Source: Mytilus californianus
Lineage: Eukaryota
Reading direction: 5' to 3'
Assembly: GCF_021869535.1 (NCBI RefSeq)
Contig: NW_026262745.1
Coordinates: 59,706,001-59,770,000, forward strand
Length of the DNA stretch: 64,000 nucleotides
Of this stretch, positions 1 through 64,000 are shown one piece after another. The notes beneath the pieces were generated by a model. The model did no database searches. It worked only from the letters and a program-made list of their open reading frames with translations, and was not told the origin of the DNA. Position 1 is the stretch's first letter; each line of letters begins with the position of its first letter. The position numbers and the translations under genes are program-made.

Positions 1-307
1 AGAGAACAAGGGAAAAAGAAAACTATACATTTTTTGGAAAATTTAACGCTAATACGTCAAAATGTAGACAGTCATTCAAAAATGAAAGAGATGATTTGAA
101 TGTTCTATTTTCACTGTTTTTATATGATACATGATCCGTATTTTACATTAAATAACGTATACCATGTATGCGTCACACATTAACGCCAATTATATTTTTT
201 AGATGCCAAGAAAATAGATGTAAATATATTTGTGTTTACTGTAATGTAGTTTTTAGATCATTTCCTTTTTTCTTATAATCAAAGATATTTCTTTTTATTT
301 ATTACAG

Positions 308-2281
308 ACAACCCAACACAACAAATATCAAGAGAACTATTTTGGTATATGTGTCATCATATAGTAGGAACCGAAGACCATGTAAAACAAATCAGGTTGT
401 TGAATGCGGTCAGGGATAATCTGTCAACTGACAAAAACCACATAACTATAACAAGTATAAGTTTCGGGGAAGGACTTCAGATGAGAGGTAGTGATTGAGA
501 TTTGATGTCTGTCCATAGAAATGTGAAGGTTTATGAAGTAAAGTCTTAATCAAAATATATCATATCTGTCAATGGATACAGACGATGTTAAACCTGGATA
601 TACTCAGTTGAGACCAGAATATACTAGAATAAAGAATTTTTTTAAAACAATTGTGTGATAAGCATTATATATCCAGCACATTATGAAAGCTGCGCTTAAA
701 GCCTACAGTAAACTGCAAAATTCATGGACTGTGTATATCCAACAAAGATGAGTTTACTGACTTTGCCGAATGCTTTCACTGTAAAACGTTGGTTACAACT
801 GCTGTACATTAGATAACAAGATCAAATAACTTATGGCCAAGTTATAATGTCAAACAAAGTATTATAAAACACGGAGAACTTTTTTTTGTACCAATCGGAG
901 TAAAGGGATCACAAAAAGAGCATATAGAATGGCGAATATCATTTTCAGCCGGTGAAAAACTATTAATAAATACCTTTACTCACATTCAATTATTAAGCTA
1001 TGCCATATTAAAAATTCTTTGGAAAGTTAGTATAGCTACTTATCCCGAATGTAGAGAATTACTCTGCTCTTATTTCCTAAAAAGAATTGTTTTCTGGATC
1101 TCTGAAGAACTACCACAATCCGCATGGTAACCTGATCAACTTATACCTAGTTTTATGCAATGTTTTAGAAGACTGATTTTTTTGCGTTGAGTATTCAGTT
1201 TGTTTGTATCATTTCATTCCAGAAAACAATATGTTTGAGAATAAAATTGAGGGTCGTGCTCGTAAAATACTTTTAGAAAAAAGAATACCTTGCATAGTTA
1301 CGGTTGGCAATGCCTTTTGTTTTCATTTCAAGTATCTATTTTTTCTTTATCAATGCGATATTTTAATATGGAACAGCACCAATTTTATGTAAGTGAAGTT
1401 AAGAAAACAATGGATTCAATATTATTGCAAATGGCAAACAAATGTTTCCTTGTTGATTACGAAATAATGTATGCTTCTTCGTTTAATAGAGCAATACAAA
1501 AGACAATTTCATGCGACAAATCTTCAATAAGTTACTTATATACATACTACATGTCATTGATGTATACAGTGCGTGCGTAATCTATTCCTCTTAACAGTGC
1601 ATACAGTGATAATAGATAACAATACCGACAATACAAATCCTGTTTTGTTACTCTGCTACAGAATATCTATCTCTATCACGACGCTGTATCTGGATGGCTG
1701 ATGTTGGCTTCCTTTTTCTACAAACAAAACAAAACAATACGCCAAAGCTTTATACATTATCATGTATTCTTTATCAAAATGTACTTTTAAAAAACTGTAC
1801 TCTTTCATGCAAATGTCGGACTATCGTCATCAATTGTTCAAACTGAAATCACTCCAGAAGAAGATTATTGTTCATTTGTGGAAATTTTGTTTTTGTTTAT
1901 GATATAAATTTTAAAAACAAATCTCTATTAATACCAGATGAACTACTTGTAGAAGTGGATGATATCCCGATAAGGATTCCATCTTCAGTTTATGCGTGAT
2001 TCCTTTGCTTTCTGAGTCATTATCATGTAAATGATGCTAGATAATGCAGAGATACCATCCAAGTTCAGCAACTTGTTATAATATGCAATTATTAAAAAGC
2101 AGATTTGGACTCAACAGCTGCAGCCCATAATCTTCTTGGTGTGGCTTTACAGACTGTAGGCAACACTGAATCCACACGACACGCGTACTTACAATCTGCT
2201 GAATTCAATAGAGATCCATCCGACAATCATGCCGTGAAGAGACATTTGTTATTGGATAAATGTAACTCTTCTATAAAGTAA
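308..2281 (+). pseudogene. cGAS-like receptor (cGLR/Mab-21 NTase) pseudogene, copy 1
   Basis: Starts after the acceptor ATTACAG (301-307). Translates as YMCHHIVGTEDHVKQIRLLNAVRDNL...ISFGEGLQMRGSD*DLM, then VPIGVKGSQKEHIEWRISFS and YHFIPENNMFENKIEGRARKILLEK. It is collinear with the 36877 copy over its whole length, with many stops and frameshifts, including TGA at 496-498 inside the SDxD motif. Confidence 0.9.
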
Positions 2282-2929
2282 TTATTCAATGTTACATGCA
2301 CACGTGATCCTGAGCGAGTGCTTACACAATAACATAATATTCAAGTCTTTCATTGTCGTAGATTCCATAATTGCTTCATATCAAATTTAGTTCTAAGAGT
2401 TAACAAATCACAATTTTATAATAACAAAACATGAATTGCGGAAAAAATTAGAACGTTTATAAATCTGTGAACCGTTACAAGATGATGTCGGAAACAGAGT
2501 ATAACCAAACAAGCCATAATATCATTTTCATTCCAATGCAACATCGTTTGTTACGCTCAATTTGATTAGATAACGTCACGAATTGAACATGCTGAATTCA
2601 CAATTGTTGTTATAAATACTTTCGTGGAAGCGCAAACGAAATATGAAATATTTTAAATGTATGATTTTACGTTGGTTTCTGTCAGTTTCATTAGAACAGA
2701 GATAATAATATTGTATTTTAAGCTCCGACGGCATCAATTGGTGGTTATCACCTTAATTTAAATTGTTTATTGTTTTATTTTCCCATTTCACACAGAAGCA
2801 ATTAAGACCAAAAGATGTACTCAACTTATTTCCGACTGTGATTTTAGCTGTGTAATTTGATATGTATATTATTGGATACCACAGCATAAAGTTCAAAAAT
2901 TAAGTTTAAAAAGTTTAGATTAATATGAA

Positions 2930-4015
2930 AAATCAAATATTCCTCTCGGCATTCCCATATGAACCAATTGTGCTCATCTTCCTGTCAAGTTGTTCCATAA
3001 TTTATATGAGGATGATTTCATGCAGTTACTGTTGACGAAGAATGAATAGAAGCTAGCATTATTAATTAACTTTACTTTCTGCTATATAGATGATGTACTT
3101 TTACTAAATAATTCAAAGTTTGGTGACTATGTTCAACACATTCTTCCCTTCGAACTTGAAATGAAGAATAAAACAGATACAGTTGTATCTGTCTCCTATA
3201 TTGACTAACATCTAGAAATTGTCTATTAGGATCAGTTACTAGACAAATCTGTCCCGCATCCCAAATTGTGAACATTTTATTTCTATGTATGAACATTCAA
3301 GCGGCGAATGCATATAAAATTTATCTTCTAAAAAGTAAAATCGCAAAAATACTGAACTCCGAGGAAAATTCGAAACGGAAAGTCCCAAAGCAAATTGCAA
3401 CATCAAAAGCTCAAACACATCAATGGAAAACAACTGTTATATTCCTGACTTGGTACAGGAATTTTCTTTTGTAGAAAATGGTGGATTAAACCTGGTTTTA
3501 AAGCGCTAAACCTCTCACTTGTATGACAGTCGCATCAAATTCCATGGTATTGACAACGATGTGTGAACAAAACAAACAGACACAATATGTAAAAATATCA
3601 CAATTAGGGGTACAACTATAGTTCTAACTGATACGATATTACAGGGCTTGCATTTGCTCATATATAATTTATCAAAACCAAAATTTCCAAATGCTAAAGA
3701 TGAATTCATCTCTTCGAAATATTTACGGACGCCATCACGAGTTGGCTAAACGTTATGAAATTTCTGTTTGAGAGAAGACAACATATAAATTTCAATTGTC
3801 GTTATCTTTCTAGAAAGAGACCTGCCGAATCAGCCTTTTCACCAGGTTTGTACTTATTTGAAGAGCACGATGGGTGCCACATATAGAGCTGGTTCTGAAT
3901 CATTTCAGAGAACCTATGATCAACCTCGTTTTTTATTGGATTTGTGTTGCTTAGTTTTTATTAAGCTTTTAGTTTTATACTGTTATTTACTTTTTGTCGT
4001 TCTTCGAGTTTTTAA
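2930..4015 (+). mobile_element. Degraded Penelope-like retroelement (RT C-terminal part and 3' tail) with a nested insertion
   Basis: GIPM*TNCAHLP...YEDDFMQ, FCYIDDVLLLNNSKFGDYVQHI (3085-3140) and IVNILFLCMNIQAANAY. After the insertion it resumes with SSLRNIYGRHHELAKRYEISV (3710-3770). Homologous to the 57965-59048 copy. Confidence 0.8.
3330..3620 (+). mobile_element. Non-autonomous interspersed repeat (family C; TACTGAACTCCGAGGAAAATTC head) inserted in the Penelope-like copy
   Basis: The same sequence recurs at 31525-31570 (+), 35098-35205 (+) and, in reverse, at 26395-26715. Confidence 0.75.
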
Positions 4016-4024
4016 TCATTTAAT

Positions 4025-4228
4025 TTATTAATCGGTGTTTAACGTCACTTTCAATATCATTGTGCTATTTCAAAGCGGGCAGTTGTTTTTGGTGAAGGAA
4101 GCCAGAGTGCCTGAACAGAACCGCTGACCTTTGGTAGGAAATATTAATAATCACAGTTAATTAGGATCTGGGTCGATCGCGCCTGCCAGTGCGGGATTCG
4201 AACTCACAATCTCAGTCTTGACTGGCTA
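4025..4228 (-). mobile_element. tRNA-derived SINE, 5'-truncated
   Basis: The minus strand reads GTGAGTTCGAATCCCGC (B-box/T-arm). Its body resembles the SINE-like segment in each macrosatellite unit. Homology stops abruptly at 4228. Confidence 0.65.
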
Positions 4229-4429
4229 CACTTGTTGACGAGAATTATTGACCTTTTTCAAGTCCATTGAATTTATAATCCTTGACTTCAGGTAAACTTT
4301 CGGTTTTTAGGAAGTAGATATAACTGTGCCATCTGATTGGTCAATTTTTTGCTGGTTCCCTGTTTTTTGTTTACTAGTAACCAGATCAAAAACTAAAGTA
4401 AAAGTTGAAATAAACGCAAAAACGTAAAC

Positions 4430-7215
4430 ATGAGTTTAACAAACAAATTTACAATGTTAAGCCCTAAATAAGGCACTAGAAGGACATTTTCTGTTAATAT
4501 TAGGTCAGAGTGGTACTGGTAAAACCTTCATATCAAAAGACGCAGCCCACAAATTGATGAAAATAGGCAAATCTATTTAAAGGAACAGCTTCGACAGGAA
4601 TTGCATCATTACATATTGAAGGTAAAACAATCCATTCCTGGTCTTGAATAGGCGACAGACGATACTCAAAACAAGTTCTTCAAGAAAAAATAGAAAAAAA
4701 TGAGCACATTGCACAATATAAGCAAAGTATACCTAAAACTGATGTATTGTTTATTGATGAGATGTCAATGTTGTCCAAAAAATTGTTTGAACAGTTAGAG
4801 TTCATTTGCAGAAAAACAAGAAATTCCAACTTAATGTTTGGGTGTATTCAAGTTATATCTGTTGGGGATTTCTTCCAACTCCCTTCAGTACATGACGACC
4901 TAAAACTAGATGCCGGAGAGTATTGTTTTAAGTCTGAAATATTTGTTCAATTTTTTCAACACAAATTTGTACTTCAACAAGTTATGCGTCAAAATCAGGC
5001 AGACTTTACCCGGCTACGTCCACTTGTATTTGTAGTATATGTATTGTTATCCATCTGATGAGTTAAGCCTCTTTCAACTGATTTTTATAGTTCGATCTTA
5101 TGTTGTACTGTTACACCACTGTCCCAGGTTAGGGGAGGGTTGGAATCCCACTAACATGTTTAACCCCGCTACCTTCTGTGTGTATGTGCCTGTCCCAAGT
5201 CAGGAGCCTGTATTTCAGTGGTTGTCGTTTGTTTATGTGTTACATTATTTTTATTCGTTCATTTTTTGTACATAAATTAGGCCGTTAGTTTTCTCGTTTA
5301 AATTGTTTTACATTGTCATTTCGGGGCCTTTTATAGCTGACTGTGCGGTATGGGCTTTGCTCATTATTGAAGGCCGTACGGTGACCTATAGTTGTTAATT
5401 TCTGTGTCATTTGGTCTCTTGTGGAGAGTTGTCTCATTGGCAATCATACCACATCTTCTTTTTTATATTTATTAATGCTATTAATGATGTTTCAAGGGTT
5501 GATCTACCAGAAGAAACTAATAATTTTATGAGACTGTCTCGTAGATTACTACATGGTGAAGATCCTATAAGATTATGCTCAAGAAAGTTTAATTGTGACA
5601 TTCACAGTTCATTTAAACTGATAGATATGGAAGGTCAGGTATCAGTATTCACATCAATTGTTGAGGGAGAAAATTAAGATATGAAATCATTTAAATGTCA
5701 AAGAAGGTTGCCCTGTTATGATGCTTAAGAGGGGAAGTGTTACTGCCGTCTCTACTAAAAGCATTACTGTACATTTTAACAATAATAAAGTAGTTGACCT
5801 GAAAAGAGAAACATTTGTATATAGTTCTTTAAATAGTAAAAATTGTGGCATCCCGACTGCAATTTCCATTATGTCTTGCATTTGCAATAACAATTCATCA
5901 GTCACAAGGTCTCACTCTAGATCGTGTTGAAGTGGATTAAAGTTATATTTTTGCTGCAGGGCAATTATGAGAAGCAGTCCGAAGGGCATAAAGAAAAGAA
6001 GGACTGCGTATTTTAGGTTTCAATTCGAAATCAGTCATGCCTCACGATGAAAGCTTATATAAAATTTATTCAGAAAATTCAAATAAAGTTTATGAAAAAC
6101 AATTGTCCTGCTGCAAAAAGAATTTTTGAAGTACCATTCAATGATAATGCTATTAATGTTACAGAACAGGAATGTTTTTTCAATGATTTATCAGATTTTT
6201 GTGTTTAAGAAATTGAAGAGATTGATTTCTTGTTGTCACTTTATTTGGAAATGTGTGATCCGTCTGAGACATTTCCTGTACATGAAGAAACTAAAAATGA
6301 CATAAACTTAGAAAACAATTCTGAATTATTCTCAGGACAGAGAATTTCTCCTCTCGACCAAAGAAGTTCCTCTTCTTATTTTTTGCTTTCAAAAGATAAT
6401 GTTCAACAGTTTGCTAATAAGTAATATTCCGAAATTGAAGGTTTATTTAAAACAGCTTGTGGTGATGTGTCAAATAAAAACACTGACTCAAAGACATGGA
6501 CAAACATTTACTCAGAACTGTATTCATATGCCACCTGTAACGATTATATTCTTCTTGTAAAATCTTTATTCAAATCTGAACCAACTAAAACGGATTTTGA
6601 AATATGTTTAAAACTATTTGACTATATTAAATCTGAAGTTTTGAAGATTTGAAATAACCAATGGACCTCCTAGTGAAAAAACATGACACAAAAAGTGAGT
6701 CAAAGATAAGTATCTCTGATGGGGGGAAAGGCAAAATTAGATATATTGCTGAACGATGTGTAGCAAAATGTCGTTTTCAACATTTTTTTTTAGAAAAAAA
6801 ATAATTTGTACAAGGAGGATAAAATCAAAAGTGTTGTTAAGTCCTTTTTGAAGATAAAAATGATGAATTATCTGACTAAAAGTAGTTCTGATTTGGAAAA
6901 TAATTATAAATACAAAAGTACACTTTATGAGACAAAAAGGAAAACAGAACCTTTCTCAGTAAGTAAGAAGGAAGCGAAAAACTACCTTTTTGATCGAGAA
7001 GAAGAAATCTAAGAATTTGGTCACACAGGAGGACTCATTGACTAAATGTTCAATATGTAATATTATTCAACAAGATGGAGAGGAGTGGAAAGCATATAAT
7101 TTGTGTGATGCCTTTCTGTTATCTTGGGTTGAAAAAAGTTCCATTTTTCTATATCAACAGAGTTATCTCCCATTTTGCTGTTAAAAATTCCTTGCAGAAA
7201 GGGTTTTACCTTTAA
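4430..7215 (+). pseudogene. PIF1-family (SF1B) helicase with a C-terminal extension and degenerate PHD-like finger; disrupted
   Basis: ATG at 4430. Motifs GQSGTGKT (4503-4526), [48 protein letters not shown] (about 5875-5922) and AGQL. Later GKGKIRYIA and CSIC...EEW...LCDA. Several stops and frameshifts plus an insertion at 5009-5467. Confidence 0.9.
5009..5467 (+). mobile_element. Non-autonomous repeat (family A; 3' end CCACATCTTCTTTTTTATA) inserted in the helicase ORF
   Basis: Flanked by TTTA at 5005-5008 and 5468-5471; removing it restores QADF-INAIND. Other copies at 7750-7880, 23960-24110, 24610-24800, 33640-33735, 46912-47016 and 47252-47600. Confidence 0.9.
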
Positions 7216-7749
7216 TGTATAATAGTATGTATTTTCATAAAAGGTTATGTCTCAAATGGTGTAATTCTAAAGAAAATTATCTATAAATTTGTAATTTTCA
7301 GTATATTATATGAACTATGCAAAAAATAAATGTATCGGGGTTGGGTGTGGTTGAACCACCATTCATGTATTACAGAAAGGAAATTCCAATACAAGTCGAT
7401 ATACCAGGTTTTTTTTAGATTTGGAATTATTTTTAATTATGAAATTTTATTTGATTACCAGTGCAATTTATTTTTATAATAATGTTAAATTCAATGTAAG
7501 TGCTTCACATAACACTTTTCAGACTTCAGAGATAGCACATTTTCACTACAAGGATCTGTGAGGTACACAACACTTTCCATACAAAAGCATTGTATGAAAT
7601 ATGTCGTGCTCTGCACAGGCCATTATTATGTAGAAGAAATAGACTTAAATCCTCGAATTTATCAAAAATTTCAAGAACAGATAATTATACAACATTCCAA
7701 AGTTTAAATTCATTCCAAGTTTAAATAGTAGCCTGCTATATATATAAAT

Positions 7750-7880
7750 GACTATGGAGTATGGGCTTTGCTCTTGATGAAGGCCTTATTATGGCCTATA
7801 GTTGTTAATTTCTATGCCATTTGGTCTCTTGTGGAGATTTGCCTCATAGGCAATCAAACCACATCTTCTTTTTTAAATAT
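7750..7880 (+). mobile_element. Family A repeat, 3' fragment
   Basis: GTATGGGCTTTGCTC...GTTGTTAATTTCTATGCCATTTGGTCTCTTGTGGAGA...CCACATCTTCTTTTTT matches 5345-5467. Confidence 0.8.
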
Positions 7881-8149
7881 ATGTATATCCCGTTGGGGGA
7901 TAAAAATTTGTTAGCATAAAAATCTAATTCTAATACTGTTGGGTGTAATTTTCAGACTTATATATATATTTATATATATATATTAATATGCTAACACAAA
8001 TTTGAAGAACTTACAATGCTGAGATAAATTTCAGACGAATAATATATTTATCTAAAAAACGCATAAATGACTGGTTTTGTCAACATCCTTTGGTTTCAAT
8101 AATTGTTTTTTTTTTTACATACATTTCTATTGATTTAAATGTTAATACT

Positions 8150-9865
8150 ATATCAGGTAGTGCATTTGTCTTGGAAGGAGGTCCAAGAACAAATGATTCT
8201 GCTTTAACCCCACCAGTATTCGACTTTATAGATGTTGTTGCCTGTCCTAAAATAATGCTGTTGATGTAAGTCCTATATTAATAATAATTAGGGTTTTTGT
8301 TTGCTCCATGGTTTACGGAACGCTCTTGACAAAATATGTTTTCAACAATATTATTGTTTATTCTTGCTGGAGTTAATTATTTTTTTAATTCAGTAATCAT
8401 TATATGTATAAGAGACATGAAGCCAAGATACAGGAAGTCTAGGTCCACTATAGTTTCCATTGTCATTAAGGTTTTATACCTCTTATGTTTGTCGTCTGAA
8501 CTACTCTACAATTGACTTTTCCCATGCTTTAAACCAATTACATTGTATAAGCTTTAGAAAATAATTCCAACCTTTAATCATTTATGCCTTTTACAGGTCT
8601 AAAATCCTTGAAGAAAGAAACAAGAAAACCTGTATGTTTTAAGAACTGAAGGACACCTTTCATTCCTTCCTGACATGCAACATTCAGACTATTTGTGTAT
8701 TGCTGCTTAAGATTTAACATTTCAGAATCTTAGACGTCAAATGCTATTTTTTTGCGCATTATTAGTGCATTGCTTGGGTAAATGTGCTCCTCTAACAATA
8801 TATGTATGTGAAAACTGTAGTGCGGTCCCAGTTGTAGGCATCAATCCACATTTTCCAAATTATTACAGAATCATTTATGGTAAGTAAACCTTGATGTTAT
8901 TCTAAAAAGCCACTGCTTAAAATGCTGTTCCTTATTTTCTTAAAAAGATGTCAGGGGTCCATAAAAAGAACTATTTTTTTACCTGGATATTTAAAACATT
9001 AGGAATAATATTGGTACATACTATACATTGTATAACTATTAGGAAAATGCATTTTCAGAAATGCACGATTGTTTGCTGACCCATCCATACAACAGTAAAT
9101 TGGCCTAAAGCCCCATCTATACAATTCATCTATGCATAACCAAGTTGTAACAATCATTTCTGAAGGAGAAGCCTTGGTGTTTGGGAAATTAGCAAAGGGC
9201 CACCTAAAATCTGTTAAGTCATTAAAAACATATTGTTGCACATGGTTTGCAATATGGGATTGTAATTTTCCCTCATTTAAATCCTGCACCATTTTCACAT
9301 AATTTAACACTATCTGACAATCCGCCATAATACCCTTTATCTAATTTAATTTGCCTTTTACCCTCGTTTGACATCTATAGCATCATTTTAGGAATGATAT
9401 CAGGTCCCTGACGGACAGCATTTTTGTATATTTTGGGCATTTGTTCGGATGGCAAATGAAGCCTTTTATTAAGAGTCATATCTCGGTACGCAGCAGGATT
9501 TCTGTTGAATAACACCAATGCCATACATATAACGTATTTATCCCATCTAACACTCGTTTTACTCTTTCCATTAGACAAAACTATTTGAGATAAGATTAAT
9601 GTCAATTGATTGTCAGGTTAATTTGGAGCAATGCTCTTGATTAACTGTATTATTTCTTCTTTGGAAAGCTTAGAATTATTACAAATGTTTTCTAAATATT
9701 TTTTGGATTTTGATGGGTTTTTTTTCGTTCCTGTAAAAGGTGTAAAAATAAACAAACACATGAATTGCTTTTGATACTGTCCACTCATTTACGCTCTTTA
9801 AATCACCTAAAGTTGTATAAATATCTCTTGTCTGTCTATTGTCCATGCCAATCAGGGACAATCAA
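8150..9865 (-). pseudogene. P-element/THAP9-type DDE transposase, disrupted and 5'-truncated
   Basis: The minus strand gives VRWDKYVICMALVLFNRNPAAY...LHLPS, then IANHVQQYVFNDLTDFRWPFANFP, GFRPIYCCMDGSANNRAF, MDP*HLFKKIRN (DxxH, about 8925-8963), IIWKMWIDAYNWDR, and TPARINNNIVENIFCQERS..HGANKNPNYY (third catalytic E, about 8325-8350). The first catalytic-D segment appears deleted. Confidence 0.85.
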
Positions 9866-10760
9866 TACAATACAAAAATTCTAAATAATTTTGCCTTTAA
9901 ATTCTTCTTTTCTTCTAAGTATTACAATGTTACAAAGATTAAGATTTCTGTCCAGCGGCACATATTAGTCATATCTGGATTCATCATTATACAAAGCTGG
10001 AAAATTCCTATTTTCAAATTCAATTTCAAATAAATATAGTCTTGTTTAACAAAAATAAGATTTGTTTGTGAAACGTCTAAAATATGCAATGACTGATTAT
10101 TCATTGTTAGTCTTTAACTCCACTTTATCAATTTTCGCTATTGAATGGCGGCCACCCTTTTTATGGTGAAGAAAGCTGGAGCACCCGGAGGAAACCTTTT
10201 GACCTTCGGCTTGGAAACTGTCAAACATAGTTTTGGAGTCGAACCAAGCTACCACGTTCAGGGTTCAAACTCTGAAATAAGCAATGCAACAATAATTTGT
10301 ATGAATGACAGAAGCTTTTTTCTCACTTTATCCAGTTTTCGTTTGATAGATAGTTTTTTTTGTTATTCAAATTGATAATAGCAATAGGTTTTAAAAAGAA
10401 TTGAAGAAAAAAAACCAAACAGTAGCTGAAGACATAGTTCTTTAAAAGATATGTTTGTCGTTGAGATGCTGTCTCGTTGAGGGAAAATCGTGTATATCTG
10501 GCTTCCAGTCAAACCAAGAACATATCATTGTTTATTTATGTTCCTTGGTTGCTGTCTAATTGGCGTTTTCTTCATATTGTCACATTGATTCACAATACAT
10601 AAGTATATATTTTTAAACATGAAGTTAAGATGTTATGTCATGCATAATTAAGTGCAGAAAAAAAGGCAAAAGAGAGACTCAAAGAACTAAATAGAAAAAG
10701 ACGAAATGATCTGATTTCCAAAAGTGACCTGTTTGGTCGCTCGTAATCGGTTGTCTATAA

Positions 10761-12103
10761 GGGGAAGACCATTTGATATTCTGGGGGGGGGGGGGGGGGG
10801 GGCCGGTGGGGGTGGGGGCAGGAGGATTTGTTATTTGTTTTGGATCGGTTATTTATTTTTGTAAACTAAGAGGACAGATTATCTATTTTCTGCACTATTG
10901 AAGCAAGATTTTTCATTTTCATTAAAGCAAGGGACTGATTATTTATTTTCACAACTATATTTATAATATTCGAAAACATACAATTTTTTAATTATTTGTT
11001 TATTATAAATAATTCATGTATAGTCAAGTCATTATGTACCATTTAATCAGAATTAATTATTATCCTCTGCAGAAATGAATCTTCTATATTCCCCAATGCA
11101 TATACATGTATTGCATACATACACAGTATTAAAGTTTGGTTGTAACTAAGGCTCTTTTAAAGTATTGGCAAACATGTTTCGCCGAGCGGAGCGAGGCAAA
11201 ATTTTTTTTGAAGGGTTTTTGAACCGCTGAAGGCCCAAGAAGCTATAGAACAAATGATGCAAAATCATGCCTTTTGGGTGTTCCCCAGACCCTTTCTTAA
11301 ACTGAAAATGCAAGTTCTGTTTTAATAATTTTATGACAATATTTTGGTCTCAAAGCAAAATCACGTTATAGATTCAGTGTACGACTTAAGTTTCTAGGGA
11401 CAACATCAAAAGACAAATATGCATGATAAAGCAAAAATGTAATTCACATAGTTAAGTCTGTGGCTGCTGTGTTTTTTTAAACTCTGACATGATCAAGTTA
11501 ATAATAAAATTACTAAATTACAAAATGAATGCAACACTAACAGAATACAGAAGGGCAATCAATGAACAAAAGAGAAATAAATAAGAAACATTGATCCCGA
11601 AAAATCAGGGGCTACGTCTAAGGGAGAACAGAACTTGCTTCTTGCAAGACACTCACGGTGAACACAATTTGATATGGAGACAAGCGTTTGGTTTTGAAAT
11701 TTCCTACATGAGGCATTTGTCTCAATGTAGTTACGGCCCTGATTTAATAAAAGTGAGGTAAGTGTTCCTGAGACAAATAACCTCAAGTTAAATGAAACCA
11801 ATTTTCTGACATTTCAAGTATATTTAAATATTTATACTTTTATTATTAAAAGATATGGGAAGTGTTTCCCGATTTTTTTTTTGGAAAAAAGATGAATTTA
11901 TGAAGAATCTTGTGCCATCTCATACTTTCGATTAGACCTGCTGAGTTATTTATTTTCAAAACATTGCAAGTCAGGTAATTTATTTTCAAACTACCACAGA
12001 ACAAACCATTTATTTTTGTGATTATCAAGGCTGAGTTATTTATTTTCAAAATCCTCAGCCCCCCCTCCCCCCCAACCCCCCAGAATATCAAATGGTCGTC
12101 CCC
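10761..12103. mobile_element. Non-autonomous TIR element (PIF/Harbinger-type TAA TSD)
   Basis: TIRs GGGGAAGACCATTTGATATTCTGGGGGG and CCCCCCAGAATATCAAATGGTCGTCCCC. TAA at 10758-10760 and 12104-12106. The empty site GTCTATAAATATAG is present in an uninterrupted array unit (about 13823). Confidence 0.9.
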
Positions 12104-13169
12104 TAAATATAGTTCCTGTCATTTTTTATGTATGTAAACTTTTAGTACTGTGTTTTTTACATATAAAAATCTATGGTTAAAAAAATTAGTTATGTTATTT
12201 CTTTTATAGCGAACTTCAAGATATTTTTTTATTATGCTTTAGGTCATTCGGGCATTGTGGGACTATGTGTCAAATTGTATGAAGGGCAACTCTGCCTATT
12301 CAAGCAGCAACTATTCGCATGTGTCTTGTGACTTCATTCCATGTTTAAGCAGTTCCGAATTAGTAAATTCATGAGTATACGCCAAGACGAGCATCATCTT
12401 TTCAACTTTTGTTTCATTTTGTAGACTGTGTACCTCAAATGTTTTAACTGAAAAAAAAATGTCTTCACTGGGAACCCCAGAGCTGAAACGTGCACACTTC
12501 GGGTTAGCAGGGACAATACTCTTTCCCCCTGTTTTTGTCATTTTTGCACATGGAATCTTTACAGACACTGTCAGTGGTTCAGAGTATTGCTTGTCAACGA
12601 CATGTCTACTAAGACAGTGAATGCTGCATTCGAATAGGGACCGTTCGATTCATTTTCAGAAATTTTGCAATCGTCGAACATAGAAAACACCCTTTTCTAT
12701 TCAAAATAGATATTCTACATTATAAGGTGTCGACGTTAAGTTAGTAATGGAACTTGAATAACTTGTAAAAGTTTAATTTAGTATAAGACTTTAACAAAAG
12801 GTTGCCACATATGTGAATATGATGGACACACCAACCTTCAAAGATAGGTCCCTTCTACATGTATGTTGCTTTGTCCTTTCAATCCTAACATTATCTTCTC
12901 AAATTTAAGCTTTCCTTTAAGACAGTTTACAAATGTTGTAAATATTTCTTCCTTATAATTCTTCGATTCTTTTAAGTATTATTTACAATGTTACAAAGAT
13001 GGAGTTATGTCCAGCGGCACATATTACAGTCCTATCCGGATTCATTATTATACGATGCTGGAAAATTCCTATTGTCAAATTCAATTTCAAATGAAAATAG
13101 CCTTGTTTAAAAAAAATAGGATCTGTGTGTGAAAAGTCTGAAATATACAATGATTGATTTATTCATTGT

Positions 13170-13400
13170 TGGTCTTTAACGCCACTTTAATCATTTCTTT
13201 GCTATATCATGGAGACCAGCTTTTTTATGGTGCAGAAATCTGGAGCGCCCTGACAGAACCACTGACCGTCGGCTGGGAAACTGTTAAACTTAGTTTTGGA
13301 GTCGAACCAAGCTACCACGTGTAGGGTTCTAACCCTGAAATAAGCAATGAAGCAATCATTTGTACTAATGACAGAAACTTTTTTTATCACTTTATACAGT
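13170..13400 (-). mobile_element. Degenerate tRNA-derived SINE inside each macrosatellite unit (this copy as example)
   Basis: T-arm-like palindrome TTCAGGGTTCGAACCCTGAA (perfect at 15049-15068). The body is similar to the 4025-4228 SINE, with an AATCAATC-type tail. Confidence 0.55.
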
Positions 13401-16400
13401 TTTCGTTTGATAGATAGTTTTTTTGTTTTTTTGTTATTCAAATTGAATAAAGCAAGAGGTTTTAAAAAGAATTGAAGAAAAAAAGAAACGGTAGCTGAAG
13501 GCATAGTTCTTTAAAAGATATTTTTCTCATTGGGGTGCTGTCTCGTTGAGGGAATCTCGTGTATATCTGGCTTACAGTCAAACTAATCATATATCCTTGG
13601 TTATTTATGTTGCTAGGTTGCTGTCTAATTGGCGTTTACTTCATATTGTCACATTGATGCACAATACATAAGTATACATTTTAAAACATGAAGTTAAGAT
13701 GTTATGTCATGCATACTGATTACGTGCAGAAAAAAAGCAAAAGAGAGACTCAAAGAACTTAATAGAAAAAGATGAAATGATCTGATTTCCAAAAGTGACC
13801 TGTTTGGTCGCTCGTAATCGGTTGTCTATAAATATAGTTCCTGTCATTTTTTATGTATGTAAACTTTTAGTACTGTGTTTTTTACATATAAAAATCTATG
13901 GCTAAAAGTATTAGTTATGTTATTTCCTTTATAGCGAACTTCAAGATATTTTTTTATTATGCTTTAGATCATTTGGGCATTGTGGGACTATATGTCAAAT
14001 TTTATGAAGGGCAACTGTGCCTATTCAAGCAGCAACTATTCGCATGTGTCTTGTGACTTCATTCCATGTTTAAGCAGTTCCGAATTATTAAATTCATGAG
14101 TATACGCCAAGACGAGCATCATCTTTTCAACTTTTGTTTCATTTTGTAGACTGTGTACCTCAAATGTTTTAACTGAAAAAAAATGTCTTCACCGGGAACC
14201 CCAGAGCTGAAACGTGCACACTTCAGGTTAGCAGGGACAATACGGTGTACCCCTGTTTTGTCATTTTTGCACATGGAATCTTTACAGATACTGTCAGTGG
14301 TTCAGAGTATTGCTTGTCAACATGTCTACTAAGACAGTGAATGCTGCATTCGAATAGGGACCGTTCGATTCATTTTTAGAAATTTTGCAATCGTCGAATA
14401 TAGAAAACCCCTTTTCTATTCAAAATAGATATTCTACATTATAAGGTGTCGACGTTAAGTTAGTAATGGAACTTGAATAACTTGTAAAAGTTTAATTTAG
14501 TATAAGACTTTAACAAAAGGTTGCCACATATGTGAATATGATGGACACACCAACCTTGAAAGATAGGTCCCTTCTACATGTATGTTGCTTTGTCCTTTCA
14601 ATCCTAAGATATCTTCTCAAATTTAAGCTTTCCTATAAAATAGTTTACAAATGTTGCAAATAATTTTTCCTTTTTTCCTTTAAATTCTTCGATTCTTTTA
14701 GGTATTATTTACAATGTTACAAAGATGAAGAGTTATGTCCAGCGGCACATATTACAGTCCTATCCGGATTCATTATTATACGATGCTGGAAAATTCCTAT
14801 TGTCAAATTCAATTTCAAATAAAAATAGACTTGTTTAACAAAAATAAGATCTGTGTGTGAAACGTCTGAAATATACAATGATTGATTTATTCATTGTTGG
14901 TCTTTAACGCCACTTTAATCATTTTTTTTGCTATAACATGGAGACCAGCTTTTTTATGGCGAAGAAAGCTGGAGCGCCCTGACAGAACCACTGACCGTCG
15001 GCTGGGAAACTGTCAAACTTAGTTTTGGAGTCGAACCAAGCTACCACGTTCAGGGTTCGAACCCTGAAATAAGCAATGAAGCAATAATTTGTACTAATGA
15101 CAGAAGCTTTTTTTCTCACTTTATACAGTTTTCGTTTGATAGATAGTTTTTTGTTTTTTTTTTTATTCAAATTGAATAAAGCAAGAGGTTTTAAAAAGAA
15201 TTGAAGAAAAAAACAAACGGTAGCTGAAGGCATAGTTCTTTAAAAGATATTTTTGTCGTTGAGGTGCTGTCTCGTTGAGGGAATCTCGTGTATATCTGGC
15301 TTACAGTCAAACCAAGCACATATCCTTGGTTATTTATGTTGCTAGGTTGCTGTCTAATTGGCGTTTACTTCATATTGTCACATTGATGCACAATACATAA
15401 GTATACATTTGAAAAACATGAAGTTAAGATGTATACTCATGCATACTGATTAAGTGCAGAAAAAAAGCAAAAGAGAGACTCAAAGAACTAAATAGAAAAA
15501 GATGAAATGATCTGATTTCCAAAAGTGACCTGTTTGGTCGCTCGTAATCGGTTGTCTATAAATATAGTTCCTGTCATTTTTTATGTATGTAAACTTTAAG
15601 TACTGTGTTTTTTACATATAAAAATCTATGGCTTAAAGTATAAGTTATGTTATTTCTTTTATAGTGAACTTTATGATATTTTTTTATTGTAATTTAGATC
15701 ATCTGGGCATTGTGGGATTATGTGTAAATTGTACGAAGGGCAACTCTGCCTATTCAAGCAGCGACTATTCGCATTTGTCTTGTGACTTCATTTCATGTTT
15801 AAGCAGTTCCGATTGAGTAAATTCTTGAGTATACGCCAAGACGAGCATCATCTTTTCAACTTCTGTTTCATTTTGTAGACTGTGTACCTCAAATGTTTTA
15901 ACTGGAAAAAAAATGTCTTCACTGGGAACCCCAGAGCTGAAACGTGCACTCTTTAGGCTAGCAGGGACAATACTCTGTACCCCTGTTTTGTCATTTTTGC
16001 ACATGGAATCTTTACCGACACTGTCAGTGGTTCAGAGTATAGCATGTCAACGACATGTCTAATCAGATACGGAATGCTGTATTCGAATAAAGACCGTTCG
16101 ATTCATTTTCCGAAATTTTGCAATCGTCGAACTTCGAAAACACCCTTTTCTATTCAAAATAGATATTCTACATTATAAGGTGTCGACGTTAAGTTAGTAA
16201 TGGAACTTGAGTAACTTTTAAAAGTTTAAATTGGTACAAAACTTTAACAAAAGGTTGCCACATATGTAATATGATGGACACACCAACCTTCAAATATAGG
16301 TCCCTTCTATGTTGCTTTGTCCTTTCAATCTTAAGATATCTTCTAAATTTTTAGCTTTCCTCTAAAATAGTTTACAAATGTAGCAATTAATATTTCCTTT

Positions 16401-19400
16401 AAATTTTTCTATTCTTTTTGGTATTACAATGTTAAAAAGATGAAGAGTTATGTCCAGCGGCACATATTACAGTCATATCCGGATTCATCATTATACGATG
16501 CTGGAAAATTCCTATTGTCAAATTCAATTTCAAATAAATATAGACTTGTTTAACAAAAATAAGATAAGATTGTGTGAAACGTCTGAAATAAACAATGATT
16601 GATTTATTCACTGTTGGTCTTTAACGCCACTTCAATCATTTGTTTGCTATTTCATGGCGGCCAGCTTATGGTGAAGAAAGCTGGAGCGCCCGGACAGAGC
16701 CACTGACCTTCGGCTGGTAAACTGACAAACATAGTTTTGGAGTCGAACCAAGCTACCACGTTTAGGGTTCGACCCCTGAAATAAGCAATGATGCAATAAT
16801 TTGAACTAATGACAGAAGCTTTTTTCTCACTTTATACAGATTTTTAGTTGATAGACAGTTTTTTGTTTTTTTGCTATTAAAATTGAATATAGCAAGAGGT
16901 TTTAAAAGGAATTGAAAAATCAAACAAACGGTAGCTGAAGGCATAGTTCTTTAAAAGATATTTTTGTCGTTGAGATGCTGTCTCGTTGAGGGAAAATCGT
17001 GTATATCTGGCTTACAGTCAAACCAAGAACATATCCTTGGTTATTTATCTTGCTATGTTGCTGTCTAATTGGCGTTTACTTGATATCGTCACATTGATGC
17101 ACAATACACAAATATATATTTTAAAACATGAAGTTAAGATGTTATGTCATGCATAATTAAGTGCAGAAAAAAAGCAAAAAAGAGACTCAAAGAACTAAAT
17201 AGAAAAAGACGAAATAATCTGATTTTCAAAAGTGACATGTTTGGTCGCTCGTAATCGGTTGTCTATAATTATAGTTCCTGTCATTTTTTATGTATGTAAA
17301 CTTTTAGTACTGTGTTTTTTACATATAAAAATCTATGGCTTAAAGTATTAGTTATGTTATTTCTTTTATAGTGAACTTTATGATATTTTTTTATTGTAAT
17401 TTAGATCATCTGGGCATTGTGGGACTATGTGTAAATTGTACGAAGGGCAACTCTGCCTATTCAAGCAGCGACTATACGCATTTGTCTTGTGACTTCATTT
17501 CATGTTTAAGCAGTTCCGATTTAGTAAATTCTTGAGTATACGCCAAGACGAGCATCATCTTTTCATCTTTTGTTTCATTTTGTAGACTGTGTACCTCAAA
17601 TGTTTTAACTGAAAAAAAAAAATGTCTTCACTTGGAACCCCAGAGCTGAAACGTGCACACTTTAGGTTAGCAGGGACAATACTCTGTACCCCTGTTTTGT
17701 CATTTTTGCACATGGAATCTTTACCGACACTGTCAGTGGTTCAGAGTATTGCTTGTCAACGACATGTCTACTAAGATACGGAATGCTGTATTGGAATAAA
17801 GACCGTTCGATTCATTTTCAGAAATTTTGCAATCGTCGAACATAGAAAACACCGCTTTCTATTCAAAATAGATATTCTACATTATAAGGTGTCGACGTTA
17901 AGTTAGTAATGGAACTTGAATAACTTTTAAAAGTTTAAATTGGTACAAAACTTTAACAAATGGTTGCCACATATGTAATATGATGGACACATCAACCTTC
18001 AAATATATGTCCCTTCTATGCTGCTTTGTCCTTTCAATCTTAAGATATCTTCTAAATCTTTAGTTTTCCTCTAAAATAGTTTACAAATGTTGAAAATAAT
18101 ATTTCCTTTAAATTCTTCGATTCTTTTAGGTATTACAATGCTAAAAAGATGAAGAGTTATGTCCAGCGGCACATATTACAGTCATATCCGGATTCATCAT
18201 TATACGATGCTGGAAAATTCCTATTGTCAAATTCAATTTCAAATAAATATAGACTTGTTTAACAAAAATAAGATAAGATTGTGTGAAACGTCTGAAATAA
18301 ACAATGATTGATTTATTCACTGTTGGTCTTTAACGCCACTTCAATCATTTGTTTGCTATTTCATGGCGGCCAGCTTATGGTGAAGAAAGCTGGAGCGGCC
18401 GGACAGAGCCACTGACCTTCGGCTGGTAAACTGACAAACATAGTTTTGGAGTCGAACCAAGCTACCACGTTTAGGGTTCGACCCCTGAAATAAGCAATGA
18501 AGCAATAATTTGAACTAATGACAGAAGCTTTTTTCTCACTTTATACAGTTTTCGTTTGATAGACAATTTTTTGTTTTTTTTGTTATTAAAATTGAATATA
18601 GCAAGAGGTTTTAAAAGGAATTGAAGAATCAAACAAACGGTAGCTGAAGGCAAAATTCTTTAAAAGATATTTTTGTCGTTGAGATGCTGTCTCGTTGAGG
18701 GAAAATCGTGTATATCTGGCTTACAGTCAAACCAAGAACATATCCTTGGTTATTTATCTTGCTATGTTGCTGTCTAATTGGCGTTTACTTGATATCGTCA
18801 CATTGATGCACATTACATAAGTATATATTTTAAAACATGAAGTTAAGATGTTATGTCATGCATAATTAAGTGCAGAAAAAAAGCAAAAAAGAGACTCAAA
18901 GATCTAAATAGAAAAAGACGAAATAATCTGATTTTCAAAAGTGACCTGTTTGGTCGCTCGTAATCGGTTGTCTATAATTATAGTTCCTGTCATTTTTTAT
19001 GTATGTAAACTTTTAGTACTGTGTTTTTTACATATAAAAATCTATGGCTTAAAGTATTAGTTATGTTATTTCTTTTATAGTGAACTTTATGATATTTTTT
19101 TATTGTAATTTAGATCATCTGGGCATTGTGGGACTATGTGTAAATTGTACGAAGGGCAACTCTGCCTATTCAAGCAGCGACTATACGCATTTGTCTTGTG
19201 ACTTCATTTCATGTTTAAGCAGTTCCGATTTAGTAAATTCTTGAGTATACGCCAAGACGAGCATCATCTTTTGTTTCATTTTGTAGACTGTGTACCTCAA
19301 ATGTTTTAACTGAAAAAAAAAATGTCTTCACTGGGAACCCCAGAGCTGAAACGTGCACACTTTAGGTTAGCAGGGACAATACTCTGTACCCCTGTTTTGT

Positions 19401-21092
19401 CATTTTTGCACATGGAATCTTTACCGACACTGTCAGTGGTTCAGAGTATTGCTTGTCAACGACATGTCTACTAAAATACGGAATGCTGTATTGGAATAAA
19501 GACCGTTCGATTCATTTTCAGAAATTTTGCAATCGTCGAACATAGAAAACACCGTTTTCTATTCAAAATAGATATTCTACATTATAAGGTGTATACGTTA
19601 AGTTAGTAATGGAACTTGAATAACTTTTAAAAGTTTAAATTGGTACAAAACTTTAACAAATGGTTGCCACATATGTAATATGATGGACACACCAACCTTC
19701 AAATATAGGTCCCTTCTATGTTGCTTTGTCCTTTCAATCTTCTTAATCTTTAGTTTTCCTCTAAAATAGTTTACAAATGTTGAAAATAATATTTCCTTTA
19801 AATTCTTCGATTCTTTTAGGTATTACAATGTTAAAAAGATGAAGAGTTATGTCCAGCGGCACATATTACAGTCATATCCGGATTCATCATTATACGATGC
19901 TGGAAAATTCCTATTGTCAAATTCAATTTCAAATAAATATAGACTTGTTTAACAAAAATAAGATCTGTGTGTGAAACGTCTGAAATATACAATGATTGAT
20001 TTATTCACTGTTGGTCTTTAACGCCACTTCAATCATTTGTTTGCTATTTCATGGCGGCCAGCTTATGGTGAAGAAAGCTGGAGCGCCCGGACAGAGCCAC
20101 TGACCTTCGGCTGGTAAACTGTCAAACATAGTTTTGGAGTCGAACCAAGCTACCACGTTTAGGGTTCGACCCCTGAAATAAGCAATGAAGCAATAATTTG
20201 AACTAATGACAGAGGTTTTTTTCTCACTTTATACAGTTTTCGTTTGATAGACAGTTTTTTGTTTTTTTTGTTATTAAAATTGAATATAGCGAGAGGTTTT
20301 AAAAGGAATTAAGAATCAAACAAACGGTAGCTGAAAGCATAGTTCTTTAAACGATATTTTTGTCGTGGAGATGCTGTCTCATTGAGGGAAAATCGTGTAT
20401 ATCTGGCTTACGCACAAACCAAGAACATATCCTTGGTTATTTATCTTGCTAGGTTGCTGTCTAAATGGCGTTTACTTCATATCGTCACATTGATGTACAA
20501 TACATAAGTATATATTTTAAAACATGAAGTTAAGATGTTATGTCATGCATAATTAAGTGAACTTGAAAAGCAAAAATTAGACTCAAAGAACTCAATAGAA
20601 AAAGACGAAATAATCTGATTTTCAAAAGTGACCTGTTTGGTCGCTCGTAATCGGTTGTCTATAAACATAGTTCCTGTCATTTTTTATGTATGTAAACTTT
20701 TAGTACTGTGTTTTTTTTTACTAATAAAAATCTATGGTTTAAAGTATTAGTTATGTTATTTCTTTTATAGTGAACTTTATGATATTTTTTTTATTATGCA
20801 TAGGTGGGGCTTACTTCAATACACGGTTAGTAGTGGTGTTATGTTCCTTTATAAAACAACACGGTGTTGAGGAAAAATTTTAAAGGTTTCAACAGACGAA
20901 GAAATCGATGATGAACGATTGAAATAAATTCACAAAGCACATTTTAAGCTTACACGTTGTTATTGTTGGCATTTGCTTGTGTATAGACCAATGGAAATAA
21001 GTTCTTAATACTAACGGGATTGAAGACTTGATCACTTTGATAGGCCACTAGTCTAAATACAACGTATTTAAATCAGTCGGTAAGATAAATTC

Positions 21093-21219
21093 GTTACATA
21101 GTGTGCTAGTGACGATATATATGGGGTCAGTAAATTCCATATGGGTTCTTCGCTCTCACCCCATATGGAATTTATTGACCCTGTATATATCGTATTAGGT
21201 CACTAGCACACTATGTAAC
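21093..21219. mobile_element. Palindromic (fold-back) MITE
   Basis: Arms GTTACATAGTGTGCTAGTGAC...GGGGTCAGTAAATTCCATATGGG and CCCCATATGGAATTTATTGACCCC...GTCACTAGCACACTATGTAAC around a short loop. Confidence 0.85.
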
Positions 21220-23959
21220 TTATATTATTCAAGTCTGCTTACCTCTATGTCTCGCCTTGACCACCCTTAATTATGAATACTTATTTATATCACTGAAACA
21301 AGCATTTTCTTATCTTAATCTTGGATTATCTTAGTTCAACAGCATGAAGAAGAAAACACAAAAATAGCTTATCCAGGTTATAGAGAATTTAGTAACTTTT
21401 TGGAAGATTACTATTGATGAAGGTCATATTTGTACATTATGTATTTATATTGTTTGAAACGGCTATCATTCTATCAAAATACATTTCAAAAGCATATGTT
21501 TTTCTTTGTTCAAATTTCTTTTGATAAAAATATGAATATACATATCAACAAAAAGATTGAATTGAATATTGAATGCATGGAATATTTAAAAGAAAAACTA
21601 AATCAAAGCACGGAAAACCCCATTTCCATTTTTACTTCAACAAAACTGAACAATATGGCTGGTAATATCTTGCGGATATATTTGTACAAAATAATATGTC
21701 AAAGTGTGATAAATGTAATTAAATTTTATAGTTTCGCTTTCTCATAATGAAATAAAATCAAAGAAATGAATATCAACACGCAATACATAGTATTATACGG
21801 CTAACAATCGAGACAGAGATCGAGATCGAGTTAGAATTTAAGTAAGTGTTAGAGTCAGAGTTAAAGGTCAATATGAAGTTTAAGTAACATTACGGTTTTA
21901 AGCAAAAATTCGAATTCCTAATTAGTAATATTTTTCAACCACACACACATAATGATGTTTTATTTGACATGTTAAACAATACCAACGTTGATTTAAAAGA
22001 CGATGAAATTGTATTGAAGATAGAAATATCTCAATGTTTAAAATAGGAGGAAAAGCCACGAGAAAGGATGATTCCAGAGAAGGCTTTATTTATGCATTCT
22101 AGCTTTCTTTAATGATAAAAAATGTACAATGATGTATCAGACAGATTTTGCAATTTAGATTATGTGAAGAAATACACATTTCAAATTCAAAAGAGATAAA
22201 AAAAAAGTCACTGTTTTGATTCTAAGAAATATAATATAAACCAATCATTGACGAATATATTTATTTCTGTTGAAATAAAGTTAGCTTTTAAAATTTCAAA
22301 ATTACTAATTTTCTATTTTATAAGTACCTTACCATCCCCATTTGAAATAGAAAAAAGTAAACAGGATGTTTTTCCCTCCAATTTGGATTTAAACGAGAGT
22401 TACGGTTATGTATAGACATATTTGATGAAAGGTGGGGGAAACGTAATCTTTGCAGTAAAATTCATCAGGCAAAATAATTTCGATCAATGTCGTTTCAAAA
22501 TAATCTTAGAGAAATTAAGAAAAAAAAACTGATGTAAAATCAGTAAAGATGATAAATATCGAATGTTTGAAACAAGAAGAATTTATGCCTGTCGCAACGT
22601 TAGAGAATACATGACTATTTTACTCGATTTTACTTCTTCCATATCTTCATACAATGCACAACTCGGTAAAAGAAAACAGTTAACTTTTCCTAAAATATGT
22701 TAAAACAGCAGCATGATGTAATGTAGGATGAGTTGTGCTCACAATCTTAATAATTAAAAAAAAATAGCGTTTACTGCATAAACAATCGGTATGATTGATA
22801 TATAAAGAGATAAAAATAATTGTCTCATCCTTATGATTATATTAGTCGTTTTAGTCTTTTTAACGCTTTTTAAATACCAAGACTTAGTGATTTCTTCTAA
22901 AAAAAAAAACGGATATGATATTTTCATATCATTAAGACAGAAATGTACACAGTAGTAATATTTATAGATATTTGTAACAAATGATTTGTTGACTGTGTAT
23001 CTTAATGCATAAAGCTACATGTATGTTTTGTTCTGATTTTCAAATGCAGTTCAACGAGTTCTAAATGCATACAACATTTCATCAACATCCAAAATATTTG
23101 CCAATTAATTTAAGTGCACTTTGACTGTATGTTGTCAATTACTTACATACACTTCAAACTATACTATAATTAACTAAAACTTTGACATATTGTCTAAAAA
23201 TAAGAAATGTAGTATGATTGCCATTGAGACAACTATCCAAAAATTTTAAATGAAATGGATGTATAACGTGAGTGCATTCCGTTTTAAACAGGTCGGGAAC
23301 ACTACCTTATAAATATATGCATGAATTAGCATACTTATGTCCTCGCACATGTAATTGTTTTTTTACGGATGAAGCATTTTGTTTTATCTGGGTGTTTGAC
23401 CAATACAGTAAATGGTTAAAAATGCATGATGGACTACTACATGTTTACGATCAACCGAGAACACGTGTTATTAACTGAAATACAACACATTTTTTCATGC
23501 ATTGCGGGATTAACAATTTCACTTAGTTTTTCATTTTTTGTATCCACATTTAAAGTCTGTGCTATAAAGTATTCGTTCCATGCTCAGATTAACGAAGAGT
23601 TGTTTCTATGCGAAGAATAGAGTATTTGAATTACCCAAAATATAGCCATTTATATGATTGACGATTACACAACGATTTCAGGTATTCGTCAACAAGACAG
23701 CAATGAAGCAACAGTGAAAAACACAATTACCCATAAGACAGACTTTCATTGAGATAGTTAAAAAAATAAGGGATCCTTGAATTTTGGGTTCGTAAAAAAA
23801 GAAGAAGACTTAGAGTGGGTCAAATATCTGTTGGGGTCACGAACATTTAAAATTGATGTTATGATATTGTACCTTCTTTTTTTATTGAAAAGTCAATTAA
23901 ATTTAAAGGGTATGCTTTTATTAGTTTGTCTTTAAGAAACAAACACGTGTAATCATCAA

Positions 23960-24110
23960 TCGGGGCCATTTATAGCCGACTATACGGTATGGGTTTTTCT
24001 TATTGTTGAATGCCTTACGGTTGCCTATAATTGCTTACATCCACTTCATTTGAACTTTGGTGGATAGTTGTCTCATTGGCAAGCGTACCACATCTCCTTA
24101 TTTTTATATA
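23960..24110 (+). mobile_element. Family A repeat, 3' fragment
   Basis: CGGGGCCATTTATAGCCGACTATACGGTATGGG...GTTGTCTCATTGGCAAGCGTACCACATCTCC. Confidence 0.75.
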
Positions 24111-24609
24111 CAAACACCTTTTAGAAAGATTGGTTTGCCATTATCTTGAAAAGAGATATTTATTATAGAATACTGTGTAATATTTTTATTTTTTAGAATT
24201 TGACAGGTCAGAACATGTATAAAACCTATATCAACTTTCGTATTTCAAAACTGCTCGAGCCATTTCTTAATTCTTGTCTGGCAATATAAACAAAAGCTAT
24301 ACTGTATTGATTTTTTGGCTTATTTTATTTTTTTTGTTTGGACAATTAAGGTAAGGAAGCAATATTTTCCTCAATCATTGCAAGCAGCTGTAGTTTCGTT
24401 TGGTTTTCGTCTTTGTAAAGTTCGTTTTCTTCTAATGTAGATATTGGTATTTTTTATAATTTTAACGGATATTTGTCAATCTTAATCATAATTTATGATT
24501 TTACCCATGTTTATGTGCGACAAGGACGTGAACTTTGATAAGTCTTGTGAAAATTGCAGCGTTGGATCTAAACCTATTATATTTCTCTCATTTTTTGGAT
24601 ACTTTCTGT

Positions 24610-24800
24610 TCTCGTTTTGTATTTAAATTAGGCCGTCGGTTTTTACGTTTGAATTGTAGTAATTTTTGGTCCATTTATAGCTCACTTTTCAGCGCTGAAG
24701 GTCGTCGTCCTGTAACCTATGATTTATTACTTTACTAGATTTTGTCTTAAACGGAGAGATGTCTCATTTGGCACTCATACCTCATCTTCATATTTCTATA
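24610..24800 (+). mobile_element. Family A repeat, degraded 3' fragment
   Basis: TAAATTAGGCCGTCGGTTTT...TGTCTCATTTGGCACTCATACCTCATCTTC matches 5273-5467. Confidence 0.65.
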
Positions 24801-26394
24801 TAAAAAGCACGTTTTAGAAAACCTAAATTGGCAACATGGCACCCACTAGATCCGGAGGATTTAAACGAATTAAGATATTTCACAAAAGTCAATAGGATAG
24901 CAGCCGAACGATATAAAACATCCTTAGGTAGATTTTGGGATAAAATTGGCAACATACGGACTTCATCAATGGACAAAGTATACAAAATATGTTAAGCTAT
25001 ATACCTTCCTTGCTTTTTATAGAACATTTTTTTTAAAAATACTAGATATGATGTATTTACTTTTATATCATGTTCTGTGCATCAAGTGAAGATAAGTCTG
25101 CGTCTGTCGTTACATCCATATTGTCGGACAGCCTGTAACGCCACAACGGGAACATGCTTGAAATTAAGCAGTGTTTCAGTGCCATGTTCTTTATGATTTT
25201 CGAAGCAGCAATGTTTTCGGAATTGTATTATACAGAATACGAAAAATCCAAAAGCATGATTTTATAGATGAACGTGTAACCCATTCCTTCAAACCGTTTT
25301 GACTAGTTTAAAGAGCTCAAATGATTTTTAAATTGGACGGTGGTCACTACATTGAACATTTCACTGTTTCGCGTGAAATTAATGCACAGGTACAATGCAT
25401 AACAATGGATAAAACCTGTCCAACTACTTTTACAAGGCGAAAAAGAAAGTCGAATCGTGAAGCCAAAAAACAATTTTTAATCAGAGTATGCAATTTGAAG
25501 ATTATGTTATATATTTTACATTAAACACATTCGCTGAACAAAAACGTTAATTATGAGAGTCTCAGACACTATATTAGTTGACAGTTTTCCCACTTATACC
25601 ACGTGTTTGTAAGTGGTAGTAAACTCGTAGTAACCCACAATGCATTGTAGTTCATTTGGTCGATTGGTCAGTTTTTCCAAGGCATGTTTACCTTCAATTT
25701 GGGAAATTACTATGCAAATATATTCTGACGTCAGGAAATCTAGAGTTATCGACCTGTTACATGGAAAGAAGAAATGAAGACATTATTTATACAATTCTAT
25801 AAAATCATTTACTGTATTCCTATGATTGTTAATTTCTACTATCGCATGTTTCTTTTTTCAATTGATAAATTTAAACTATAGGAAGTTCATATGAACATAC
25901 TTGAAATACAAGAGTTTATAGAAAGCTAAGAGGTAGAAAGCTACCGAATAAAATACAAAATTTCTAGTCACAGATCATCAACATGTCCTTGTCTCAAGGA
26001 AGATAATCCGGGGTGGGGAGATGGGTGGGGGGTAAATTATAATCCTTTCAAATGTAGTATACATCACGACTTTCTCAAATATATAATAAAAATTATGGGC
26101 TACGGGACTTTTTTCAAGCTACAGGTTGTCCAACATTATCAGATTTTGTAAAGATTATTCATAAATAACACAATTGTGTGTGATAAAAAGAAAGCTGTAC
26201 CATAGAATTTTAAGATAAAATATGAGAAAACAGCTTTAAATTTTTAATGAGCTTTCATAAAATAAAAAAAAAAATTAGGGTCACGGTACTTGTTTTCTTG
26301 CTACAAAATATTTCGGAAATTCTTACCGTGGCTCGGTATTCATACATCCCGCCATTGTGTTTTTATGTTATAGTCATTTTTTTGTTTTTCTTTG

Positions 26395-26715
26395 TTGACA
26401 TAGTTGCTTGTTTTTATAGAGATTAAGATTATAACACAATGTTAACTTCTGTACCCCAATTTTTGACATTTTTACCTATTATGTATGTTTGTTTTGCATT
26501 GTTGTCAATAAAATGGAATTTTATGCGAATGTCATAAGTGAGCGGTTTATCAAGCTATAAGACCAGGTTTAATTCATCAGTTTCTTTATACGAAAATGCC
26601 TGTACCAAGTGAGGAATATGACAGTTGTTTTCCATTCGTTCGATGTGTTTGAACGTTTGAGTTTGCCATTTGTTAATGAATTTCTATTTTGAATTTCCCT
26701 TGGAGTTCGTTATTT
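26395..26715 (-). mobile_element. Family C repeat (reverse orientation)
   Basis: Reverse complement of 3330-3620 (CCTGTACCAAGTGAGGAATATGACAGTTG...GAATTTCCCTTGGAGTTCG). Confidence 0.75.
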
Positions 26716-27128
26716 TTGTTATTTACTTTTTGCATATTTTACGAAAGATCTAGATCGATTGTTTTCTGCTATTTTACACATCAAAGCTACCTTAACTATT
26801 GATTACAAGATTTATAGTTTAACCCGATACCCCTCAATTGAAAGATTATTTTCAAATAATACATATTAACTGACTTCGAACCTGAATAACAAAATCTTTA
26901 AAAAAAATATCCTCTTTAACTTTCAGAATTATTTTTAAGGAAACACTCGCTTACTTCATTACAGTTAACACACTTTGACAAACACTATAAGCCAATACTT
27001 GTCAATTTACTAGCATATCATGTTTTACCGTTGGATTTACTGTGTTGTTGAAATATAATCCAATCTCCTTTGTTAGTCATGTTAACGTTAAAGTAGTTTT
27101 ATTACCACATTTTTCCCACTCATTACAG

Positions 27129-27330
27129 TCAAAATGGCACATAATATATCAATAGCTATGTATCGTTATATGTGCAAGAATATAGTAAGAATAGAAGATC
27201 ATATAAACAAATCAGATTGATTAACGCTGTTAAGGTCCGTTTGTCAAGTTTTAATCAATGGACATTATTACAAGTGAGTGGAAGCTTTGAAGAAGAGCAT
27301 GCTATGCAGAGAAGTTTATTATACATGTTA
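27129..27330 (+). pseudogene. cGLR relic (5' part of the NTase exon only)
   Basis: Acceptor CATTACAG (27121-27128) is followed, at the same 16-codon spacing as copy 2, by ...ISIAMYRYMCKNIVRIEDHI/KQIRLINAVK...SGSFEEEHAMQRS. Copy 2 reads ISRALYWYMCQHIVGTEDHVKQIRLLNAVR...SGSFGEGLEMRGS. Confidence 0.75.
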
Positions 27331-27651
27331 TATATAAGGTATGTAGATGAAGCTACCGAATAAAATGCGACAAATTTCTAGTGAAAAAAAACAACAACAA
27401 CATGTCCCAGTCTTAATTATTAATCATAAGTATACTAAGATTTTTGTTTCAATTAATGCATATTCACTGATCGATGAGTAGTATACCAATAACAATAAAA
27501 TCTATTACATAGGCATTTCACTTCCCGATACCAATAATCGAAGCATGAACAAAACAGCCTTTTATGTAATTTTTGTTATAATAATGTAAATATACAATCA
27601 AATGGTTTTAATTATGTAGCGAAACTATTCAATACTTTGGTAGATATCAAT

Positions 27652-27725
27652 TTGAATTGATTGATTGATTGATTGTTGGTTGCTTAACATCCAGTGGCAA
27701 ATATCTCATGCATGTTCAGAACGAT
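27652..27725 (-). mobile_element. SINE 3' tail fragment with (TGAT)n
   Basis: (TTGA)n followed by TTGTTGGTTGCTTAACATCCAGTGGCAAATATCTCATGCATG, a typical simple-repeat-tailed SINE end. Confidence 0.45.
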
Positions 27726-29477
27726 CACATGAATTGAAATCAAAGAGTACATACAAACTGGTATGAAAAAAAAGTACAAGTTACATCCGTTTAAATCGTG
27801 TTACAACAAGAGTTAACTTCAAACGAAAGTTTCAGTGAAAATGTTAATTTACTTTGAACTGTAAGCAATTGTTTTTTCACTTTTGATCAAAACCTTTCTA
27901 TCTCTGGTCATTCGGAATAAAAAAAAAACATTTAAAATAATAATAGTAAATGTCATGCAAACATGACGTGTGCTGACGATTCTGGTTTCAGGACTGTTGA
28001 TGTTCTACCTCACGCACTATAAACACATGATAAACAAGTGTTGTGCACTTTTTATTAGAACGTTTCAATCTCTTTTTATATGAAAAAGGGTGATGTGTAT
28101 TTAGAACAAAAGATTAAACCTAAGTTTTGCAGGATGTTTTTCTTTAAAATTAAGATTTATACAACAGTTAAAGTTATCCTTAGTCATCCTCGATGAAAGA
28201 TAAAGAAGTGGGTTTTTTTTTTCTCGCAGTAAAATTAATCAAACAAAAAAACATCGTTCTTGTTCTCGTCTACAAAAAAATCTCAGAGAAAAAGAGGATG
28301 CCTGACCCGTTGTGCCCAGTTAAATCGGCATATATAAAATTTGTATTACAAATTATGTATCGTTTCTGAAATTTAATAGAATGAGTGAAAGCATATACCT
28401 ACTAAATTTGTAAAGCCTGAATTATATCACTTCCTCTTTATCTTCATAGTGTACACTTAACTGTGAAAGTTCACTAAAAGCTTTAAAGAAATTTATTAGT
28501 TGTTCTTTCGAGGTTAACAAATTGTTGGATAGACAGCTAGATGGAAAAAGTAAAAAACGCGTACAACATCATTCGTATCCCGAATATTAAACGGTGGGAT
28601 GGTCTGAGAGTGTTAACACTTTGTGTACTACTAGCGATACTGTTGCACTATACTCGTTCATTATTTAAATCTGCTGTCATGTTCATATTTAACAAAACAC
28701 GTACTTTTTTGTTGTTCTGAAGTGAAAATGGTTTTTGAATTAGAAGATTATTTTGCACAACATGCACAAGGGGAAGCTTTGAAGATTGACGTAAATTTCT
28801 ACTGACAGATACTCAATATGTCCTTTTCTTAAATACTAATTATAAACGTCCTTTAAACAGGATGTTTTTTTTTTTATCTCGAAATGGGTTTAACATTGAG
28901 TTTGCTTAATAATTAAGTGTTAGGACTGTTGATTTTCTTCCGCATGTAAAGTAAACAAGTGTTTTGCACTTTTTATCAGGACTTTCACATCTATTTTTAT
29001 ATGAAAAGGAGGAAATATGTTTAGAACAAGAGATTTGAACTTCATTTTACAGGATGTTTTCTCTAAAAAAATTATAATAGAGATACAGTGATCTTGATAT
29101 ATTTATATATACTAGTGAATGAATTTTCGTCATAAATGATCATTTTGATATTAATATCATTTGAAAAGTCTACATTATAAATTATTCTGTCAACTTAAGT
29201 CTTTCAGTCAACTTTTTAGTCTTATCCACTACGGTAAATTCAGTAATTTTCATACACCGACATCAAAACGATGGTGTGCTCGGAAAAGGTCAATCACTGT
29301 ACGAATAACGATACTGTTGCATATTACTTGTTCATAATTTCAATTTTCAGTTGTGATCATATACAACATATCAAGTACATAATGCTGTGGTAATGTGGAA
29401 AGGGTTTCGAATGTTTCGAATAAAAAGTTCATTGTGCAAGCATTATTCATTCATGAAATGTTTAATGATTTAGCTTT

Positions 29478-29680
29478 ATACCATACCTGACAGTCTCATA
29501 CACAAGACACGTGTAAAAGTACTATACCTTACAGTCTTATACACCATACCTTACAGTCTCATACTGCATACCTTACAGTCTTATACACCATACATTTCAG
29601 TGTTATATACCATACTTTACTTTCTCATACACAATACCTTATAGTCTCATACACCAGAACACATGACACGTGTAAAAGTT
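29478..29680. repeat. 22-bp minisatellite (ATACCTTACAGTCTCATACACC-like)
   Basis: About 8 degenerate units; GACACGTGTAAAAGT occurs twice (29506-29520 and 29665-29679). Confidence 0.85.
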
Positions 29681-30453
29681 TACCTGGCTTGATCATATCA
29701 AAGAAATGATGATCAAAGAATGACAAAGATATGTAATTGATTTCAATCATACCATTGATTTCATATAACAGTCATTTGACACTTCAGGTTTGACTACAGG
29801 TTGAAAATAAAATCGAAAAATGTAAAACTAGTTTTATGGAAATACTTGCTCACTTTCTTATAGATAACAAATTTGTAAAACATAACAAGATGATATATGT
29901 CAATTCTCTAGCTGATCAAGTATTATCGTTGGGGTTGCTGTTTTGTTGATATATACTTCAATCTCCTTTTATTAGTGTACAATTGATATATTTAAACATT
30001 GTAATAATGTACAATACATATATTATTTTAAACAATAAAATTCATGGAAAAGGAAGCAATTAATAAAAACGTCTTGCTGAATTATGAATTGGAGGTAACC
30101 ATGCCCAAATTGAATTTGCATTCAAGTAGCAATGTAAGGGGAAATACTGTAAATCAATGATTTTTGGCATTAAAAACATTCCACAGAAGTCAATGATTCG
30201 ATTGTGAGCTTCATAATTGTATGTTTGTGGAAAACTAATTGATACAGTAGCCGTATTATATATAATCATAGATGAGGAGTTTTTTTAAGAGGTAACAAAT
30301 ATGTAACCATGATGATAAAATTACATTTTAACATTTTTAACATGGTTAGAAATCAACAAAATTATTCAATTTATTTAATGCATCATAGATTTATATATTA
30401 AGTAGATTTAAATGTAAATCAGTTATGGATAATGCATATTTGAAATGTTTTTG

Positions 30454-30559
30454 TGTCGTATAGCACACCGCGAGGTGTCAGGAATGATCGAATAAAAAAC
30501 CGACAGTAGGAGGGTCTTTCTGTGGACATTCCTGACACACCAGGATGTGTTATACGACA
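30454..30559. mobile_element. Palindromic MITE
   Basis: Arms TGTCGTATAGCACAC..GGTGTCAGGAATG and CATTCCTGACACACC..GATGTGTTATACGACA. Confidence 0.75.
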
Positions 30560-33500
30560 AGAATAAACTTAAAATGTGCATTACCTAATTTATTTACCTT
30601 CAAAAAATATTCTTTTCGGCAAAAGATTTGCTGCAAATTGTAATCCATTCTATCGACACATTAGGTTAGGATATTCTTTTCTATTCCGATTTGATAAAAC
30701 CTTGCCCAACGGCTTAATTAAATAAAACTCAATACTCAAGATTTAAAACAGTTAGTTATCATTGTCCAGTTACATTTAAATGTTACTATACATGCATAAA
30801 TTAAGAAACAAATAAATTGTTGCCGCGTTTACAAAATAGAAGTCACTTGGAAAGATAGTTATTATGTTAACTTTTAAAAAGAAATGTCATTCTTTTTTCT
30901 GTTGTTTCATGACATTTTTACTACAGAAAAGTGGATTATTTTGATAATAATTTCCAACTATTCAGAATAACCGTTTCCTCCATTTTGTCTGGCAATACTA
31001 TTTTTTTTATTATAAATTGCGAAACAGGATGAAAAATTTATAACCCCCTCCCTATTAATTTACGTGGCTGTTCACCTATAGGAAAATGAAAATAATTGAT
31101 AATTTATGTATGTGTAAAGATTAAGGTATATATAATTGTAAAACAATCTCCAACTGGAACAAAGAAAGCACAGAATGGTAATGTACATGTAGCACGAATA
31201 ACGTACATCTATGAATGTAGGTCTTAGTCCTTTTTCCATTAAGGTGTTAATTAACACGATTGTATACTTCTGGGGCTAGCTTTAAATCCTACAGATTCAT
31301 GTGAAAACTTTTGACTTATAAAAGTGTTAAGAAAAGTTTTGCATTATTAAATATATTCCACATAACGTCCATTTATTGTAGCGATAAAGTAACAAAATTT
31401 CACATTATTTGTGTATTACCGAAGTGTTTTCGTTTAATAAGTATGTCAATCTTTTCATATGAAAACACAGATTGTATCTGCCTATAATTTTAAAAGACTA
31501 TTAAAGATGGATTATTGTACTGTAAACAAATACTGAACTCCGAGGAAAATTCAAAAAGGAAAGTCCCTAGTCCACCCCTGATTGAAAAATCAGACGATTT
31601 AAATAATTAATAAATTTAACAAACTGCATCAGGAAAACAGTGATCCGACAGAGGTAAGTTTTTTTTATGTATTGAAGCACATTTCATTCAAAATTGGTAT
31701 TGTTCGGGTTGATTCTTCAAACGAATGACGGTTCGTTCTAGAAGGAAAAAACTTCATAAAGGTATATAATGCACTGGAAAGTATAAATAATGTATCATGT
31801 CATCTCTATAGCTTAACACAAAAGTAAGGATAACTTATTACTTATTGTGTGAATGAAACAGCCAAATAATATGTTAAGATATTCATATTTAAAAATAATT
31901 CTCTTTCTTGTATTACAGAAACGTATATGAATACAAAGTTTTTCTGATTATTCGTATCAACATGATCAAGATAGGGAAAAAATGTGCAATCATGTCCTGT
32001 AAACTGTCGGAATAACGAGGTTTGAGGGCGTATGATACAGTTACAGTGGAGGTTATGACGTTGCTAAGGTCAAATGTTATTTTTTCGCGACGTCAAACTG
32101 TGACATATCGGGAAAAGATGCATTTTTCGAGGAATTTGAATCATTAGCTTGAAAACGAGTACACAGACCCCTCTTTTGTAAGGAAGATATTCCAAACCAT
32201 TTGAAAAAAATCCGCATTTGTTTATCTTATGAAACAAAACAATTAAGTATATCTCTATAAAGGATAGAAATATGAAACACATCGAAATGTCAAGTAAATG
32301 GCTAAAAATTCGACCCAATTTATCTCTTAAATTTAGCACATGAAGGTATATTTTAACAACATATTTGGGTCAAGTAAGTGAAAAATTGCTTGTATGCAAA
32401 TTTTTGTAAAAAAAATCCCAGTAGGATTAAAACTGTATTCTATACACTTAAACGGCAATTGTACATTTTTAAAGCAGCTAACTACTTGTACTTTAATTGT
32501 GATGAATATCTATATAAACTACTCAGAATTTATGACAAGTTATTGTTTAACATTGTGCAAGTGTCATTGTTTTGTGTTCAGAGGAAAAATGAAATGAACG
32601 CAGATTTCACGGAAAACCTCCCATTTGCATATCTTCCTCAACAAACTCAACAAGATGACAGGTAATGGTTAAACATGTATTGTAATTTTATATATATTAC
32701 GTTTTATATTGTAACGTTCTGTTTTCACATGAGAAATTGTGATACAAGATAATCTTTGTAATAGAAATATATGTTCAGGTACAAACGAGACAGGGTTGTT
32801 TTATTAAATCGATATCGAAATAAATAATAAAAATTGGAAAATTGTAGTAACGAAAAAGTAATCTCATTATTCAAAATAGAAAAAGAAGAAAAAAAATGAA
32901 TAATTTCCTGGGAAGATTATGTTTATCTATATTGGGTTTTTTATTGAAAAAGTTTGATATAAGATATATATGAAACAATCAAAATTTGGAATGCTGTGAA
33001 GACAAACACATTTTAAATCTGAGTGTATGTACTAATATATTAATATTATTACTGAATTAAAGTATATAATTTTCCCCGGATTGCCTGATAGATCTAAATG
33101 GAAAAAAAACTTTAAGGGGTGCGCCCCTATGTACAGTGTAAGCCGGTGATTATCGACGTCTGCAGACACATTCAGGTCTATTTTTAGTTATTCCCAAGTA
33201 TCAATAGAATTGTAGCGCTTATACCACTCCTTTTCACAACTTAATTCGAATTTTCGTGTACAACCTTTTTATTTGAGTTGAGAGTTATACTTGAGTGTTG
33301 CTTTTATTTGCACCACGTTTTAAATATACTTAGACGGCAGGTGTATAATAACTTAACATTATTTTTCTTTTTCTGTTTTAACATGAAAAATTGAAACTGA
33401 AAGAACTTTATATGAACATAGTATACACATAAAAGTTAAAAGCGGTGACAGTTTAAGTTTAAGATTGAGTTGAATTTCGATGAGACACAACGAAAAATGT

Positions 33501-34711
33501 TCTAAAGAACCAGTGCAAAAATGAATATTAAATATTGAAATTATATTGCCAAAAGAGAAGTCTTAAAATACATATAACACGTTTTTGTGCGTGTGAAGCA
33601 CTTTTTTGGATTAACCTTTATCAGAAACGCGTTAGCTTTCTCAATTGAATTGTTTCATATTTTTCGTGTCGGGATCTTTTATAGCCGGCCATACGGAATG
33701 GGTTTTTCTCCTTGTTGAAGGCCGTACGGTTTTTTATTTTTATAAAAAGAAATGAAACGATCGATATCAAAGTTATTTTTTTGTTTGTTACTCTATCAAT
33801 GTTTTTTGTAAAAGATTGTATGAAAAAGTATTGATTCTGAGAATTTAACACATATATTTTAAATAAACGCATGTGTGCGTTAACATTGCCATATCTATTG
33901 AATCGTAGTATTAATTTGTGAGTGTGTTTGTAAAGAAATGATATCGCAATGACATTTAAAAAGAAATTAAAATGAAATCGAATACACAGCAGATATGATT
34001 ATATCTTCGTAAAACTATGCTGTTTAAAAGAAGTATCAATGCGACTCTCAATTAGAAAAAGACAAGTTCAGGATTGATGAGATCTACATCTTGCTATAGC
34101 AGTAAAATATTTATAATTGTATTGAATGCCAACACACAAGCACTTTTAGAGTCTGCTTAATTGAACTTGCAACCAATGTGCAATTCTCAGACGACAAAAA
34201 AAATCGTTAACAAGATACATTTTTTTGTTGTGCATTAACTGATTTTGTGTCATGGATGTGATACCCAATATCCTTTGTTTTTCTATTACATGTAAAAAAT
34301 TAACATTCGTTTGTATACATATATTGATAATGTTGGGTAATTTATTTTTCTTAGAGGCCAAGTCCAATTCATCGAAATTCTTCGACTATATGTTGTATAA
34401 ACGTGAAAAGGGGTATGATATACATATTTATCGGCAATTTGTACATTTTCCTTTTGATCTTACTGGCTTATAATTTTCTATATCATGGACAGGACCTGAT
34501 ACTTTAAAATATTAGGCAATGACATCACATAACAGGGCAGCAACGTCACGTGTTCATGTTCATCCGTGTCAATTTATCAAAGAAATGCAAGCGACTTTAT
34601 TCATACAAACGAACAACTATCACAACGTTTTGAACGCGTAAAAGTAGTTTTATTGACAAATTCATTCTATAAAATATTCTCAACAAAAAACATACAAATT
34701 GCCGATAAAAA

Positions 34712-34835
34712 AGAATAATGGCAATTTATATTTTGATACTGGCTTCATTAACTCAAATATCAGCTCGCCCTAACGTGCTCGCTTGATATTCTTGCTGATA
34801 AAGTCAGTATCAAAAAACAAAAATGCCATTATTCT
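34712..34835. mobile_element. Palindromic MITE with GCTCGC-type central motif
   Basis: Arms AGAATAATGGCA...TTTTGATACTGGCTT and AAGTCAGTATCAAAA...TGCCATTATTCT; centre GCTCGCCCTAACGTGCTCGC. Confidence 0.75.
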
Positions 34836-35097
34836 ATATTATAAAAGTACAAACTAATGAAATTTTGGGCTCAAATATACAAATCAAATGTTTTTTTCTT
34901 TTATATCTTATTAAAAAACCATTAATGCATATATCAATTTCAATTTTGTATAGACAATAATAACTATAAGATTTAAATCAAAACTAGTATCCTGTATCCT
35001 GTGTAAAGATTATCATTAAAAATCTTTCTGTTGTCCATATTAGTACACTTCTATGACAATTGGTTCCTAAGGATGTTTTGCCTAGAACCTACTTACT

Positions 35098-35205
35098 ATA
35101 AAAAGTAAAACGATAAAAATACCGAACTCCAAGGAAAATTCAAACAAAAAGTTCCTTAACAAATTGCAAAAGCTCAAACACGTCAAACGAAACGATAGTT
35201 TATAC
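35098..35205 (+). mobile_element. Family C repeat fragment
   Basis: AAAAAGTAAAACGATAAAAATACCGAACTCCAAGGAAAATTCAAAC matches the start of 3330. Confidence 0.7.
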
Positions 35206-35209
35206 GGAA

Positions 35210-35345
35210 TATCTATCAACAACGTTTTGTTAGCTTCCGATGTCCTTTTTTAGTAAAAAAAAATACGAGACGTTTTTTGACAAAACCCTGGTTCATCAAC
35301 TTTGTGCTAAGACACTGGTGACGTTTTACAAAATCTGAGTAGACT
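35210..35345 (-). mobile_element. Penelope-like RT C-terminal fragment
   Basis: Minus strand YSDFVKRHQCLSTKLMNQGFVKKRL, comparable to YHDFLDRGLLLTRKLLNQ at 58580-58640. Confidence 0.55.
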
Positions 35346-36876
35346 ATTGGACTGGCTGAAGATAAGAAACAAATTGACTTCATTCCATTCGAGTATTTAT
35401 ATTTGATTAGCTTTATTAGGTTTATTTTCAAACTACTGATTGTAATTTTAAGTGTAAATTCATATTTGACTTTTCTCTTAAAGTTAAATCTCGTTTATCG
35501 ATTTTATACATTCTTTAGAATTTTGAATAACAATTTGGTTTTTTAGAGTCAATAATTTTAAAAAATTATTTACCAAAATCTAGCTGCATTTAACAAAATA
35601 GACAATTTCTCACTTTTTATAGTGTTTAAAATTACTTTTTTTGCTTTAAATTACATAAAAATTAAGAAATAATACATTCATTTGGTAACGTTGCTTAAGT
35701 ATTGCAATAGTGAAATTATTACTTTCTTTATTTAAAAGGAAAATCAAATGATACTTAATTAAATACCACTTGCACTTGTTTACCTGGTCGACAAACAGGA
35801 GGGACGGGGTTGGAATGGCGAATGTGTAGTGACTTAGATATATAATATTAATATTCATCATAAATTATAAATGATAAAGATTTTATTGTCAATTTTCTTT
35901 GTTCACATGTTAGACTATTGATATCAGAAGGAATTTCTATTTGTAATTTTTTTATCAATATACTTGACACATCAGAGCGTGGTTTACAATCCAGTTCAAG
36001 TTCGAGATTATCTTAAAGTTATAGTGTTTTTGTTTTAAATTGATGTCAGAGTTAAAGTTGAAATAATTCTTTGATTTGTTGCTGAAAAGCTTATGTCGAA
36101 GTTTAGGTAAGAGTTGCATTGCTAGTGTACAAGTTCTAATCAAAATTCTATTGAACGGTTAAGTTGAATGGTAAGTTCAAAATCTTGAGGCAAAAATGAT
36201 GACGAGCTCTTCTATCGAAATAATAGTAAAATCACTTTCAAAGCGGTGATTGAAGACTATAATAACAAACTAGCTTCATGTATCTTTCCTTAAAAAAATA
36301 TAGCAAGAGAATAGGTGACTGATTTAATGCTCCAGATTGTGATAAATGAAACAAGAATAAAAAAAGAGCGGGAACGTACCATAGTTGCACTAAAATTAGT
36401 AGTGCAATAACAAGAAACAAACTCGTAGCCAAACAAACAATGAGAAACTAAATTTCAGACTGAACAACACTAAAACCCAGGGACGAATTCAGGCGAACTG
36501 GACGAATCATAGTTTCTGTTTCACTTATGTCATCCGTTGTGTTACTATAAACAAGAATAATTAGAAATTATAGTGCCATGCACATGGAAGTTAACCTTTT
36601 CTGTCATTGAGATATACCATATCTATCAATTCTGTAAATTAAAAAAAATATAAAATATTCAAATATCAATACCAACTGCGGCAATATTAAGGCAGGCATT
36701 CAAAGATAAAAGTGCTGATACACCTGTTGTGTTGTTTTCACTGTTTCTATGATTAAGATCCATATTTTAGATTCAATAACATATATGCCACACATTAAAC
36801 GTAAATTAAATTGTTAAATACTTAAAGGAAGTGTTAAGATAATTTCTGTTTTCTTTGTTAATATTTCTTATTACAG

Positions 36877-38630
36877 ACCACCCAACACAACAAATATCAA
36901 GAGCTCTATATTGGTATATGTGTCAACATATAGTGGGTACCGAAGACCATGTAAAACAAATCAGGTTGTTGAACGCGGTCAGGGATAATCTGTCAAATAA
37001 CAAGGATGACATTAGTATAACAAGTGGAAGTTTCGGGGAAGGTCTTGAGATGAGAGGCAGTGATTTAGATATGATGTTTGTTGAAAGAAATGTGGAGGTT
37101 TATGATGTGAAGCCCCGTTTTCATCCAAATATTTCATATCTTTCAATGAATACAGACGATGTAAAACCTGGTTTTACTCAGCTGAGACTGGAGTATAGTA
37201 ATAGACAAACTTTATATGACAATTGTGTTAAATTCGCCGATAACCATTATCTATCCAGCACATTATGGAAACAGCGGTATAGTTCCATTTGTGACAGCTT
37301 TATAATTCATGGACCGTGTTTATCTGACAAATATGGATTATCAGACACGGCCGAAAGCCTACATTGTAAAACGTGGTTTCCACCTGCAGTACAATGGATA
37401 AAAAGATCAAATAACTCATGGCCAGGTTATAATGTCAAACAAAGTATTTTAAAACACGGAGTCCTTTTTGTACCAATCGGAGTGAAAGGATCACAAAAAG
37501 AGGATCTAGAATGGCGGATATCATTTTCCATCGGTGAAAAACTTTTAATAAATACCTTTACACATACTCAATTATTATGCTATGCTCTAATGAAAATCAT
37601 TTTGAAAGATATAATAGCTACTTTCACCGAATGTGAAGAATTGCTCTGCTCGTATTTCATAAAAACTATTCTTTTCTGGATCTCTGAAGAACTGCCACAA
37701 TCCGCATGGAAACCTGACAAACTTATACCTTGTTTTATGCAATGTTTTAGCAGACTTATCTATTGCGTTGAGTATTCAGTTTGTTTGCATTACTTCATAC
37801 CAGAGAACAATATGTTTGAGAATAAAATTTACGGCCATGCTCGTAAAATTCTTTTAGAAAAACTATACACCTTGCATAGTTACGGTTGGCGATGCATTCT
37901 TTTTTCAAACCAAGTATCCAATTTTCCAGCATCAATGCGATATATTAACAAAGAACATCACCGAGTGTATCTAAAGGAAATTGAGAGAACGGCCACGTCT
38001 TTTTTATTCCGTTGTGCCAATTGCTTTTTCCTTCAGTGTTATCATTGTAATAACTTATTGCAGTGTTCTGCGTATAATAGAGGGATACAAAAGACAGTAT
38101 CATGTAACCAGTCTTCAATAAAATACTTGTATACATACTACATCTCAAAGATGTGTTCAGTGCTTGCCCAGTCTATACCATTAAACACTGCATACAGAAA
38201 CAATAAATACCAATACCAACAGTACAAATCATGTCTTAGTTGTCTGCTACAGAACATATATCATGACGCTGTATCTGGATGGCTGATGATAGCTTCGTTA
38301 TTCTACAAGACAAAACAATACACCAAAGCTTTATGTATTATTATGTATTCTATATCGAAATGTACGTTTGAAAAGCTGTACGCCTTTTGTAAGATAACTA
38401 AAATTCATCAAAGCTTTTTAAAACTGATATCACTCCAACAGAAGAATAATGTCAATTTATTAAAATTAATTTTTGTAGATGACATAGTATTTACTGATAG
38501 CTCTGTATTGATACCAGATGAGTTAATATTAAAGTTGGAGGATACAAAGCTTGTGAATCCATCTTTAGCTTATGCGTATTTCCTTAATTTTCTTTGTCAT
38601 TATCATCTCAATAATGTCAGAAAATGTTAG
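36877..38630 (+). CDS. cGAS-like receptor (cGLR/Mab-21 nucleotidyltransferase), copy 2; NTase and Mab-21 C-lobe open, C-terminal tail truncated
   Basis: 591-aa ORF after the acceptor TTACAG (36871-36876). Catalytic GSFGEGLEMRGSDLDMM, candidate third acidic residue in HGPCLSDKYGLSDTAESLHCK, plus EWRISFSIGEKLL, SYFIKTILFWISEE and LHYFIPENNMF. The start could be the Met of YMCQH or lie in an unidentified upstream exon. Confidence 0.88.
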
Positions 38631-38842
38631 AATACTTTCGAAGATCTACAACATATTATAGATAAAAAAAATATTTCATGACAGATCGGAGTATGATAGA
38701 TGCATTTTATTCTCTTCTTGGTGTTGCTTTGCAGATATTAGGTGACATTGAATCTGTACGATAGGCGTTTTTACAATCTGCTGAATTATACAAGAACCCA
38801 TCTTGTAAATCTGCCAAAAAGGTAATTTTGTTAATTAGTTAA
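38631..38842 (+). pseudogene. Disrupted C-terminal tail of cGLR copy 2
   Basis: Homology continues past TAG 38628-30: NTFEDLQHIIDK, a frameshift in the A8 run (38664-71), YFMTDR...YSLLGVALQILGDIESVR*AFLQSAEL with a second TAG at 38762-64, and a natural TAA at 38840-42. Confidence 0.8.
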
Positions 38843-40024
38843 TTGTATACATTTGTGCGTTGTATTGTGTCACCGATATGATGATACAACTTCATTTTTC
38901 TATCTTTGGAAACAAAAAAATACCGCGCATATTCACGGGTTTCCTGCAAAGAAGATCAATTGGAATTACTAGCAGTTTACTATTACAAGAATATGCAATC
39001 AAATTAAATAGGGAAGTTATAAGATGTAACAAAGTAATGACGCCTTTTTGTTATGATTGAATTTGATATTGGTCATTGTTAATATCAAATTGCTCTTATC
39101 TTTTATTAAAATACTGTGCTATATATATTGTTTGTTTTTGTATTTTCTTTAAAGTTTTCAGATTACAGTTAATTGTCAATTTACATGTTCAGACGGATGT
39201 GAACATCAATCCAAATCACATGTTTATTTGCTGTGTTAAGGTTACCAGCCCTATTTCGTTAAGATCTTTATATGTTTTGTTTACATGTAAACATGTATCA
39301 TCATACATTGTGTTGCTTTTAGTGAATTGCAACTTTCATTAAAAATGCAAGAGTCACACCTAAATTTTATGCAAAGTTGATATAGATACATTTTAAATCG
39401 AACTGGAAACGAACGATTTCACGGGAATAGTAATAATTCACAAGATTCTCTATGAACTTACAAGGATGACCGGCAGAAATAATTTAAACCAACAACTAAA
39501 TGAAGAACACATGCAGTCTTCAACTATTTCTAGTACTCGACTAAAGGACTTTTAGATCTGATCTATACCTAGCCAAAGTCTGAACCTCACTCGTAAAAAT
39601 AAACAACTACTTCACCAATCTAAAATGTAAAACTAGAATTCATTTCACAATGAACCACTTATTTTATATTGATTCTTCTAATCTGACAACTTCCTTCTTA
39701 TTTAGTACCTATATGTTAAACTTCTAGGCAAAGGAAACAAATCTTGAAAAATCTACTGTGAATAGAAAAAAATTAAAAAAATCTATTGAAAATAGGTCAA
39801 GGTTTGTTAAGACTTGGCAGAGAAAGGTACAGACATGGTCGAGTATAGTTCAGACTTGGGTCAAGTAAAATTCAGACTTTTTAAAATGGTTAAAAAATGG
39901 TCCATTATAGTTGGCTGATAATGTTTTGTTTATAAGCTCATAGACATAATTTTGTCATGTGACCGTGACGTCATCAACGTTTTTTCATGATTTACACCGG
40001 TTTAAAATGGAATTTAGACTTAAG

Positions 40025-40235
40025 TTATAAGGAATGACTGTAATGTTTTTTCTGTCTATTTGAAATAACATAAAAAGTGTGGTGCACACTTGAAAATAAC
40101 CCGCTACGCAGGTTATTCAGTGTGCACCACATTTTTGATAATATTTCTTCATAGACAGAAAAAATATTACAGTCACATGACAAGATTATGTCTATGAGCT
40201 TATAAACAAAACAACATCAACAGTCATTCCTTAAA
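40025..40235. mobile_element. Palindromic MITE with a rearranged right arm
   Basis: AAGGAATGACTGTAAT...GTGTGGTGCACAC / GTGTGCACCACATTTT...ATTACAGTCA; the arm end CAGTCATTCCTT is displaced to 40221-40232. Confidence 0.75.
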
Positions 40236-40299
40236 TAGATAACAAAAAGAAAATCATTCAAAACGTCATTTGAAAAAAGAAAGATATAAAATAACAAAA

Positions 40300-40690
40300 T
40301 ACCCAACTCCAAGGAAACTTTAAAACGAAAAGACTCTTAAAAGAGAAGCAAAAGATACAAAAGGGACATTCAAACTCATTAGTTAAAAATAAACTGACAA
40401 CGCCATGACTAAAAAAAGAAAAAGACAAACAGACAACATAGACAAACAACAGTACAAAAACACAACAAAGAAAACAAAAGACTGCGCAACACGAGCTCCA
40501 TCAAAATCTTGGGGTTATCTCATGTGCTCCATAAACAGATCCTGCTCAACATGTGGCTCCCATCGTGTTGCTCGTGTCAGTACAAACCTAGTAATAAAAC
40601 TAATTCGGTAGGTCACCATCGGGGGAGGGGGGGAGGGGGGGATTGTGGTTACGACAATGGGAATATATCCCCATTTCCTATGAAACAATT
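40300..40690 (-). mobile_element. Penelope-like 3' tail (reverse)
   Basis: Reverse complement of 58750-59048 (AAACTGACAACGCCATG...CCGAATTAG/TTCGGTAGGTCAC). Confidence 0.75.
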
Positions 40691-40857
40691 ATTGACAACA
40701 ATGAGTGAGCAAAACAAACAGACATCATAAGTTAACATGTCAAATATTACGGTACAGCAGTCAGCATTCTGTTATTATCTTAATCACTATATAAACAAAC
40801 AACATTTTCTCTTCAGGATATAGTCGGCTACGGACATTTACCTTCTAAAGCTCAAAA

Positions 40858-41061
40858 CGCCATATTTAAAGTGATGTAGACGTAAGCTATTTAATTTCAA
40901 TTACATGTAACACATATTAAGTATGTTTTATGTAAGATGCTTCAATTCTTTATCTGTCGATGCTTTCCTCGTAAACTTGATATTTGAAACATTCATAAAC
41001 TTGTTACTTTCATGCAGGTTACTTTGTAAAACTTGGACAAGTTTCTATTTTCTTAGTTTGT
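40858..41061 (+). repeat. 204-bp near-identical direct repeat, copy 1 (copy 2 at 43097-43300)
   Basis: CGCCATATTTAAAGTGATGTAGACG...TCTTAGTTTGT; I see one substitution between the copies. A partial third copy lies at about 44147-44200. Confidence 0.92.
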
Positions 41062-41214
41062 TTTTTCGCTGTTTTGGGGTTACATGCACCAGTCCTGTTT
41101 CAATATGAGCTATACTCTTTTCCTAGCTTATATTACAATTTTCATTACATTTAATGTTGTTTTAAGAATTTAATATCCATAAAAGTCAAGGGAATTTCAA
41201 ACCGTCAAAAACTT

Positions 41215-41632
41215 TTAAAAGAGAGGCAAAAGATACCAAACTCATTAGTCAAAAATAAACTGACAACGCCATGGCTAAAAAAGGGAAAAAACGAACAGAC
41301 AAACAACAGTACAAAAACACAACATAGAAAACTAAAGACTGCACAACACGAACCCCATCAAAAACTAGAGTGATCTCAGGTGCGCTGGAAGGGTAAGCAT
41401 ATCCTGCTCCAAATGTGGCTCCCATCCTGTAGCTCATGTTAGTACAAACCCAGCAATAAGTCTGATTCGGTAGGTCACCATCGGGGGGAAAGGGGGAAGA
41501 GATTGTAGTTACGACAATAAGCATGATGAGAACATATCCGCAGTCAGCTGTGAAACGATATTCTACAACGGTCAACCAACTCGTGTATGCGTTCGGTAAA
41601 TTAACGAAGGGATGACTTCAACTTCACCAGTT
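41215..41632 (-). mobile_element. Penelope-like RT end and 3' tail (reverse)
   Basis: The minus strand gives LVKLKSSLR...HELVDR followed by the same tail as 58750-59048. Confidence 0.8.
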
Positions 41633-41931
41633 AGCAAATTGCAAAATCTAAAGCTCAAACACATCAATTAATTTTCTTTCAGGAATGTGATGGGCTACGG
41701 ACTTTTACCCTTTTTTTATTCGCCGTTTCGAGTTTACAGCCCTGTTTCGATAGGAGCTTTACTTTATTCGTAGCTTATATTACAATTATTATTACATTTA
41801 ATTTTTTTTTAAGTATTTAATATCCTTAAAAATCAAGGACACCATCATTTCAAGATTTGCTCTCATCCAGAACGTTCTAAATAAGCATCCTTAAGCCGGA
41901 ATGTATATATACCTAAATACATGAGGCGGTA

Positions 41932-42228
41932 TCTATACTACTAAAATAACGAGGTCCCATGTGTTAGCCAGCGGTAAAAACGACGAATTACAGACTTATA
42001 CTGTATGTATAACAAACATAGGACAACAGTGTTGATTAAAAGATTCTAGGCTATTTGTTTTCCACATAATTAATATTACCAATAATAAATTAACAAGTTA
42101 CAAGTCAAATCCGATACTGTACACATTATATTCAGTATGACTGTATCAAATGGCAATACTAATAATTAAAATCCAGGCTAAAAATAAGGCGTAGATATTT
42201 TGATTCGCTTATAGTGGGTGTGTTCTAG
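41932..42228 (+). mobile_element. Short non-autonomous Helitron
   Basis: 5' TC (A|TCTATACTAC), 3' CTAG|T, and a subterminal hairpin ATTCGCTTATAGTGGGT close to the 3' end; A|T target, no TSD. Confidence 0.65.
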
Positions 42229-43096
42229 TATTTCCTAAAAGAACGTAAAAAGTAATGCCAAAATCATATACGATCAATTTAGTCTGAGGAAGCACTACTA
42301 GCAAGATTTCAGTCTGAAAAGTCATTTTGATCTGATCCAGTCTTAATCGACAGAGTTTACCCCAAGAGAAAAAGGTCAAGACTTTTTAAGACTTTCAGAC
42401 GCCGTTCCGATCGATCGACCCATCAGGTAATTCAGTCCGTTATACGGCATGTCAATATAAACAAGATGGAATGTTCTAGCTAGCGATTATGATCTGTTTA
42501 AACGGTTTCAGACGAAAAAACACCTTCTGCTTGATGATACATTTTAAATTATAAAATATATGCTAGAATTAAAAACGTTATTTTTGAATAATTAAAGAAG
42601 AAAAAAATCCTCTTTTTGTTGTATTTATTTATGTTGTTACTTTGTTGAGGAAGTAATAAATCATTCGTCTATAAATGTTGCTGGTTTAATTTATTTTTCT
42701 AATTAATGTAAGTCTATTTATTTTTTTTATTTATTTATTGTATATATCGCCGAATAAAAGTTTACCATTATTTGCTGAAACCTGTATTTTATGACAAAGA
42801 ATCTATACATGCATATTTACTAAAGGTTATAAAAGCTACTGTATTACAACATATTTGCTATAAACGGAAGTTGTGTGTATTGGAGGAATCGGTTTTCTCT
42901 GCAATCGTTTCTAACAAAACATGTATGTTATACACTAAACCGTAATATGCTGTTAACCCTGTAGGTAAAACATGTAGTCGTTATCCCAAATAAAATGTGT
43001 ATGGTAATTGATTTCTTTGAAAAAAGTAACTGGAAATTTTAAACTGACCAATAAAAAAATATGGAAAGTTGTATGATTGCCAACGAAACAACTAAC

Positions 43097-43300
43097 CGCC
43101 ATATTTAAAGTGATGTAGACGTAAGCTATTTAATTTCAATTACATGTAACACATATTAAGTATGTTTTATGTAAGATGCTTCAATTCTTTATCTGTCGAT
43201 GCTTTCCTCGTAAACTTGATATTTGAAACATTCATAAACTTGTTACTTTTATGCAGGTTACTTTGTAAAACTTGGACAAGTTTCTATTTTCTTAGTTTGT
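43097..43300 (+). repeat. 204-bp direct repeat, copy 2
   Basis: Matches 40858-41061. Confidence 0.92.
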
Positions 43301-45649
43301 ATTGTACTATATATTTCTAAACAATAAATAACTTTACAGAGTGGTGCATCTTAACGCCACCATTGCCACCTAAGATCATTAGTCTTTTGAAACTGCACTT
43401 AGCACGTGATGAGTGTGAAAGTATTAAAATTATAAATAAAATACAAGCGGATAGAGCTTTTCATTAAAACAATATATTCTAATTTATTTTTCAATACCCA
43501 TAGTAGTTTAAGTACCATAATTTATATAGTAAGATAAAACGACAACCCACGAGATGCAAATCCTTCTCACTATATAAAATCTTGGTGTAATTTAATATAT
43601 TCTGTTTTTAAAGATTGAGATCAATGGCACGTGCTAGTAATCAATCCGGCCAACAGGTACTTAAATTGACTGATCAATAATGCATTAAAGAAGATTGGCA
43701 ATTGCTTGATATTTTACAATAACACCTATCATAGAATCATAGCTCAGTATGTGTAGTTTAAGGTTCTAACAATAGTATTTTGGCTTTTATCTGAACATTA
43801 CAAATGACAAAGTTAACACTATACCTGAAGATATTACAAAACCGCAATTTTGAGTAGTCATTACAAAGATTGGAGAATAGCTGTTTTAAGCAAAAACCTA
43901 AAATTGCAGTTTATTTTTATATCTTGCCATTCGGAAACACATTATTTCTTTTTGTTAATAGTTTTATAGTAATGTACTTTGATTCGAAATTTTGCAAAAA
44001 CCTGTACACTTCGTTATTTTGTTTAATGTGCCTTCAACCAGGAACATTTATAGATATACTGTTCCAGGCTTCAACAGCAATTTGTTTAAATACATTTAGA
44101 TTTCCTTAAAACGTGTTCAATTTAATTAATTAATTAATAAATAAATTAACACATATTAAGTATGTTTTATGTCAGATGCTTCAATTCATTATCTGTCGAT
44201 AATTAATTAATTAATTAACTTATCTTTTTATTCATTTATTTACAAGAATTATCGTTTATATAAATAAACAAAGTTGATTTCCCTTGCTTTATGGATCTTA
44301 TATATTTGATTTCATTTATGTTTAAAATTCATGAAAGTCAACAATTTTCAGGTGATCTCCAACTTATATTATTGTTTATCAGACAGTTTCCGCAAATAAC
44401 CAGGTCCAATCTAAATAGTTCATCAAAGAATAAACCAGAAACAGATTTTTTTTATTCTAATGGCCATCATTTTACTATGTTTATATTATGAAATGAAAAT
44501 ACTTAAAATATGCAAGTTTGTCCATATTGTCTATGAGTATCAATTTAATAATTTTTTAATTTAAACTCATTAGGCACCATGCTTATAACTTTGCGCGTCT
44601 CACGCGCTTTTCGTCTTGAAATTAATCAAATCAAAATGGTAATATGCCAAATAAATTACCAAGCTGAAGAGCATTGAGGACACGTAATTCGGAAAGGTTT
44701 TGTCAAATACAGCCAAGGTGACCTACTATTGCACTCTAGTGACAATGTTTCTTTTGGGATACACATCAGAACACACCAGAACATGAATAAGTAGAGGAAT
44801 ATCCTAGGCGCACAATTTGGATTTTTTTGTGCGATCTAGATTTTGAGAAGTTGCTTTATGTTCCACTGTTGTAGAACTAACGTGGTATTCAAAATAGCAA
44901 AAACTCATGTAGGATCATCCCAGATACATTGTATTTAAATATGCGAAAAGTTTTTGTTTATGTATATCTCATAGTTTTATTTTAAACTGTGTCTAGTAGT
45001 GTTGGCCATCTTGAATTTGGAATGGCTACACACTCAAAATTTGTATCAGGCTATTTTTTTAGGTCAAGGTGAACTTATACAAAGTAGGAGCATAAACTAA
45101 AATTGTATTGTGTTTCTAGAAACTTTTCACATGCCCCTAGACTCCCATGCTTAGGTTGAAATTATTTGAAAGATTTTTTTTCAAATATAATTTTATCTTT
45201 TTAATCAATTGATAAATTCAATTGATTGTTCAACGATTAAAGATTTCTACGAGAGAGAAAAGAAATGAAGACTACAAATTTAACACCATGACTATAGTAT
45301 TTGTTGCATGATCAATTTTGTAAAAATATATTTTTTTGTGAATAAAGTTATAAATGAATCTTAATGGAAAGTGTAGACGGACGAAAACAGAAGCATGTAG
45401 TTTTCACATCATGGTATAAAAATAGAGCAGTGTTGTCCTTACCGAAAATTTGGACTTAGTAAATTAGTAAATAACGCATGTCAATTCTAGAAGGCAGTTA
45501 GACCTTGTGAGTCTCGTCCTTTTACATAAATATTATCTATAAATCAATGACAATTTGTACTTGGTACTCTTAAGTAGGCAGTACAGGTTTAAAAACCTGA
45601 CATCATACATGTGTTGCAATACGCATTTTGTGTGTATTCAATTAGGCTT

Positions 45650-46295
45650 TCTTTTATTGGGTGTCTGGCAGATAAAGACCAGTTATGTTCTCATATATTT
45701 TTTGATGGCATGATACTAACTCCTAACGGGAGGTATTGTCCTGGATTTTCATATGATGAAAACATACTTTTTCAATCAGTTTAATTGAGATCTGGAGCTG
45801 GCATGTCAGTAACTGCTAATAGTCCCTTGGTAATATGTGCATCATTGTCATTTTGCTAAGTTTCATTTGTAAACTATTCTGACATTGGACTCGAACTTCT
45901 TTTAAACTGAGTTCTACTGTGCGTATTGCTGTGTGTTTGTTTCTTCTACATTGGCCAGACGTATAGGGGGAGGGTTGATGTATCACAAATAAAATTGAGA
46001 ATGGAAATGGGAAATATGTTAAAGAGACAACAACCCGACCGAAAAGCAGATAACACATGTTTAACCCCACCTGTTCCATGTCAGGAGTCTCTGGTTTTTG
46101 TTAGTCTTGTATGTTTTTAATCGTAAGTTCATTTTTATGTTTTGGAGCTTGAACTAGTACACATTTTGTTTAGGGGCCATCTGAAGCCCCCCTCAGGTTG
46201 AGGGATTTTCTCGCTTTGTTGAAGACCCATTGGTTGCCTTCGACTGCTTTCTGCTCTTTTGTCGGGTTACTGTCTCTTTGACACATTCCCAATTT
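45650..46295 (+). mobile_element. Non-autonomous repeat (family B; 3' end CATTCCCAATTTCCATTCTCAATTTT) with an inverted same-family fragment nested at about 45990-46052
   Basis: Shares AACATGTTTAACCCC and CCTGTTCCATGTCAGGA with family A. The 3' end recurs in reverse at 45990 and 48310. Confidence 0.65.
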
Positions 46296-46779
46296 CCATT
46301 CTCAATTTTTAAGAATGTTATGTTCAAATGAAAATTAAATCCTTTAATTTCTGTGAAAACATTTATTGCTTCAGCAGTACCATGTGCTGACAGTTGTGAT
46401 AGATAATGCAAAATGTTTCAATCATTTAACCTTACATTTCATTTCATGGACATGTAGATATTTTTTTAAATCTTAAAATTCATACAGAAGGTATACGCAT
46501 ATCAATAAGCTGAACTTAGTGCAAAGAACCTTAAAAGTACACTTAGACAGAAAGCTCAATCTAGTGAAATACTTTGTTATGCTGGTCACATGTAACTTGA
46601 AATATCACTGTCTGTTACCAAACTGCATTGAGATCCTGAATAAAAATATGCAAATTACTTCTATTAGAAGTAGAATTCAATGGAAGTAAATAAGCTGTTT
46701 AAATAAATGTAGAATATTTCTATGGGCCATATATGCCCCGCTTGTAAATAAACATGAGTAAACTTCCACATATAGATGC

Positions 46780-47250
46780 AAGATTCACGTAGTTTTGACC
46801 GTTTTGTGATCATAAGCATTGTGTATATTAAGTTTCATAACATTTGGTTGAGGCAAACTAATGTTAGAGAACGGAAACAACAGATTTGGCATTTTTTCTA
46901 TATTAAGGTTCCGTGTTGAAGGCCATACTTTGAACTATAATTGTCTACTTTTTACAAATTGTGACTTGGATGGAGAGTTGTATCATTGGTACTCGTACCA
47001 CATCTTCTTACATCTAATAACTCGTTAACAGTAAAAGTGACGCCACCCAATATCGAACTTGATCTGTGTTTTGCGGTAATAAGCATTGCGTATAAGGTTT
47101 ATAACATTTGATTGAGGCAAACTTATTTAAGAGAACGGAAACGAAAAATTCAGCATTTTCTATGTTTATAAAGGGGCATGATAACTCATGAACGGTAAAA
47201 GTGACGCCACCCAATTTCGAATTTGATTTTGTGTTTTGTGGTGATAAGCA
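46780..47250. repeat. About 164-bp satellite monomers interrupted by a family A repeat
   Basis: GTAAAAGTGACGCCACCCAA at 47031 and 47195; ATAAGCATTG...TTGAGGCAAACT...AGAGAACGGAAAC recurs at about 46810-46880. Confidence 0.8.
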
Positions 47251-47251
47251 T

Positions 47252-47600
47252 TGTCCAAGGTTAGGGGGAGGGTAAGGATCCCACTAACATGTTTAACCCC
47301 GCCACATTCTTGTATGTGCCTGTCCCAAGTCAGGAGCCTGTTATTCAGTGGTTGTCGTTTGTTTATGTGTTACGTATTTGTTTTTTTCGTTCATTTTTGT
47401 ACATAAATTAGGCCGTTAGTTTTCTCGTTTGAATTGTTTTACATTGTCATTTCTGGGCCTTTTGCAGCTGACAATGCGGTATGGGCTTTGCTTATTGTTG
47501 AAGGCCGTACGGTGACCTATAGTTGTTAATTTCTGTGTCATTTGGTCTCTTCTAGAGAGTTGTCTCATTGGCACTTATACCACATCTTCTTTTTTATATA
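47252..47600 (+). mobile_element. Family A repeat, 5'-truncated
   Basis: Closely matches 5120-5467. Confidence 0.9.
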
Positions 47601-47769
47601 AACCTTTATTTAGTAGTTCTATGATGGTCATATACAGTTCAACAAGTTATTCTTATAAATTGTATATTCATGTATATCAATCATATTCAACAAAATGTCC
47701 AAATTTTCATAAAATCAAGGATCAATTTCCCAAATTAATACAAGCAAAAATGTTTCATTGTTTGTAATA

Positions 47770-48200
47770 GAAAGCCAAAAACTGCAATTAACATGAATCT
47801 CCCTTTTTTATAAATAAAATCACATAACTCTGAATTATAATTCTAAAAATTTATAAAAGTCAAAAGGGAGCTTACGTCAATAGATATAAACAATTCATCA
47901 ACGTTTCATGAAAACTGTTGAAAGCATTTTTAAGCTTTTGTCCAAAAACTGGAAAATCCCCCTTTTTTTAATGAATAAAACCCCATAACTCGGAAAGTTA
48001 AAATCTAAAATTCATAAAAATCGAAAGGGAGCTCATGTCAATAGATATATACAATTCACACATATTAGTGAAAGTGTTTATTAGTTATTGTTCGAAAACT
48101 GGAAAATCACACTTTTTAATGAAAAAAACAACAAAAACCATGAAACTTAAAATCTAAAATACATGAAAAATGAAAGGGAGCTCACGTCAATTGATTCATA
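47770..48200. repeat. Degenerate 150-160-bp tandem repeat (about 3 units)
   Basis: AAAGGGAGCT at 47863, 48024 and 48173, each preceded by AATCTAAAA/TTCTAAAA. Confidence 0.75.
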
Positions 48201-50689
48201 TAAAAATATTTAAAAAAAACAATAGACGCCAACATGTATTGTTGGCAAAATCCAACTAAGTTGAGCTAACAATTCAATGTATTCTACATGTACATGTATA
48301 TCATATCATAAAATTGAGAATGGAAATTGGGAATATTCCAAAGAGAGAACAACCCGACCAAAGAGCAGAAAACAGCCTAAGGTCACGATAATTACTTTTT
48401 ATAAATATATTTTATTAACTTTTGGTTGCATGTCATCTCATGCTAAGCATACAAAGGAAGGTGCAAAGTTTGAAGCTTTGGAGCATGTTCCAATAGTACA
48501 ACCCAATATAATATAATTTTACAAAACCAATCTTTATTTTTTGGGTATATTTTTACTGCATTCAAAGCTCTGGCAGTTTGGGTAGATATAACTAGTTAAC
48601 TAACAAAAGAAGTTTTACCTAATTCATCCTCGAAATTGACTTCTAAATAGCTCGACACAGTCTTCTAGTGTTTTGTTGAACACAGTTTACAAATTTCTGC
48701 AAAGATTAAATGAAACCATTATGAACAAGCACACATGTACAAAAAAAGTTCCCATGATCCAACTGACCTCCTCCCCCACACTTTGCACAAAACAGTTTCC
48801 TGTAATTCTATTTGGAATACATGTAATTTAAAATATGCATGATCAATATATACTTATTGAGTCTACCTAAACATACATGTATTTGAGGCAAACTTTCCGG
48901 AAATATCAATTTCAAGATACATTTCCAAATAGTCTGGAAAAAGTCTATATAGCTTTAGTCAGACTGATATCTATATGTAAATAACAATTATACATTTTTT
49001 TATCATATTTTAATAAAAATGTGTCCTGTCTGGGTTACAATGTAAGAGGGGCATATTAATGATTGGCCTTTGTGTCAGACCTTCCCTTATTGGGGTTTTA
49101 TATTTTTTTGTTTAAGTGCATGTACATATAATATTTTTTACCATGAGGTACATGTACATTTTTGTAAAAATCAGTTTCAGACTTAGTTTTATGTTAAGTT
49201 TTTTGGTTGAGGCAGTTCACATGTACATGTACATGTACTATTAATTTTAGGTCAAATGATATTTATATACAGACAAAACTTCAAACTATCATGTATGCTG
49301 TGTAGCATTACGACCAGATATACATTATGTTGTACAGGTAGGTACCTACAAAGTGGTAGATTTTTTTTATTATATTCTACATTTGCTGACAAGTAAAGTT
49401 TGGTGATATTCATTCCTAATACTGTAGCTACTATTTAAGTGCTGATTATGATTCGTAATTGGCTTTCTCTCTCTTCAAATTGTCAGAATCAGATAGGTTG
49501 TTACATGTACCTGATCAACAAAGCATGTGAGGAGTTCAAACTTGAATGATAAGAACACATTTATCCTTTAACTATTCATTTGGGTCCGTGTAACACTTAT
49601 CAATTCAAAGTTTTAAAAAGTTTTCAAATTTTAGATTTTTATAGAATTTTGATCAAAGTTTTAAAATATCAAAATTCCAAATTATTTAAAATTTTTTAAA
49701 TTTTGAAATTTTCACCAAATAATTAAAATTTTAAAATTCTAAATATCGTTTTTAAATTTGATAGTTTAGATATTTGATCAAACTTTAAAAGTACTAAACT
49801 TAACGTGCAGTTTTGATTAATCGCTTTTTGAAAATTTGTTTTTTTTTATTTTTGATTAAGATAAGAGGGGTACCTGTAAACACGGCTCTGATTATGATCG
49901 TTCTTAGTTAGGAATAAAAAGCACGAAGTATACCTGTAAACTGCAAAACGAAATAAATGCGGAACGTAGCGAAACAAAATGACGTGAAAAGTTACTGTAA
50001 GGTATAAAATAAAACCAGAGGCAGACAGTTGAAAGCGGTTAAAAATTGGATAACAAAATGAATATTTCTCAAAAGAAGAGAATTCATTTTAAAACAAGAC
50101 GCACGGCTCTGATTATGATGATTCTTACCTTAGAAAAGCAAGCACGAAATATAGCAAATCATTTTTAAGTGCAAAATAAATAATCTAAAGAAGAAGTTTT
50201 TTTTTAAACAAGTTGGACATCGCATGAGATAACAGTAGTCTGATAATTTTAAGGTTTTGCATCTATTGAAAAAAAAATGTAAACCTATTTAAACCGGCAT
50301 CAAGCAAGTTGATTTACGTTTTGAAAATCTCTAACATAAGCTTCATAGCGTTTCAGATAAATAATTTAGAACTATGTGGTTTACCAAGCGCCTATCATTT
50401 AGGAGTAACAGTGAAAACTGACAAACTAGCAGTAGGTCAAATAGTATGGTTAGGTTGAGTATGTATATATATTTTCTACTGAATTTTAAGCAATAAAATG
50501 GCTCAATACACGTTGTGTTATCTCAAATTTGATTTCAAATTTTTCTATTTTGCTCTACGACTCCTTACTTTCTGCAATCATGTCGGCAGATGAATTCATT
50601 GCTTGTACATTTTGAACGATCATCTTTAACCTTTTAATCAACTACTTCAGTTCTTTATAAAGTGTTGGCCTACAAATATTCGGCTTTGA

Positions 50690-50731
50690 GCGTTCCTGAT
50701 AAAGGTAGATCTAGAAAAGGGCTTCGGACGC
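50690..50731 (+). ncRNA. Degenerate minimal type I hammerhead ribozyme
   Basis: Stem I GCGTTC/GGACGC, core CTGATAA (consensus CUGAUGA), short stem II, GAAA, short helix III AAGGGCTT, and a UUC cleavage triplet. Confidence 0.55.
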
Positions 50732-51005
50732 ATGCAAATTTTGACGTTTTGTTTTCATTTTTTATCGATTGCATGACGATCATATATTGCCTTGTATCAT
50801 TGATTTTAGTTCTAAGTATTGGTACAGTAGGAAAAATAAATCCAATGAACGTTGTGCTAGCCTCGAATGTGGGTGGTTGTTGATATCTTTTTTACGCTGA
50901 ATTTAAGAGTAAGACCACATATTAGTAGCTTGGAGCCAGGATACTGTTATAAAGTATCTACATAAACTCACCATAGATAGATACCAGGATGTAAATTTTG
51001 TATTT

Positions 51006-51052
51006 GCGCCAGACGCGCGTTTCGTCTACAAAAGACGTATCAGTGACGCTTG
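51006..51052 (-). ncRNA. Degenerate minimal type I hammerhead ribozyme (Penelope-associated type)
   Basis: Minus strand GCGTCA-CTGATAC-GTCT TTTGT AGAC-GAAAC-GCGC-GTC-TGGCGC. Stem I is CGTCA/TGGCG, helix III has a palindromic GCGC loop, cleavage triplet is GUC, and the core is mutated from CUGAUGA. Confidence 0.7.
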
Positions 51053-51440
51053 AATCAAATTAAGCTTAAAAGGCCAATACAGTCAAATATAATCTAAAAG
51101 GCCAAATAAAGTAAACGTTAACATCAAACTCATCGTTCTGGTTTTGTAAAAGCTGAACACATTCATATCATATAAACGTATACCATTAACATTATTTTCA
51201 GCCTGCATACTTATGTAATAGTTGACGCTGTACATAAAGCGCTCATCTATTCATTTGTAGGTGTCGGCATTTTGAAAATTGAAATTAATTTTTAAAAGTT
51301 TATATCAGCGATAAATGGTAATCTATTTGGGAATCCGAAATAAAAATATTGTCACTAAGGTGACACTATATTTGACCTCCCACAATAATGGTACATTTGT
51401 CAGGTGCGGATCAATGAATTTGAAAAGGTGCGGGCCTAGT

Positions 51441-51690
51441 TAGGGAACGATCATTTAACTTCAAAGGGGGGTATGTCTTTTTCCTAAAAAAAATATTCTG
51501 ATCCCCAATTTGATGGGATAAATATTCTGTACAAGCAAAGGATTTTCCCCATGCGATATAGTGTTAACTTATGAACCAAATAATTTGATTAATTACGTTG
51601 AAAAACTTTATAAAATTGTTCGCGTTTAGCCCGAAAAAAATTCTCACCTCGACAAAACAACCATACCCCCACTTTTGAAGTCAAATGGTT
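51441..51690. mobile_element. Degraded MITE related in terminal design to the 10761 element
   Basis: Left end TAGGGAACGATCATTTAACTTCAAAGGGGGG; right end CCCCCACTTTTGAAGTCAAATGGTT. Confidence 0.5.
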
Positions 51691-52159
51691 ATATTGTAGA
51701 CAACTTTTGGACTGATGCTTGTAAAAAGTATATGCATTTATCATATACGTAGCTCGATTAGGGGTCCTCAATCCGCCACTTTTTGTAAATAGCAAATAAA
51801 AGGAAACGGGATTTTTTTGTATTAAGGGATGGTTCCGTATTTGTTATTTGTGCATTTTTAAGTTATCGTACGACAATCAACTTTCAGCAAAGTAAAAGAA
51901 GACAGTACCTGTCCAGTCAGAATGGGGTGTGTAAAGAGAGTGCCATGCTGTTTGCATGATGGATTTTTAATTTTTGGCCATACACCAATGTTGCTCTCGA
52001 AAAACCAGGACAGTGTAAAACGCTGAATTTCAATTAAAGCATTCACCTACAGAACGCTGAAAACTGAATATTTGAAAGTCAAGTAAATATAATAACCGAA
52101 ACAATTGAAAAGGTGTTTGGCCATATCACATAGAAATGTATGTAAACTGTACTGCAAAT

Positions 52160-54010
52160 AGCGACATATCACAAAATATATCAATATGTTTATATGTGTC
52201 ACCATATAGTAGGTATAAAAGATCATGTGAAACAAATCAGGCTGTTGAACGCAGTCAATGACAATTTCTCAGTTCACGAGAACATACTAACTATAACAAG
52301 TGGAAGTTTTGGGGAAGGACTTGACATGCAATGCAGTGATTTAGATATTATGTTTTTCCGTAAAGATGTGGAGGTTTATGCTGTCAAGCCCCATTTTAAC
52401 CATAATATATCATATCTGTCAATGGATACAGACGATGTTAAACCTGGATTTACTCTAGAACATAGCAGAAGTAACACTTTACTTGACAACTTTGTGCAAT
52501 TCGACAAAAAGCTTTATCTTTCAAGCACATTATGGAAACAGCAGTACGTAAATAAATATCTAAACTTTACTATTCATGGACCATGTATATCTGACCAAAA
52601 TGAATTATTTGACTTTGCCGAATGCCTACATTGTAAAAAGTGGATACCACTTGCAGATAATTGGATTACAAATCTAATAACTCATGGCCAAGTTATGATG
52701 CCAAACAAAGTATCATAAAACACGGCATCCTTTTTGTACCAATCGGAGTGAAAGGGTCATCAAAAGAAGATATAGAATGGCGAATATCATTTTCAATCAG
52801 TGAAAAACTATTAATCAATACATTTACACATACTCAATTATTATGCTATGCTCTTCTGAAAATTATCTTGAAAGATGTAATATCTACTCACCCCGAATGT
52901 GAAGAATTACTATGCTCTTATTTCATAAAAACAATATTTTCTGGATCTCTGAAGAACTACCACAATCTCCATGGCAACCTGACCAGCTAATACCATGTTT
53001 TATGCAATGTTTTAGACGACTTATTTATTGTGTTGATTATTCAGTTTGTGCACATTACTTTATTTCAGAGAAAAATATGTTTGAGGATAAAATTTATGAC
53101 CGTGCTCGTAAAATACTTTTAGAAAGACTATATACATTGAAAACTTATGGTTGGTAATGCATTTTATTTTCAGATCAACTATCAAAAATTCCTAAATCAA
53201 TGCAGTATTTAACATGGAACAGCCCCGACTGTATGTATATAAAATTGAAAAAATGACTTATTCCTCTTTATTGTGGGATGCTAATGGTTGTTTCCGTGGG
53301 GTTTCAAAGCTAATGACGAACTGCTTAGTTCTTCTTTTCAAAGGGTAATAAAAAAGGCATTTGCATGTGCCCAATCTTTGATAAAATACTTACATACTTA
53401 TTACATGTCAATGATCTGTTCCATTCGTGCCCAGCGTTTTCAACTTAACAGTGCATACAGTAATAATAAGTACCAATACCGATATCGTTTTTCTATAATG
53501 CAAAACAGCACACTAAAGCTTTACAAATCATCGAGTATTCTTTGTCAAAATGTACTTGTAAAATAAATTGTATTACAATAGGGAGATCTCGGAGATTCAT
53601 CACCAATTTTCCGAACTAAATTCGTCCAGAAAAAAGAGTATTGTTCATTTGTGGAAAATCATTTTAATAGATAATTTGTCATTTGAAAAGAACTCTGTGT
53701 TAATACCAGAAGAACTAATATTAGAAGTAGATAAACAAAAACGCTTTTCATTTCATCTCATGTTTATGCTTTTTTTCTTAAGTTTATTTGTCATTATCGT
53801 CTCAATAACGTCAGACGATGTCAGGATACCCTAAAAAATATATAACGTGCAATAGAACTTAGGGATGGGAAATTTTTTGCCTTAAATCTTCTCGGTATTG
53901 CTTTCCACATATCAGGCAACACTGACTCTGCAAGACAAGTATTCTCACAATCTGAAGAAATGATGACAGATCAATCGGTCAATACTGTTATATATGTACG
54001 CTCTGTTATT
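52160..54010 (+). pseudogene. cGLR pseudogene, copy 3
   Basis: MCHHIVGIKDHVKQIRLLNAVND...GSFGEGLDMQCSDLDIM. Frameshifts near 52668 and 52935 and TAA at 53155-57 split it into five track ORFs. The tail NLLGIAFHISGNTDSARQVFSQS lies at about 53885-53955. Confidence 0.92.
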
Positions 54011-54037
54011 GAAAAAAATACATGTTAGTCTTTTAGA

Positions 54038-54581
54038 AGGAGTAGGTCCAGTAAAACCCCTTTTTGGCCTAAAAAATAGCAGGTTTACAAAATTGTTAAA
54101 AGGTAAACTTTTAGCAATTTATTGGAAATTTTTTTTTGACAATATATTGCACATATATCGGATATTAGCATTATTAAATTATGCTAAATTACTGAAATCT
54201 TTACAATTTTAGCATTTGAGTTAATTTTTTTCCGTCTTAAATGGAAGTGGCCGTATTTGTGTTCATCCTTAATATTTAAATGTAAGTTGTATTTGATGAT
54301 AATACATAACATTTATAAAGGTTGAGAGTGAACACGGATGCGGCCACTTTCATTTTTGACAAAAACCATCAACAAAGTGACATATTATAGCATATTTGAT
54401 AGATTTTTCATATTTAAGCTTGAATTTGAGCGTCTTTAATGACTAAATCAGAATATAAATGTAACATAAACTAATTGAATCGACTGAAGTAGACACTTAA
54501 GTGTTTAAAAAGTATCCAAAATCTTTCATCAGATGAATATGACATTTGAGGCCAAAATCGGCCCTTACCGGACCTACTCCT
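54038..54581. mobile_element. 544-bp TIR element, Kolobok-type termini
   Basis: AGGAGTAGGTCCAGTAAAACCCC...GGCC at the left end and GGCCAAAATCGGCCCTTACCGGACCTACTCCT at the right; flanks TAGA and TTGA (degenerate TTAA). Confidence 0.75.
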
Positions 54582-57500
54582 TTGATGTGTCGATTTTATC
54601 ATTTCTAACAGTTTTATGTTAAGTCTTAGCAGTTTGAACATTCACGAGAGCAACTTATGTTGTGAGATACGCAGATAGGAATAGTAAACACAAAATAAGG
54701 AGATGCAGTATGATTGCCTATTTAGACAACTATCTTAAAAGCCCACACGTGCCTATATATATATATATAGCTAGTAGAATGTAACTTTTGAGATGACACC
54801 CGGTTTTTGAGCGGCTTTTGTTGTTATTATAATGAATTTATTTTCAAATAACAATTTCTTAACCTTGGATACACAGAATCGATCTGGGAGTACTCATTTT
54901 CTTCAAATTGTTTCATAGCCAATAACAATTAATATATAAAGCATATTTTCCCAGATTAAAATTTCCAAAAGTAAAATTTTAATTGAATGTAAAGACGTTT
55001 TTTTCAAGCCTTTACAAGCCTGGAAAAATGTTACTTACATGTATGAGTTCACTCCAGGATTTTTTAACGGCTTTTGTTGTAATAATGATAAATCTAATTT
55101 CAAATGACAATAATCTAAAACTTTGAAATGAATGAATGTTTTGAACCCGCTGTTTTTGGTTTATGTCAAGAAAAAGCTCATGTAATGTCATATTCTGATG
55201 ATATAGAATTCACATAGAGATTGACTTATACCGTAGAAAATTGATTTGTTTCCTAATTGTATTAGTATTTCTCTCGGACGAACTATTTATTTTTCAAGAG
55301 TACTATGCAAAAAAAAAAGACCACTGATTCTAGATGATATTTGGTGAAGAGTTACAACAAGACAATTTGGTGTTGGGGCAACTACAAAATATGTATCCTC
55401 AACGACCCCTTTGTACTTAGAATTAGAAAAATAGAAATATTTATGATTCATATAATATAGGACCCATGCTTTTTAAAACAACTTGATAGAGTTTTATGTG
55501 TGTGTTTCCTTACAAATGTTGCATATTGCTTATAATTAATTATTTCTAATGTAAATAACAACCTAAATAATTTAGGAAAATTATGATTTACAAGAAGTTA
55601 ACCAGTAGAATTGTTTTTATTATTTTTTTTATTCCAAAAGTGTACTGAAATAAAAGGTGAGTTTTTCAAAGCGTTCGATATTGCATACATCATAACAATT
55701 ACACTGTAAACCATGGTCAACCGAACATAAAAGCTCATGTCTATAGAAGTCAAAGAAAGATTTGCATGAAGAACAAGTGAACTCCTTTACTTCACCCATA
55801 AGTTCATTTTCTCAAAAAATCATGTTCACGTCATCTTTGATCGTGTCACCGACTTTCAGTCTTCGGATGACATCTTATTCAAATATTTTCATTTTTTATC
55901 ATTGACTAAAATCGAGGATTTCTGCCTTCAGTCTTGTTTTTGCTGTTTCTTTATTGTGCCGAGAAGAACACTGAGAGCTTCGCTAACCTTATTTTTTTGC
56001 TAGGCATAAATATACTTCGTGAACACGTCTTTAGCACTGCCTGTACTAGCAAGGCTAGCAAGTATTTCTGGGGAATGGTCACCGACCGGATTTAAATAGC
56101 GTGGAAATGATAATTTCATACGTATGTCTCGATTTCCTGACAAAAATCGTGTGTTGATGATGACCATTAGGGGTGGGGTAACCGTAATTGATTGTTACAG
56201 ACTACATGTGTAATCTGGTACTGATTACATCATGTTATTTATAACCAAAATAAAAAGGAACAGAAGTATTCATGGAAGGAAAACTACAGTTGTTTTTTTT
56301 TTTTTTTTTTTTTTTTTTTATTGAGAAATAATTTTATGTTAACACTACTGATGAACGGCAAAATTGTTTGTCATCAATTGATATTGATTTAACTTCCATT
56401 TACAAAAATGTATATGCAAATACATTAAGTATTGTCCTGAATTTTATGATTATCAGAAGTTAAACTAAAAAAAAACTGTTAAAAACATACTTGTAATGCT
56501 AAACATAATGTAACCATTAAAAAAAGGTAAAAAAAATAATCTTGAAATTGAAATGTTGACATAAAAATATAGTATTTTCTGATACGCATTGTGAACCTGA
56601 TCTATGATTTAATACCACTGTGAGTTTTAGCGTATATGTGAACACTCTGGTGAATCTAAACGAACATTAAAGTTTTATAGCAAGTTATGGTTTCTGTCCG
56701 CTTAAAGCAAACATAAATAAACGCGTTATTTGATGATAAAACCATATATTTTTTAATACTTTGCTAAATTTAGTTTGAACCAAGCTATTTTTAAACAAAT
56801 AATCATGATAATAAAATGTATGGTTCATGCAGCTTTATTTTAACCTGCACAGTGTGCAAATTGACAGAATTTGTAAATATATTGGACGAAAAGGCACTTT
56901 TTGTTAGTGTGAATATAAAGGAAACTAAGCAATATGATACTAAAAAAGAATATGAGAAGATTCACCTTCGGGAGACAAAATGAAATTAGAGTCACCGTAC
57001 TCATTCTTTCTGCCACAAAAATAGATGAATTTAAGATAAAATTCCGGTATAAGATTATATCTGCAGGTAGAATAAACAAATAATGCAAACAAATATTGTT
57101 TTGTTTGTTAAAAAAACAAAAAAGTGATTATGGAAAAAAGCAATTTAAAAAATAGACTACCTTAGGTGGCCAAAGTCAGTTTTAATTCAGAGATAAATCC
57201 TGGTCGATTTATATTAGTTCTTGATTGTGCATGCGATAAGTATATCTTTATTTTTGCACAGTCGTCAAATGTTTGTACTTCTCTTGTTATTTTTGACAAA
57301 TAATGTAACGGAGGGACAGTGTTCTGAATAAAAAAACAAAATTCTTGAAATTGATATAGACGAATATTTCCTTTTTTTTTTTTTTTGATAAACCAATACA
57401 ATGAAGTAAAAAAAGGGTAAACATTATTGAAACCCACGATTTTTTAGAAAACCGTCTAGAGATATGTTAATTGCTACTAAAAGATCGCGAACATGACCCT

Positions 57501-57964
57501 GTCTTAATATTGTTAAAAATTAAAAGTGTTCGGAACCATTATTCTAAGATGAAGAACGCCTAATATATTAAATGTTTTTTTTTTTAATTTGCACTTTCAA
57601 AATACGGAATAAGTAATTGATGTCACCGTTCTTATTCTTTCTGATACAACAATCAAACATCAAAATATAACAGTATATATATGACTGTTGAAGACCATGA
57701 TTAAATTTTTTTTGATTACAAATCGTCTTAACATTTTTAAAGCAATGGTTGAATTTGTTAATTATTTATAAAGTCATTGCCAAACAGTTGTACGCCCCTT
57801 CGTGTACATCTGTCCCGTTTTAAGTCAGGAAAAATTTGATCTTGAATTCTATTGACATCATAGTATTTAACGTAACTTGATTTTGTACTTGTATTCCCAT
57901 TCAAATCAAGGATAAATATATAGTGCTTGTCGTTTATTATGAATATTTAAGGAAGTTACATATA

Positions 57965-59048
57965 TTGGCGAAGAATGGCGAACGTAGATACAAGTATCTT
58001 GTATTGGGGAGGGATAAATCCTACTTTGTAAAGAATCACTCTGATTCAAACAAAACATTCTCTGAAACTGACATTATCAAGATGCTTGATTTCGTGATTG
58101 ACAACATATTTGTTACGTTTGGAGGATGTGTTTTTCAACAGACTTTCGAAATTCCAATGGGAACCAATTGTGCCCCTCTTCTGCCGACTTGTTTCTTTAT
58201 TATTATGAGGCTGACTTCATACAGGAACGTCTTAAGAAGAAAGATAAGAAGTTAGCAATATCCTTTAACTTTACGTTCCGCTAAATAGATGATGTTCTCT
58301 CACTAAATAATACAAAATTTGGTGATTATGTTGAACAAATCTATCACATCGAACTAGAGATAAAGGATACTACAGATACAGTTAAGTATGCTTCATATCT
58401 TGACTTACATCTAGAAATTGACAATGAGGGTCGGTTGAAAACAAAACTTTACGACAAAAGAGATGCTTTCAGCTTCTCAATTGTGAACTTTCCATTTCTA
58501 TGTAGCAACATTCCAGCAGCGCCTGCATACGGAGTATACATCTCCAAATTGAAACGATATTCCCGGGCTTGTATTTCCTATCATGATTTCCTTGATAGAG
58601 GATTGCTGCTCACAAGGAAGCTATTAAACCAAGAGTTGGTGAAGTTGAAATCATCCCTTCGTAAAGTTTACGGACACCATCACGAGTTGGTTGACCGTTA
58701 TGGAATAACCGTTTCACAGATGATATCGGATATGTTCCTTATGTCGTAACTACAATACCCTTCCCTTTTCACGAATGTGACCTACCGAATTAGTTTAATT
58801 ACCGGATTTGTAATAACATAAGCAACAAGACGAGTCCCACATGTGGAGCAGGATCTGCTTACCCTTCCGGAGCACCTGAGATCACCCACAGTTTTTGGTG
58901 GGGTTCGTGTTGCTTAGTCTTTAGTTTTCTATGTTGTGTCATCTGTACTATTATTTATCTGTTTGTCTTTTTATTTTTGGCCATGGCGTTGTCAGTTTGT
59001 TTTCGATCTATGAGTTTGACTGTCCCTCTGGTATCTTTCGTCCCTCTT
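57965..59048 (+). mobile_element. 5'-truncated Penelope-like retroelement (RT and 3' tail), disrupted
   Basis: KNGERRYKYLVLGRDKSYFVK...IPMGTNCAPLL, FR*IDDVLSLNN (YIDD mutated to a stop), KTKLYDKRD...SNIPAAPAYGVYIS...HHELVDRYGITVSQMISDMFLMS*. Confidence 0.88.
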
Positions 59049-60311
59049 GAATAGCAATGATTTTGATACTATTTGAAAATAAGGCCGTGTTTCACATTGG
59101 CCTAAACTCGGTATGTTGTAAGTTTACCAAACACAGAAACTAAACTCTGTTTAGTTCCTATTGAAAATAATCTGTATACCTGTAATTTAGATTTAGTTTT
59201 GACTGCATGTAGTCGATCATCAATGTATAGTTTGCCTTGTGTGGCTTGAGTGTACATAAAATCAGATATTGAGTCTATTTTATTATGAACTGATTTTTTG
59301 CCAATTTACATGACAAAACAAATTAAAAATGGCACATTACAAACATTATTGAATTAACATAACCTTAGTGAACCATTTAATTTTGAGTGGGAACGGAGAT
59401 TTTTTTGGCTGCACGAATATTCATTTTACACCTGTACGGCTTATTAAATAATCGCAAAAATTATTTCATTTTTTTTTTTACAGTAAGTATCAGTCCAGAA
59501 TATGCAATTCCAAATTACCCTAAGAGTGACTGTGGAATAGAAATATGTTCACTTATTTCTTCTTCCTATCGGCACTAAACCTGTGCCAAAGTGAAGCGTC
59601 CTTTTTGTGGTGCGGTATGTACAAGTACGAAGCCACACCCTGCCAGGACGTCTCATCCGATGTCTCGTTTAAAGAGAGTGCCCAGCTGCAAAAAACACAT
59701 TTTGTAGGGTCCGTAGTTAATCAAAAGCAACAGTAGTATACCGCTGTTCAAAAGTCATAAATTGTCTGAGAGAAAACAAATCCGGGTTCCAAACCAAAAC
59801 CTAAGGAAACGCATCAACTACAAGATGAAAACAACGGAACAACAGAAACACTGGAGTGCAACAAAAACCAACGCCAAAGTAACGTACATATAAACGAACC
59901 ACTTGATAACAACTGCCATCTTCTAACCTTCTGCATAGCCAAATTTTGGTCCCTATCCGACATACTCTCATTTTCTAATGGCAGTCCAAATTTCCTCGAA
60001 TTTTATTCCGGATGGCATCTGTACAGGACACATCTATTTTATTTATTGTTTATTTGTTATGGTCCTAAAGTACATGTATGAAGTATCAATAAACCATTAC
60101 AACGACGTTCTTAGGATGCCGACCATTTATCGGAAAACTTTTTTTTTTTTAATTTAATAAAAAAACAAAAACAGGCAAGTTAATCAATAACATACAGAAC
60201 CATTTTTAGAAACCTGTATTGAATCTCTTGCCCTTAATTTCCAAAGGAATCAGACGATTTTTTCACTTCCCTCATGACACAGAATAAAAAACTATTTTGC
60301 TTTTATTAACT

Positions 60312-60751
60312 CCGCCATGAAAGAGCAAAGAAATTATAAAAATGACGTTAATGACCAACAATGAATAAATCAATCATTGTATATTTCAGATGTTTCGCAC
60401 ACATATCTTAATTTTGTTAAACAAGACTATATTTATTTGAAAATGAATTTGATAATAGAAATTTCCAAGCATTGTATAATGATGAATCCGGATATGACTG
60501 TAATATGTGCCGCTGGGCATCAATCTTAATCTTTGTAACACTGTAATACCTTGAAGAAAAAAAGAATTCAAAGGCAAGATTAATTACAACTTTTGTTACT
60601 TATTTTAGAAAAAAGCAAAACATTTAGAAGATGTCTTAGGATTGCAAGGACAAAGCAACATAGAAGGGACCTATCTTTGAAGGTTGGTGTGTTCATCATA
60701 TAACATATGTGGCAACCTTTTGTTAAAGTCTTGTACCAATTAAAACTTTTT
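60312..60751 (-). repeat. Solitary inverted partial copy of the 1.7-kb macrosatellite unit
   Basis: GATGAATCCGGATATGACTGTAATATGTGCCGCTGG and GAAGGTTGGTGTGTTCATCATATAACATATGTGGCAACC are reverse complements of array sequence (e.g. 16220-16665). Confidence 0.9.
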
Positions 60752-62687
60752 GTTTGTAATGTAGGATGACGTGTGCTTAATATATTCGATACTTTATACT
60801 GACGATTCTTTTGTTGCGTGTAGCGTACACCATTTTAATCCTGGTATCTATAATAAGTATATTGATTGACTTATGAATATATATATACCGATAGAAAGAA
60901 TTAAGAAATACAGTCAAGTTCATATAAATGTGCAATATGGAATTACAACAAATTGCTTGGCCTTTTTAAAAGATTGAAAGAAAACGGAAAAGAAAGCACA
61001 GGAAGTCCCATTTGCATCTCCCGCAACACAAAGGAACAAGATGGCTGATAGTGTTTTGAAGATATATTTCTACAAAATATTATCAAGGTGTAATAATTTA
61101 AATTTATTTTTTTATAGTTTCGTATGATTCTGTTTTTCAAATGAATTAAATCAATGATAATGCTCAATCGATTTAGAAATCGAGTTTGCGTTAACATTTT
61201 AGTAAATGTTAGAATTAGAGTTAAAATTCGAGATACACTTTGTGTTAGATTTCGGTACCAAATGGAAATTCGAACTCCTAATAAGACACATAATTGACTA
61301 GCACTCATACAAGGATGTTTTATTAAACATGTAAAAACAATACCAACGTAAATTTATAAGATGAAGAAGTGAACTGAATAGAGATTTATCCCAATGTTCA
61401 ATATAGAAAAGAAAGAGAAATCTTGGTTAATAGATTCTAGCTTTCGTTAATGAAAAAGGTTTGTGTAATGATGTATTAGAAAAATTTCGCAATGTTGCGA
61501 AATATACATTTTAAATTCGTGTATCTTAACATTTATAACAATTTATCAATGAATTATCATAGTAATTTTATTTTTCTTTGCCTGCTGTTCTTGCAAATCT
61601 ATTTAAAAAAAGGCATGACAGTCTCAGAGTTTTGGGAGCAATGGTTGAATTTGTCATTTATTGATAAGGTCCATGTCATAAATCAATTCGCCCCTGCGTG
61701 TATATCTGTACCGTTTTTAGTCATGAAAATATTTTATATTAAATGCTTTTGTCATCACAGTTTGAATGCATCATGATTTTATACTTTCATTTCCATTAAA
61801 ATCAAGGAAATAATACTTGTTGTTTTTTTGGTTATATTGCTTGAGTATTGGGCAGATGTAATTTGTACATGTTTAATTGAAGTCGAACTAGATAACTAAA
61901 GAACTGTTCTACTGAAAAATCGTGATTGCCAATTAACCTCAATTGTCTGATCTGTGATCAAGATGGCAGGTATGTTATAACTTAAAGATATCATGAAATT
62001 TAATCTCTAAATATAGTTTGACAAATAATAATTTGTTTTTTCTATAAGTATCAGTTTTAGTTAGAATATACATCGTTGGTCTTAAAGGTAAGGTATACAT
62101 TGTATGTTGCAAATATATGAACGTATTTTAAAAAGGGTATGGTTATTATAAAATAATGGTTTCAATTTGAGTTTTGGTTCGAGTTGTAGACTTTGATATA
62201 AAGTTACAAATCTTTTTTGAGATGGCTGTAGTTCGAGTTAACAGAAGTCTGATCTCGACTCTGAACTCTGAGTTAAACTTCGAGTTCAAAAAATAAATGG
62301 ATTGCATGCTAATTTTGAACGAAATGGGAGATGACCTGATCCGTCCGTGTACATTAACGCCAAACATTTGTCATTTTAAAATGAAAAATAGATTTTGCAA
62401 AATGCTCTGCAACTTTTGAAGTTAATTGGTTTGAAAAATGTAACAAAAATCTATTGAAGTCACTTTTGAAAAACCATTTTCTCTATGAGATTTGAAATTT
62501 GTTATTTTCATGAGATTATATTTTTGATTTCACGAAGATATTGAAACAAATAACAATAAATTTGTGTTAAAAATTATTTTATCTTGTCAAAAGTTTAAAT
62601 ATATTACCACATTTGTATTTGCTTGTTTTAGAAAACAAAACATATTTCAATCTCATTCTTAAAAGCAAATATTGAAATTTGACCTTT

Positions 62688-62970
62688 AGCATTTTTCAAT
62701 TTCACTTACAATATTGAAAAATGAAAAATATTCTAACATGGAGCATTTTTCAATTTGGCTTACAATATTGAAAAATGAAAAATGTTCTAACGTGGAGCAT
62801 TTTTCAATTTGGCTTACAATATTGAAAAATGAAAAATGCTCTAACGTGGAGCATTTTTCAATTTGACTTCAAATATTGAAAAATGAAAAATGCTCCAACG
62901 TGGAGCATTTTTCAATTTGACGTTTGGTATTGAAAAATGAAAAATGCTCCAATATGGAGCATTTTTCATT
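62688..62970. repeat. 54-bp tandem repeat built from two interleaved palindromes
   Basis: AGCATTTTT starts at 62688, 62742, 62796, 62850, 62904 and 62958 (exact 54-bp period). Confidence 0.95.
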
Positions 62971-63269
62971 TTTCATTTTACTGTGCAATATTCAAATTTG
63001 AAAAATGTTCCCATCTGCTTCATTATTTAAATGTCTAATAATGAGAACGAAATGTAATTTGTTTCAATATAGGTGTTTTAAATGTTTAAATTGTTGACAC
63101 TATTTATTAAATGTTTTACTATTTCCGTTTTCTTTTTTCTTGTTTTAAGCGCAATATCTTGAAGATCTTTTTATGGTGTGTGCGTGTGTGAACTATGTGT
63201 GGTATCAACTAAATCCGAACAAGAATGGTACACTGACAAGTACGATAATGACCACAAAAAAATCATTCT

Positions 63270-63380
63270 TTCTTTGTATCTATATATCTAGCTGTCTTTG
63301 TAGCTACATGTATATATCTATCTTTCGATCTATCAATCTGTCATTCATTGTATCTATCTATCTGTCTATCTATCTGACTT
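63270..63380. repeat. Degenerate (TATC)n microsatellite
   Basis: Repeated TATC/TCTA tetramers. Confidence 0.7.
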
Positions 63381-64000
63381 TTTTTTATCTTTGTCTTTTC
63401 TTTCTTTGAATTGTCGGGGTTGAAATCTTTAATTTAGTTCTCTCGAAGTGAAGAAGTCACTTGTTTACATGTACATGTTGAAAGAATGGAAGAACTTTTA
63501 GACCATCGTTGTTTGATTCAACAAATGATACTTGACGGAAGAACACACCAAGACATTTCTCAACACTTGATGGATATTGATATCTTTTATCATGTTTATT
63601 GTGCAAGATTGATAAGAAAATAAAGACAAACAAATGCTTAGAATCTTAGTATACATGTATTAAAATATCTGTAAAAAATATACGATGGCATACATGTAAA
63701 TGCTGAATTTACAGTGTTATAGTGTAATAATTTGCTTGAATTTATTAAATAATAACTCAGATAATAAAGCTTTTATTTTATTTTATCTAAATTGAATTAA
63801 ATAAAATATAGAAATATGATAAAATTATTAGCAATTATTTATATAATAAACAATTGTTTGAATAAGATGAGTTAATTACAATAATCTTTTGTTTATATGT
63901 ACAAGTATAGTAATTATTTTTAACTGGTTGTTAATTGATTTAACAATTATCCTCTATAATCTTTTTGAGGTCATTTAATCTCCCTTTGATCTTCAATATC

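Follow-up and report, generated by a model that had tools for sequence, protein, structure and literature searches.

A dead mussel copy of an apparently undescribed P-type transposon family in which a PIF1 helicase-PHD gene adjoins the transposase gene

Why should a gene for a PIF1-type helicase lie tail to tail with the remains of a P-type transposase gene? The two pseudogenes converge near the left end of the window (the whole stretch of DNA that was analysed, 64,000 nucleotides), and their juxtaposition could reflect a single mobile unit, a cargo gene riding in a transposon, a broken Helitron beside a P element, or two fossils that share nothing but a neighborhood. The reading that best accounts for the evidence, with a probability of roughly 0.88, is that the stretch in question (Table 1) is what remains of a P-type cut-and-paste element, now dead and truncated at both ends, from a family with members of about 8 kb in which the helicase protein is a probable partner of the transposase.

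Table 1. Features of the two-gene element and its surroundings, in window positions
Feature	Positions	Strand	Remarks
Left flank: unrelated repeat	4020-4227		also present, in part, in the 1.7-kb tandem units on the right
Truncated, decayed two-gene P-superfamily element	4228-9705		both TIRs absent, no TSD; from collinearity with the M. edulis copy L003
PIF1 helicase/alpha-helical domain/PHD finger pseudogene	4430-7200	+	intact length ~1031-1059 aa
PIF1-type SF1B helicase core	4443-6126	+	Walker A 4461-4577; motifs II-III in 4648-5007; late motifs 5836-5940
Short interspersed repeat inserted in helicase ORF	5009-5467		flanks contiguous in L003 at ~10451
Alpha-helical middle region remnant	6062-6959	+	GKGKIRYIA-RCVAK motif at ~6710-6770 opens a domain similar to the C-terminal domain of P transposase
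Junction of 743-bp internal deletion	6959-6961		~250 middle-region codons gone relative to L003 11981-12722
C-terminal PHD finger remnant	6963-7181	+	aligned to residues 950-1002 of the L003 ORF
Spacer between convergent genes	7200-8157		from comparison with L003 and other Mytilus copies
P/THAP9-type transposase pseudogene	8158-9693	-	tblastn: residues ~82-607 of the 607-aa L010 reference
Junction of 73-bp deletion	9322-9323		stretch encoding first catalytic Asp (LDEM motif) lost
Right flank: start of ~1.73-kb tandem-repeat array	9871-16000		outside the element

The limits of the copy were set by comparison with L003, of which positions 9676-16055 are collinear with window positions 4228-9693 at 84-88% DNA identity across both genes and the spacer. 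Homology to other copies also begins at 4228/4229, a real left edge. An earlier note on this DNA had taken the CA-starting sequence at 4229 ("CACTTG") for a terminus; however, the true terminus of L003, CACAGGCACTTGTTTC, lies at its position 9452, and the window edge corresponds to L003 9676, so that the proposed terminus lies within the left repeat, about 224 bp from its outer end. The CACAGGCACTTGTTTC motif has no occurrence anywhere in the window, even with three mismatches allowed. On the right, the copy breaks off at about 9705, within the N-terminal region of the transposase. The left flank had been labeled a SINE, a name for which no support was found: it contains no tRNA-like gene and has no Rfam match, and it is related to part of the 1.7-kb tandem repeat. 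The repeat inserted in the helicase ORF has further copies in the window and at Mytilus loci, and a fragment of it within the spacer (7743-7888) sits in the same relative position as in other copies from Mytilus. As had been proposed, the two genes are decayed to a similar degree, with at least six frame changes and 12 in-frame stops in the helicase gene and at least four and nine, respectively, in the transposase gene. With neither end preserved and both genes disrupted, the copy is uninformative about function and ends; it is the dead representative of an element that has intact copies in other mussels, clams and an acorn worm.

One of the two genes in these intact copies encodes a predicted PIF1-family SF1B helicase. 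When the intact 1031-aa L003 ORF was used as a tblastn query, window positions 4443-7112 were covered in at least seven frames, and the piece from 4648 to 5055 matches Pfam PF05970 (PIF1) with an E value of 6e-14. The window ATG at 4430 is the counterpart of the true start codon of the L003 ORF, which lies about 20 residues ahead of Walker A. The only Pfam domains in the intact ORFs, which are 1031-1059 aa long, are PIF1, Pif1_2B and PHD, and there is no Rep/HUH domain. Intact proteins match PF05970 with E values of 1e-35 to 5e-40, with PF21530 detected too, and PF00628 identifies the PHD finger at their C-terminal end (24.7-30.4 bits), giving a domain order of N-terminal PIF1-type SF1B helicase, conserved helical region of about 430 residues, and C-terminal PHD finger. 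The helicase with its own ATG, nothing of the Rep/HUH kind in front and a PHD-like finger at its end had all been described from the window, where only a remnant of the finger is left, and all agree with the intact relatives. Against the PDB, residues 2-409 of an intact homolog match fungal and human PIF1 (E 1e-68 to 2e-59), whereas the match to the Helitron helicase Helraiser is far weaker (E 9e-22).

The transposase belongs with the Drosophila P element transposase, both by sequence profile and by predicted fold. The minus strand of the window scores 0.95 to TNP-like_RNaseH_N clusters in Atlas, and homologs carry the UniRef name "Transposable element P transposase-like". The pseudogene lacks the N-terminal 130-200 residues, and the motifs from which a convergent P/THAP9-type transposase had been recognized could all be located in it: D..H at about 8950, broken by a stop, W..W within 8795-8896, and ENIF within 8281-8376. 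Intact family members are P/THAP9-type DDE transposases of about 730-790 aa, all of which keep D381 (the first catalytic Asp, in LDEM), D481 and the D..H motif unchanged (alignment A3). PF21787 matches all 24 family members and exceeds its gathering cut-off in the L003 and L007 transposases (31.3 and 33.5 bits), while PF21788 (GBD) is found in six of the 24 and reaches 24.1 bits in L007 against a cut-off of 24.8. When the family profile was compared with all solved structures, the only match was to the Drosophila P transposase (6p5a), with an E value of 2.6e-12 over three collinear stretches, and the ENIF stretch aligns to P transposase as well. An AlphaFold model (pLDDT 77.6) likewise had 6pe2_A and 6p5a_A as its best Foldseek matches (E about 1e-18, TM 0.71-0.73, 505-535 columns), the next being RAG1 with an E value of 4e-6. 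The two ends of the protein are less typical. No THAP domain was detected, residues 1-340 of P0183 matching no Pfam family, and a confident beta-rich domain is predicted at residues 100-220 of the model; at the other end, every family transposase stops about 65 residues past the ENIF motif, and the P-type C-terminal domain is absent.

Do the two genes belong together? The earlier note had proposed a single mobile unit in which a P-type cut-and-paste element carries an SF1B helicase gene, and had suggested looking for convergent co-occurrence elsewhere. Both genes are indeed linked in convergent orientation at 10 further loci in at least seven species, including four Mytilus species, Tegillarca, Pinctada, Ptychodera and ENA assemblies. 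These are L003 and L013 in M. edulis, L004 in M. coruscus, L007 in M. trossulus, L006 in Tegillarca granosa, L012 in Pinctada imbricata, L011 in the hemichordate Ptychodera flava, L008/L009 and L010 in ENA assemblies, and L001, which has the transposase and only the tail of the helicase (partial linkage). The linkage was seen at every fetched related locus that spanned both sides; at L002 a transposase is present with no helicase found within 9 kb. Complete copies measure 8.0-10.9 kb and consist of two intronless convergent genes between TIRs of 286-369 bp that start with CACAGGCACTTGTTTC in Mytilus and Tegillarca, with 8-bp TSDs. L003, L004, L006, L007, L010 and L013 share one identical terminal motif. 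The TIRs are 100% complementary in L007 (9591-9876 and 17753-18038) and in L006 (9592-9960 and 17179-17547); those of L004 are at 15500-15765 and 23642-23931. Exact 8/8 TSDs are CGCAAAAA in L007 and ATTTTTAT in L013, a 7/8 match was found in L004 and in an L008 derivative of 96 bp, no TSD was seen in the complete L006 copy, and L012 shows no clear one. Thus, the TIRs and 7-8 bp TSDs that had been anticipated do bound both genes, in the form of shared TIRs and 8-bp TSDs, but the TIR start proposed for them was wrong. In L008, one pair of terminal motifs encloses the helicase gene alone.

The M. trossulus copy (L007) combines perfect TIRs with two intact ORFs of 1042 and 730 aa. Compared with L004, dN/dS is 0.14-0.38 for its helicase-PHD gene and 0.06-0.39 for its transposase gene; by this measure, both genes are under purifying selection. 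Across 10 loci, the protein identity matrices of helicase and transposase are correlated with r = 0.94 (Mantel p = 2e-4), a mark of co-divergence, and the convergent layout persists from bivalves to the hemichordate, with protein identities of 30-90%. Enclosed by common TIRs, the pair is passed on jointly across these groups, and the single-unit proposal stands on this linkage, the shared TIRs and TSDs, and the co-divergence.

It might still be supposed that the remains of a P element and of a PIF1 gene or Helitron simply came to rest tail to tail as unrelated fossils, as the window copy, which has neither TIRs nor a TSD and lies among other repeats, might suggest. This has a negligible probability, since the arrangement recurs at the 10 other loci within shared TIRs with TSDs, the window and L003 are collinear through both genes and the spacer, and shared TIRs enclose both genes in L004, L006, L007 and L013, which refutes chance juxtaposition. 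Nor does a 5'-truncated Helitron or Helentron RepHel remnant beside a P element fare better, although transposon-borne PIF1-type helicases are typical of Helitrons and the earlier note had itself named a separate Helitron among the findings that would speak against a single unit. The intact ORFs open some 20 residues ahead of Walker A and contain no Rep/HUH domain according to Pfam, the helicase is at or near the N-terminus in all of the 150 closest relatives checked by position, the Helraiser match is the weaker one, and the unit bears TIRs and 8-bp TSDs, which are absent from Helitrons. The intact copies thus refute this origin too, leaving it next to no likelihood.

A more serious alternative is that the helicase is a passenger, a captured host PIF1-like gene that rides in a P element outside the transposition machinery. 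Such a gene would benefit the element only indirectly (for example, by countering silencing) or not at all, as a selfish addition. Capture from a host is compatible with a helicase core that is nearer to cellular PIF1 than to Helraiser, no sequence-level tie was found between the helicase protein and any transposase domain, and L002 has a transposase with no helicase nearby. On the other hand, host fragments captured by DNA transposons usually decay fast, whereas this convergent pair is conserved from bivalves to a hemichordate, its proteins co-diverge, and its helicase gene is under purifying selection by the measure above. Moreover, the C-terminal domain has been lost from all of the transposases, while the partner holds a domain of that fold. 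Passenger status is therefore improbable, and a functional partnership between helicase protein and transposase is preferred.

What could such a partner contribute? When the middle region of the helicase protein was compared with 48,161 chains, the best match was the P transposase C-terminal domain (6p5a_B 617-734), with 118 of 118 residues aligned at an rmsd of 2.8 A and a Z score of 8.7, a value within the chance range for helical models, the resemblance being structural only; the runner-up on that sub-domain had a Z score of 5.4. Neither Pfam PF12596 nor profile searches of PDB sequences found a sequence-level trace of the P C-terminal domain in the helicase protein. In P transposase, this domain is all-helical, with a flexible linker, and contacts single-stranded transposon DNA as well as target DNA (PMC7776569). 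Transposases without the C-terminal domain, together with a matching helical domain in the helicase protein, suggest a split transposase. Tentatively, then, this might be a P lineage whose C-terminal domain moved into the PIF1-PHD protein, a lineage that would either predate the split between bivalves and hemichordates or have spread horizontally, and that would probably still be active in M. trossulus. If so, transposition would need a two-protein transpososome that includes an SF1B DNA motor and a chromatin reader.

Its conservation inside the element suggests that the helicase protein would work together with the transposase and would not be cargo. Given that part of its helical region resembles the C-terminal domain, now missing from the transposase, that contacts DNA, this protein may dock into the transpososome and supply the missing domain in trans. 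The transposon ends would thereby acquire a 5'-3' single-strand DNA motor, which could help to melt or process them or could power long-tract repair synthesis across the donor gap, and chromatin tethering of the complex could fall to the PHD finger. The earlier note had suggested that the helicase could aid gap repair or replicative transposition.

How does this element compare with known systems? A P-type transposon with an adjoining PIF1-PHD gene is a real and apparently undescribed kind: no published description of one was found in the literature, Repbase and Dfam being outside the scope of that search. A PHD finger is carried by RAG2, and the RAG-like elements share with the two-gene family such a finger on an accessory protein. 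These elements (ProtoRAG/RAGL), which occur in hemichordates and protostomes (PMC7204232), also have convergent transposase and accessory genes inside TIRs; however, their transposase is of the Transib/RAG1 type, and their accessory protein is a kelch-repeat protein and no helicase. Helitrons and Helentrons resemble the family in placing a PIF1-family SF1B helicase (in RepHel) in a eukaryotic DNA transposon, but the two-gene element has a DDE transposase, TIRs and TSDs, and no HUH/Rep domain. KolobokH, Kolobok-1_CCri and Academ are, like it, cut-and-paste DDE elements that encode a helicase, which in Kolobok-1_CCri is on the complementary strand (PMC9587614). The Kolobok and Academ helicases, however, are RecQ-type (SF2), their transposases belong to other superfamilies, and the Kolobok TSD is TTAA (PMC9587614), in contrast to the P-type transposase, PIF1-type (SF1B) helicase and 8-bp TSD without TTAA found here. 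With the P superfamily (the Drosophila P element, THAP9/Pdre, Galileo and 1360), the family shares the transposase fold and sequence family, an insertion domain that splits the RNase H core, a D..H motif after the second Asp, an 8-bp TSD (PMC7776569) and termini that start with CA. It differs in the added convergent PIF1 helicase-PHD gene and in a transposase without a detectable THAP domain, having a predicted beta-rich N-terminal domain instead, and without the C-terminal domain. The TIR is 31 bp in the P element, as opposed to 286-369 bp in the two-gene family; long TIRs are a feature that it shares with Galileo.

The analysis supports a family of elements that belongs to the P superfamily as a variant in which a helicase-PHD partner gene is conserved and the transposase, to judge from a predicted structure, is possibly split. 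P elements, among the best-studied eukaryotic transposons, are regarded as single-gene, and, Helitrons aside, no SF1B helicase is so far known to be paired with a DDE transposase. The superfamily would gain a new class of accessory gene with a widespread marine-invertebrate lineage in which the PIF1 helicase-PHD partner is always present.

Loci were fetched around relatives of the helicase-PHD protein and, independently, around relatives of the transposase, and in all of those with enough sequence on either side the two genes form the same convergent pair. The pair is present in M. edulis (L003, L013), M. coruscus (L004) and M. trossulus (L007), outside Mytilus in Tegillarca granosa (L006), Pinctada imbricata (L012) and the hemichordate Ptychodera flava (L011), and also in ENA assemblies (L008/L009, L010). 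The earlier note had read the two genes as one mobile unit, to be sought together at other loci; the pair does recur from Mytilus to Ptychodera flava, and long terminal inverted repeats enclose both genes in L004, L006 and L007. The arms measure 369 nt in L006 and 286 nt in L007, each pair being 100% complementary, and the outermost bases, CACAGGCACTTGTTTC, are identical in L003, L004, L006, L007, L010 and L013, with a variant in L008. Exact 8-bp target duplications flank L007 (CGCAAAAA) and L013 (ATTTTTAT), and 7 of 8 positions match in L004 and around a 96-bp derivative in L008; the L006 ends examined show no target duplication, and L012 no clear one. A duplication of 8 bp fits P elements (PMC7776569).

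Complete copies are 7,956 bp (L006), 8,432 bp (L004), 8,448 bp (L007) and 10,939 bp (L013, with insertions) long. With two intact ORFs (1042 and 730 aa), the L007 copy looks, from its sequence, autonomous and recent. Pairwise identities of the two proteins correlate across ten loci (r 0.94, Mantel p 2e-4), in agreement with the proposed co-phylogeny; since related copies have a common history, this value indicates co-inheritance, not interaction. For L007 versus L004, the only comparison used because synonymous sites are saturated among more distant copies, dN/dS lies at 0.14-0.38 in the helicase-PHD gene and at 0.06-0.39 in the transposase, and both genes have therefore been kept functional during the spread of the element.

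Some loci depart from the common layout. The M. coruscus locus L001 keeps the transposase and the tail of the helicase, with a local inversion: the stretch that encodes the transposase's C-terminal RNase H portion (L001 11083-11292) runs opposite to the remainder of the gene and directly adjoins the helicase-tail gene at its end. Another assembly (L002 9755-11515) has a related P-like transposase, 51% identical to that of L010, with no helicase-PHD gene in the 9 kb downstream; it is a degraded copy or else belongs to a sister lineage that has no helicase. In L008, one pair of termini (6717 / 12765) encloses the helicase gene alone. The 96-bp unit at L008 21609-21704 (and L009 21608-) consists of both element termini only (CACAGGCATTCG... 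and its inverse) and, given its 7/8 matching 8-bp duplication, is a MITE-like non-autonomous derivative of the family. In L003, 105-bp inverted repeats (13503-13608 / 17283-17396) flank the transposase only, as the ends of a separate P element might; they were rejected as such: the stretch containing the left arm is missing from the window copy, where it would fall between 7294 and 7310, and the pair is therefore a later insertion of another repeat.

The window copy itself is a fossil only. Aligned by tblastn with intact relatives, its helicase gene is spread over at least 7 frames with 12 in-frame stops and its transposase gene over at least 5 frames with 9 stops, a similar decay of the two, as the earlier note had judged. 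Homology to L003, at 84-88% DNA identity, begins at window 4228 (L003 9676) and ends near window 9705 (L003 about 16062). In L003 the left terminus proper is at 9452, and the left repeat of the window copy has lost its outer 224 bp; the right side lacks the entire right repeat and about 600 bp that code for the N-terminal part of the transposase. The family terminal motif has 0 occurrences anywhere in the 64-kb window, and an inverted-repeat search of the window gave no pair bounding both genes. With the true end 224 bp farther out and the motif nowhere in the window, the CA-starting sequence CACTTGTTGACG at 4229, proposed as the element's terminus, was rejected and is an internal breakpoint adjoining an unrelated repeat. 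Thus the predicted terminal repeats and 7-8 bp duplications hold for the family, and the placing of a terminal repeat at 4229 does not. Scans of window 3500-10500 for tRNAs and Rfam families were empty.

Features of the window copy and the L007 element (strand and remarks where available)
Feature	Position	Strand	Remark
PIF1-type helicase pseudogene	window 4430-7200	+	tblastn, Pfam
Walker A stretch of helicase	window 4461-4577	+	
Helicase motifs II-III	window 4648-5055	+	PF05970, E 6e-14 from this piece alone (Pfam)
Interspersed-repeat insertion, 459 bp	window 5009-5467		inside helicase gene
Late helicase motifs	window 5836-5940	+	
Deletion, 743 bp	window 6959/6961		
P/THAP9-type transposase pseudogene	window 8158-9693	-	
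Deletion, 73 bp	window 9322/9323		first catalytic Asp removed
L007 element	L007 9591-18038		

The transposase is a member of the P superfamily, as had been claimed. It could be assigned only through intact relatives and a profile of the family, because single window pieces gave only a weak PF21787 match in Pfam (E 0.043) and, by phmmer against PDB sequences, none. One 113-residue piece (window 9002-9340) scores 0.95 in similarity to TNP-like_RNaseH_N clusters of the ESM Atlas, and its nearest public proteins are mussel P-like fragments. PF21787 scores above the Pfam cut-off in L003 and L007 and matches all 24 of 24 aligned family members. Among solved proteins, the family profile has one match only, the Drosophila P element transposase (E 2.6e-12), in three collinear stretches that correspond to the HTH, insertion-domain and C-terminal RNase H regions. 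The top two Foldseek matches of the AlphaFold model (mean pLDDT 77.6) are to the P element strand-transfer complex (E about 1e-18, TM 0.71-0.73); RAG1, Transib and Hermes rank next, at E 4e-6 or worse. No THAP domain was detected in the first 340 residues. A beta-rich domain is confidently modelled in this N-terminal region (about residues 100-220 of the family transposase P0183), and nearly invariant cysteines (C222, C233, C236) follow it, where P elements have the THAP finger. A putative P C-terminal motif, "FIYIAGYY" (window about 7700-7742, - strand), lies in an interspersed-repeat fragment of the spacer and is taken as chance.

PIF1-type helicases in transposons are, to our knowledge, otherwise the mark of Helitrons, and the helicase gene could in principle have come from one. 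Helitrons, however, have a Rep domain and lack terminal inverted repeats and target duplications. An exhaustive HMMER search with a 136-residue helicase piece gave as its best matches proteins of 830-1130 aa in which the helicase comes first, at the extreme N-terminus, and a long tail leads to a PHD finger at the C-terminus (the top match, P0009, is 83% identical; P0011, P0014, P0053 and P0062 follow), and a Rep/HUH domain is absent from all of these. The L003 gene is an unbroken ORF of 1031 codons in which Pfam finds PIF1, Pif1_2B and PHD, and its start codon is the counterpart of the window ATG at 4430; the stand-alone helicase with its own ATG and PHD-like finger was thus correctly recognized from the decayed copy. 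The core matches solved cellular PIF1 helicases over its full length (E 1e-68 to 2e-59) far better than it does the Helitron transposase Helraiser (E 9e-22, one stretch only), and a Helitron origin is therefore unlikely on sequence grounds, in line with the earlier view that this is no Helitron. Many mussel and clam proteins that carry the annotation "PIF1" or "ATP-dependent DNA helicase" are encoded by transposons rather than being host helicases.

What might the partner gene do? P transposition leaves long 3' single-stranded ends and depends on helicase-assisted break repair by the host, and the Drosophila Bloom helicase assists in mending the donor breaks that P excision leaves (PMC7776569). 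The suggestion of the earlier note that the element-encoded helicase may aid gap repair is thus a reasonable one. Having the helicase in the element makes it directly testable how transposition is limited by the processing of the ends or the repair of the donor gap.

The partner protein may also contribute to the transposase. All family transposases stop about 65 residues past the ENIF motif, and so have no C-terminal domain, which in P is entirely helical, sits on a flexible linker and touches both the target DNA and the single-stranded DNA of the transposon (PMC7776569). The helicase and the PHD finger are separated by a 430-residue helical region with a confident predicted fold, for which there is no Pfam family, no PDB sequence match, nothing at E <= 0.001 by Foldseek against the PDB, and in the Atlas only TM <= 0.23 by fold and no match by features. 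In an exhaustive structural alignment of the model with 48,161 representative chains, the top match is the P transposase C-terminal domain (6p5a chain B 617-734; 118/118 residues, rmsd 2.8 A, Z 8.7; next match on the sub-domain Z 5.4). The aligned part, model residues 199-393, starts at an invariant G-GK-RY-G motif. Among the searches made, only this aligner found the likeness. Since the transposase lost the domain and its partner has one of the same fold, a split transposase is suggested, in which a catalytic protein without the C-terminal domain would work with a partner where such a fold is fused to a single-strand DNA motor. The rival is chance: this is a single structural score in a helical domain, and chance matches of such size occur, so that the odds for a split transposase are put slightly short of even. 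If true, the element would be a natural two-polypeptide transposase, parallel to the two-gene logic of RAG1/RAG2.

Helicase-bearing DDE transposons have been described (KolobokH, Kolobok-1_CCri and Academ), but their transposases belong to other superfamilies and their helicases are RecQ-type, unlike the P/PIF1 element (PMC9587614). A full-text literature search, with Repbase/Dfam curation outside its scope, returned helicase-bearing Kolobok and Academ lineages but no P-superfamily element with a PIF1-PHD gene. With its convergent transposase gene and PHD-bearing accessory gene, the element resembles RAG-like transposons in layout (PMC7204232).

Several repeats surround or invade the copies. 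A repeat fragment occupies the same relative place in the spacer of four Mytilus copies (window 7743-7888; L003 14178-14304; L004 about 19141-19332; L007 about 13244-13437); because the proteins of these copies share only some 60% identity, it is an old nested insertion or else gave rise to that repeat family. A separate insertion of this common Mytilus interspersed repeat lies in the window helicase gene (5009-5467). In L003, the left terminal 295 bp (9450-9743) recur in direct orientation at 19719-20013, 10.27 kb downstream, inside a 0.9-kb perfect palindrome (18831-19720 / 20608-21500) and with the right terminus absent, reflecting either a rearrangement or an assembly artefact. Immediately upstream of the element, L008/L009 have an LTR-retrotransposon gag-protease-RT block (475-6168). 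Both flanks of the window copy, left (4020-4142) and right (from 9871), are part of one 1.7-kb tandem repeat family, which forms an array of about 1.73-kb units directly to the right of the element (window 9871-20000, starts near 12928, 14672, 16385, 18082 and 19772), with an inverted partial copy of the unit at window 60508-60596.
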